This document shows positions 1 to 64,000 of a stretch of 64,000 nt of DNA, piece after piece. The translations under genes were made by a program, and so were the position numbers. Source of the stretch: Lingula anatina (lineage: Eukaryota; Animalia; Brachiopoda). The notes beneath the pieces were generated by a model. The model saw nothing but the letters and a program-made list of their open reading frames with translations. It ran no database searches and was not told where the DNA came from. Positions within the stretch are counted from its first letter, which is position 1. The number at the start of each line of letters is the position of its first letter. Where the stretch lies: contig CM120645.1 of NCBI GenBank assembly GCA_051362555.1, positions 11,284,001-11,348,000 of the forward strand, given 5' to 3'.

Positions 1-262
1 CCACTTATCGTGTTATCGGTGCTGCATATATGCTGAAAAAAGTGAAAAAACAGCATAAATTCCCTAAAAGTGACCCGATCATGCTGATTTTCGAACTAGA
101 CCTGCGTATTATGAATATTCATCAGTTCTGCAAGTTTCAAGTCAAAAGGTAAAATGGTTTTCCACTTATCGTGTTATCGGTAAAAGTGCACGGCGACGAC
201 GACGGCGACGACAGACGCAGATGATGGCTATATGTACAGACACATCTGTGTCTGTACATAAA
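1..262. repeat. Fragment of an interspersed repeat with an internal 20-bp direct repeat
   Basis: CCACTTATCGTGTTATCGGT occurs at 1-20 and 162-181, followed by a (GAC/GGC)n tract and the imperfect hairpin TGTACAGACACA-TC-TGTGTCTGTACA near 232-259. This resembles the end of a non-autonomous element and is truncated by the window edge. Confidence 0.45.
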
Positions 263-520
263 AAATTCATTTTTCATTCAAAAGTTGTATGGAAAGAGTC
301 TTACTACTCAAAATCTAGCTTAGGTTCTCTCTACTGTTTTACTGTTTACCTTAGCAGAAACTAGTCGAGACTTTAAACAAGCTACTTACCGATGCCGGAT
401 CACTTCAGTTGATTAAAATGGCTCTTGACGAGTAAATGGAATAGATATGCTACTCCTTATAATTTTTATAAAAGCATGAAAGCACACAACCCCAACACAA
501 ACACGACATTAAAAACTTAC

Positions 521-1681
521 CGTTTGAGCAGTTTCTACCTTCATATCCTAAAGAGCAGAGACACGTGTAGTTGTTTACACCTTCTATGCACGTGGCGCCG
601 TTGTCACATGGGGCAAAACGCTCGCATTCGTTAATATCTGAAAAGTTGTAAATTATTAAATTTATCTTTTTAAATTTAATCATTCAATTCCTCTCCAAAA
701 TGACTATGAAGGAGAGGCAGTAATTATAACAGTTAACTGGTATAATTATTGGAAACTTGAGAGAGTAAATTAAGTTATACCCAATTTACTGATGTGAAAA
801 AACAAAGGAATATCTTCGCAGACTTTTTTCTCTTTACTATTATTATTAGGATTCCCCATAGGGGAATGCTATTGTTTTTGGTAGTATTATTATTATAGTT
901 ATTCTTTCCGCACGTTTTTTTTCGCAAAAAATCTGAAATAATTTACATAGGTAGCCTGTGGTAAGAATATGCCATAGACCCAGTTTCAGTGACCTTGACC
1001 TACTTTTCAAGGTCACAGGAGCTTTTAAAGGCAAAATTTGTAAAATTTGAAATTGCCATTAGGCCTAAAGTATAAGCCATATGGCTAAGGGGCTTATGGC
1101 CAATAATACTGAGACAAATCTACAGATAATGACCTACTTTTATGCAAGTAGGTCAAGGTCAAGGTCGCTAATGGCCAAACGGGCTAAAAAAAGGTTTGTT
1201 TCCGAGATCTCAAAAACCGGAAGGCCCAGAGCCCCGATCATAGTGGCAAATGATGCCCTATATATTTATCTAAGGTTAGCCATACTATGGTAGCAACTGC
1301 CTAATTACTTTTTTTAATATATATTTTTTAATATTTATGACATTGCAGAAATCTTGAGTTTGGCAATTTCTCCATGAAACACTGGTTTTTGGTCATGGCA
1401 TGCTATAGTAAACTACCCCAAACATATACCCAAAACCTCTGAATCAAATGTCAAATTTGACCTTGACCCTCATTTTCAAGGTCATTCGGCTATTTAATGG
1501 AGAAATATTGAAGTGGGCTAAAAGTGATGTTTTGTTGCCCCCCCCCCCCCCCAATTCGCACATGCTCTTTCAGAATATGGGGTCAAATTTAACTTATGAC
1601 CTTCACATGACCTTGTAAGAGCATTTCCACGCCTATTTGCAGGGGAATCCTCCGCCACTGGCTTTAGCCAGTTGCAGTCTA

Positions 1682-1740
<59 letters not shown>

Positions 1741-4700
1741 GAATTGGCTTGAATGAGCTACGTGTAGTAGGCCTATGAAAGGAATACCCAACAGATGTCT
1801 CGCGATGGAATCTCGACAAAATTATGGGTGTCTAGTGCGCGTATTTATGTTTCTTTTCTTACTATTGTCAATTGAACACATAGAAAAGGAAAATGAGAGT
1901 TCCAAAAACGGATTTAACTGTCTGGAGTCAAACATACGATCCACTGGATCATGTACTTAATCCTTTCCGAAAATAATTCAAAATTGATACCAATGAAATG
2001 CACGCATTTTTTCTGTTGCAAATCACCTACATGTAAAACACGTACTGTTAGCATCGATGCCTAGTTCAAAACACCCTTTCATGGTCCATTTGCGTGCATA
2101 CCTAACTACGGCGACGGCGCCATAAAGAATTTTAACACTCCAAAACCTAGTCACGAATCATGTCAATAATATGTAAAAAAAAAAAATACATACCATGTGC
2201 GCACGTGATGCCCTCATAGCCGTCAACACACATGCACGTGAAGTTAGCAGCGTCGTCTATACACGTGCCGTTATTGTCGCACGGGGAACTGTCACACTCA
2301 TTAATCTCTGTTTAATCAAAGCAAGTCAATTTTTAAAGTTGCATTTGGCTTCCCATGTAAGTAATCTATAATTTGTTAATAAATGCTTTTCTTTTGTTTT
2401 TCTTTGCTTTTGTTTGTTATTTTGTTTCTTCTCTTTATAGTTTAATCAATATCATAGAAAAGAATTTGCATGGTATCTATCATTTTAGTAGCATACTAAT
2501 ATATTTCGAAAATCGCAAAAAATATAGTTGAGGAAAATGAGAATTCGTACCTATCGTTGTTGGAATTACATCCGTCGTTACATCTACTGGTACGGTGCTG
2601 ATATTGAAGCTTCCTTCCACTGAAAGAAAATGCTCTCTTTAAATTAAGTATGAAAATCTAAATAGATTTACGAATGGTTGAATATGTTAATTAGTAAAAA
2701 ACGCATTGGTGAATAGAAGAAAAAGCTCATGTACCAACAAGCAAGTGAATAAATAGAACAACCACAAAAATAGATAAACAGGCACAAATTAATATTTTCA
2801 ACGCTTTATACGTTTTATCGTGAGTTTGTATCACTCTATCCATTGTCTAACCTGCTGTTATGTTTACAATTTCCGTAGTTAAATCACGTTTATATGTCCT
2901 TCCATCCGTAGTGTACAGCGTGGAGCTTGAATCTGTCGTCAAACCTTTCACCTTTGACCCCGCGGTGTCAGGTGTCACTGTGTCCGCAGTCGTTAACGTC
3001 TCAGACCCGATGGTCGTGGAACTTTTTGTAGTGACATCATCGTCAGTGATATTAGGGTAGTCTGTACTGGTGAGGCCTATACGTGGAATGTAAAAGTATA
3101 GAGACTAGTTTTGACAAAATTTAAATGAAAAAGCACTACAATTTCAGGTAGTGGTCGAAGTAACCTGATAGATTATCAGAAGAAGAAAAAGAGAGAGCTA
3201 TAATACTGTATGCTGCCACGAATTTTAGACTGCAACGTGAGCAAAGGTAATAACCGGATTTTTGATTTTTCTTTTTTTCTTTCTTTCTTTCTTTTTTTTT
3301 TTTTTTTTTTTGGAGGGGGGTCTGGATAGGGCAGTTTATGTTTCTGATCATGAATAACGAATAACGACTGAACAGTTGTTAAAACAATTGCATAAACCAA
3401 AACACATTAATGGCATCGTCAAATTGCAGGCAAAGCTAAGGCAAATTTTAAGTCACAATATACCCTAAGATTACACCGACGTACCTTGGCCCGCTGCTGT
3501 CGTCTGCTGTGGTGACGTCACTGCTGTCGTCTGCTGTGCTGACGTCACTTCTGTTGCCTGCTGTGTTGACGTCACTGCTGTCGTCTGCTGTGGTGGCGTC
3601 ACTGCTGTCGTCTGCCGTGGTGACGTTACTTGTGACGTCTGTTGTGGTGACGTCACTGGTGACGTCTGCTGTGGTGATGTCAAGCTGCTGGGTAAGATGG
3701 AAGTTAACCCCTCTTCTACTGTGGAGTCTCCCGGTCCCTCTGTAAACGTACTTAAGGCTGTAGAGCCGCTGGCATACTTTGTAGAAATACTGCCCTGGCT
3801 GAAAAACTCGTTAGTCTCAGTTGAGTGGGATTGATCATGGGATTGATGTGCGTCGGCTGTGGTGGTTAAAGAAATACCAGTAGTTTCCATTTGGCGATAT
3901 GTACTGTACTGCTCCGTTGTTTGTTCGGCGTCATTCCTTCCCGTTGTTATCACGCCATTGCTGGCAGTGGACAGACCCGCCGTGCCGCTCGTTACGCTGT
4001 TTACGTATGCTGCGGTGCCGCTGTCCGCGGAGCCTGACGGAGAAGCGTCGTTTTGGTCAGTGAAACCTGTGGCAGAGATAGAGCTACTTGGCGAATATCT
4101 CGTCGTCGTCCAGTCATCGGACGGGGATGTCTCGTCTGGATCTGATGTTCCTCCGACAGCTGTTTGAAGCTCATTATTTGTAGGCGTGTTTCCAGCAGAA
4201 GTTTCTGCCTCTGTTCTCGATACAGATGAAGTTTTTAACGCAGACGTTTGTAAATCAGCAGTAGGAAGCAATGTTAATGCATTATCTTCTGTAACAGTGA
4301 TTTCTGAATCTTGTTGTTTTGCTGTGGGTGGTACAGTTGGTTTGAACTGACCTGCGCCTACTCCGTCCGTTTCAGATTGCGTTGTTGTCGACATTTCCCC
4401 ATCATGAAAACCAATTGTGTTGGTTGAGATTACCGCACCGTCAAGGCTGATTGTGCTAGATGTGACAGGTTCCCCTCCAGATTCCATTGTGCTGCTATTT
4501 AACTCTCCATCATTGTTAATTGTCACATTTGTAACTGAGCCGCCGCCCGAATTGATCAAGGATGTGGTGCCTTCGTTGGTTACCAACGTTGTTTTTGTCA
4601 CAGATAACTCATCAATTTTATATAAACGTGTGCCCTTTTCTACCTCCGTTGATAACGGTACCGGATTTTTCTCTGTATTTAAGTCATCATTATCGGTATT

Positions 4701-4859
4701 TATCTCTTCAGACATCGTCACGCTTTCCCCCGTTGATGTTATTATACTCTCCTCGGTGCTAAATGCGTTTGTAATCTCTTCCTTTGCCGTCATCTGTGCT
4801 CGGCAGAGTTGTGCGTCAAGCAAGCAGTACCCAAGAATAAGATAGGCAAGGTGTTTCAT
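521..4859 (-). CDS. Secreted or cell-surface mucin-like protein with calcium-binding EGF repeats (5' part; gene likely continues leftwards)
   Basis: Exons with GT-AG ends and consistent phase 1: 4859-3485 (signal peptide MKHLAYLILGYCLLDAQLCRA + S/T-rich stalk), 3076-2852, 2619-2551, 2307-2194 (EINECDSSPCDNNGTCIDDAANFTCMCVDGYEGITCAH, 114 nt) and 637-521 (DINECERFAPCDNGATCIEGVNNYTCLCSLGYEGRNCSN, 117 nt). These are typical phase 1-1 cbEGF exons. Confidence 0.85.
846..1684. mobile_element. Non-autonomous Helentron/HINE-like element
   Basis: Subterminal inverted repeats AGGATTCCCC (848-857) and GGGGAATCCT (1642-1651). A short internal inverted copy GGGGAAT (861-867) is followed by a TAT microsatellite. 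Internal TGACCTTGACC/AAGGTCA arrays are present. A 3' hairpin ACTGGCT-TT-AGCCAGT (1657-1672) precedes CTAGTT. It lies in T-rich flanks with no TSD. Confidence 0.7.
1683..1737. repeat. (TTA)n microsatellite
   Basis: Pure TTA run directly after the HINE-like element end. Confidence 0.95.
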
Positions 4860-5040
4860 CTGAAAATAAATATTTATGGTGAACCTTTGCTCTTCTTCAA
4901 AGCTTTTTTAAAACCTGTTTTATTCTGTTCACTTATTTATTTATTTATTTATTATTTTTGCGGGTGGGTGGGTGGATGGATGGTGACCAATTCATTAAAT
5001 GTACAAAACGTAAAATGATCTAGAATGCTTACTTCTCCAT
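3165..5040 (-). CDS. Alternative short N-terminus of the mucin-EGF gene (exons 5040-5033 and 3229-3165)
   Basis: ATG GAG AA|gtaagc (5040-5033, phase 2) joins ttgcag|T CTA AAA TTC... TCA G|gttact (3229-3165) to give MENLKFVAAYSIIALSFSSSDNLSG. This is signal-peptide-like and exits in phase 1, compatible with exon 3076-2852. Confidence 0.5.
3495..3685 (-). repeat. 27-bp coding tandem repeat (TSPQQTTAV-like units) in the mucin stalk
   Basis: About seven degenerate copies of GTGGTGACGTCACTGCTGTCGTCTGCT on the + strand. Confidence 0.9.
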
Positions 5041-7956
5041 GGATTGATTAAAGAATTTTAAAACGGTCCTTTTAAAAGCAATCAGGAATAGGATAAGAAA
5101 AAGATATTGCAAAGCACATTAGTGCGTGAATTTCCTGACCCTGGCAAATCTATAATTCTCACACGATGATCTTTTTGCATGTTCACTCGCTAACCTTCCA
5201 GACAGTGGAAGGTGTTAAGGGTTTTCAAACTGCAATAATCTCATCAAATCTCCCTGGGTCAATTCCCTGTCGAGCCTTACCTGACACTTGGTCTTGTTAA
5301 TTTTCTTGTAGTCATGTCAGTTATGAACGTAACATGTACGCGCACATAAATACTATTCAATACATTTCTCAATTCATTTTTTGGGGTGTTAAGTTATTTG
5401 ATAATACTGAGTGCAGAATAATTATTTATTCATGAACACGTGTATAATGCAAAGTAAAAACTCGTGTTCCAACGTCGTCCATAAGGTCCCAGGATATACA
5501 GTGCCAACGGCAAAACAAACTCATCGTTTGTCTCTCTATACTTTATTACATTACATTACATAAACCTATGTATAGCTCATGGTGAATTATGACAATAGCT
5601 TATAATTATGACCAGACGAGTTAAGAGACAAAATGCCTTACCTAAAATGAAGGTAAAATACTTGTAAATAATATTTAGCCTCTTGTTTTCCTATTTGGTT
5701 AAAGTGAGGTATTTCTTTCTGCTAAAAGTTTCTTATAACACACGGTAAAGTGATACGTTATGATCTTGGGCGGTGTCACAAACAGGAAAATTACACTCAC
5801 GTATGTCCGGCAAATTGTTTTCTATGGTGCAATGAAATAGAGGAAATAATTTTGGGGGCGTCTTTTCTCTCTTTGACAGATTTGTTAATTTGTGACGGTA
5901 AAAAAAATTCAATGGTCCCGAAAAATGCAATGCAACGTTAAATACATATAGAGTTGTCAAAATCCACATTTCTCTAGCTTGAATAGTTTTAAGACGTAAC
6001 TTTGCTAAACAGCAGTGGCTATGACCGGGATAAATGAAACATCAGTTTGGTGAATTTTTTTATCCAGACAACCTGGTGAGATGGGTTGTCCAAAATAAGA
6101 TCGACCTCTTTCACCAATTCCATTGTGTCAGTAATGGTATTCCCAGGAATGGAAGCCTGGGGTCCCATATGATTAGTAACGGTTAGGGTTATCGAGGGAT
6201 ATCGGGGTTAGTAGGCCTATATGGAACGAATGGCCTCTGTACAGAGTAATGGAAAACGGTCAACTTGTACTAGCGGACTGTCACATGGGCATTCAGTACA
6301 ATTTTACCTTAACACCACAAGCAGCCGGTCAAAACAATTTAGTTTGAAGAACCACATCTGTCGATCAAACCAGAACTACTGGCAGCATGTGGGCAGATTG
6401 TATTTAATTTTTCTCATGTACTCAGACCCAATCATTGTGGATTATTAAAAAAGTACCCACTTGTAATGTATTTGATAAATACCAAGTGGTGCGCAATTCA
6501 TAATGTCACAGAAAGGTCTCACCAATTGGCGAAAACATCAATAATAGAGTGTCAAAACGAAGACAAAGTACTATTTGATTCATGGTTCTTGGAAACAATA
6601 GATCGGTACAGAAACTTGACAATTCATTTAAGCTTAGACGGCGGGTGAAGGCGATTAACAATGCAATTAATGACGCACGCAAATTCTGTGGTTTGTTTTT
6701 AAAAATAATCTTCGTTGTTTTGAGTGCGCTGCTGTGAACCGTGCGCTCTGCTCGTCTCCGTTCCGTGAGCAAATGTCAAAGTGCTTTTCAAGAAGTGAGG
6801 TAAGACAGATAGCGAGCGCATTATCCTATTCATTACACCTATCACGAACAATTACACTGTGAACGGTAGAATGGATAAGAAGCAGTACATAATGCGTGGT
6901 TCATGTGTTTAGTGTGTGTGTGTGTGCGTGTGCGTGTGCCTATAATGGGATTGCAAGAGGGTATACATGAAAAACAACATGGCTGAAAGCGACCATGTAC
7001 ATCTGCCACTGTTTTTCAATCATCTGAAAAGGAAGTTTTCATTACAAAGCACGCCATTAAACAAATGGTAACTTAAAGTACTTAGAATAAAGTACACGGT
7101 GTCTCGCCAATGTGTGCAGGTCATAATAGATATTGACCGGAGAAGATTAACTTACCTTTCTGTCAATTACATTCATAACGCCTTAATTGTCCCTCAATTA
7201 AGACAATCTCCTGAACTTTCTGGAAAACGACAACTGTCGGCTAACCACGAAGATTTCCGTGGGTGACGCGATGAGATATTCTGGCTAATGGCGGAGAAGG
7301 ATGACGCACCAGATGAACGTCTTTTTGTATAAAGTGTGCATTCTCCACCTGCACTGGGTTCTCTTGCAACGTTTGTGGCCTTTGCTGGCCCGCAGATTTG
7401 GAATCCTGCACCATCGATTCTTTTATGCATGCTTCAAATTAATTTGTCTTGATGATAGACGTGGGCAGTGGGAATATAGCGGGGATGCCGGCCCGGTTGG
7501 ACGCACAAGAGACACGCAAATCTCTCATTATTTCATTCTATCGGCCTTGTTTCAGTTCTCAAAATGCGAACACTCAGTGTTTAGCATGTGGCACGTAGCA
7601 AAAATATAACGACGACAGGGGACATCATTTTAATTTAAAGATAAAATAAAAATTCTTGGAAAGAATCAGGGATGGCATGGAAACTGTGCACTGTATCGCC
7701 ACCCTCTTTCTTGTAATAATGAAACTTGCAGTGCGCTGTACGGAGGCTCAGTGCAAGATACTCCGAGTATCAGACTCTTCATTCACTTTACCTTTAATCC
7801 TCCACTGTGCAAGGGTACCATTAATATCACCCATTTTAATTTATTCTACCATCATCGTATTTGAGGCAATCAGTCTCACATATAGCTATGCACGTGCAAA
7901 CCTGTCGCGTGCTCTCACCAGTCAATTGCCTGAATTATATAGTGTTATGTTGGTCC

Positions 7957-7992
7957 GTGTGTGTGTGTGTGTGTGTGTGTGCACGTTTTTTT

Positions 7993-8025
<33 letters not shown>
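7957..8025. repeat. Compound (GT)n / poly-T microsatellite
   Basis: Two GT runs separated by GCAC and a T-run. Confidence 0.9.
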
Positions 8026-8027
<2 letters not shown>

Positions 8028-11000
8028 TGGATTGGTTGGTGTAAGGGTGCGCGTTCTTGTAAAATCATATTCATGAAGTAGAGCACAGCGAGGCGAAACT
8101 TGTTTTCTAACGAAGCCACCCACTCCCATTGTGTTACCTTTGTCCCCCCCCCCCCATCATTTTTGGTGATACATGAAGGGGGTTCCTTATTCAACATCTT
8201 GACATTCAAGGTGGCATCATTTGATTACTGTTCGATTATATTTCCTGGTCTAAGGCATTCTTTTTATATTATCTCCCGTCGTCATCGTTTATCTATTTAG
8301 TCTCGACACAGATATTGTTTCTCTTTAATTGCCGGCGGTAATCGTAACTTTTGTTCCGGTGACAGATAATTTCCAGACAGACGCATGTGGAATGTACATA
8401 TTTAATAGAATGTGCGTAACCAGATTTCTGTGGCTACAGACTCAGTTCTTAAAGTTCTACTTCTTCCGGACAAACATACATCATTTTTCATGAATTGTAT
8501 TGAATGAAATAATGTGAAATGTTTTTCTTTCTTCTTTTTAGAGTATCTTAATGACATAGGGAATACTTGTAGTATTGTGAAATTTATATCGTTTTTACTT
8601 ACAATGCGATAGGAGTGACTTGAGTTTTACTTTTCTACACAAAAACAACAAGGATTTAAATTGTATCCTGTTCAACACCAGCCTCTGCATATTGAAGGGT
8701 TAGTAAAATATATAAGCATCTAGGTAGCTTCTCTTTTATTTAGAACCACGCCTGTACCAGTAGCAGCCACCCACAATTGACATATAAGCTAGATCAAATT
8801 TGATTCGGGGCGGATTTTTTCCTGCCTAAATGGCCTTTCATTTGACCCCCCCCCCCCTCCCCCCCCAGCACCCCACCCGCTCCTTTGGCCCTGATATTGA
8901 TAATACTATAATACCAGGGTAGTACGAACTATGAAAATATAACAACTCGTTGTGCACAGAGTCCGTTGCAGACCGGTCGTTAAGACCTTTAAGAAAGTAG
9001 GCTTAGATAGAGGATAATTGAGAGATACTTGGTAAAATATTAAAGGCTTATCTCTGTCAGATAGAGGTGATTTATAGAGACCCATTATCTTCAGTAAAGG
9101 CAACATAAAAGCATCTGCATACGAGAGATACTATCATCTCAATTATTGCTAAAAAATAACAAGCAGTTTTCCCATGATGTAAGCATATTTCAGTGTCTTG
9201 CGTAAACGTTTTTATGCTCATATCAATGTCATTTTCACATTCATCAATTTCCCGTGGTATAACTGCCATTTGACATGTGAACATGCCTTTTCACTTATAT
9301 ATTAGAATAATTTCATACTCCAAGTTGTTGTATAGCATTAATCAAATTGTTTCCCGTGTGGTGGAAATTCTAATAATCAGCATCAGGTAATATCACGTTG
9401 ATTTAACCCATATCATTTCCAACGTCATTTCGCACTTCAAAATCCGCTAAACGTTTTCTGCCGAGCGTGCCCGAGTTAAATGTACGGAAGCAGCCGAGGT
9501 TTGTCGAGTGATCAGGAAGGTGTATACTAAAACGTGTGCAGATTGGTTTTCAACTTTGAACATAGCAAATCATTAAAAAAACAATTCCTTTAACTTCTTA
9601 CGCTAGAATTGAGATCCAAACTTGAAATTAAAAAAGATTAAACAGTTTTGAAAGTATTTTCCGATTAGAGAATCACTTAAGTTAACCAATATCGTTCATT
9701 GCCTGTTTTTGTAATCTTTCACTAATTTATTTAGTGTTGATTAATTGTTTTTTTTTTCCATGTTAAAAAAGAAGCTATACAAGGAAAAATGGTTTGTCAA
9801 ATGTTGCTTTAATAAAAAAAGGCAAGCTTGCAGACATTTGCAATTGTGCTTATCAATAAAACAAAATGAACGAATGTGACGCATGCCCCAACACTTGATG
9901 CCTATTTCCGCCGCCCTGATTAAGTATAGCTCTATATTACTTATGTTTCTCGTTAAAATGATCCTGCATGGACTTCTTCAGGAAATATGTCAGGTAAACA
10001 TTAAAATGTAGGGTATATCATCGTCACGCCAGCCGAAAATGAGAGATTAACTCACGAAATAGACCTCTTATTATAGACACCGTTGGACAAGCGTCTGGAA
10101 GCCTCATTTTCACCATCTAATGAGTTAACTAATTCTTGGGAAAATCGAAACATGGAGAAAAAAGTTGACGATGAAACTAAAAAATTACTCAAGCTTCTCA
10201 GATTGAGGGCCATGGGGAAGATTAATTTTAAATTTACCATGTTTTAACCATTAATAAATAAAGTTAAATAAACAAATAAACTAAATTGCACAAATCATGA
10301 AATCACAAATCAAATATCCTCTCTTTTGTTGTTTTCGCATATGATGTTGAGATGAGCCAAGATGAAACAAGAAAGACTGCTCATATAAATAGACGTACAA
10401 GCCTCAAGTTGTGGCACGACGTACGTAAATACTAAGTATGTTTTGTTTCGCGGCCGCTGGGTCTGAAAAACGGAATAAGAAAGTTTACATGTTGTAGGCG
10501 AGGAAATGAGTTTCTAAGGATCGGAGATCATAAAACGCATTTCCGCGGAGCATGGTCCCACGCTGTCACCCGCGGGAATAGACGAAGTATCCGCGCCGCA
10601 TTATTAAAGTCATGAATCTTTCAAAAATTATAGATAATACAGAAATAACTAGAATAAAGTCCTTATCTCTCCATGCAATACGGCGCCTTCTTTTGTAAGG
10701 CAAAGGCGTGTCATTCTCGTTATGAAATTAATTTTTAACGCCATCAATCCTTTGGTTACATTGTACCTAAGGGTATTTGAGACCCTCGGGGGGAGAGAGA
10801 GAGACAAAGAGGGGGAGTCAATGTATTTTGGTAGTTATAGTTACCGTAGAAGTACACGATGTCTTATTGTACTTGTGCATGTATGCGCCAAATCCGATAC
10901 CGTATACGTCAATCTAGTTATCGTTATACTGGATATGACACTGGACACTTATCACGACACCGAGAATGATTAATTAAGTTGACAGGAGAGAGGTTCTTCA

Positions 11001-14000
11001 ATGAGCTGGTCTGAACAAAACAATCGGCTAATCAAGAAGGTAAAATTTTAGTAGTTCCATGACAGTCAACATATTGGAGCCAACATATAGACATTAAACA
11101 TAAGGCAAAATGTGATGGAACAATGTTCTGTAGGTTCCAGGGCAGTGATGCGTTAGAACTAACAAATAGGCATTATACACAAGGCAAAATATGACATATA
11201 TGGGGGGATGAGACACATTAATTTAAAGAGGAAAAAAATAAAACATTTCTTATTTTGAAAAGTAGTTTGAATCATACATTAGCCTGAACTTAAAACAATG
11301 CTAAATGATACCTTTTTATTATACTTGTTTCATAATGGACGTAAAATAGTTTTAAAATGATCCCAGCATATGATGAAACCACAAGCGATCCAGTGTCTTT
11401 TGGAGCCAGGAAGTGTTGAGAACTAAACAAATAAATAGAGTAACAAATGAAATATTTTATTGATAATGTAACTAAACAAATCAAATTTCAGAGGACAAAA
11501 ACGGCGAAGATACTAGGAATACTTTTATTTTTGGCACGTCAAATCAATTCGAAGTTACACGTTAGGAGTACATACGTGCATATTTAATAGAACAAATACA
11601 GACAAGGCGCTTATTAGTACATATCGAGTTGTATTTGTTAAAAGAAGTGAACGGAACTGGAGGCGAAAAAAAGATCAATGACATTTCTGAGGTAGTCTAC
11701 AATCTTCTTGAATTATAATTCTATCTTGTAACATGTAAAGTGTAACAGGACTTTTGTAAAACCCTTGCAACTGATTGGTCACGCTGTTAGTCTAGATCAC
11801 AGCGCCATCTCGCGACAATTCTGAAATGATGTCTCCAAAATCAATATTTGAATGTCTGTATCCGTTCTTATCACATTTTAGGCATTTTCGACAAGAAAAT
11901 GGCATCGAAACTGTCAGATTGATTAAGCGTCTATCGAAATAGGGTATATTTAGATCCCTTTTCCACTTCTTATAATAAAATTAAAAATGCATTTACTTGT
12001 ACGCGTGTCCATAAATTCGATGTTTTATTCCATTTTTAATTTAATAAATTAGTTATAAATGACTGACCAGCCATCCAGACCACCGTGTCTTCCTGTGCGT
12101 TCCGGAAGAAACTGTCGACGTCGGGCGATTTTCTCCTTATTAAAGTCCGGATTGGGAAATATGAGAAGCTTTGAAGGATAGTCTATGTGGACAAAGCAAA
12201 TATGACTTTTGGATATTTTCAAAAAGCGTATAGTACAGCGTGTTGTGAAAGGGTCAAACGAAACATCTTTGTTAATTATAGCTAACTTTCCTGATTCTAA
12301 GTATTTAATAAGGCTCTTTAATAGGCATCTGTATAAGTAAAACGAAACATAGTTGTTGCGAATTTAAACCACTTTGTAATAAACATTTGCAAAGGTAAGA
12401 CGAAACATCTTTGCTGAAATTAGATTTTCTGATTTTACGATTTTAAAGACGTAACAAACAACTGACATTGCTGAGTGTCATTGTTTTTATCTTTTCATCA
12501 TCTTGGCCATTTAGCATTTAATGCAATATGATATACTATGTGCCTTTCATTTGATTTGGTTTTGTTGCCTAGGGTGTTTTATTTGTTATTTATAGGTTGT
12601 GAATAGTTACATTGTAAAAAACGTTCACCTTTACGAAATTATAATAAACCGTTGAAAATTTATTTTCTCTTCACGGTAATTTACATAATTTATCAACCAA
12701 TTTGCATTTACGTGAGCGCATCTATTTTTGAATACGTTTCGAATCACTATACGGACTATACGGAGCAAGGAAAGCCGTTTACGCGAGGCCCACAAGAAAA
12801 ATGGTTAAAAAAACGACCCTTGAAGACGCCGCAGAAGCCGCTCTAATCTCTATCGCCATTTGTGAGTATTTGTGGTGATTAATGCGTTATGTCATTTGGG
12901 GACAATTTATTACTTTCATAAAGTAATTGTGCTCTGTATAATTGTCACAAGCAGTCAATCATGGCATGCAATAAGATCGCTAGCGTTGATAATGGTCCAA
13001 TTATATGGTAGTCTAAGGGAGGCGGACTCCTGTACAATGCTATTGGCACCTTATTAAAAGGTTGGCATTTTTTTCGTTAATTGAGAAGCGTGCAACTTAG
13101 CTAACTAACAGCCGCATGGCATTGGTCGCGTCCTCTACTAATGTATCTGTTGATTCCTAAAGACATATAGAAAACACATGAAAAATGATTTCGTAATGTC
13201 TTGGTTCAGAGTTTCTATTATCTAATGGGATAGCGACAAAGTGCAGAAAAGTCAGCAGGATCGGTGACTACTCAGTAATAATCTATGTGTTCGAGTGCCG
13301 AAAAAATACACTACTGCAGAGTGTTTTTGCCAAATTAGAGAATGTCTATATAGAATGATTACAATTATAATCACAGCCCTTTTCTCAGATAATAAGTGTT
13401 ATTATAGCCTAATTCGTTACCCCCTCTTGCTGAAAATCTGCGAAAATGGTAGTCCGGTGTGGTCCGTTAGGGAAGGCGGATGGTACTGTTGATAAATTGA
13501 ACTCGCCTAACTGTAGTGATAGAAGCAGTACATTTGGTACACTGGAAGTGATAGTACCATTTGGCCCTTTTGTAAACAATATGTAGCAGGACCTCAGCGA
13601 GTCAGTTGGGTTTAGTTACAAAATCCGCGCTATTAATGTGGTGTACAATTATGAAATGCAACTTTTTTGTTGCTTCCTGTGTCTCGGCCAGTGAAAGTTG
13701 AGTTAAGGGCACACCAAAATATCTTAAGTTAATAGACAAGGCGTGGGCAGGAATGTGACGACTTGATCTGAGTACAAATGTCGATATTTCTATCATCTCT
13801 TTATAAAAGATGATGCATTACACCCAGTAACAGGTGAGCTTAATATGAATGAGGTGCCAAAATTGGAAATTAATAAAGCACGATTGATACCCGTTTTGTC
13901 CAATGCGACAAATACATACCATGGAAAACATACTACACAAAGGGTTTAGTTTAAATTATACATAGTGTCTATGAAGAAAAAATTATCCAAATGCATGTTG

Positions 14001-15016
14001 AAACAGAACACAACACCTAACTCAAGATAGGTCTGATAATTTTTGAGGCACGTATTCGTTTTTCTTTCAATTTGGTATTACTGAAAAGATATTCGACTAT
14101 TTCGACAGAAGACACCTTACTGGTTTCTGCAAGAACAGTGCAAATGGTCTTAGCTTGGTTCGTCGATTTAACAAACATGGCCAAGAAATGCAGTCTGGTT
14201 TTGTATGAATTAATGATAACGCAACGATCAATCTGTCTTTATGTCTACAAATTTGTCGCCTCGACAACAATACCAAGATATTAAATTTTCATGTCAAGTG
14301 TTAAGGCGTGACTGTGTTTGTACTTCATCTGAAAAGAAAGTACCCAAAAAGAAGAATTAAATAAAAGAAAAAATTCATTGTAAACATATAGCTCACGCTG
14401 AAGGAGCGTGAAGTCTTCTTCTTCTAGGTAAGTTATGAGTGAATGATGTGTTCCGGTTTAAGGAAACTCCACTTGAATGAAGAAAGAAGAAAAAGAGTGG
14501 GCATGATGCACTACTCAGGGGAAATTGAAAATGCAGCGAAGCTTTCGATTTGAAAGATGTTCATTTCTTGAGATAAATTCATAAAGCATTCAGCAACAGG
14601 TTGTGGCGTTGATGGTAGAGAGAACACAGGTCTGCACTGTGGATGCAATTCAAAATGATCGGCTGCCAAAATTGCCTTTCAAAGTTCCCTTTATTTGTCG
14701 CTGTTAACAACGGTCACTATTTTTTAAAATCTATTCTTTCTCCAACCAACCAACCAGATGTTTAGATATACCACAAATTCTGAGTGCACGCCAACTAAAA
14801 CGAAATCCTCTGGTAAAAAATATCTGTTTGTTTTGACAACACTCTTCCTGAATTATTACCTTAAGCCCGACGGATTATCCAGTAAATTCCCAGAAAACAC
14901 TATAATACAAATAGCATTTATGCGGCCCATAAAATTAATTGCAGGCGCCTCGGCTTAGCATGAAATCTTAATTTTGTACTCTCTACCGCAGTGATCCTTG
15001 TGGGTTAATTGTGAAG

Positions 15017-15194
15017 TGACGTCATGGTGCTCTGTCCGTCCATCTGCCTGGTACTGTACTATCACAAAGCAGAGTAGAATATGCAAATGAGCCAACCGCG
15101 GCTTAGCTCTCAGTTATTATGACGTAGAAGGGATCGCCACTTTTACTTCCCTCTCGCAGGCGGTTACTCTTATAAAGGCCCCTGCGAGTCAGTT
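15017..15194 (+). promoter_or_regulatory. Candidate proximal regulatory region of the neuropeptide gene (CRE, octamer, TATA-like)
   Basis: Perfect CRE TGACGTCA 15017-15024, octamer ATGCAAAT 15081-15088, half-CRE TGACG 15120-15124 and TATAAA 15171-15176. A strong acceptor-like TTTTACTTCCCTCTCGCAG ends at 15159, so these motifs could instead be intronic. Confidence 0.45.
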
Positions 15195-15225
15195 GGGTTA
15201 TAATGAAGAAGGCAAGATAAGCGCG

Positions 15226-15789
15226 ATGCATCCCCCAGTTTTGTTTTGTTTCGTATGTGCACAATTCCTTGTTACCTTTTCCTTGGAAACTTTGCCAGTT
15301 GTCTCCTCACTGCAGCAGCTGCCTTACCAGCCACAAGATGATGCAAAGCACGCAGACGACATTTCAACAAATGACGAGAACATGCTGGAAGACCTAGAGG
15401 GGATATTTTTTGGGAGGGAGCCCCCCGAACAACACCATTCTCTCTATCCGGTCGTGAACCAAGACACCTTTGGACTTTATCAGAGATTTGACAAAAGGCG
15501 AGACTTCATGGGCAAACGAAACGCAGAGATGAGTAAACGTAACGAGGCCTTAGCAAAAAGAAGAGACTTTATCGGAAAGAGGCGTGACTTTATGGGCAAG
15601 CGACGGAGTTTTATGGGAAGGCGCTCTGAGGCGGAGGACTTTCCCAAAAGCAGAACTTTAAGTGGCAAGAAGTCAGGCGACGATGCCTATGCACTCCTGT
15701 TAAAAAAGAACCGCGGGTTTATGGGGAAGCGGACCCGAGGATTCATGGGGAAGAGAATCAACTTTCAGGTCACAGAGGTGAGAATGTAG
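15226..15789 (+). CDS. Neuropeptide precursor yielding RxFM/RxFI-amide peptides
   Basis: ATG at 15226 and a hydrophobic signal (MHPPVLFCFVCAQFLVTFS). An acidic spacer is followed by Gly + dibasic flanked repeats: RDFMG-KR x2, RDFIG-KR, RSFMG-RR, NRGFMG-KR, TRGFMG-KR. Single coding exon of 187 aa. Confidence 0.93.
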   Translation: MHPPVLFCFVCAQFLVTFSLETLPVVSSLQQLPYQPQDDAKHADDISTNDENMLEDLEGIFFGREPPEQHHSLYPVVNQDTFGLYQRFDKRRDFMGKRNAEMSKRNEALAKRRDFIGKRRDFMGKRRSFMGRRSEAEDFPKSRTLSGKKSGDDAYALLLKKNRGFMGKRTRGFMGKRINFQVTEVRM

Positions 15790-17171
15790 TGAGTTTTTTT
15801 ACTGTTTTGACCAAGCTGAAAAAACGATACTGGTTGATAGTTAATAACCTTTACATCATTTGATAACAGTAGCAGAAGGCATCAGTTACTGAGAAGTCAT
15901 CTCGCAAAAATTCAGTCCTTAAATAATATAATTTACATTATTCATGCTACAAAACATATTCTAAGCAAATAGAATTAATTTTGAATTTTTTGCAGTAAAA
16001 TGTGATTGCATATATTAATGAATTCCCGTGATTGTGGATACCTTTATGCCCCCCCCAAAAAAAACAGGACTTGCAGTTTGTTAGGGGCTTATGTTTTTTG
16101 TATGAATAGAAAAAAATTCTTCCAAAAACACATGGCATCTTCACATTGTTTGATTTTGAAACATCGATTTAAAGCAGCTACTGGATTTTGATAATTACAT
16201 GTTCTCTTTACTGTACCATTTTCTCCTTAATACTTTATACTGCTCCCGAGGACCTTTATTGTGTTTTATAAAAATAATCGTCTACTCACCTATAGGTCCA
16301 ATGTAGATCTGAATTTTAAAAAAGTCTTTAAAATAATGATTCTCTGAATAAGATTTTTACAGAAAATACTGTTTGTGTTCCTTTGTGTACGTTTGTGACG
16401 TAGGATGCAGCTGAAAAGGCACCGATATTCCAATGTGACTTTAATCTACATATACAAGTAAATGTATGTACATGTATATAAGTCCATTATAAACTTTTTT
16501 ATTTGTACCTCTGTTTTTGTATATGATTCTGCAAACAACTGAAAAGACTGAAAGTAATGTCAATATCTACCTCTATTCTTCTCTTATACATTATTACTGG
16601 TACTTTACAGTGATTTGTGACTCTGTGTGCGATTGAAGAGATAAATTGCCAATTTCGTTTATATCTACAACTATCTAATTAAGAGATAGAAATATTGCCC
16701 ACAGTCGTCGGGATTGCATTACTTGCCCTAAGTCCCATTCGGCAAAATAGAGAACATTACTTAGACGACAGACGAATTTCACATGTGTGTTCATTACCTT
16801 ACAATTATGTAACTGGTGGATACATTCAATAGACACTGAAAGCCACTGAATGACTATAATGGTCCGGTTTCAGAAAATGCCATTTTCCGGAAACTGCTCT
16901 TATTTTTTGGGACATCATTTGAGGCTAGTTCGACCCAGGCTAAAGCAGCAGTAGTTTCATTAATTGAATTTTTTGTCTTTTTTACTACTGAGAAGTACAG
17001 GACAATGTTTCAGACAATTAAGTCCTAAGATTATCTAAATATATACTACTTTGGATTTTGCTTGAACTGAAATAGACCAATATTTAGTTTTAAAGTTTAC
17101 TCCCGTTCTTTGCCTGAAGCCCTTAGTTATTACGAGACGTTTTGTAGCCGTAGTGAGCGTAGGAAGATAAT

Positions 17172-17173
17172 GT

Positions 17174-17204
<31 letters not shown>

Positions 17205-17222
17205 GGGCGGGGGGGGGGGGGG
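17172..17222. repeat. (TG)n plus long G-run
   Basis: TG repeat followed by about 35 G with one C interruption. A similar TG + G-run lies at 28522-28564. Confidence 0.85.
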
Positions 17223-17725
17223 CTTAATATTCTCCATTCATTAGTGGTGGGTGGGTTTGGTGGGATCCAACCTTGAATCCCTCCCGCTCCTACGCCTATG
17301 GTAGAAGTGCAGGCGATTTCCTTTATTTCTGATTGCCAGCTTTGCTACTATAAACTTTACCCACCGAATCCTGGGACGCCGTGTGACATTCAGTACGTTA
17401 TAGTTGTCCGGCAGTTGACCTTTGATACGAAACCCAGGGTCTGCCGTTAACCTTCAGAACGATGACTGACCTGGGCTTGACCTTCTTATCGACAGTCTGA
17501 TATTTTCTTTGAAGTTGGAGGTTCCCAATATGCTTGACAAATGCCAACATTTTCGTGCCACAGTCTTCAAGGACCATTTGAGCGATTATTTTGAGTGCTT
17601 TTTTTATTTTTCGGGACAAACGCAGTGGTTTAAGCATTTCTCGTATATATTTTATAGTGTAAAGTTATGTATGTATTTTATAGTGTAAACTTCACAGAGG
17701 ACTGATCCGCCATTGCCATCAATTG

Positions 17726-20378
17726 ATGGCGTTAATACAAATAGGTAAATTATCTTATGACTCCCCAACGCTCCCCACCAACCCCTTAATAGAACCTAAT
17801 TTGCCATTCCCGGAACATAAACACAATCACCTAACACATTTCAGGGGAAGGAAATAGTGTAGCTGTCTAAATTTTGCGTGCCTATTTTAATTACATCATT
17901 TATAAATCTAGCACGCTCTCATTACGTCCCCGTTCTCAATAACCTTAGCTGTCGAGAGAGTGCGCCCTCCATTAGATCCCCACAGGTTAGAGTAAACGTG
18001 ACGTAAGTGGGTCAAAATCAGGCCTTGCTTGTATAAATCAGTGGGAACCGGACTCTCTCTATCGTGGGTCACTTTATTTATCCTGGCAGTTATCTTGTCT
18101 GGGATTTCCCCAGGGATTGCGTCAGTAAGTATTGTTTAAGGGGATTGGTGGGGATTCGCAGCTTCCTTTTTTGCTGGATAATGGGGTGGGTGCTACTGGT
18201 CTGATATGCTCTGGCAATATCAGATTAGAGCATTGAGGTAGTTTTGCATTGGCAATACATTTTTGGTGTAAAAATAAATAATGATAATGGCATCCATAGT
18301 ACCATGAAGCAGCGGCAATGTACCTTTAATGAAACTGAGGGAGCCCTTTGTTAATTAACCTTTCTTTCATTTACAAATTGTGTTCCAGACCTAACTATCA
18401 TTTATGTTAGGTCAACCTTTCTATATTATCGAGCCAACATCAAGTTCCAGAATGTCGTTAGCATTGGTAGGTTAGCAAACTTAAGTACACGTAAACTAGC
18501 GACAGAGCTGACGAAGTCTATTATTAAACACTTTCAAGTACTGTTATTTTGTAACCTTGAAATGATATAACGTAGCCTAAATCGACATGTGCTTTAATGC
18601 ATCGCTTAATAACCCAGGCCTCTACCAAATGACCGATAATTAACTTAAAAACGTATTTCTTGCTTCATCGTGTTTTTGCCGTGTTGATAAATGAGCTTTC
18701 CGTTGAAGATCGCTGCAGCCTGAATAGCTCCAGAAAACAGCGGCAGTGACATCTTCCTCGAGCCAATGCTTACTTTCTCTGCGATCAATGGAGAAGAACA
18801 CAAAGGGCTTTTTCATCTGTTTGTTTTACGTGGGTTGTCGCTTGAATGGGTACATAGAAATTGCTGCGGTTAGATCCGGTAATTAAAGAAGTTACAGGAA
18901 CGATGATATGTCACGCCGTCACGGACGTGCGACGACGTTTAGATAGTTTGGCTTAAGCTAGAAAGGGTCATGTTAGGTAAAAGATACCAATAAGATAAAA
19001 GTAAATGGTGGGATAACTTTTGTTTTAAGGGAAACTTCAAATTAGTTGTATTTTTCACACCCACATTACCATTTAACTGAACTCTCTTCTGTTTTCTGAA
19101 CAGTTTCATTTTATTTCTTAAAAATAGTCATCGCTTTTTTTATGATGTGCTTTTTTGTTTGTTTATTTATTTCTTAATTGTAATAAAACTTATTGATAAG
19201 AATTATTAAATCACTTTCTGAGGAATGGAATTTAGCCAGTCCTTCAGAAGGGTGCGTCTGTCATGAGTACTTGGCTACATTTGGCACAAGTAATCTCCAA
19301 CATAGATATATAAGTTGAAAGGCAACCAGCCCTTAATTTATAAAATCAAGAGAAGTCTATCTGACCGTATGTGGATGCTGTTAGGCAATGGATAGAAAAT
19401 TGACAAATTCGACATATTTTTTTAAATTTCATATTTCAAAACGAACCATTTTTTGCAAAACTACCGAAGACCCGTAGTGTTTGTGTTGCTGTAATACAGA
19501 AAGAATAATGAAAGATACAACCCAAAAATATACCCAATATGTGTGAAGGTCGAAAACTGAAATCAAAGGGAGTTTTCAAGAACGTCTGTTAACATGCAGC
19601 CTTTAATGTCCTCTTTAATGCATGGTTGTCCCTGAACGAGAATATTTCATTGACGGCCAGTCTTTTTGAAAATAAAGTTACATCCAAATTAAGTACAAAA
19701 TTTAATAAAATAAATGATATCAAACAAAACACGTGGCCAAGGAGTCCTGAGAATTCCACACTTACTAGTGCTACCGTACCGAAATCACATGGAAATAAAT
19801 CAAAGTTATTTTCCTAACGAGTTTACCCATTCCCAGTTTATTATCACTCCTGGTAAGGGAATTAAGAAACGCGCCCTACAGGTTATGAAATTAATTACGA
19901 AAGTCAAAGGCGATTTTTATAGCACTCATTAATTGGCACTGCAATATTGCTTCCCTTTTATATTATTGCCAATAAAGCTTTCCTGTCAGCTACTGAAGAT
20001 ATTTAAACTGGTAATTTGGAATTAGTGGCATGATTTGTGCGATTCTGAATATGTCAAGACGATTCCATTGGCTGTCAGTTATGCCAACTCATTGGCGACT
20101 GGTTTCAGGTTTTCTGGAACATTTTAAGGCAACGGAGCACATTGTTGGTGGGAATTACACCGTATCCAAACTACGTTTTGTTTTCTTTTCAATTTCAATC
20201 GTATGCGCCAATATCCATATCTATCTTTCACTGCAATAAGCGTTTGGAGTTTGACATCATAGTTCAATTGTTGAAGTTTTGAAGTTCAATTGTTCACCGC
20301 ATGGAAAATTAAATCGTTATAATGGTTTGCAATAAAGGAATGTCCTTTACTTTGATGAGATGAATGGCGCTTTTACAT

Positions 20379-20417
<39 letters not shown>

Positions 20418-20527
20418 TTTTTGTTTTTGGCATAAAAGATGCCTACATGTATATTATGACTAATACAGAAAAAATGTTCTGACATATCTCGGAAAAGAAA
20501 AATTATTGTGATATTTGTTCAATAATA

Positions 20528-20578
<51 letters not shown>

Positions 20579-21832
20579 GGTATGCAAGATGCTTTCCACG
20601 TCGGAGGGGAGGGGGGAGGTTGAAAGATGATCCCAATGACTTAAAAAAAATTTTGGTCTTCTTTTCAGGAAGGTTTAAAATGGGGTCTTATGGACAAATT
20701 TAGCAAAGAATTTCACCAGCTGTATTCTGTACTCGAAATTACAATGATAGCTTCTCCAAAGTACAGCAAAACGAAATAGCTATTCTTGGGGGGGAGGGGG
20801 GGGCTGTCATTGGTATAAAGGTGTATTTTGGGTTTACCTTGAATCCACTAAATTATATGACGTGCTAACTGGCAATCAATCTTCCACTTTGCCCTCTTAT
20901 CGACTCAAACGTTGGCGAAAATGATTGACGTTAAATATCTCTCACAAATATTGATTAGAAAATTGTTCATATTTGACATATATGGCAGAGCGAAGGTTGA
21001 CATCCGTTTTCACTTAGGTTGATAACTTGAGATTTCGATATAAATCAAGCGATATAGGGACTATATCTAGGATTGTCTGGGAGATAATCGAATGACACCT
21101 CGAATGTTTAACCGAAAATTGCTCTTAATTGGCTGTTTCGAGAGAAATAGAGACACTCCTGTTATAAATCATTCGTTGTTTATGTTGAGGGCAAAGATTA
21201 ATGTATAGTCGCTTCTGACATTATTTTGTTGATAGAGTGATATTATGTGGACATTAATAAGTCAGCTGGCAGGCGGTAAAATGCACTTACCACATAATAT
21301 CAACGTGTCCACTTTCCTTACGCCTGGATTTTAATTCTATCATTAAGAGACAAACCATGTCAACTAAGCTGTTCAAGATTTACTTAATATCTGATAGAAA
21401 TTCTTAACTTTTTTATTCTTTTTTGTCATGTTTTTTTAACAGGGCAGCGCCGAGGATTTTAACGCCGTAGAAATAAAATTCCCAAAATCTACTTGTGTAT
21501 ATAATTAGCTTTAGGTAATTCCTTATCATTATTTATTATCCCTCTATCCATTTTTGTCGTTACAGGACACAGGCTTTGACACCAATGGTGAGAACACCAG
21601 CGAAGGCAGATGCCGAACCAACCAAGACTGCAGCACCGACGCTAGCTGTTGCACCCTCTACCTGCCCTGGCTCGCGACCACGCAATGCCTGCCAAGAGGC
21701 AACGAGGGAGATGTCTGCGTACCGGAGCACTTGCACAAACCGACCGAACACTACTTCTGTCCTTGCCTACAGGGTCTGCGATGTGACGTAATAGGGGACT
21801 CAACAGACCGTGGAATTTGTATTAGAACCTGA
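17726..21832 (+). CDS. Prokineticin/astakine-like (colipase-fold, 10-Cys) secreted protein
   Basis: Last exon 21566-21832 has C-x5-C-x5-CC-x11-C-x9-C-x13-C-x-C-x5-C-x11-C with the 'CLPRGNEGDVC' and 'CPCLQGLRC' hallmarks. Proposed upstream exons are 17726-17744 (ATG..G|gtaaat), 18042-18124 (signal: MALIQIVGTGLSLSWVTLFILAVILSGISPGIAS|gtaagt) and a 24-nt exon 21443-21466. The last exon is high confidence; the 5' exons are moderate. Confidence 0.8.
20521..20578. repeat. (AAT)n microsatellite
   Basis: Near-pure AAT run. An (ATTT)n run lies nearby at about 20377-20420. Confidence 0.9.
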
Positions 21833-24800
21833 ACGTTGACGTCACAGTAAGCTAATGTACATCCGGGTATCTGCTTCATGTACATAGGAGGGACAGCGAG
21901 ATCATTATAGAAACAGCATCACTCGTCGAAAGTCACGGCAAACCCATTGTAAATTGGATTATTTTCTTAAAGGTACTTTGAGTATCAAAAATATACGTAC
22001 ACATTGCACAAACTCGTTTATCGTATTTCTTTCTTATAAAGATTCCTATTTACTGAAGAAAATAAACAGAGCTCTGATTTTCGCCTGACTATTGTTTTTG
22101 AGTTGGTTTATTGCCGTGTAAATGATTAATAAATAGCCCAGACATCTTAGACGAGGACTGCCTTGTTAGGGTGGAGTGTTTGGTCGTCTCTCTGTTGACA
22201 GGCAATAATAATATAATGTAACTTGCAGACACTGACATCTAAATATATATGCCAAAATTTAAGGATTTAAGGATTACACAAAACAACTTTCGATGGAAAT
22301 TTAAGTTGTTGCAATATTCTGGTTAACCTGTATTTAAATTAAAGGAGACGTGGTCGGCTTAAACGAAGTATTGCGCCTGTTTAACAAAAACAAAAAAATT
22401 GCTTATAGTTACCATTAGTAAGCAATAACGTCCAGTGTTATATGTAAGCAAAATTTACTTAATGTCAGTCGACAACTATGTAACGGAATTGTCCAGAATT
22501 CAAGTACACAACAATTTTTGGTCTTAAAGTGTACGGTCATTTTTATTTATTAATTTTTTTCTATCCCAGAAACACTTTAGAACAGTATCTTATAAACCGT
22601 AATTATCTGTCAACTTTTGCCATAAAATGAAAATAAAATAATTTACCAACAATTTACTGCTTATCCTCTGTCTCTGCCACAGCAAATGAAGGAAGTTGAA
22701 AAATCAGCAATCTGTATAGGTACCTTTGCATATCCTATGTCTCTGTCATGTATATAAATACTATATCATGCACATAAATACAATATATCAAATTTTTCTT
22801 AAATGAATAAGATGGGACCTTCAAAAAAATCCACTTTAAACGGATGCTTGGATGATATTCTATATTTCCATCTGTAACTTTGAGTAAACATTTCAATATT
22901 AGGGATGTACAAAGACAAGTCTATTCCTAGGGAGTCGTTTATTTTTCAAAAAATTCTAGATCGTTGTCTTATTCTTGGTGTCAATAAGCGGGTAGCCCTT
23001 TGCATTATTAGTAGGCCCACGTGCCTACCGTTAGTGCACGTGTCACTGAATCAAGAAATGAACTTACAAATATAGATGCATTAAATATTTATCTAAGCTG
23101 ATAGCATGTCAAATTAAACTGACAATATTACAATAGCACTTGTCAGAAAACAAGAACGGAGATACACAGTTTGACAATATACTGTTCAAGTTGGCATGCC
23201 AGTTAGATTGTTCAAAGCAAAACAAAGACCGTTTTCCGGACGCTGGTTTGACACCTGTTTGGTTGCTAAAGAAAATATTATAGATAATTAATATAGAGTT
23301 TTTAACCTCGCTCTAAAGTTCTGAAATGATCGACACAAGAGAGAGTGAATCCTGAAGCAAGTACAGACGAACCGTTTCATCAAAATCTTTGTTTAATTGT
23401 TATTCCCACAGAATGTTTGTTCGTCTTTTTTTCTTTCCTTTTTTGGGGGGCAGGGGGGGGGGGGTATTTTTTAAGAATGAAATACACGAATAAAAGAGAT
23501 ATTCAAAAAAGGATTGGTCTACTTCTTTTTCTTCGTGCTCATTATTTTGTTGATTCTGTCGTACACTAACGCTATTGAGTTGCGACATATCTTGCAAATA
23601 ACTGGAGGGAGCACATTTTCCTTGGACTATTTCGAAAACCGTCCAAACATTCGAAATAACTTTCAACAAGACTAACCAACAGTTGAGAAAATAAACTTTC
23701 TTTCATTTTTTCACATATATGTGAGCATGTAGGTACCTTACTCTCTGACCACAGGGGTCGCTTTGCTAGTTTCATTCAAAATTGTTGAATCGACCCCTGT
23801 GGGATTTAGGATGACCAAGCAGGTCGCGTTCCTCGCCAGACATACCCTGTGTATTTGTCAGTATACTAGAGACCCCTGTGATATGAGAGGGTAGGGACAC
23901 CTCACCCTGGAGCTCAGAGGTCACTGGAGACTCGGCTCTGTCATCAGCATGGCTCTGTTGTTTGCTGATAGGCCATACAGAGGACAGTTTGAAGTCACCT
24001 TTGAAACTCGGGGTAGATCGGAAAACCTCGGTTGTAGATCATATCTGCCAAGAAGGCCCTACTTCTAGTTAAATGCGAAGGTTAACACTTAGAGATGAGT
24101 GCTCTGATCACACCTGCACTGCAGTTGATTTTAAAATTTATACTCCAATCACCTCTATGATGAAAAGTGCAGTATCTGATAATATGACAATTCCATCATT
24201 TCTTGACAATTTTGCTTTATTAATCGCCGGTTGAATGTCCTGAAACTGAGAGTTAAAGCGAAAGGTGTGAAAGGATTACATCACAGGTTCCGGCCTGAGG
24301 GAAATCTCTGAAAACGCTTTTCTGCTAATATGGTCGTTAGAATGTGTTGCTGGGAGTCGCTTCCCCTTTGGGAGTCCCTCGCTAATATAGCAAAATGGCC
24401 ATAGAGCAACATCACTTACTCCGTTATAGTTGGACTATGGCCCAAAGGCGTCAGCGCCTCATCGACAAGATATGAACTCTTGCCACCCTACGCGACCTTA
24501 TTCGGCAACTCTCATCGCAATCTCTTGCAGGACCGTAGGGGTGGGGAGGGGAGCAGGGAGCTGTCAAAGACCTACAGTATACTAATACAAGCATTTTAAT
24601 TATTTGTGCCGCCTGTGCTATTCATTAAAATAATGTTTATTTACAACCAAAAGTCGGATGGTACATTTATAATACTAAAAATGGCAATTCTAAGAAAGAC
24701 ATATTGGATATTAAAGCTTTTTTCTATTGGATTTGAAATTTTTGGATGTATTTGGTAAACAAAGTTGACAATGCCCAGGGTATAGAAGTCCATGAGGCTT

Positions 24801-27800
24801 TCACTGTTCTCAATTTTGGCACTTAATTTAAATACATATATCTTATTCCTAGCTTATAAAATTGTTCACTTTGTGTTAGTAAAAGCCCCTACGAAAATTT
24901 GTCTCATTTAACGTTCACTAACGGTTCTCAATCTATTCTAGAACATTTGGTGTATTTTTTTACAGTTCTAATGTTGTTCTGTAATGAATGTAACGGTTCT
25001 GGGGATCTGTTTCTGGGGAGTCCTTCACAATGTCCTAGAACAGATTTAGAACATTTTTCATTATATGAAAAACGTCATGTTCCAGGACAGATTGAGCACC
25101 GTAAGTGAGCGTCAAATGAGACAAATTTTCGCAGGGGTGGTGGTAGATTTTGTGTTCACTAATGTACATTTTATAACATTCTTTTACTCAACTCGTGTAG
25201 TACGGTATAAGTAGTTTGGAGTGTTTCTTGATATGAGTTTTCAGGATATAGGCTAACGTTTTAAAACTTTCAGACACTGACTGAAGTAAAAATGATCGAG
25301 ATACTTCCGACTGGAGCTAAAACTGCATGATTTGCAAAGAGAATGGAAAAGTCTAACAACTTACAAAGGTCCACCAAATCCCTTTTTGCTTTCGAAAATC
25401 TAAGTTAGGGCTATCTGTCGTTCAGGGAACATGGCATACTAAGTCACGTGCCCCTCCCTTAGCTCCGCAGGTACACACACACAAAAGCCGTATAACGAGA
25501 AGAAATGTGTACATATTGTTAAATGAAACCGTTTACTGTTTTACATTCGATGACAGAATTTCGGCAATTTTCTCTCATCCTCGTGGCGTCCTACCTGCCC
25601 CCTCCCACCCAACCCCTTAGAGCCTTACAGTAATGTACGAATAAATGAACCCCCCTGCCACGTTGATTTTTAATCATCTTTTTTCTCGTTGATAATGTAG
25701 CTCTCCTATGTGTCTCTCCACGTGTTCCCAGGGCTCTTCATCCAGGGCTAGGCGCGCCTTGACACTGCCTTGACATTTGACTAGTTTGACCTTTGCCGGA
25801 AGTCTGTGTATGGATCTTACGCTCACATCTGGCATCGCGTTTTCTGAACTTATCAAGGGATAATCAGATTCATCATCACATTTGGAATATTTTATATCAT
25901 CAAGTTGTTGTCACCCAATAATGAAGCGCAGTTAATGTAACTGAATGGTCGTTTTCCGCTGACGTCTTCTCAGCCCTCAGCAGCCTGTTACAATTAATAT
26001 AATCCCCAAATTTTCGAAACGACTTTTATGTAATGTACTGTGCAATTAAGAGTTGCTTATTTTAGTTGTACACCGTTAAAGATAGTAACTATGATTGTTG
26101 CAGAAATAGAAATAGCATAAAAGGAAGTTATTTGTTAACTGAAAATGAGAAAATATGAGACCATTTTTTCTCTCTCTTCCTGGGAGTTGAACTTCAAGGT
26201 GAAGATGTTTATACACTAGTATGAGTATCTAACCTCAAAGATCAATATGGGTAAAGCGACGCTGTTGACGCCACTGCAAACACGAACTCACTTGTTAAGT
26301 CTTTGAGAACGGTGCGTCTGTCACTGCGTAAAATAATTTATCTATGTTCATTCAAATTTTAGCGTTTTCTGTCGCAAAGCAATCGTGAGTTGAAATATGC
26401 GTATTGTGATGTATGGTTTGAAGAGCTATGATGATGTCACCCTCTTCCTGGGTATTGATCTTGAGATGTTAACAGAATAAATAAAAAAAGACGGCGAGAG
26501 GTTGATAGATCAGGCCACGAAGATTTAAGAGATCTGCAAAAGCATGACTAACTTATTTATATATTAGTGTATTTATTTTTGTCTATTTATATCGCTTCGC
26601 CTAGCAACATAATGGCTGAAAAACAGTTTGTTCCCTGTTTTTTTTCACATCGTTTGCTGCTTAGAGTTAAAGAAATCCAACATATACAGGTCTTCAATTC
26701 TCGGTATGCCCTGGAAGCCAACAATGGCGAAATCTGTGTGTACCAAAGCTTACCCTTCGTACCGGATATAAACTTGTATGGGATATCGCCAAATGAAAAC
26801 AAATCTGCACAGGATGTAATTTCGCCAAATGTAATTGTTTTTTTTTTTCAAAGTCATATATTATTATAAATTGTCCACCGGTCCCTGCACTTGGATTCGA
26901 ATAACAAAACGGATCATGATAAATTTTGACAGTCATTGTCTTCCTTGCATTTGCCTTACAGGATATCTATAGATATAAAAATATGAGTTTTAGACATTCT
27001 CATACCTTTAATCAATATATTTATGTACAATCAACCAAGGGCCCTAAATGTATCAAACGTGTACATGTAGAATAATCGTTACTACTGACCGTTAACAACA
27101 TTAACTCGCCCTGATAAAATATTGTTCGTCTGTAAAAAGTTACTTTGATTTATTGAATTCTATTCGTCACATATAGTCAATATACTACAACATGTATGTG
27201 GTACTAAGTATATAGCTAAAAGGTGCATCAGTATATATGGTATTGCAGTCTGCCGACTAACATGTGCATCTTCCAATCGGGCCCTTATATGGATTTCGGA
27301 TGTTACTGCCTTTGTGTTGTGATTGCCATCCCATCTTTTGCATACCTCTAGAGATATTGATAATGTAGAGTTTACTACTGCGCATTGCTACAATTTTCCA
27401 ATTGGTCAATATTTGTTTGAAAACAAATGCACATAAATTGGCACGATTTCCCCGATTTTAAGAAAGAAATAATCAAGAGTATTTTTTAAAAAATAAGATT
27501 AATACTATGTGATAGTCATTACAGTGTTTTGCTTTTTTCACATACTGGTATTTCATTCTTACATAAAAAGGTATAATATGAAATATATAAATTAGTTTGT
27601 GATAAACAGATAAATAAACACATGTAAGTCCATGACGCAATATACCGGTATTTTCTTTGCTTCTGTTGATGAGAACAAAATGCGAAATAAAAAGACATTG
27701 GTAATTTCCCTGCTTGAAGCACGTACACACGTTCTATCCAGCTTGATGTCCCTGTAGCACTTCAGGCTTGTACCTCTTGACCAGTTCGATGGACATTTTT

Positions 27801-28009
27801 CCATTTGAGGTCTCACTGTTGCTTCAAACAACCGGCATAATGTTTAAAATCATCAAATGTGTGTAAAACAGGTTTCATTTTTATTCGTCTTTACTTTCAA
27901 TTTCTCTGCATTGTGTTAGGTGTACAGGTGAGTCAACACAAATGCGTTGTAGTTGCATCATGGGAAGATCCGGTCTCCATCTTGTGACGAAACCATTAGT
28001 TGGCGAAGT

Positions 28010-28019
28010 TGACGTGGCA
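28010..28019 (+). promoter_or_regulatory. UPRE/CREB3(CrebA)-type site TGACGTGGCA upstream of ARF
   Basis: Exact TGACGTGG about 140 bp upstream of the ARF ATG. Confidence 0.45.
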
Positions 28020-28151
28020 GAGGTGAATTTTTACCAGTTTAGGGGCGATTTTGAACTAAGATCGCGATCAGACTTTACAGAACTGTAAACCAAAACAAGA
28101 ACACATATTTCTACCAGTATCTAGGAGAGAGGTGGAAGAATTCCTACAAAA

Positions 28152-30757
<2,606 letters not shown>

Positions 30758-31160
30758 GAGAAGAATTCAGATTCTCAAGACTTTATCCAGGGGATGGAAA
30801 TCACAAGAGTTCCTTTCAGAGAACTTTTAAGGACCACCAGTATGACTCTGTCACACCTGACACAAATGTAGAAGAATATCAAACACAGCAGAACATAATC
30901 AGTTAAAATACAATATATATACATCAGTTGGACAGGAGTGAATTCTCACAGGGAAATTTGAACAAGTTTAGACTTTGTGTGAGGTGTGACAGGTGTCCCA
31001 TTAGTGAGTTTCTGCATCAAGGATTCTATCAAATAATAATTAAAAACAATTAAAGGGACTCAGCCAGAGCTCTTAAGTGTCAAGAGGATTGAATGAAGGA
31101 GCAGATAAAAGGTGCTTTCCAAGACATTACTGGATACTTGATGCTCCTGTCAACCTCTAT

Positions 31161-31276
31161 GAGGTCATGATCATTATGGATCAAGGTCATGGTCATTATA
31201 GGTCAAGGTCATTATGGGCCAAGGTCATGATCATTGTGGGTCAAGGTCATGATAAATGTGTCATGGTCATTGAGGT
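31161..31276 (+). repeat. About 21-bp degenerate minisatellite (CAAGGTCATGATCATTATGGGT-like) in the ARF 3' region
   Basis: Five to six AGGTCA(T)-containing units. Confidence 0.75.
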
Positions 31277-32724
31277 TTTTCATCATTTATTTCATCCCAG
31301 GCTATACATTAATCTGTGACAGAAAAGTGATCTTCATTGAGCACAGAATTAATTTTCAATTTCAAGTGAAATGGAAAATGCTAAAAAAATTATATGTTTT
31401 AACTGACTATTTACTGTTACAATTATTAAGTAACGTGATACTACTGATGATTTAATAAAATCCATAGATTATATAATGACTGTATTAGATGGATGCAACA
31501 ATTAATATTTCGTTATGGGTCTGGTAGTATATTTATGGAAAAGAGGTTTGACGTAAAGGAGGGAAGCATTTGGTTTTACATATTGTATTGATAGTTAAAA
31601 TATTTGTACATTAAAGCTAGTTCAGAATAGCTGAACACTGTTAGCTTTGGCATCCGTGTTGACAGAATTTCATGATAACGTCTCTTAGTTATTTTGGTGG
31701 AGCAAGTGAAAGGGACCAAATGCAGTGTTGGTTAAATTTTATGAAGCACTGCTTTTTGATCAAATGTTTCAACACAATTCCATGTTGAATTGCTGCAAAC
31801 AAATCTGACAATTTATTTGAACTTGCTGAGAGAGTGTGTTTAAAGGTTAATTGAAAAAAATGCATTCTTATCTTGTGCAGTTGGTTAAAGGTGTTCAGTT
31901 TAGTTTTAAGGTAGTTTTTCTTTTAAATATTTTCAGTGTCATGTCCCTATTATTAAACTTTGTGTCAAACAATAAAAGAATATGTACAAACTTATCAAAA
32001 GCAATTTGTTTTAAGTATATGAAAATGCCTTTCTTAACTACTGTTAATAATTAACCATTATTAACCCTTCAATAAATGATGGTAAATTAATTTTTACAAG
32101 AATGTGTTTCATGTGAAATTAGAAGTATTATTTTCTGAAGCATCAAGTTCTGGTGAACATGCAAATTACTTCTATGAATTTTAAAACAAAATGTCACTTT
32201 GAACAGGTGTTTATTTCTATATAAATAACATTAAATAATGCTCTGGTATTAACATCTAAACTGTTTGGATGCTCAATTCATATTGCACTCAATATTGATG
32301 AGCAATATGAAATAATATTAAAAACTTATTAACATCTTTGAATATATTAAGATATTGCACAATTTATATACAATAACATAGAATATATAATCTTTTCCTT
32401 CCTTAAGTTTATATTTCATTCAAGAGTAAAGTGCAAATATAATGTAATTAGTCTTTCTACATGTCATAAACATTCACTGAACTTGTGTTATAACATGTTG
32501 AAACAATGCTCACTTGGTTAGAAGCGCAGAGATGGAGGTTTCTAATATGTAAACCTAAAGGATCACATGGACCAGCCTCCCTTTTCTCTAAAAGCACCAT
32601 CTAGCACTTACTATTGGCAGCATTTACTGTAATGACTCGATCTTTTCAATGGGGCAAATTGTCAAGTTTTAAAAATATTGTATTTTTTAAATGTCATCAA
32701 ATTTAAAAATTAGAACAGTTCTGT

Positions 32725-33142
32725 TGGGTGGTACAACAAAATTGAAAAGCAGTCTACCCTATAATCCTATTTTATGTAGTAAAAAATGTCAAAAATGCTA
32801 CACGCAAAATTATTTTATTATGATTCTAAAATAAATATCTGAGAGATTTTCCTGTTGACAATATTAAAATTTCATTGGTGATCTGCCGTAGACATTAAAA
32901 AACAGATCTCAAGTGGGCTTGAACATTCCTATCAAGTGGTTGTAACAAAAACTGAAAAGCAGTCTAGTACCCTCTAGTCTTTAGTATACAATAAAAGCAC
33001 CAAAAATGCTGCACACAATATAAGGATTCCAAAATATGCATCTGAAAAATAATATTTCCTTGCTAAAAGATCTGGTCATTTCAGTATACACTATTTCATT
33101 AAAAGATACCCTGCAGACATTAATTACAGATCTTAAGTGGGG
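32725..33142. repeat. About 210-bp diverged tandem duplication between ARF and the GPR180 stop
   Basis: Shared anchors in the same order in both copies: TGAAAAGCAGTCTA, CAAAAATGCT, ATCTGA, AGACATTAA..ACAGATCT.AAGTGGG (about 32742-32917 vs 32953-33141). Confidence 0.8.
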
Positions 33143-33916
33143 TTTTTCATAACACTAACCCATACTGAGTCACAGAACTCGCCTGTTGCATAAGGCATTC
33201 ACTCCCTTTGAATTATAAGAAAAAAAAGTGTTTTAAATTTTAAAGACAACTCATAAGATCAAGCAAAAGAAGACCCCACTCCCATAAACACCACCTGTGT
33301 ACGTGGCTTGACCCAACTCTGTGGAGACTCTTGCTGAGTGCAAGTGGCTCAACTGACTGACATGTATCCATAAAATCACTAGCTTGTCTGTATTACTTAA
33401 CACCAGGAGGAGGCGTGTTAATCTGTTAAACTGATTGCATTCAGCAAGAGTCCTTGCAGAGTTGGATTGATCCACATCGACCCTTGACATCTATGGGAAT
33501 GGGACCTTTGTCAACTGAAGACCACCCTTTTGTATTCAGGTTTGCAAAAAAGAACAAACTGTTTGTTTGGGTAAAAGCATTTTTCTATAACGAAAAAGTT
33601 GGTGTTCAGTGTTTTTTTTTTCAACTGAGATTTCAGTTTTTGAGACCTTGGTAAAACCTGACATTGTCTTCAGTATAATACCCTTGAAATACAGATGTCT
33701 TTTTTCCTCAAGATGAAAGAAACAAACAAAAAGCATGTTAGCAGCCCCCAGTAAACAAGTATTTAAAAAAGGGTGACCGACAGTTAACAGATGAATTATA
33801 ATTACTTCAGTGTGTACAATGTGACTTCAGCTTTTCTCATCTAGCACAATGAGAAGAATACTTGGCAGTTTCACAGCATTGTGCTAGGTGAGACCACTGT
33901 GTCTCACCCAACACAA

Positions 33917-40101
<6,185 letters not shown>

Positions 40102-40428
40102 GCCAGCATGAGCGAGTCTATTTCCCGCTTCTCGTTCAAACAGACTGCAGGTATGCTCTGTACTTGCTGCTCAGTTTCACGTTGAACTTGCCGGCCATGG
40201 TTGACACGTGAAATGACGTAAAATGAGGTCATAGCGAGGTCAATATTCAAAGCACTGAAAATCATATTTAAACTACTGTCACATAATTAACCAAGACAAA
40301 TATGATGATTTATATTGGACATGGAACTATTGAAATGAGAGTTATTACAGCTTTTCCAAGTTATTGTCGTTAAAATAAGAAAGCGGGTACTTGCCTCGAT
40401 TACCCCTTTCCGTAGGAAGCAGTCAGCA
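40102..40428. promoter_or_regulatory. Bidirectional promoter shared by GPR180 and TGDS
   Basis: Only 327 bp separate the divergent ATGs. It contains E-box CACGTG 40205-40210, TGACGTAA 40214-40221 and AGGTCA-N5-AGGTCA 40226-40242. Confidence 0.8.
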
Positions 40429-43400
40429 ATGGAAGAGCTTCCGGTTGAGTGTTCGTGCTGCAACAACTGCAAAAAATATAAGAAAAGGATTCTTGTAACT
40501 GGGGGTGCGGGCTTCATGTAAGCTCATTGATAGTCTTTACGTCTTCGAGTGTTTGAAAATATTCGTTGAATAGGGGTAAAAAGGCAAACATTGACACGTT
40601 CATTCATTCATTCATCAGTCGGCAAAGCTGAGGTGACCCGGACATCTGTTTATTTTTTTCAAATTCAGCTTAACAAGGGTTTAGGGGACTGGCCATTTAG
40701 CACAACTCAAGTGCGTGCAGTAAGCCGGAATTTCCACATTTGTTTATACACCGTCTGTGATGATAGCACTGCATTGAGTTTAGATTTAAAACTAAGTTAG
40801 AATCTGAATCTCTAATCTCCTCATTTTTTTCAGATTTAGAAATGATTGCTTGTGGAACAATTAAGAAAGCACATTGTAATGCATTAAGTGTTAGTTTTTT
40901 AATGTAATGTACGGCAATATATCATGTCATACAAGCTGTTTCTTTATTTGTAATTTTGTTCAATTTTGATTTTGCAGAGGTTCACACACTGTTATTCTTC
41001 TTGTGACAAGGTATCCAGATTACTACATTGTCAACCTTGATAAGGTGGGTATTGCTGCAATATTGTAGAGTTGTTGTAAGGATGTTTAAATCCACATTAC
41101 CTTATCATTTTCTTTTCAAAACTGTTATGAATATTTTCAAATATTAAACAGTGTTAAAACAAGCATACCTAGCTATTACATGAAGCAAAACAGTGGTCAG
41201 TGCCTCACATGATGTATATATACATATCCTTGACTGTTTAATTATTCCTGTATAATGTGAGTATTACAGCAGTTATTTTTGTAGATAATTAAAGCATGGT
41301 CTGTCTTTCTAGCTTGATTATTGTGCCAGTGTGAAAAATTTGGAGAGTATCAAAGGAAAGTCAAATTATAAATTTATTCAGGTATGTAGAAATTAAAATA
41401 CCTTAAAGCAAGCAAAAAAGGTAAGGTGCTCACTTATACATATATATGAAGTTTTAAATGTTAATGGAAAAATAAATGAAATTATGATGAGATAATTTTA
41501 AAGTAAGTAAAAATGCACTCTACTGATTGACTTAGGTGTCTTATTCCTGTGCTATGCTTCAATTCCAAGTTTTTGATTAGAATAGATATTCTGGCTTATT
41601 AAGCTACCTCAGTTTTAAAATTGTTTGAAAGGATGGGATTTTTTGGTTCATGCAGACATGCAGCAGAGGCAAACCTGTTTAATGAAGTAATTATAAGCAG
41701 TGTGAAATAAGTGGAAAAACAGAGTTGAATTTTAAGCAGCTGAGTATACTAAGTTATTAAGTAAGAGTTGATTTAGTTGCTGTACACAGGGTAGTTGCAA
41801 AAGAGTCAGTGATCAGAGATTGTTTAAATGTTGTGTTTACAGGGGGATATCTGTGAACCAGACTTCATGCGCTATGTCTTTCAAGAAGAAAGGATTGATA
41901 CAGTTCTTCACTTTGCTGCAGAATCACAAGTTGGTACGCTCATAAATTAATATAAACAGCATGTATTTGTATTTAGTACAATAATTTTATACAGTCTAAG
42001 GATAATGCTTTGACAATATTTTTTTATTTACATCTGGAGATGCCTTAGTTTAAATATTGATTTAAAATTGATTTGTTAAAATTAAAGAAGTGTGCTAAAA
42101 TCCATCTGTTTGTTTATTGTATTTATTTTGCAAACCAATCTCCTGTTTGCAAATTTGAAGCAGTTTGGAGATAAGATTTTTCAAAATTGAACATTTTCAC
42201 CCCCTCAAAAAAAATGGTGAAAAGTTGAAGAAAAGTTTTGCCTGATTGTCCTGTTCCATACTCTTCCAGACATGTCATTCATATATTCACTTGACTTCAC
42301 ACGCACCAACATCTATGGCAGCCATGTTTTGGTGAACGCAGCTTACGAGGCAAGAGTGGAGAAATTTATCCACGTCAGTACAGATGAAGTCTATGGAGGA
42401 AGTAGCACAGAGGTACATTGCCACAAACTGAAAAAAAATTTTGCAACATTTTTATTCTGTAACTTTTTTGTCATCAATTTCTCATATAAAATAAATTTTT
42501 ATAGTGTAACCCTGCTGGTGGTGCATACCCAGTAGGCAGTGATTGGGAAGGAACGCGCCATTGCGCCATACGCGCATAGAATCGTAACTGGGCGCATAAA
42601 AAGCCCTGTTTGTGCGCCATAAGGGCGCGTGATTTTGTTATACCTCGCGTTTTTAAAAAGAGTCTACTCGTCAATAAACTATTCGTCAACTGATTAGCGT
42701 AATTTTCCTCTCATACCTGAAGACGTCTCAGGAACGAATTCGGAAGCTGTCGAACGCAATCGCCGAAGTTTGCCGAGAGCAATGAGCACATCGTCCCAAT
42801 AGATATGCTAATGAAATAAAAGCTGATATCTTATTGGCCAATCGATTTATAGGTCATGTTTATCCAATTAGAAGTAACCTTGTTTTCGTTCTGAAAGTAC
42901 ATGGGATTTTTCAAGCAGCACTTTGGTGAAGTGAAAAGAAAAATGCCGCCGAAATAAGATTTTTAAAATCTCGCCAGACCAGCCTACATTAGTTAGTTTA
43001 TTTACTTCAACCGCTTCGTCTAAGGGTCCGTCCAACGTTCAGGAAGAAGTCTCAAAGGAGACGGGGGAAGAAAATGTACCAACTTCAAGAGCAGCGCTCC
43101 TTGCACTACGACGAGTAGTGACACTGACAGTAGTGTTACTGCTAGTGCTAGCACCTCTCACTCTCAGGTCGCACGAGGTTTCCAACCCCGAAGGCTTCAA
43201 CTATGGCCCTGGCTCCAGTACGACTGCGAACAGTGTAAGAGTTAAGATTCTTGGGAGTAAGACGAGTTATGAGGATGCACTGAATGTGTGGCATAGGGAA
43301 AAGAGATTACGTCATTAAGTAATGAAATCTCTTTTCAGTGAGACCGATTTATAAGTACTAGACAGTATGTGAAGACAATTTCATTTACATTTTCTCAGTT

Positions 43401-46400
43401 TTGAGTAATCAAGGTTTTCAGAGATCTAGATTGTTTACCTGTTGTTGATGGTTTCATCAAATAAAAAACAATTACTTATGAGTATTACATGTTTTCTGAT
43501 CATTTTGTTTTTTCATTTAGTCTTCAAATAAGTTCAGTAAAGAAGGCATTGTAATGGTTTTATTGAAAAAGACAAATAAAACTCTTAACTAAATAAATAT
43601 ATTAACAAAGTTTAACTGCAAAACCTTATCATATTATTCCCAAAAATATTGATACAGATATTTCAAATATATTTGTCATGTTTAAAAATGGCCCATAAAT
43701 GTCAAGCGATGGCCCATTGATATGCAAAATGGCCCATTAAGGGTGACCCAGGAGGGGCCATTGTCCCATGGGTGGTTTGAACCTTCTCAATCACTGAGTA
43801 GGCACTTATACCTTTTTGATCCTCTAGTTCTGGTATTTCATTGTAAATGAGTATATTATGGCAAGTGCAGTATGAAACACTCCTTGTCAAATTTTCTGAA
43901 AGGTAGTTGTTAAGAATACTCTCTGTTGATAGATTATACTGTCCTGAAATTTAGTGCCGAATCTTGAAATGCCCCTATAAAATGTGATGTGTAAGACGTT
44001 TTTATAAATTAATCATCATTGTAAACCTCTTTCTTAGATCAATTTGTCAAGAAGTATCATTTTAGTGGCTTTTAGAAACATGCTGGCATTTTAATGTGAT
44101 AAAGAGAATATTCTCACTCTAAAAGGTGATTTGATAAAAGTTTTTTTTTCATGTTTAAGTATGTAATCTTTTGTATATTCCAATTAACAAAATTAGTTCA
44201 GGTAAACAGTATCTTCATTATTAAGTGTTGAGTGAAAAAAATGGCCACATTCAGAACAGTGAACTAACTAGTCTGATTGTCCAATATGGCTACCCACTAA
44301 AAACTTGCCATCTTATCCGTTATTAAACACTGAATAGATATCCTGTGGGGAAGTATTCAAGTGGGTCAGCCATATTTGACCCTCAGACTAGTTAGTCCAC
44401 TTTTCTGAATGCAGCCAATTACTGCTTTATTCTAATTAGTGCATAACACAGTTGATGGGGTTCTTCTCTGACACCTACAGGTACTGAAAGAAAAATCCAA
44501 CTACAAGCCGACCAACCCATATGCTGCCAGCAAGGCGGCTGCTGAGTGCATGGTGAGATCATATTGGGAGTCATTCAAAGTAAGGCATATCCAGCTGGAG
44601 CTGCTCTTATTTTATTAATTCATTGAAAGGTTACTTAATATGTTCATGCTCATGTAAATATTGTCATTACTGACTTGTCATTTTTGGCATTTTGTCTGCA
44701 TATTGATAATTAATGTAAAGCTGCTCCCATATACAGTGTATGTGCATCCAACTGTGACGGCTCAAGTTCAGGTAGTTTCTGAGTGTGTTTGATAATGTAC
44801 TTGGCAGTAGAGAAGATTGAAATTTGTATTTATAATCTCGTGGTTAACTGAGATCATGGCAAGCTTCTAATCGCTCCCATCACAAATGGACTGTACATAA
44901 TCACTGTAAATAAAGTTTATGAATACTAGGATGATTTTGAATGTTTATAAAGTTTTTTTCCTTGATTAAAACTTTTCATATATTAAATATATAATTTAGT
45001 GAACATCATATTACCACAAATTTAGTGAGCAATTCATAAAATTTGTACGTGATAAAAAGTTTTTTTAAACACTAACTTTAAATTCAGAAAAATGTCAGTG
45101 TGGGTTTGAAGAGTGATGATAATCTCTCCTATTTGCAGTTTCCTGTGATAATAACAAGGTCCAACAATGTCTATGGTCCCCACCAGTATCCAAGATCAGT
45201 ACGTATTATCTTCTCTTAGACCATTCCTCGGTATTCAAACTATGTAGCATAGTATTACCTGCCAATTACACAGCCAATTAGGTCTGTACATAATACATTT
45301 GATATTATTCTAACACTTCGCAAAATTTGCACATTTTAACCTATGAAGGGCCACATCACTGAGAAAAACAGTCATATCCTCTGATTGTTTGAGAAAGTTA
45401 ATGTTACATGATTTTAACACTGTATTCTGTGAAGTTTGTCTCAAACAGTTTTACATGCATTTCCTTGCAGGTCATTCCAAAGTTTATTTCTCTGCTGGAC
45501 AGAGACAAGAAATGGTAGGTAGAAGACTTCTAGATTATGTATCAGAATGCTTGTTTGATTAAAAAGTAAGTACTGCAATAAAATAGAGATATATTATTAA
45601 CTCTTTAATATATGATATGAAAGCTAAAGAATCCAAATTTTCTGTCCTGAAGATAATGCAAGCGAGTAATGTTGAGAGAAATTATATAGACTTCAAGGAA
45701 ATTTTGACAAATGAAATTAAGTTCTTTTTTTACCTCCACAAATATAACACAATCATATTAGATTTTATTAATGAGTTGGACATGATTGCTCCTTCCTAGC
45801 TACTGACAGGCCATTGTACAATTAAAGCATATCCCATATTCATATCAGTATCTCCATTACGTTTCTCTTCTACATCTTCAGCTGTATACATGGCTCAGGT
45901 GACAGTATTCGTAACTTCCTGTATGTGACAGACGTGGCAGAAGCATTTGACACCATCCTCCACAAGGGGGAGCCAGGCGAGATCTACAATATCGGAACAG
46001 ACTTCAACCTGAGCATTTTAGGGTTGGCAAAATACCTTATAAAGAAAGTGAGTATCATATACGTACTAGTTACAACACAAGTAGGATATAATTACGCTTT
46101 TTATGTTGCATACAGTGGATGCAGAGCAGTTGTAACTGACTTATACCACAATCGGCAGTTCAAACAATAGGAAGTGTATGAAAATACAGGCAAGCCTATA
46201 TGGGAAATACAAGTTTAATTATACTTTTTCAGATCAATTGTAGTATTTTTTCTAATTCTCTGTTAATATAGCTGAAGGGCATTACGACAGAGGAGGGCAT
46301 GCAGCGGTACCTGGATTTTGGGGAAGACAGGCCTTTCAACGACTACAGATACATCATGGACTCCTCTAAGATTGCCAACCTTGGCTGGCAGCCAAGAGTC

Positions 46401-47074
46401 ACCTGGGAACAAGGCATAGAAAACACAGGTGAGAGGGCAGGAAAGGTGAGATCAGAGGCATGTTAGGGTTGATTTGCAGTGGTATGTTGTGCAGTGGTAT
46501 GTTCTTGGAAAGTTTCATCAGTTTAGCTTTAAAATCTTGGGACAGAAACCTTGAAAAATTCCCCATTGACGACTATACTAACATGTGCCTGACGAACCTC
46601 CTGAGCCGTATGATTTAGTGTAAAACATTTCCTACTGGCTGAGCAATTGTAACAATAAAACTTAACACAGACAGCCACAAAGGGGAAGCTGTAAATTGCA
46701 CTTTACAAAAGGCTAACAAAGTCGTAAGCTTTCCTAGTGAAATTAATTTATGTTAGTAGCTTGGGATATATAAAGATACTTAGCCCCACACCCTAAATGA
46801 AAGTAAGTGACTCTTTTTCTGCCTTTGGGCACAACCAGTATAATACCATCCAATACCAATAGTGATAAAAATAGTTATGGATTTTATTACACTAAGCAAT
46901 ACTTGCTATGAGCAACAGTTTTCTAGTAAAATATATTACATATATTGTATATTTTACATTTTAGTTCCTTTTTCAGTATTGTGGTACAGAGAGAATTTCT
47001 ACAACTGGACACATGCGGAAGAGAGTCTAGAAGCATTCCCAACCAAGACGACCACCATGCCAAAATTGCTGTGA
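40429..47074 (+). CDS. TGDS: dTDP/UDP-D-glucose 4,6-dehydratase (extended SDR)
   Basis: Eleven exons: 40429-40517 (ILVTGGAGF), 40978-41044, 41313-41381 (LDYCAS), 41843-41933 (VLHFAA), 42270-42412 (HVSTDEVYG), 44481-44579 ([13 protein letters not shown]), 45139-45198 (TRSNNVYGP), 45471-45514, 45882-46047, 46272-46428 (DRPFND.RY) and 46977-47074 (WYRENF.NW). Confidence 0.96.
42537..43796 (+). mobile_element. Non-autonomous hAT-like DNA transposon with 6-bp TSD (TGDS intron 5)
   Basis: 15-bp TIRs CAGTGATTGGGAAGG (42537-42551) / CCTTCTCAATCACTG (43782-43796) with one mismatch. TSD AGTAGG at 42531-42536 and 43797-43802. Subterminal GCGC(C)AT repeats on the left and GGCCCAT repeats on the right. 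Remnant peptide [26 protein letters not shown] resembles a hAT transposase C-terminus. Confidence 0.85.
44241..44418. mobile_element. Fold-back / MITE-like element (about 65-bp imperfect inverted arms)
   Basis: TGGCCACATTCAGAACAGTGAACTAACTAGTCTGA..AATATGGCTACCCACT pairs with AGTGGGTCAGCCATATT..TCAGACTAGTTAGTCCACTTTTCTGAATGCAGCCA. Confidence 0.75.
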
Positions 47075-49061
47075 TGTATTTGCAAGTAATGAACACACTT
47101 GGTAAACGAAAAAGTCACTTTGTTGCAAAATGTTACATCTTCTTACTTAGTACTTTAATATACACTGGGTTTCCCCCTATTTTTAAAAATTAAGCTATCT
47201 TTTGAGAAAAAGTAAAAATGGAGTTAATTGTACTATTTTTTAGCAAATTGGTATTGATGATGTATTTTAAGATTGCTATATTGAAGTACGTATAATTGGC
47301 AGATGGAATTATATTCAGATATAGAGATACTAGGGTGAATCCATGCCAATAAAACTAAAGTATAATAATTAATTGTAAATTTTTTATTCTGAAAGTCTAT
47401 AGGGTCTTGCAAGAATTTTTTTAACCACAGATTTACTTGGTCATATTATATATTGATAGACGGTTGAATGTAAATTATGAAAATTGTAGTAATAGAGAAA
47501 TTGCTATTGGTGCATAAGCCTAAGGAATGTTTTTAACAAGGATTGTATGGAGGATGTTGATCCCCAGTAATAGTGGATTATTTTGAAATACATTAGAGTC
47601 AAAGAAATTGTGATAAGTATTTTAGGTGCAGCAAAGCTGATTTTTTCTAGACACATTTTGCATTATGATACTATGGCATGTATAAAAATGTGATACATGA
47701 GTGCCATTATTCAGAACTGTGTTGAAATAGGTATGAATATGAGCAAATTATTATTAATTTGGTAAACATTACCTTGCTCTTGGATGTTTCTATAATTAGG
47801 ACACAATCTTGAAGCCTGTGTGTAAGAAATTATGTAGAATACATTTAGAACTTTAATGGGTAGTTGCACATGGAATGTGAAAATAGACTGCTGGTGATCA
47901 CTGATTACTGTAACTTGTTTGGGGATAATGGAGAATACAAGTAACAGATCCCTTCACCAGGCCCATTTTCAACCTTTGCAAAATTATTTTTGCAAAATTA
48001 TTTGTGTTATCTATGTGGTGTGTGCTGTCTGTGTTTTTCAGTACTTTCCTGATAATGTCTTTCCTTTGTTTCATGGCAAAATAAACTAGGCATCTTAAAC
48101 AGTGTGTTAGTTGAGCTGACACTAATCAGCACTCTCTGTCTTTAAATCTTCTGATTGTATTTTTTCAGTCAACTTCTTCATTGTCTGAAGTGCTGTTTAA
48201 GGTTCTCATCTCCAAGCCTGGGTTATTTTAAAGTTTTCTTAGTTTGGTTACTTGCTCTCAATTGTTCTCCTAATTAACTTAAAGGCTAGCTTTAGTCCCA
48301 TTTTACACTTTTTTTAAAAATTCAACTGCATACATAATTATGTATAACCAGCACTGATAATTGTATTTCTGTAGTGATTAATCTGCTGTCCCTATACTTT
48401 CATAGCAACCATTTCTTCTTTTCTGACGTTAAGCTGGTCCAAAAGTCCTTTATGCTGTCCACCAAATCTTGCTTACCTTTTTTTTATTTTTATTTATTTA
48501 TTTATTTTTTTTTTTTTTTTTGGGGGGGGGGGGGGAGGGGGTTGCACTTCCTCAGGTGATACTTCCTGGTAGACCAGACATTCTTGATGCGGTTTTAAGT
48601 CTGGTAGTAAAGTATATAAATTTACATTTTCATTTGACTTAGGTATGTGCAGTGGTTGTCTTTGTCATGCCTTGCTTGGGCTCCCCACTTCCTGGTTTGC
48701 ACTTTCTTCTTAGGTCTGTTAGGTTTAAGAAAACTATTTGTTATGATCAAAGTTTGCCATAATGTGTATGTGCAATAACCAGACGCATGCCATTCTTTCA
48801 ATTACCGTTAGAATAACCTTATTCAGGTAGTTTGTTTTTCCATGTTAACATTTCTCCATGCCTTGCGAAAAGCTTTTGCAAGTCATTCCCTTAAAATGGG
48901 TCATTTATATAAGGAATTCTATGTTGATTGTAGGACTAATCTATCGACATATATCTATCGAACCCCCATGTTTAATATGCAGGTACGTTGTACTTTATAC
49001 TGAATTCAATGCGTATTTGGAAAAATTGACATTGATATATTAAGACATTTTAATTCATATT

Positions 49062-49209
49062 CAGGGCCGTAGCCTGAGCAAAATGCCAGGGGGGGCAGTA
49101 AGCGGACACGAGGGGGCGAAGCCCCCGAGGGGGGAGGGGGTGTCCCCCTACCAGTGTGGAAAATTCTAAATCCCAGGGGGGCAGCTGCCCCCCGGAGGAT
49201 ATGGCCCTG
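49062..49209. mobile_element. 148-bp GC-rich MITE with 5-bp TSD
   Basis: Termini CAGGGCCGTA / TATGGCCCTG; TSD ATATT at 49057-49061 and 49210-49214; internal G-runs and hairpins GGGGGCGAAGCCCCC and GGGGGGCAGCTGCCCCCC. Confidence 0.85.
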
Positions 49210-50418
49210 ATATTATGTCAAAATATATGTAGTCGGGCGATACAATAAATTATTTATGAAATAATGGGCTTGTTATTTCTCAGCTACTCGATAAGGCTTT
49301 TTACTGGGACATTTTTGAGTCTAATCCCACATGTTCCAGTTATAAAATAATGTGTTACCGATATAAATGCGTTCTTGTCATTGACCTATACAACCCCAAG
49401 TGAGTGAAAGGAATGAACTGTTATTTCAAAACCATAGACCAAAGACCCCCTTCACATAAAGACTCCAGGTAATAGGCCTTGCTTAGACCACATTTCAGTT
49501 AACTTGGATAGATGACTACGTAAATCGAAGCAAGATCAAGCAAGGCTGACGGCTTGTGTCATTCGCGTGGTATGCATTTTACCAAAAGAATATTCAATAA
49601 AACTTGGTGAATTCCTGTCTAAATGTGTTCCAGAATCTCGCTGACCATATATACTACTGTCATAAACTCAAAATGCTCTCCATTTATTATCCGCGCAAGA
49701 TGATTGAAAAAAGTATTTTAGATGATAGTACGTAAAGTGTAGCATAACTGAGATAATATCCAATGTTCACATAATTTATTATATCCTTGCTGCAAATGGC
49801 ATACAGGTAAAATTTTGCAAAGGTTAAGGTGCCCAAGTTATTCCTGCTCTTTATATGTGCCCCGCCAAAATATGTACTTTGCGTAATGAAATGTTACGTC
49901 GGTGAAAACACTGCATATTTTGAAAAGGGGAACCATAAATTATTTGAAATTCAAAACACGAATTTGAGAGATATGATGGATTTAAATAGATGACTGTTTT
50001 TCAGCTTGGCCCAGCCATGTGCACGGCTGCAAATTTGACGAGCTAAACATTAAAATAACACTTAAAATAATTCTTGTGACCAACCCTCCTCGTTTTTCAT
50101 TATCCCATTATGATTATTCATATATGAATTCACTATATTATTTAAATGTATTTTCAAATAACTTTGGTGAAGTAACTCAGTTTGGTGCTGTGCACTCTTG
50201 ATAATCATCAGACGTGTACAAGTTTTAGTCAAAATCAATTGGTCGATGAGTTTATCCACTGTTTATCAGTGGGAAGGCATCACTGATTTTTGAACTCATT
50301 ACAATAAATATGACTTATAAAATGTTTTCATGAAGCGTGTTCGGTAATTTCCAAATTAAGCTGCACCCAAAGCAACTTTGTTTTGTATTGATTTTTTAAA
50401 TGAATAATAATTTTTTTA

Positions 50419-53400
50419 TCAATTTCGAAACTCAACAATTTCATAAACATTGCTGCCACTTCGAGTTGCAAAATGAGACGAACAATCAAGTGCTTTGCTG
50501 TTGTTGCTGTATCCTGATTCGCTGAGGGGCGCATTGTTGCGAGGCAACGCGTACACGTGACCCTCTTCGCCGCCAGGTGCGCAATGGTGCCGTATCGTGG
50601 ACGTTCGTTCCCCCTCGTTGGGCGTGGTCATAAGTTCCAGATAATCGCAGTTTTCTCCAACATGCGTGTTGCAATTGTGCGTGCCAAGCTGGTTCACGTA
50701 AGTCGGGGAGAAAGCAGAAGAGTTGTAATATATGTTATCCTGAGCATCGCCAGCTGTAGGGCTTCTGGCAGCGCCGCGGGCATCAATCGGATCATAGTAC
50801 CCGCCAGCGTCGTCGAAGTCCGTGTTACTCTCATCCAGGGGCGGGGCGCTGGCAAGGACCTGGCTGCGCACTGAGACGCGGGAGTCGTCGATTGATGCAT
50901 AAAGGTTCGACACGCGCTCTGGATCAATGTCTGTTGGTGCCAGGTAAGTCGTTGACGGGTGGTTGTTCAAGTGACAAGACGAGCCCTCAAAGAAGCTGAA
51001 TTCGCTGTTCCAGCTCTGTCCCGTGAAATTTGGGGGTCGCTGCTGCTGCAGGGCATCACTGTCGATGTAGACGTTCGACGTACTGTTAGTGAAGTCCGGC
51101 GAAGCAGAGGCCCCGTCGGTGACGGCGATTGTTGGTAAAACGCCCTTATAAACTGGATTGTTCTGAGATGAAATGGATGCAAGAAAACTTTGATTAAAAA
51201 ACTATATATGATCAATATATTTGAAGGGTGATCGATAAATAAGATTGCAGTATCGATTTTTTTCTAAACAGAAATGTGCTAGGCATGTTGTTTTTTTTTC
51301 AGAAGCATTTGCTCCGAGAAAAAATAAAACCCACAGCAAACGATGAGCATTTTCTGATGCTATTTGCTGCCAGCACACTTACCTGTAGAGTTTCTGTCCT
51401 TTTGGTGCTGAACCTTTCCGGCAATCGTATTCTGTAAAAGAATTAAATACATTAGGCGTAACTCACTTATTAAAAAAGTAAATAAAACCGACATAGAATT
51501 AAGTCTACATAAGTTCTTCATATCCTTTAACAGGGCAACAGAGCATTTTCAACAGATATTCAGAAATATTTCTCTGGCTAATTTTGTTCAAATTTCTGTA
51601 CTGTGGGAAACTGTGCGAAAAGAACAAATGACGTCAGCATCCAGATACAGTAGCTCCCTCCAGCGGTGGGAGGAGCAGACTGACACTTCAGTCTTCGTTT
51701 CTGTGACGGGAATTATTTCCCTACCCCAAGGCAACTTACTTTAGCAATGTTGGGAGGCCAAGTAAAATTTGTATTTTGATTACCAGAACATTTTAATGAA
51801 TGACCTCCTGTGGTTGAACAATGTTTTTTTTTATACTTTGAAATTATCTTGTGGAAACGTCTTGCAGCATAAAGACCGTTATTCGCGCAATAAGAAATAT
51901 AAATACAAATAACAATTCGATTTACATGACTTAGCATAAAAAACCAAAAACGAAGCATCAGAAAAGAAAAATAAAATATTTGTGACAAACCAAAAAGTGC
52001 ATCTAACATTCAGCTCGCCACACCCCATTTTAATTGATTTTAATTGTTCGGCGGAAGATGAGCGGTCGAAACCTTGTGATGCCTTTCTCGTAGAGATTCA
52101 GCATGAAATGGCCTTGGGCCGTGATTCATGTAAGCTGATTTATATACTCAGTATATTATTTATTTATTTATTGTGACTGTCAATACCTTGCGGGTATAGT
52201 GGATGTCGTGAAGAGATTGAGTTAAGATTAAAACGCACTGAGTCACCCTAGGGACACCTCCATTGTTGCCGACCTTCCCCCTGTGTTATGTGTTTCATGA
52301 AATTATCACCGTGCAACTTTGTATAGAAGGTATTTACTGGCTGTTAAACTTAAATAAATATCTTCATATTCTAAGGGAATCAAAGAGAACTATAAACGTT
52401 AAAAAAGAATAAAACTTGGCCATGTAATAAAATGAAATATGATAATTTATTATAATTGTCAATGGTCTAAACTGGTGGATGAACGGAAATTCATATCGGT
52501 GCAAGGAAAAAGGCTAAGGGACCGACAATTTGTCCTTAACCAAAATTTGGATAGATGGAATACTTTGACCAGTGTAAATATCATACCAGATATTATGAAT
52601 ATATTGCGGTAATGGTATGAGGAAATTATAGGTAATGACCGCGCTCTTTTTACTTACTTCTGCTTTTTCAAGCACACTATGAATAGAGCTGTAGAAAGAA
52701 TGAGGAGGGCAGCGAAAAGCAGCCCCACAACTACTCCTGTCACAACGCCGGTAGAGATCGCACCGTTGCCAACTTTTTCACCGCCTTCATCTGCATAAAA
52801 TACATGAAAAACAATTAAAACATGATTTTCAAAGACCACATGTAATTGGCTTTCACGAATATAGTATCCATTATATTTTAATTCGCGTGCCAATTAAAGG
52901 CAATTTGTGTTTTTTAAGTACCACTCAGTAAGTATCCCAATCAATACCATACAATGGCAAAAAGATTGGCCCAAAACTAATGTAAATCACTTCATACTAG
53001 AAACCATTACCTTTCCCGTCACTTGTATCATTCGCTGGTTCAAGGTCGGGTGTTCCTATTTTGTTGACGCCCCACGCCGCTGTGGTTGACGAACTGTCTC
53101 CATCTCCTTTCTGAGTTGTCTTTCCCGACGGATCTTCATTGGAAGCAATATCTATCGAACCGTCGGATTGTGTACCATCCGGATATTCAATACCTGGCAA
53201 TCCGTCCAGAGAGAGACTACCACCAGATGAAGATCCGGTTGATCCTTCATGAGAGAAGGAGTCAGCAGAACCGCCGTTATTCGTAGATTCGTCTGTCCCC
53301 CCATGTATTCCGTCTTTAGGAGATTTTTCTGTCGATGTGGGTTGCGTATTCTGTTCACTCTGCCCTGTTGGTGCACTGGGTTTAACTTCTATGTTCCCTG

Positions 53401-55110
53401 GCTCTACTGTTGTTTCCCCTGGCCCTACTGTTGTGCCCCCCACTGCTGTGTCCCCTGGTCTCACTGCCGTGCCCCCTGAACCTATTGTTGTGTCCCCTGA
53501 CTCCAATGTTGTGACGCCTGGCCTCACTGTTGTGTACCCTGGCTCCACTGTTGTGTCCCCTACTGTTGTGTCTCCTGGCCCTACTGTTGTGTCCCCTGGC
53601 CGCACTGTTGTATCCATAGTTTGCGTTGCCTCAGTGAATGCAAATGGCGTAGGAGTAATTTTGGGAGTTGTTTCCAGATTAACACTGGAAGTCGTGGGAA
53701 TCGTTTTTGAAGTTGTCGTTGCTTCATTTTGGACAGAATTTGCAAGAATTGTCGTGATAGGAGTAGTAAGTATGTTCATTGTCACTGTTGTGGGCTGAAT
53801 TGTAGCTGTGGTTGGGTTCGTTACAGGGGATTCAGTGACCGTCAAAGGGGCCGCAGAAGTCTTCAAGAGAGTCGATGTTGAAGTATCTTTCCAAAGGGTC
53901 GAGGCTGAATTAGTGATCAAAGGATCCATTGTTGTAAAGTTGGCTAAATGAATTGTTGTCGGTGGCGGCATTGTTGTGTGAGCTGCCGGGTAACTTGCAC
54001 TAGTCTCTAGAGGGTTCGTTGAAGTAGCCGCCAGAGGAGTCGTTGAAGTAGTCAACACAGGAGTCGATATAGTTGTTACCAGTAGAGGCCTTGTAGTTAT
54101 TGCCAAAGGAGTCGTTGAAATAGTCGTTGGAGGAGTCGTGGTACTTGTCACCAGAGTAGTTATTGTTGTAGTCGCCAGAGAAGTTGTAGTAGACACCAGA
54201 GGAGTAGTTGTAGTCACCAGAGGAGTAGTTGTTATAGTCACCAGAGGAGTTGTTGTTGTAGTCACCAGTGGAGTTGTTGTTGTAGTCGCCAGAGGAGTCC
54301 TCGTAGTAGTCGCCAGAGGAGTCGTTGTTGTAGTCGCCAGAGGAGTCGTTGTAGTCACCAGAGGAGTAGTTGTTGTAGTCGCCAGAGGAGTCGTCGTAGT
54401 AGTCACCAGAGGAGTCGTTGTTGTAGTCACCCGTGGAGTCGTTGTTGTAGTTGCCAGAGGAGTCGTTGGTGCAGGAAATGTCGTAGAAGGAGTTGTCGTT
54501 GGAGGGTCCCGAGGAGGTTTTGGCTTGGGCTTGCGCTTAGCTGAAAACGATAAAAACACTTAAGGTTCGATAATTTGCAAAAGCTAACATTCGAAAAATA
54601 TTTTCCCCGATTCTTTTATAAATATAAAATATTTATCTTAATACTACTGAAAAAAGTCGACACTTGTAGAGCATACACATACAATGTACGGGGGCAAAAT
54701 TTGCAAAAGTTAACTGTCAGTTTGTCTTTGCAAATCGGTGTCAGATAGTGATTGGTACTGTCGGCCGGAAATAAATCAAATGAGTGTGATAATATGAAAA
54801 AGGAAATTAGTTGCTTGTGTTAAGCCATTATATTTCACTTCTGTACAATTTCATAAACTTTATTTACTTCACTTTTTAATATTTTACTAAAGACGTACTA
54901 AAATAAGAAAATCTTATGTAGCCTTTAGATAATAAGTATTGCAAATGCTTTGCCTAATTCTTGATCTCTCTTCATTTCTTATAAAAAAGAAACAAACAAA
55001 GGCAAGGGAAAAGAGAAAGTCTTACGTGCGTATATTCCTTGGACGTGAAGACTTAAAATCCAGATTATGAAAAACGTTGAAATTGACACAAGTTTCCGAC
55101 GTCTTGGCAT
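50419..55110 (-). CDS. Type I transmembrane mucin-like protein with tyrosine-motif-rich cytoplasmic tail (about 846 aa)
   Basis: Exons 55110-55026 (signal MPRRRKLVSISTFFIIWILSLHVQGIYA), 54540-53011 (T/P-rich stalk), 52790-52658 (TM ISTGVVTGVVVGLLFAALLILSTALFIVCL-KKQK), 51431-51383 and 51162-50419 (NNPVY... to stop). Phases 1,1,2,0 are consistent; total 2541 nt. Confidence 0.88.
53395..54470 (-). repeat. Coding tandem repeats: 21/24-bp TTTTPL(V/A) array (about 54000-54470) and 21-bp PGDTTVx array (about 53395-53610)
   Basis: Repeated GTAGTC(A/G)CCAGAGGAGT and CCCTGGC...ACTGTTGTGT units on the + strand. Confidence 0.9.
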
Positions 55111-55837
55111 TTTCTGTAAAGATACCATGTTCCTGATTTTCTTTGAAGTTATCACCTAACGATAACAAAACCCAAGATGAGCAAACACCGTCGTCTTCAT
55201 ATCGTCGCGCACTTGTAAGCTGTCCTAAGCTGCTGTAGACCCAGTTTTACCAGGACTTTCAGGTAAACGACGCAGCCAGTTTTGTGGAACATCCACCGAT
55301 CGACACCAACAAATTTCTTCAGTTCGCACAGGTGTGTCCAAATTAAGATAAAGAGTGACTGATTAAGGACTAAATTGTCCGTGAAGAAGTTTGTCCACTG
55401 TGTCATATGACTCTGTGTGTTACTGTCGTCACGTGTGTTACGCCTAAGGACAAAGAAGCCTCGTCTTCAAGGATATATGTAGAGTTATGTATTATGCTCG
55501 AGCTGTATATATATTGATGCGATAAACATGAAATTTATGTTGCCTATGCTCCAAACAGTGGTGAGGCAGAGCATAAAAAAATGCTAGATTGCGCGCTGTA
55601 TTCACACAAACATGGGTTTGATATATTTAACTTTCACGAGACTCAGACATTCTTTTTGAAAATCATGGATTATATTATGAAATGATCTTATCTTACAGAT
55701 CTTGTGTTCGACTATTATGACCAACGGTCTACATATTAAATAGCTGTCACCTTTCGTTGTAAATTAAAAGATTAATAGCGAACTTTATGCTCGTCACCAA
55801 GCGAGGGAAGAGAATTTATGTCCATCATGCTTGTACC

Positions 55838-55856
55838 ATAAAATAAATAAATAAAA

Positions 55857-55899
<43 letters not shown>

Positions 55900-55900
55900 A
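55838..55900. repeat. (TAAA)n microsatellite
   Basis: Long AAAT run. A (TG)n run also lies at 56388-56428. Confidence 0.9.
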
Positions 55901-56387
55901 GTAAAGAATATCTTGTGACATTACGGAATATGTTCTTACTGTGTTGTTGGTCAAGGCATGACACTGTTTTGTAACTTGCGACTTTCAAACCAAATAGCCG
56001 TGGGTATCAATGCGGACATCACTTATTCTGAGCAGTGGGTTGGATGACGCATATATACGTATAGGTGCGGCCGTATTATAGTATATATACAGACTGGCTC
56101 ATGTTAAATATGGTAAAACAATGTTCAGAATGGTTTACGGGTGTGAGGTGGTCATTTAAAATAAAATAATAAAATAGATAAAATAAAATGGAAATAGAGA
56201 TGGGACAACATTTATGACCAAGTCTGTACATGTACCCCCGGTACGTGTATGTGCAGGCACCGGTATTGAAAATGAAAGAAAATTTTATTTACGCCGACCA
56301 TGTTTGGGGCACGCCAAAAACATTAACGTGTACATAAAAGGACAATTTTAAAGCATTGTTTATTAGCATCAATTCTAGCGCGCGCCA

Positions 56388-56422
<35 letters not shown>

Positions 56423-56891
56423 TGTGTGAGCGTGAATGTTTGCAATGTGTCAACGTTAGAAAAAATAAAGACTGAATAAAGCATTGTAAAAAACAAAATC
56501 ATTTATTTGATAAATTCATAACAGCTGAGAATACGAATCTTCACTAAACGTGTGTTCTTACTGTTATCTAAACGAGTATTTATCTTTAATTCTAAACAAT
56601 TATTGCATGAAAGTAATAAATTCTATTAGGACATTGACATGGAACTTGAAATGTATTTAATAACTTTAGAAGTAATTAAGGCATTCATACTTGTAAGAAA
56701 TATATGTTCCAATCCACACTTGAATTTGACACTTACAAAAACAAAAAATATGCAAATGTCAACGGAAAGAATCAACCCAAACGTAAAATTGACATAATAT
56801 TATACTGTGCAGTGTGTTTTTTGCTATAAAGATGCGAGTCATCTCGTTGAAGTGGTTGTCAGAACTTCTGTCACGCCACTGCAGGCATCAT

Positions 56892-59800
56892 CTAGGCGCA
56901 TGCGCCGTTTTTATTTCGTATTTGCTGAAATGAAGCGAGCAAGGTATAAAATGAAATATGAGCTCTAAAGGCAGCAATTTTTAAGGTTGATATTCTTAGT
57001 TAAAATTATTATATTATATTCAACCAACAAAATTATCTTCTTTGACTAGAAACAGATTTTTTGCATATGTGAAATGCTGTAACTTATTAATAAATACAAC
57101 TCGCATTACAGTGCTAGATATTGTTGAAAAGGAAAGCTGACCTCTTTCAAGGAAAAATTCTTTTTAAAATATCAAAACTCCCTTATTCAATTGACACTTT
57201 CATCCACTTTTTTTCTTCTTGAACGACCAACTATTTTGACAATTTCGTCAATTTTTTTGTATACTTTTAAAAATATTTTGCCAGCAAACAACCAGACAAA
57301 ACAAAGCCGATGCAAGTATCTTCCTTCGTGCATATATACAAAGATAGCCATTGTGAAAATGAAACGTTGAATAGAGACATGTGGGAGATAAAGCATTATT
57401 TTCATATAGTACTTGAAACTATCCAATGATGAAGAAAAATCTCGTCGTCTTATTGGCAAATTGATTCTGATTTGGAAAAAAAAAATCAAGAAATCTTACC
57501 CAATGGTCCCAGGTCCTTATCTCAGCGTACATGGCAGCGCCAGGACTCACAAACCCGGACACCTGGCAGTGAGCGTATATGACATAATCCTGGGTTAATT
57601 TTCCTAAATACGCCCCATACTGCAGCAGGCGACGAGCAGTTAAGATTGAGGAATTTGGCGGCAAACTCGTTTCAAAGTTGCCCGTGAAACCAATGCCTAT
57701 GCTATCGTAGTTCCACCTAATGTCGAAAAAAACTTTTACTCTAAATCTAAATCTGTCTGCACCTTACAGTTATCGACTCAGTGTCACTTGGGACTAGTAG
57801 ACCCCAGAGAACCTCAAGGACTATTAATTTGAAACTAAATGTAGATATATAAATATCGGAAATTAAGTCAAAACAATAGCTACTAAACTGACTGGTGATT
57901 TCATATCACGTTTTTTTTTAAATTTCAACGTCAAAACTACTAGTCGTTTGTATCTCAGACCGCTGGCAAACATAGTAGACATAATAGCTGTGACTGGTGA
58001 GGTTAAAATATTTAACCAAATATTTAAACATTTGACTTATGTGAATTAAATTTCTTATAGATTCCAAAATATTTAGTATGCACTATCAGAAAACTGTGCC
58101 AATGCGAACACCAATCTGTACTTGAAATGCTTCTTTTCTGTAAAGTTTATATATCGGGGTATATTAAGCAAAAATTGATCCAATATGTTACCAGTCGATT
58201 ATATTCAAGTAGTCTGGGAGACGGGCACTCGGCTAGATATTTACCCTCTTGTATGTCTTCCTATTTGGTCCCATCCTGTCCCTTCATATACCACTCCATC
58301 TCCACCGACCATGAAGTTGTACCCTATGTCACCCCAGCCTGAAACAGCCATTGAAACGTATTTACACTGTTTCACACGATTCCAGTCAATAAGATAAATC
58401 CCTTTACACGCGATTTCAACCCTGACCTTTTTTTTTTTTTTTTTTTTTTTTTGGGGGGGGGGGGTAGTGACTTCCTGATTTACAAGAAAAACCAAGGTAA
58501 AAAAACTGTTTCCAAGAAAGAACACATTTTAAACGATTAAGAATTAAGCTGATCACGCCGGAGAAAAAAATCTTTGCAAAGTGGTGAAAATTGCGAATAG
58601 TTTATAACGTGTGTGGAAAATTCAAAAGGTACAAGTTTCTTCCCGTTTGATTATTTAATAGCTGTGTAATATGTCTAACAAAACTGAATTTTAAAATTAT
58701 AAATAACAATCATCTAATTTTATATAACAAGCAACGAAGAATTTGAAAAAATCCTTAATAGTGTGTAAAATACCTCGAGCTTTCATGTGGAATTTCTGTG
58801 TCCATTTGACTTCCATGCAGCAATAGCTAGTGCCGTTACAGCGGGCCCCTGCCGTATGAGCTATGACGGCGTAAGGGACGGGTTGAGTTCGGTACGGGTA
58901 CTCCCCAAGAGGAGCTTTAGCTCCCCAGCCATCTCGACTAACGAAAGGAAATTCGACTTGCTTACCTACAGAATAAAGTTTCCAAATAATTTTTTTTAGA
59001 AGTGGGTTTATTTATCTTATATGTCACAGGGATACCAGCAGTTAAGATATACAGTGTATATTTCATGTCAAACGCATTAAATTCAATATATTAAAAAAAA
59101 CAATATTTTTGTACAAAACGATTTCAAAATCAATTATCAATATTGCGTATGGAGCTATCAATAAAGAAGTAAATGTAGCTCGATAATAAAAAAGACTTTA
59201 GATGACCTCACAGCACAAAATTACCTTTCCACCTGAAGGTAATATTTTCAGGTGTAACCTTCTCACACACAGAGGTAGGGGCGTGGTCGTAAGGTGGCGT
59301 TTCATTTGAATGAACGATGAATGAGACAGCCAAAATAACAGCGACTGTTGTTGAGACTAGTACTGCAGTGATGGCCACGTAAAGACGTGCCCTTCGTCGC
59401 TTAGCAGTTGCCTTCGCGTCCTCTTTATCTCCAGTACTACATTCCGTTTGTAGAATATATTCGGGGTTTCCACCAAGGCGACGCAAAGGGTCACTGAGAT
59501 CATTAAAAATAGTCTCAAAATTTTCCACCTGAATGTTGTTTGGGCTCACAGCAGATAATCTGTGGCAAAGGTCTTTTATTCTGATCACGTCGTGTTCCGG
59601 CTTTGAATCGTCTTGATTCGACAGTGTTGACCAATCCGCGTCCTTTAGTGCTATGTTTTTAACAAGGATGTACAGCAGGGACAAGTCCATATCATGTATG
59701 TTAATGCTCCCCGAGCTTGGGCAAAGTAAAGAGAATTGCTTTTCAGTTAAAACATTGTTGTTCCTCAATACCTTAAGAACGCTCAGGTTCTGCGGTTTCT

Positions 59801-60567
59801 CTAGGAAGGCCTGCAGTTGGCGCGTTTTAATTCCGCACACCTTTGTGAAATAGTCTCTCATGCATCGCGTGCATTCGTTTATGGTTCGGGCGTACAATTG
59901 CTCGCTTGTGCATCTATCTAAAACACGACAATATATTTTAATGTGAATCTTATATTACAACGGCTAGGTTTTTTGTTTATTCAGTTTAACCCTTCCTGTG
60001 TTTTGCTTTATTTCTTTCTAACTTCTGTTTCAAAATGTTTGATTCACTTTCCCTTGGCGTAAGATAATTTCACTACTAGTACCCCGGTATGTATTCATGG
60101 CCGAAAAATGAACAGTAGCCTAAATCATTTAATTCTAACGCACATTTTCATTTAACTATAACTGTTGTTAATAAAGCGTTTAAACATGCACTAGTAAAAA
60201 CACTTACGCTGATACATTTCCAACGTACGCATTACTTACATTTTATAAGAAATTCCTTCTGTCTCGATTTTATATCCGACTCCAGTGGGGCTTCTACATC
60301 TGTGTCTATGTTAATCACCTCGACGACGTCTTGGCGACCTATTTCCGAGCATATCTTGCACAAATCCACTAATAATTCGTCGTCTGCTTTACCAGACTTG
60401 TGTTTATAGCTAAGCAGAACACTTTTTGTAGGTTCAGCTTCTCGCTCCAGTTTGCGGATTTCGAGGAAGGTGAATCCCATTCTATGTGCCACCATTCTCC
60501 AATCGTTCCCAAACACGTCTGTGGGGTCCAACAGAAGTGCAATTTCCTGTAAGGTCTTGTAATCCAT
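56892..60567 (-). CDS. Type II transmembrane PGRP with N-terminal Death domain and DZIP3-like HEPN domain (about 518 aa)
   Basis: Exons 60567-60240 (death domain: [32 protein letters not shown]), 59917-59225 (HEPN-like: [38 protein letters not shown]; then KRRRAR + [26 protein letters not shown]), 58965-58774 ([25 protein letters not shown]), 58338-58245 ([27 protein letters not shown]), 57716-57500 ([33 protein letters not shown]) and 56924-56892 ([10 protein letters not shown]; least certain, read-through would stop at 57419). Phases 1,1,1,2,0 are consistent; total 1557 nt. Confidence 0.88.
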
Positions 60568-63081
60568 CTTTCTTTGATAATAGTCAGATTGGAACGTAGT
60601 AGGTTGCTTCAGATTCCGGGTATAAAAATGTCCCCTTACGAGCCTCAGTTATACACATTGGATGACGACCTTTAAGTGCAAGTCACAAGATTTTCGCTGT
60701 GAATTGACATGGTAAAGGATTGCCTAAACTCGCAACTGTAATTCAGAAACCACTGGGGTTGATTTTCTTCCTGAAACGGGAATAGATTAAGTGCGCAGTT
60801 TTCTGCGTCTGATTCATGTCACGTACGGTGTCAAGATCAAGCTAGTAAACTTCCAACTTGAACAACGTACGATAAAAGTCAAAGTTGAGTCACCGCACTG
60901 AACAGAGCGCAATCCTAATATAAATCAGGAAACTTAATATAGGTCAAAAGCATAAAAACAGGTCTTTCTGAGTATCATTGTTCTGGTTGGCCACAAACAA
61001 AAGGCAGTGTCTGTGTTAGTGAGGTCGACTTTACTGAATTACATAAGCAGGTACACAAAGTGCTAACTCTCTAACCCTACAGATTTGTGGGTCCTGAATA
61101 GCAAATTAGGATGATGGGACCCTTAAGTGTTATTAACGTTCGACCTCTGTTGCCGCGTCTTGCCAAATGAGAAAGAAATAAAAAACCAAAATCATAATCA
61201 AAGAAATGCAATCATCGGCGTAATAAGGTCCAGTAACTCGTTAATGTGCACACCTTTAAATATCCACATGCTTTTAAACATATACTTACATCAGCAGCAT
61301 TCTCTTCTTCCCGGATCTGAAGTTGCAATGAACTCACGTCACTGGCAAAACACACAGACTCTGGCAGGACTTAAATAGTTCCGTTTAAGAGAGGTCAAAA
61401 AGGGAGGTCATGAAATGCGCGTGCAGATCGTAATATGGAAACTTGGGTCAACAGCTTGCGTCATTACGAAGAGTCACGAAACTTTTGTTACCCAAAATTC
61501 ATTACTTAGAAGTAGATTCTTAATAATAATAATAATAATTTATTTCTTCTTCCCAGGACATAATGAAACGAAATATAGCAAATCAATGTCTTTCTATTTT
61601 ATAATATAATATCATATAATTTTTTTTACACATTTTTAATCTCGTTGGCACTCAGAAGGAATATAATTCTGAACAGATATACAGCATATGTGTATTCCGA
61701 CTTTGTCATTATCTGTAAACTTTTAGTTACGCCAAAGTAATTCTCCATAAGTGATATAAGTGCGCCCTTTGCTTAACAGTGCACATTCACTGAATTTGAT
61801 TCGCTTCGGTATGAATGCAATAAAAATTAATGAATTCTACAATAGATGCGAAATATTACTCAACCTAACTGGTAGGACCAAGGATTAAGGCAGAAAAACA
61901 TATCAGGGCTCAAAGGTGGTTGTCCTATCCTCAGAACATTGTGCATATCCAACAAATCACTCACCAGACGAGTCCTGTGTCTACGAGCCCCCTTTTGACC
62001 ATCGATGGACCATCTTGATTCAGCTAAACCACATTGATTCCAGTGCTGGTTGAGCAGGTTCCGGTGTAACGAAACTGAGGGCCCATGTAACCGAAAGTCC
62101 GCCCTCCATATAGTTTTTATGGTTAGGGTTATCCTGACCTAATTGGGTCCAAATCTAGGGCGCGGCTTACCTGTAGAAATGGGGGACTCTGTTACGTTAC
62201 ACCGGTGCCCCTGGACCCCTTACCGTAACATTCTCAAAAGATGTCTTCCTTCATTTGCAAAAGGTGACTTCAGGGATACCACAGACTCTACCGTGATAAC
62301 GCACATGCACAAGGGCGTTGTCGGGTGAGTGATTAGGTGCAGAAACCACAGCCGTCTTTGGTTATATTGTTATATTGTTCGTTGTTGTGAATCTCCAACC
62401 ATTCTGAGAAAACTTTTCCAAGTAGAACAGTTCCGTGAAATCACATTTAATTACTTTTCTATTTTCAGTGCATTTCCAAACTTAAAATTTCGGAAGCAAA
62501 CACAAAGGAACATTTATTTTTTATTAATCTGAGCAAGATGCAGCATATACAGGTTTCTGCAACGTCATTTTCTGTAAACGTGGTTGTTAATCGCTATAGT
62601 AACGAGCACGATGAGTCCTTTATTGAAAAGATTTATTGTTCACCAACACCACCAAAACACATATGTTCCCTTAGCTGTCTGACTACATTATACACCACCT
62701 ACTACTGTAAATGCCACTATAAATGGATAACAGTGGATAATAGAGTGATAAAAAAATAACGTTTTAACCTAGTTTTCACTCTGACCTTGATTAAGCCTTA
62801 TATAGCCCTTATATTAAGCGTGAAGGCAAATATCAACGCAATCTGATCTCACCCAAAGCATTCTTGCTCATGTATCCCAATAAGTCAGACGTTGACCATG
62901 CAATAACAGGATGAGGAGAATTTGGTTTCCGAAAGTGCAGCTTTAAATACATACTGCTATAATAGTACATAAGGGAGATACCCTAACTCAAGCGGATGGT
63001 TATCATAAGTATGATACCATAGGAGACCAATGTCGATAATGAATATGCAGTGAAATCCAGGGTGGCCAACGCATGCTGCTA

Positions 63082-63134
63082 AATCGCACTTGGTTCTGAA
63101 CATAAGGTGGGCCATTGTCATTCCAGTATGGCCT
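63082..63134 (-). pseudogene. Remnant duplicate of the 3' end of the SGNH-like gene
   Basis: 27 bp (63108-63134) are identical to 63624-63650. It translates GHTGMTMAHLMFRTKCDL versus GHTGMTMAQLLFRVICDY* in the intact copy. Confidence 0.7.
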
Positions 63135-63592
63135 TAACATTACTGTGATTAAACCGGTCTTATTTTTGTGTACACTGGTTAAACATACCGTATAGATCGA
63201 TAGATCGATCGGGAATAAAACAAGTAGATGAAAATAAACTAATTTTTTTAAAATTCCAGCCTTTTCCTAAAAGTGAATGTCTACAGTCTGCTGCTTAACA
63301 GTAAAAGTGTATTGTTTCAAATTCACGTCGATAAAAATACAATCATGGTGAACAACAAGAAATATGGGCTCATCTTTGTTGATTCTTCTATTGCTGTGAT
63401 GAAAACAAAAATACAAGCAATCACGGCCTCGTCCTCGTAGGGTTTTGTCATCATATATATATGCCAACTATCCTAACTTTATGGCCAAACATCAAATACA
63501 TGAACTCAAAAACCGATGGCGACGACAAGCATTTGTTTTTATTAGAGAGATGATGCTATGACATTGGGGTAGTAAGTACCGGTGTGTGTGTG

Positions 63593-64000
63593 TTAATAAT
63601 CACAGATAACTCGAAATAAAAGTTGGGCCATTGTCATTCCAGTATGGCCTGATAAATGTCTTGGGTCGTTCCCTATTGGACATAAATAATGTGCACCGTC
63701 ACACTGGGTCCATTTCATTGGGTTGAGAATATTGAAACCGTCTATTACTTCTACACCATATTTTACCAGCTTCTCTCTGATGATTCCGTTGACCGCTGCA
63801 ACCATGTAATCATTTCCATCCCTTTCGCCATAAACTCTCGGCAGAATATTAAGATATATAAGACGGATGTTTGCAGTGTTGGGGTTTTCCCGCAGAACGC
63901 CTAGGAACTCCACAAAATGGGGAATAACATGTTTTACAAGATTGTAGGCACTCTCGTTTATATTCGCCATATGGTGTATCCCAAATCCCATTAATATAAC
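63593..64000 (-). CDS. C-terminal part of an SGNH/PC-esterase-like hydrolase or O-acyltransferase (5' part outside the window)
   Basis: Open frame to the edge with G.G.H.., ..V.A.N.II.E.L..GV.VID.F and DGAH (DxxH catalytic loop), then a terminal helix ending LLF.VIC. This layout resembles the NXPE/PCED/CPED-type SGNH C-terminus. Confidence 0.7.
   Translation of the reverse strand, partial: VILMGFGIHHMANINESAYNLVKHVIPHFVEFLGVLRENPNTANIRLIYLNILPRVYGERDGNDYMVAAVNGIIREKLVKYGVEVIDGFNILNPMKWTQCDGAHYLCPIGNDPRHLSGHTGMTMAQLLFRVICDY

Follow-up and report, generated by a model that had tools for sequence, protein, structure and literature searches.

A candidate peptidoglycan receptor joining a MyD88-like death domain, a HEPN domain and a membrane helix in the brachiopod Lingula anatina

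Molluscs and brachiopods are described as having transmembrane peptidoglycan recognition proteins (PGRPs) while lacking both the RHIM motif and Imd (PMC9835746), which raises the question of how such receptors signal. A gene on the minus strand of the window (the whole 64,000-nt stretch of Lingula anatina contig CM120645.1 that was analyzed) offers a concrete candidate answer, namely, that the receptor carries the adaptor's death domain within its own chain. The survey of brachiopod and mollusc transmembrane PGRPs by Gerdol et al. 2018, cited in PMC9835746, concerns the same species and protein class. No description of a death-domain PGRP was found in the literature searched, although the Lingula immunome of that survey may already show it.

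The features of the gene are collected in Table 1. The first-pass annotation had proposed six phase-compatible exons encoding about 518 amino acids, and this model held. The six GT-AG exons join to 1557 nt and encode an open 518-aa protein followed by a stop, with no internal stops, and an uncharacterized RefSeq protein of the same species, LOC106153404, is a 96.5% identical counterpart. Raw RNA reads from eight runs with the same species label were used as transcript evidence. All five coding joints, including the chain 60240>59917>..>57716 on which the proposed fusion depends, were seen in three of the eight runs (X7, X8, and X9), in which the joint between the death domain and HEPN exons was covered by 6, 7, and 18 reads, respectively; both joints flanking coding exon 2 were present. 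Reads of these three runs were mostly 90 to 95% like the window. Runs X4, X5, and X6 showed four, three, and one of the joints, and X1 and X3 had no coverage of the gene. The death domain-to-HEPN joint was not listed in X4 to X6, which are closer to the window but shallow, and no single long read spanned the full transcript. The possibility that two genes had been wrongly joined was ruled out by the RNA joints, the RefSeq model, and the conservation of the arrangement in the annelid Owenia fusiformis.

At the 5′ end, four loose read ends at 60770 (X7) matched 61290 to 61305, followed by GTAAGT, which places a splice from 61290 to 60770 in the 5′ UTR; read depth in the bin 61288 to 61458 was low. 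The ATG at 60567 has an in-frame stop 28 codons upstream, and two further ATGs lie in the UTR part. At the other end, read depth reached about 56500, with poly(A) signal-like hexamers at 56661, 56590, and 56507. Three simple patterns for a kappaB-like site found none in 60568 to 63000, and the neighboring genes did not form an immune cluster.

Table 1. Features of the death domain-HEPN-PGRP gene, in window positions
Feature	Position	Strand	Remarks
Noncoding 5′ exon	61290..61458	-	Donor after 61290 firm; 5′ end approximate
First coding exon with UTR	60240..60770	-	203 nt of 5′ UTR; coding 60567-60240, aa 1-109
Death domain, MyD88-like by sequence	60313..60549	-	aa 7-85; Pfam PF00531, E 1.2e-13
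Coding exon 2	59225..59917	-	HEPN, basic stretch, transmembrane helix, short stalk; aa 110-340
DZIP3-like HEPN	59421..59822	-	PF18738 span aa 142-275, E 3.4e-26; helical domain from about aa 114
Degenerate HEPN RNase motif	59550..59567	-	C227..A232 where relatives have R..H; alignment columns
KRRRAR (aa 282-287) and single predicted transmembrane helix (about aa 290-310)	59316..59402	-	Hydropathy 2.45-2.5
Coding exon 3	58774..58965	-	PGRP domain start; zinc-ligand position H377
Coding exon 4	58245..58338	-	PGRP core; Y411, specificity residue T425 (codon at 58279)
Coding exon 5	57500..57716	-	Remaining PGRP; H485, S493 (codon at 57547), Ser replacing zinc Cys
Last exon	56500..56924	-	Coding 56924-56892: 10 codons, stop ends at 56892; then 3′ UTR, end approximate

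The domains run in the order Death, HEPN_DZIP3, one transmembrane helix, and Amidase_2 (PGRP), and these three domains were the only ones that Pfam detected on the RefSeq counterpart, where neither a TIR nor a kinase domain was found. The single-chain architecture proposed earlier is thus borne out by Pfam and the RNA joints, and the translation has the KRRRAR stretch ahead of one strongly hydrophobic segment. The accompanying proposal of a type II topology, with a cytosolic N terminus and the PGRP domain outside or luminal, is favored by simple charge and hydropathy counts, which are its basis. First, the N terminus is not strongly hydrophobic. Second, the RefSeq allele carries six Lys or Arg residues before the helix versus one after it. 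Third, an excess of these residues on the N-terminal side of the helix occurs in seven of the eight membrane-bearing family sequences, the eighth being a tie. Of the four N-glycosylation sequons that follow the helix in the window protein, three are missing from the RefSeq allele, so that their support for the topology is weak. The layout is not that of a TNF-receptor-type death receptor, which has a cysteine-rich TNFR ectodomain and the death domain at the C terminus; here the predicted ectodomain is a PGRP, with the death domain at the N terminus.

The gene belongs to a small HEPN-(TM)-PGRP family, which is newly recognized here and in which seven of 10 sequences carry an Rx4H RNase motif. 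The same three-domain order was found in one Lingula paralogue and in Owenia, whose protein is 34% identical over 99% of the length. A death domain is absent from three Lingula records and one further cluster that have HEPN and PGRP domains, and therefore the family can exist without it; one cluster has no helix between HEPN and PGRP. The best 150 of 12353 representative matches were covered, so that more members may exist, and a profile search with the family alignment (eight matches among 7998 candidates) gave no new member but was weak, as it also missed known ones.

The C-terminal PGRP assignment was confirmed by profile and by the T7 lysozyme-like fold, and the domain looks like a sensor. 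Amidase_2 fell below the cut-off on each exon piece because the domain is split over exons, and it scored 56.3 bits on the whole RefSeq counterpart. The best PDB match of the ectodomain was Drosophila PGRP-LCx (E 4.7e-42), on which the domain superposes closely (2f2l_X; Foldseek E 1.4e-15, TM 0.93 by target, rmsd 1.4 Å). A His/His/Cys zinc triad plus Tyr is given as the criterion for catalytic PGRP amidases (PMC8124813). The window protein has H377, Y411, and H485, with S493 in place of the Cys, and all 10 family sequences have Ser or Ala at this third zinc-ligand position. The equivalent change in PGRP-LB, C160S, is described as causing loss of zinc, with slight activity remaining when zinc is added (PMC8124813). 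An active amidase was rejected on the basis of Ser493, and the domain is likely a noncatalytic sensor because the zinc cysteine is missing. Groove residues H377, T378, Y411, and H433-T434 align with those of PGRP-LCx and PGRP-SA. The specificity position is Thr425 (EGTGW, as in PGRP-SA), which suggests a leaning to Lys-type or relaxed specificity; seven of the 10 family sequences have the meso-DAP-binding Arg there, and one Owenia copy has Ala. The first-pass annotation was silent on both the probable lack of catalysis and the Thr.

Two Drosophila receptors bracket these features. Like PGRP-LC (LCx), the Imd pathway receptor, the window protein has Ser for the zinc Cys, a single helix, and a C-terminal PGRP domain. 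Unlike PGRP-LC, it has Thr in place of the DAP-binding Arg, and its N-terminal part consists of two folded helical domains, death and HEPN, predicted to be cytosolic; a loose pattern based on the RHIM consensus found no RHIM core in the first 300 aa, a region modeled as helical domains. PGRP-SA, which feeds the Toll/MyD88 pathway, shares the Thr in EGTGW and is noncatalytic, but it is a secreted protein that acts indirectly, by way of a protease cascade, whereas the window protein unites the sensor and a MyD88-like death domain on one membrane chain.

The presence of a DZIP3-like HEPN domain, also predicted earlier, was supported by Pfam (92.2 bits on the window exons, cut-off 27) and by a helical AlphaFold model (pLDDT 81). 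Fold matches to this model were weak: the best had Z 7.0 (rmsd 3.8, 92 aligned) and sacsin HEPN had Z 6.5, VIA-align gave nothing at Z 8 or more, Foldseek gave no match with E up to 0.001, and no KEN domain was among the 50 VIA-align fold matches listed. The Rx4-6H-type motif is regarded as an RNase active-site determinant of HEPN domains (PMC3710099). It is kept in register as R-[NH]-x3-H in the seven family sequences noted above, which include members without a death domain, and it is lost in the window copy, a point on which the first-pass annotation did not comment. DZIP3/hRUL138-like HEPN immune proteins of marine invertebrates fall in the same Pfam family, and their described fusions include DEATH, CARD, NACHT, and LRR (PMC3710099 Table 1; PMC9646362); the consulted parts of these two papers name no PGRP or membrane fusion. 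The window copy also departs from most pearl oyster HEPNs, of which 194 of 202 are reported to keep Rx4H (PMC9646362).

The N-terminal domain was earlier described as reminiscent of MyD88/IRAK/Tube-type death domains, and the sequence comparison points to MyD88. Pfam Death scored 51.4 bits on the window exons (cut-off 22.6). Among solved structures the domain is closest in sequence to MyD88 (3mop_A, E 2e-7, 34 bits), which was also the best solved match of the family profile and of the Owenia protein; the match is densest over the stretch aligning with the MyD88 YLEIR segment. The death domain is also the best-conserved part of the protein. Compared with the two full Owenia proteins, 43 or 44 of its 85 residues (about 51%) are identical, versus 69 or 70 of 163 in the PGRP and 45 to 48 of 146 in the HEPN domain, and 31 positions within the first 85 aa are invariant across the four death-domain members compared. 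In MyD88, death domains assemble into helical oligomers, and these engage IRAK4 (PMC7054835). Unlike MyD88, the window protein lacks a TIR domain and carries its death domain on the same chain as a membrane sensor. The reading that we prefer, at roughly even odds (about 0.5), is that of a type II peptidoglycan receptor that, on clustering, would nucleate an assembly of death domains resembling the Myddosome, with no need for TIR or Imd. With the N terminus in the cytosol, the PGRP domain would bind peptidoglycan without cutting it, and polymeric ligand would cluster the receptors, the catalytically dead HEPN domain serving as a spacer or self-association module. The self-pairing predicted for the HEPN region (see below) speaks for this reading. 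The death domains may then seed a helical, kinase-recruiting assembly; IRAK4 or MyD88 would likely be recruited, and NF-kB would be activated without a TIR or Imd step. Points against this reading are the fold comparison given below, in which MyD88 does not stand out, the family members that lack a death domain, the ordinary conservation of the predicted HEPN interface, the slight activity of PGRP-LB C160S with added zinc, the weak topology support from the sequons, and the failure of three simple patterns to match a kappaB-like site upstream. If the reading is true, an Imd-type sensor has been joined to a Toll-type (Myddosome) output.

A wider and more tentative proposal, which we consider doubtful though worth stating, assigns the gene to an ancient, unrecognized group of spiralian receptors, each a single chain whose peptidoglycan sensor would gate a cytosolic HEPN ribonuclease across the membrane with IRE1-like logic. 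In Owenia the MyD88-like death domain would supply a second output by recruiting kinases, and Lingula would have split the outputs between paralogues, with LOC106150586 and LOC106156274 being RNase only and the window gene and LOC106168506 being death domain only. IRE1 couples a sensor in the membrane to an RNase domain of the HEPN class in the cytosol. The window protein resembles it in pairing a membrane sensor with a HEPN-class domain predicted to be cytosolic; unlike IRE1 and RNase L, it has no kinase, a type II order, and a predicted microbial ligand. The KEN RNase domain is itself classed as HEPN (PMC3710099).

Four other readings compete with the Myddosome-like receptor. In the first, which is rather unlikely, the protein would act like a death receptor and replace PGRP-LC plus Imd, its death domain recruiting FADD and a caspase-8/Dredd-like protease that leads to Relish cleavage or cell death. 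Brachiopods are described as keeping components downstream of Imd together with transmembrane PGRPs, in the absence of Imd or an RHIM-bearing PGRP (PMC9835746), and the fold does not single out MyD88, as MyD88, UNC5, p75, and NRADD clusters, which include receptor death domains, all gave TM 0.77 to 0.84. However, the sequence favors MyD88, whose E-value is about four orders of magnitude lower than that of the next PDB family, UNC5 (E 0.006, 20 bits), and neither FADD nor a death-receptor domain appeared among the 20 PDB matches up to E 10.

Unlikely as well is a decoy or brake, in which the protein would bind peptidoglycan and its TIR-less, MyD88-like death domain would sequester IRAK4 or MyD88, dampening Toll signaling and promoting tolerance of the microbiota. 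The lack of a TIR domain, the lost HEPN motif, and the position of the gene in a quick tree, where it has a long branch and is separate from the Owenia-like Lingula paralogue, are consistent with such a role, and PGRP-LF provides a precedent for an inhibitory transmembrane PGRP, acting on Imd (PMC9387487). Yet the tails of known inhibitory PGRPs are described as short (PMC9387487), and while the cross-phylum conservation of the death domain fits either role, a ligand-coupled domain would more simply transmit a signal.

We consider it improbable that RNA cleavage by a dimerized HEPN domain is the main output, as for IRE1 or RNase L, with the window copy working through alternative residues or an active paralogue partner. 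The motif is intact in most relatives, and an out-of-register R222-x5-H228 pattern remains in the window copy. Moreover, the HEPN region (aa 110 to 283, RefSeq allele) was predicted to self-pair with a score of 0.43, compared to 0.00 for the best of three controls, with contacts agreeing at least 96% and pLDDT at least 80. In benchmarks of this prediction, 21 of 30 microbial one-chain pairs attained the mark, as did 17 of 29 eukaryotic pairs, the count being 7 of 16 for animals and 1 of 7 for eukaryotic pairs without an older solved relative. For single chains the counts were 0 of 23 in microbes and 0 of 30 in eukaryotes. Against this reading, C227 and A232 replace both catalytic positions, as is also the case in the second Lingula death-domain paralogue, and the predicted interface (aa 151 to 168 and 196 to 206) does not involve the Rx4H site but lies elsewhere in the domain. 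The interface shows no excess conservation over the remaining HEPN residues (0.45 versus 0.49). RNase activity of DZIP3-type HEPN domains is termed putative (PMC9646362), and the parts of the literature consulted contained no report of its measurement. If active, the intact-HEPN relatives would act as receptor RNases gated by a microbial ligand; no animal immune receptor of that kind was found in the literature searched.

Least probable is that the protein works in capture or uptake without signaling, or that it has the reverse orientation in the membrane or resides inside the cell, its N-terminal domains serving trafficking or scaffolding; the simple counts behind the topology and the helix-less family cluster leave room for this, but constraint is strongest on the death domain and the positive-inside bias recurs in all but one of the membrane-bearing sequences.

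Because both a brachiopod and an annelid have the architecture, it is more suggestive of an old design than of a single shuffling event. Its relatives also provide natural controls, since they differ in the presence of the death domain, in the presence of the RNase motif, and in having Arg versus Thr at the specificity position.

The six exons that the first-pass annotation had proposed for the minus-strand gene all have canonical AG/GT ends and join into an open frame of 518 aa. Pfam recovered Death in exon 1 at 51.4 bits and HEPN_DZIP3 in exon 2 at 92.2 bits, and the PGRP domain is spread across exons 3 to 6. A protein search with exon 2 gave a sole match among 1152 candidates, the 518-aa Lingula anatina LOC106153404, which bears all three Pfam domains (Death, HEPN_DZIP3, and Amidase_2). 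Because the window protein differs from it at only 18 of 518 positions, compared to 24 for the near-copy LOC106165502, the gene is, judged by sequence, either allelic to this annotated, uncharacterised brachiopod gene or a very close copy of it.

Splicing was assessed in eight RNA runs under the same species label. The predicted junctions were borne out, with all five coding joints present in each of X7, X8, and X9 and with 6, 7, and 18 reads, respectively, at the death-domain-to-HEPN joint. Runs X4, X5, and X6 contained four, three, and one of the joints; the death-domain joint was not listed in these shallow runs (60 to 144 reads), though each had reads on that exon. X1 and X3 left the gene uncovered. 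In X4 to X6, first mates over the gene were nearly all on the plus strand, as expected for a minus-strand transcript. The X7 to X9 reads are mostly 90 to 95% similar to the window and therefore derive from a divergent population or a close copy. From the overlapping joints and the RefSeq model, rather than a long read across the whole transcript, it follows that the death domain, HEPN, and PGRP lie on a single chain. A non-coding 5′ exon is spliced from 61290 to 60770, and 60567 is the first usable ATG because of an upstream in-frame stop. X4 to X6 reads carry small 5′ UTR insertions at 60586 and 60686; together with the X7 to X9 divergence of about 5 to 8%, these mark the gene as highly diverse among alleles or populations.

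The expressed receptor architecture is real and conserved across two phyla, and is annotated just as "uncharacterized." A full-protein search (10 matches from 7997 candidates) found the same domain order in an Owenia fusiformis protein (609 aa, 34% over 99% of length) and in the Lingula paralogue LOC106168506. Owenia has a second full copy and partial copies under adjoining accessions, on a contig of equal length. CAH1777915, CAH1777919, CAH1777921, and CAH1777923 form an apparent tandem cluster of death-HEPN-TM-PGRP genes, and the specificity residue is Arg in one full copy versus Ala in the other. In a 157-protein set, obtained after a representative search and taking in the best 150 of 12353 matches, the HEPN region was matched by 7 proteins and the death domain by 4; of the 147 newly added proteins, the 66 longer ones that were run through Pfam included 3 with HEPN and none with Death. 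A tree of the PGRP domains only (157 rows, quick method, every row retrieved by query likeness) placed the 10 HEPN-bearing rows in one group (SH-aLRT 88; 0 of 500 shuffles), with the Owenia pair joining LOC106168506 (support 84) and not this gene. This fits, but does not prove, a single origin before the brachiopod-annelid split, as support is moderate, near-copies inflate clustering, and rows were query-selected.

From this anatomy we infer, with a probability of about 0.5, that a peptidoglycan-clustered receptor seeds a MyD88-like death-domain assembly with NF-kB output. Polymeric peptidoglycan would cluster the receptor, as it does PGRP-LC (PMC9387487); membrane-tethered MyD88-like death domains would then seed a helical assembly of the kind MyD88 builds with IRAK4 (PMC7054835), and this would activate NF-kB. 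First, MyD88 is the best PDB match of the death domain (E 2e-7; then UNC5, 0.006, and IRAK3, 0.016), also when the family profile or the Owenia protein is the query. Second, the death domain is the part most conserved with Owenia (43 to 44 of 85 positions, compared to 69 to 70 of 163 for PGRP and 45 to 48 of 146 for HEPN). In the predicted-structure comparison MyD88 was not separable from UNC5, p75, and NRADD (TM 0.77 to 0.84). Wiring of the receptor to FADD and caspases, the best placed of the alternatives, is unlikely.

The protein model (mean pLDDT 71, pTM 0.41) does not fix relative domain positions; its PGRP superposes on PGRP-LCx with TM 0.93. Of the zinc-ligand and active-site positions, H377, Y411, and H485 are kept and Ser493 replaces the zinc Cys, a position that is Ser or Ala in 10/10 family rows. 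The equivalent Cys-to-Ser change in PGRP-LB abolished zinc and nearly all activity (PMC8124813). A decoy role of the receptor is slightly less probable again than FADD/caspase wiring. In Lys-type PGRP-SA, Thr replaces the DAP-binding Arg (PMC8124813). Paralogues may read different peptidoglycan types, because this position is Thr425 here versus Arg in 7 of the 10 rows. One helix is predicted at about aa 290 to 310, with six K/R before and one after (charge and hydropathy counts), and this N-side bias is shared by 7 of 8 membrane-bearing rows.

The predicted RNase site of HEPN domains, Rx4-6H (PMC3710099), is intact in 7 of 10 family rows, among them the two Owenia proteins with a death domain. 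It is lost in this gene, LOC106165502, and LOC106168506; an out-of-register R222-x5-H228 remains here. With the motif gone, an RNase output of this protein is improbable, and a non-signalling role of the receptor is the least credible reading. In a receptor that seeds a death-domain assembly, the HEPN would serve as a catalytically dead spacer or as a unit for self-association. HEPN fold matches are weak (several HEPN structures among Z 5 to 7 rows), and Foldseek with the HEPN model found no significant match. Two copies of aa 110 to 283 gave a predicted self-pairing of 0.43, compared to 0.00 for the best control, with contacts agreeing at least 96% and pLDDT at least 80. The pairing mark is reached by 21/30 one-chain pairs and 0/23 single chains in a microbial benchmark, and in eukaryotes by 17/29 pairs (animals 7/16; 1/7 without an older solved relative) and 0/30 single chains. 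Support for the predicted pairing is modest because the interface lies apart from the RNase motif and shows no extra conservation over the remainder of the domain (0.45 versus 0.49, six rows).

HEPN-PGRP proteins without the death domain occur in Lingula as LOC106150586/LOC106168632 (P0048/P0158) and LOC106156274 (P0053), both with an interdomain helix. Their RNase motif is intact (RNxxxH), making them candidates for peptidoglycan-gated receptor RNases and pointing to a possible family of such enzymes. The P0102/P0159 cluster (JGI/IMG and Logan records) lacks both the death domain and the helix; its RNxxxH is intact, its PGRP groove is degenerate, and P0159 has a weak hydrophobic stretch at the N-terminus.

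Transmembrane PGRPs occur in brachiopods and molluscs, but neither Imd nor a PGRP with a RHIM was found in these groups (PMC9835746, citing Gerdol et al. 2018). HEPN_DZIP3 fusions with DEATH, CARD, and NACHT are known (PMC3710099; PMC9646362). No death-domain or HEPN PGRP was described in the literature searched (mostly titles and abstract openings, with Gerdol et al. 2018 outside its scope), nor in passages of PMC7308585 and PMC8476170, and a search on Owenia fusiformis PGRP found no papers. The odds are about even that Gerdol et al. 2018 already noted the death-domain part, because any domain scan in that study would probably have picked it up. The protein can be placed among the transmembrane PGRP receptors as a variant form, outside the PGRP-LC, MyD88, and IRE1 families. 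Through it, the question of how spiralian PGRPs signal without Imd becomes directly testable.

The neighbour gene on the same strand gave no Pfam match above cut-off; it has a likely membrane helix, and one of its frames, 260 aa long, contains many Tyr motifs.

Other features of the window
Feature	Position	Strand	Remarks
Mucin-like 478-aa Ser/Thr-rich frame	3448-4907	-	Signal-like start, tandem repeats; no Pfam match
Neuropeptide-precursor-like frame	15091-15789	+	Repeated DFMG/GFMG units, dibasic-flanked; no Pfam match
Cys-rich prokineticin/astakine-like exon	21515-21832	+	Pfam Prokineticin, 25.4 bits
Exons, ARF-family GTPase	29722-30081	+	
Exons, NAD-dependent epimerase/dehydratase	42221-46170	+	
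Neighbour gene	50419-54559	-	Long Thr/Pro mucin-like stalk; helix at about 52680-52760
Short element, likely dispersed repeat	62060-62160		Many RNA reads on both strands, flanks unrelated

Follow-up and report, generated by a model that had tools for sequence, protein, structure and literature searches.

The known roles of animal PGRPs are as amidases, as bactericidal proteins and as NF-kB receptors, and in insect PGRP-LC it is peptidoglycan that clusters the outer PGRP domains. Ire1 combines an outer sensor, one membrane helix and an inner HEPN domain, and HEPN domains of the DZIP3 type are greatly expanded in molluscs and cnidarians. To our knowledge, none of the HEPN domains of human sacsin, Swt1, MtlR and Roquin is part of a membrane pattern-recognition receptor. 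These domains lack the catalytic motif, and dead HEPN domains as such were already known (PMC3710099, in the accessible part of its text). According to the available portions of the literature, HEPN RNases need the motif His and, where tested, the Arg (PMC3710099), and they act as two juxtaposed motifs (bioRxiv 10.1101/760058; bioRxiv 10.64898/2025.12.03.690598); some HEPN families without the canonical motif have been proposed to use other residues (PMC3710099). Within the DZIP3-like family the motif is reported to be mostly conserved (194 of 202 in pearl oyster), and the accessible text calls it a "putative active site" (PMC9646362); we found no RNase assay of any DZIP3-type HEPN domain in the parts of the literature available to us. 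Here we describe a Lingula anatina gene whose DZIP3-type HEPN domain has lost both catalytic residues. On balance, though by no large measure, we believe that this domain serves as a structural, probably pairing, relay in a receptor with one membrane pass, whose predicted ligand outside the cell is peptidoglycan and which is predicted to signal via a death domain inside.

The gene comprises six exons on the minus strand of the 64-kb window, the whole stretch of DNA analysed, within which no second copy was found. The gene is expressed, and each of its five introns is spanned by spliced RNA reads. Runs X4, X7 and X9 support four of the joints, the one between death domain and HEPN occurs in X7 and X9 alone, and X1 gave hardly any coverage. 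Exon 2 is bounded by AG/GT, and the spliced frame is open, giving a 518-residue product whose ATG start was adopted from the Lingula anatina RefSeq protein P0001. The product differs from P0001 and P0063 at 18 and 24 positions, respectively. A pseudogene or an assembly error was ruled out by the open spliced frame together with the presence of the same motif residues in the reads. By Pfam, the protein runs from a death domain (7-85) through HEPN_DZIP3 and one transmembrane helix to Amidase_2 (367-488, the PGRP domain), with the following parts:

60240..60567, minus strand: coding part of exon 1, with the death domain (exon 1-2 joint in X7 and X9)
60313-60549, minus strand: death domain, residues 7-85 (Pfam Death, E 2e-13)
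59225..59917, minus strand: exon 2, with the HEPN domain, linker, transmembrane helix and beginning of the outer part (RNA-read joints, AG/GT)
59469..59915, minus strand: HEPN_DZIP3 domain, residues 111-259, predicted catalytically dead (Pfam, alignment, AlphaFold2)
59373..59468, minus strand: HEPN-to-membrane linker of ~33 residues with a basic cluster at its end (alignment)
59316..59372, minus strand: residues 292-310, predicted to form the one transmembrane helix, with the N-terminus inside (hydropathy, charge)
58774..58965, minus strand: exon 3, first part of the PGRP domain, with Ala376 in place of the first zinc His
58245..58338, minus strand: exon 4, PGRP domain, with Tyr411 retained and Thr425 in place of the DAP-binding Arg
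57500..57716, minus strand: exon 5, PGRP domain, with His485 retained and Ser493 in place of the zinc Cys
56891..56924, minus strand: coding part of exon 6 and stop codon (joint 56924/57500 in X4, X7 and X9)

The first-pass annotation, made from the bare letters, had proposed a HEPN domain at 59470..59897, which may act as a dimerisation or auto-inhibitory spacer between membrane and death domain. Pfam order and splicing bear out that position in a PGRP protein. The coordinates stand as to the minus-strand frame, which runs at 59469-59915; the TTG at 59897 is not a start. The exon's first position is 59917, and splicing joins it to the exon of the death domain. The death domain has MyD88 as its best death-domain match in the PDB (E 2.3e-6).

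The identity of the HEPN domain, also anticipated by that annotation from the family scaffold, was borne out by the alignment and by a match to HEPN_DZIP3 (PF18738) far above the cut-off (92.1 bits against 27, E 3.7e-26, model positions 2-141 of 144). With phmmer, 62 matches were obtained among 1.84 billion representatives, and PF18738 was present in 62 of 62. In its full-length profile match, its scaffold and its death-domain fusion, the domain resembles the DZIP3/hRUL138-like HEPN family (PF18738; Anantharaman et al. 2013, PMC3710099, accessible text), from which it differs by the loss of the motif. An AlphaFold2 model of the domain is all-helical (mean pLDDT 90.2). VIA-align ranked Csm6 first (Z 7.1, rmsd 3.7, 115 aligned), Roquin second (Z 6.7, rmsd 3.9, 93 aligned) and the sacsin HEPN domain fourth (Z 6.5, rmsd 2.8, 86 aligned), with further HEPN entries below rank 4 among unrelated bundles and MtlR also a fold match. 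All Z-scores stayed below 8 and were tied with those of unrelated bundles, and even the best, 7.1, is below the level that the tool calls reliable for helical bundles. Foldseek with the HEPN model gave no match at E<=0.001, and a profile search of the PDB gave no significant HEPN match. The HEPN assignment thus rests on sequence, and the fold searches are suggestive.

We next give the state of the catalytic columns, counted over 61 relatives, that is, the 62 phmmer matches minus the near-identical P0001, with its twin P0063 also excluded. In the column of the catalytic Arg, 56 of 61 relatives have Arg and this protein has Cys227; the column after it holds Asn in 51 of 61 and His228 here; and the catalytic His column holds His in 53 of 61 and Ala232 here. 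The residues concerned, together with a third lost basic residue and a scaffold Arg, are:

59898..59900, minus strand: Gln116 in helix 1, where 10 of 10 chosen subfamily members have Arg (third lost basic residue; alignment A3)
59580..59582, minus strand: Arg222, the Arg of the scaffold's D/N-x-x-R helix motif (shared by 60 of 61 relatives)
59565..59567, minus strand: Cys227, catalytic Arg column (Leu in P0063; alignment)
59562..59564, minus strand: His228, polar +1 column, not the catalytic His (Owenia P0003 also has His there)
59550..59552, minus strand: Ala232, catalytic His column (alignment)

That a 12-residue stretch at 59547-59582 replaces the expected R-N-x3-5-H had been noticed at first pass, and the alignment agrees, with C227, H228 and A232 in the motif columns. 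The survey of homologues suggested at the time was carried out: an Rx4-6H that begins in the Arg column is intact in 51 of 61 relatives and lost here. RNA editing that would restore the motif was considered and rejected, as no change was seen at 59550-59552 or 59565-59567 in four runs, among the 40 of 42 rows listed. As judged from these residues, the HEPN domain very probably has no RNase activity of its own.

The annotation had also raised an alternative register, R-I-K-D-L-C-H, by which the domain might still cut RNA through Arg222 and His228. The spacing fits Rx4-6H, this is the sole such pattern in the 149-residue domain, and both residues are the same in the window, P0001, P0063 and the reads of runs X8 and X9. 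The proposal did not survive comparison: an Rx4-6H pattern arises in 45% of 10,000 shuffles of the domain, which puts the register at chance level, and R222 is a scaffold residue rather than a substitute, because 60 of 61 relatives have it and 50 of 61 carry it alongside the true motif, while His228 sits in the +1 column. Structural models point the same way. R222 and H228 are placed within one helix (residues 216-232, ending at A232), whereas the model of the intact Lingula paralogue P0030 has a helix that stops at 133, with the motif His, H134, just beyond it. We therefore consider residual RNase activity through this pair very unlikely.

The relatives show what the domain may once have been. 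Besides this gene, HEPN_DZIP3 is joined via a membrane helix to a PGRP domain in four of the 62 phmmer matches:

Owenia fusiformis P0003: death domain present, motif R-H-x3-H intact
Lingula P0005: death domain present, motif lost
Lingula P0030 and its cluster mate P0064: without death domain, R-N-x3-H intact (Rx4H)
P0033: without death domain, motif intact

Five further phmmer matches (P0010, P0019, P0044, P0045 and P0048), some of them from short contigs, have an intact motif and stop shortly past the HEPN domain and membrane helix, with no PGRP domain in these fragments. Paralogues with an intact motif, envisaged at first pass, thus do exist in Lingula as P0030/P0064, alongside the relatives P0003 and P0033. 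Wider searches added little: a metagenome locus search with P0014 found no relative, the ESM Atlas gave no usable match with P0030, and with residues 160-400 of P0003 it gave leads below 0.9 only, to HEPN_DZIP3 and DUF4559 clusters. Word-index protein searches returned P0001 alone, or 4 proteins from 7,998 scored candidates, and missed P0030 and P0033 although the query alignment contained both, so that the range given for the family is a minimum.

All membrane-linked HEPN domains fell on one branch, holding 14 of 63 rows, with an SH-aLRT of 90 under one model and 99 under the other, in trees that were quick and computed without bootstrap, the 14-row group being defined after the first tree was seen. 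The motif is intact in 11 of these 14 rows, and the other three, all dead, are the death-domain proteins of Lingula. One motif loss suffices on the tree, at a node of modest support (SH-aLRT 83) with long branches; the two dead types carry different replacement residues. With 11 of 14 rows intact and a single loss, an intact motif was likely the ancestral condition, and this gene would be a derived pseudo-nuclease. The best reading is that it is a pseudo-nuclease copy descended from a predicted peptidoglycan-triggered, Ire1-like membrane RNase. Both death-domain-bearing paralogue types in Lingula (this gene and P0005) are dead, and the P0030/P0064 type, which has no death domain, is intact. 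As Owenia P0003 combines a death domain with an intact motif, a protein can gain a death domain without having to lose the RNase.

The coexistence of active and dead types in Lingula also invites the idea that the dead copy is a brake or tuner, which pairs with an active paralogue (P0030/P0064 type) and disrupts or redirects the RNase site that the two share; Las1 chimeras, for instance, are reported to need both motifs for activity and fidelity (bioRxiv 10.1101/760058, accessible text). Several features sit poorly with such pairing. The HEPN domain is only 28% identical to that of P0030, the linkers are unequal (33 against 56 residues), the ligand-specificity residue is Thr in one and Arg in the other, and a well-kept death domain is left unexplained. 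We regard a brake as unlikely, and a structural relay for the gene's own death domain remains the reading we prefer.

Whatever its role, the dead domain has been under constraint. Ten subfamily members were picked by eye, the dead paralogue P0005 not being among them, and 18 columns are conserved in at least 9 of the 10 and covered by the window protein. Thirteen of these columns are kept (T126, L160, L174, P176, D187, L190, L194, N197, W205, H218, D219, R222 and R256) and five are changed (R>Q116, G>C125, R>C227, N>H228 and H>A232). Against the window, the X8 and X9 reads show at least 29 near-fixed differences at 59440-59920, 28 of them from the 40 of 42 rows listed and one from splice letters. 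These reads may stem from a sister population or from a recently duplicated copy, and in either case they share the dead motif. When each of three double-hit codons is split into one synonymous and one non-synonymous step, the comparison amounts to 18 synonymous changes over 102 sites and 11 non-synonymous changes over 375 sites, a dN/dS of 0.15 for the dead domain (binomial p 2.4e-6). From C227 to A232 the X8/X9 reads show no amino-acid change at a depth of ~10-15, among the 40 of 42 rows listed. A dN/dS of ~0.15 indicates purifying selection, so the dead domain is retained for something; it shows that the fold is kept and is silent on what the fold does.

Two further readings bear on that point. 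One holds that the HEPN domain is a mere folded spacer, kept since its unfolding would harm the receptor, with no part in pairing or regulation. The long HEPN branch of this gene (0.84-1.15 changes per column), the shortened linker and the occurrence of Cys or Leu in the old Arg column between near-identical copies would all suit a spacer. A dN/dS of 0.15 is nevertheless tight for a passive one, and two long-diverged dead paralogue types have retained the whole domain when it could have been deleted; we find this reading rather improbable. The other holds that the domain binds RNA or nucleotides without cutting, as a second, cytoplasmic input to the receptor. Nucleic-acid binding has been proposed for motif-less HEPN domains (PMC3710099, accessible text), and R222, K224, H228 and R229 persist near the old site. 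Against it, the two conserved Arg residues that we infer to be the likeliest phosphate contacts (columns 116 and 227) are both lost, and we doubt this reading to a similar degree. Among the three death-domain-bearing proteins, identity of the inner parts is 44-49% for the death domain and 26-33% for the HEPN domain. The death domain is thus the best-conserved inner part, in line with a signalling role.

The layout around the membrane was computed on P0001. Hydropathy of helix 292-310 is 2.45 over 19 residues, with six K/R before the helix and one after, which predicts that the death domain and HEPN domain face the inside and the PGRP domain the outside. In this predicted topology the death domain lies on the inner side of the single membrane helix. 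The linker of ~33 residues is 13-23 shorter than those of nine relatives (46-56). In the P0030 model one helix (176-234) runs from the HEPN side through the membrane, and the shorter linker here could break the rigid coupling predicted for P0030.

Outside, the PGRP domain is well matched (Amidase_2, E 5.4e-15; best PDB match PGRP-LCx, E 4.7e-42). Zinc sites were placed by alignment to amphioxus PGRP3, and two of the three ligands are missing, with Ala376 for the first His and Ser493 for the Cys. Across the aligned members (A1), 7 of 7 have Ser at the zinc Cys and 0 of 7 keep the first zinc His. PGRPs without the zinc Cys are reported to lose zinc and nearly all amidase activity (PMC8124813), so these replacements mark a non-catalytic, receptor-type PGRP (PMC8124813, PMC4610682; both from accessible text). 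The Arg associated with a preference for DAP-type peptidoglycan is retained in relatives and is Thr425 here. In amphioxus PGRP3 the Arg-to-Thr mutant is reported to lose ~35% of its activity on DAP-type substrate (PMC4610682, accessible text); by analogy, an altered DAP preference of the Lingula domain may be taken as a lead only.

The protein resembles insect transmembrane non-amidase PGRPs such as Drosophila PGRP-LC, with which it shares the type II single-pass layout and the change of the zinc Cys to Ser, and of which PGRP-LCx is its best PDB match. It differs in having an inner death domain and HEPN domain rather than RHIM-like motifs, and Thr in place of the DAP-binding Arg. RHIM-bearing PGRPs have been reported absent in molluscs and brachiopods (PMC9835746, accessible text). 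The likeness to Ire1 and RNase L lies in a HEPN output coupled to a sensor, and it is a works-like analogy for the intact relatives only, not one of membership. Ire1 and RNase L have a kinase or pseudokinase and a KEN domain, whereas P0001 has only Death, HEPN_DZIP3 and Amidase_2; here the HEPN domain is of the DZIP3 type, the sensor is a PGRP domain, the orientation is type II and the copy is dead.

In the mechanism that we propose, peptidoglycan would cluster the outer PGRP domains, as in insect PGRP-LC, and the membrane helices would then bring the inner HEPN domains together. In the intact relatives such pairing would build a two-motif RNase site in the manner of Ire1; since HEPN RNases consist of two juxtaposed motifs, ligand clustering would switch these relatives on. 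In the copy described here, clustering would do no more than line up dead HEPN domains and set the death domains in position to recruit adaptors of the MyD88/IRAK or FADD/Imd type. The Lingula copies with a death domain would thereby have given up RNA cutting as an output while retaining signalling. Owenia P0003 has both outputs in one protein, which counts against the simple story. More broadly, we hold as a tentative reading, for which we would not quite claim an even chance, that brachiopods and annelids have a family of single-pass receptors whose non-catalytic outer PGRP domain activates a HEPN RNase on the inner side, as a kinase-free counterpart of Ire1 and RNase L that is triggered by peptidoglycan; some members would have added a death domain, and those of Lingula would have become pseudo-nucleases, with the outputs split between paralogues.

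The literature already contains DZIP3-type HEPN domains in fusion with NACHT and death domains, as well as dead HEPN domains and brachiopod membrane PGRPs (accessible text of PMC3710099, PMC9646362, PMC8260672 and PMC9835746). Within the text accessible to us, our literature search found no description of a HEPN-TM-PGRP fusion, and the accessible text of PMC9334734, PMC7773633, PMC7308585, PMC8476170, PMC12403961 and bioRxiv 10.1101/2025.07.21.665930 contains none. It is quite possible that death-domain PGRPs were noticed earlier, for example by Gerdol et al. 2018 in their work on Lingula immunity, and the supplements of PMC3710099 and PMC9646362 may include the architecture. By its predicted domains, the HEPN-TM-PGRP fusion likely represents an undescribed family of putative bacteria-triggered, RNA-cutting receptors.

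A dead HEPN domain is by itself ordinary, and the interest lies in the family that this one exposes. Because the likely ligand can be purchased and active and dead paralogues occur naturally, the question is directly testable. If the reading is true, a PGRP domain coupled through the membrane to a predicted RNase would add a new type of effector logic to animal antibacterial immunity, and the death-domain members may provide a possible NF-kB route for lophotrochozoan membrane PGRPs, which are reported to be without RHIM motifs.

Other features accompany the PGRP gene, a six-exon minus-strand gene encoding a death domain, a HEPN_DZIP3 domain predicted to be catalytically dead, a predicted transmembrane helix and a non-amidase PGRP, as follows:

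3471-4907, 50419-50970 and 52997-54559, minus strand: two long mucin-like Thr/Ser-rich exons and one Tyr-motif-rich exon
21515-21832, plus strand: Cys-rich exon with a Pfam Prokineticin match (E = 1.5e-5)
29722-30081, 42221-42535 and 45826-46170, plus strand: exons encoding parts of an Arf GTPase and an NAD-dependent epimerase/dehydratase

The Tyr-motif-rich exon looks like a receptor tail; Pfam gave no matches for it or for the two mucin-like exons. The gene at ~50400-55130 shares the PGRP gene's strand and lies immediately downstream of it. An ORF at 15091-15789 (plus strand), without a Pfam match, resembles a neuropeptide precursor, and its repeated (D/G/S)F(M/I)G-KR units would yield short amidated peptides.

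Upstream of the PGRP gene, at 62600-64000 (minus strand), lies a gene that is GDSL/SGNH-like by eye, with no Pfam match. Among the RNA read runs, this neighbour had coverage in X1 and lacked it in X4, X7 and X9, the opposite of the PGRP gene pattern. Over 55500-64000, coding DNA in runs X7-X9 differed from the window by ~6%, compared with ~1% for X4 and X6. X7-X9 carry the same species label, and their divergence is suggestive of either a cryptic lineage within Lingula or a duplicate that has diverged.

In one relative, P0015, a HEPN_DZIP3 domain whose motif His is replaced is joined to a kinase and to a KEN domain of the RNase L/Ire1 type, so that a single chain holds two HEPN-type domains. 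P0002, P0004 and P0037 are tandem-HEPN proteins whose best-matching copy lacks the Rx4-6H motif of active HEPN RNases; the second copy in P0002 and P0004 has an R-N motif. By analogy, dead and live HEPN domains in one chain are a natural parallel to the rival heterodimer reading, in which the dead PGRP-gene copy would pair with an active paralogue and spoil or re-aim the common RNase site.
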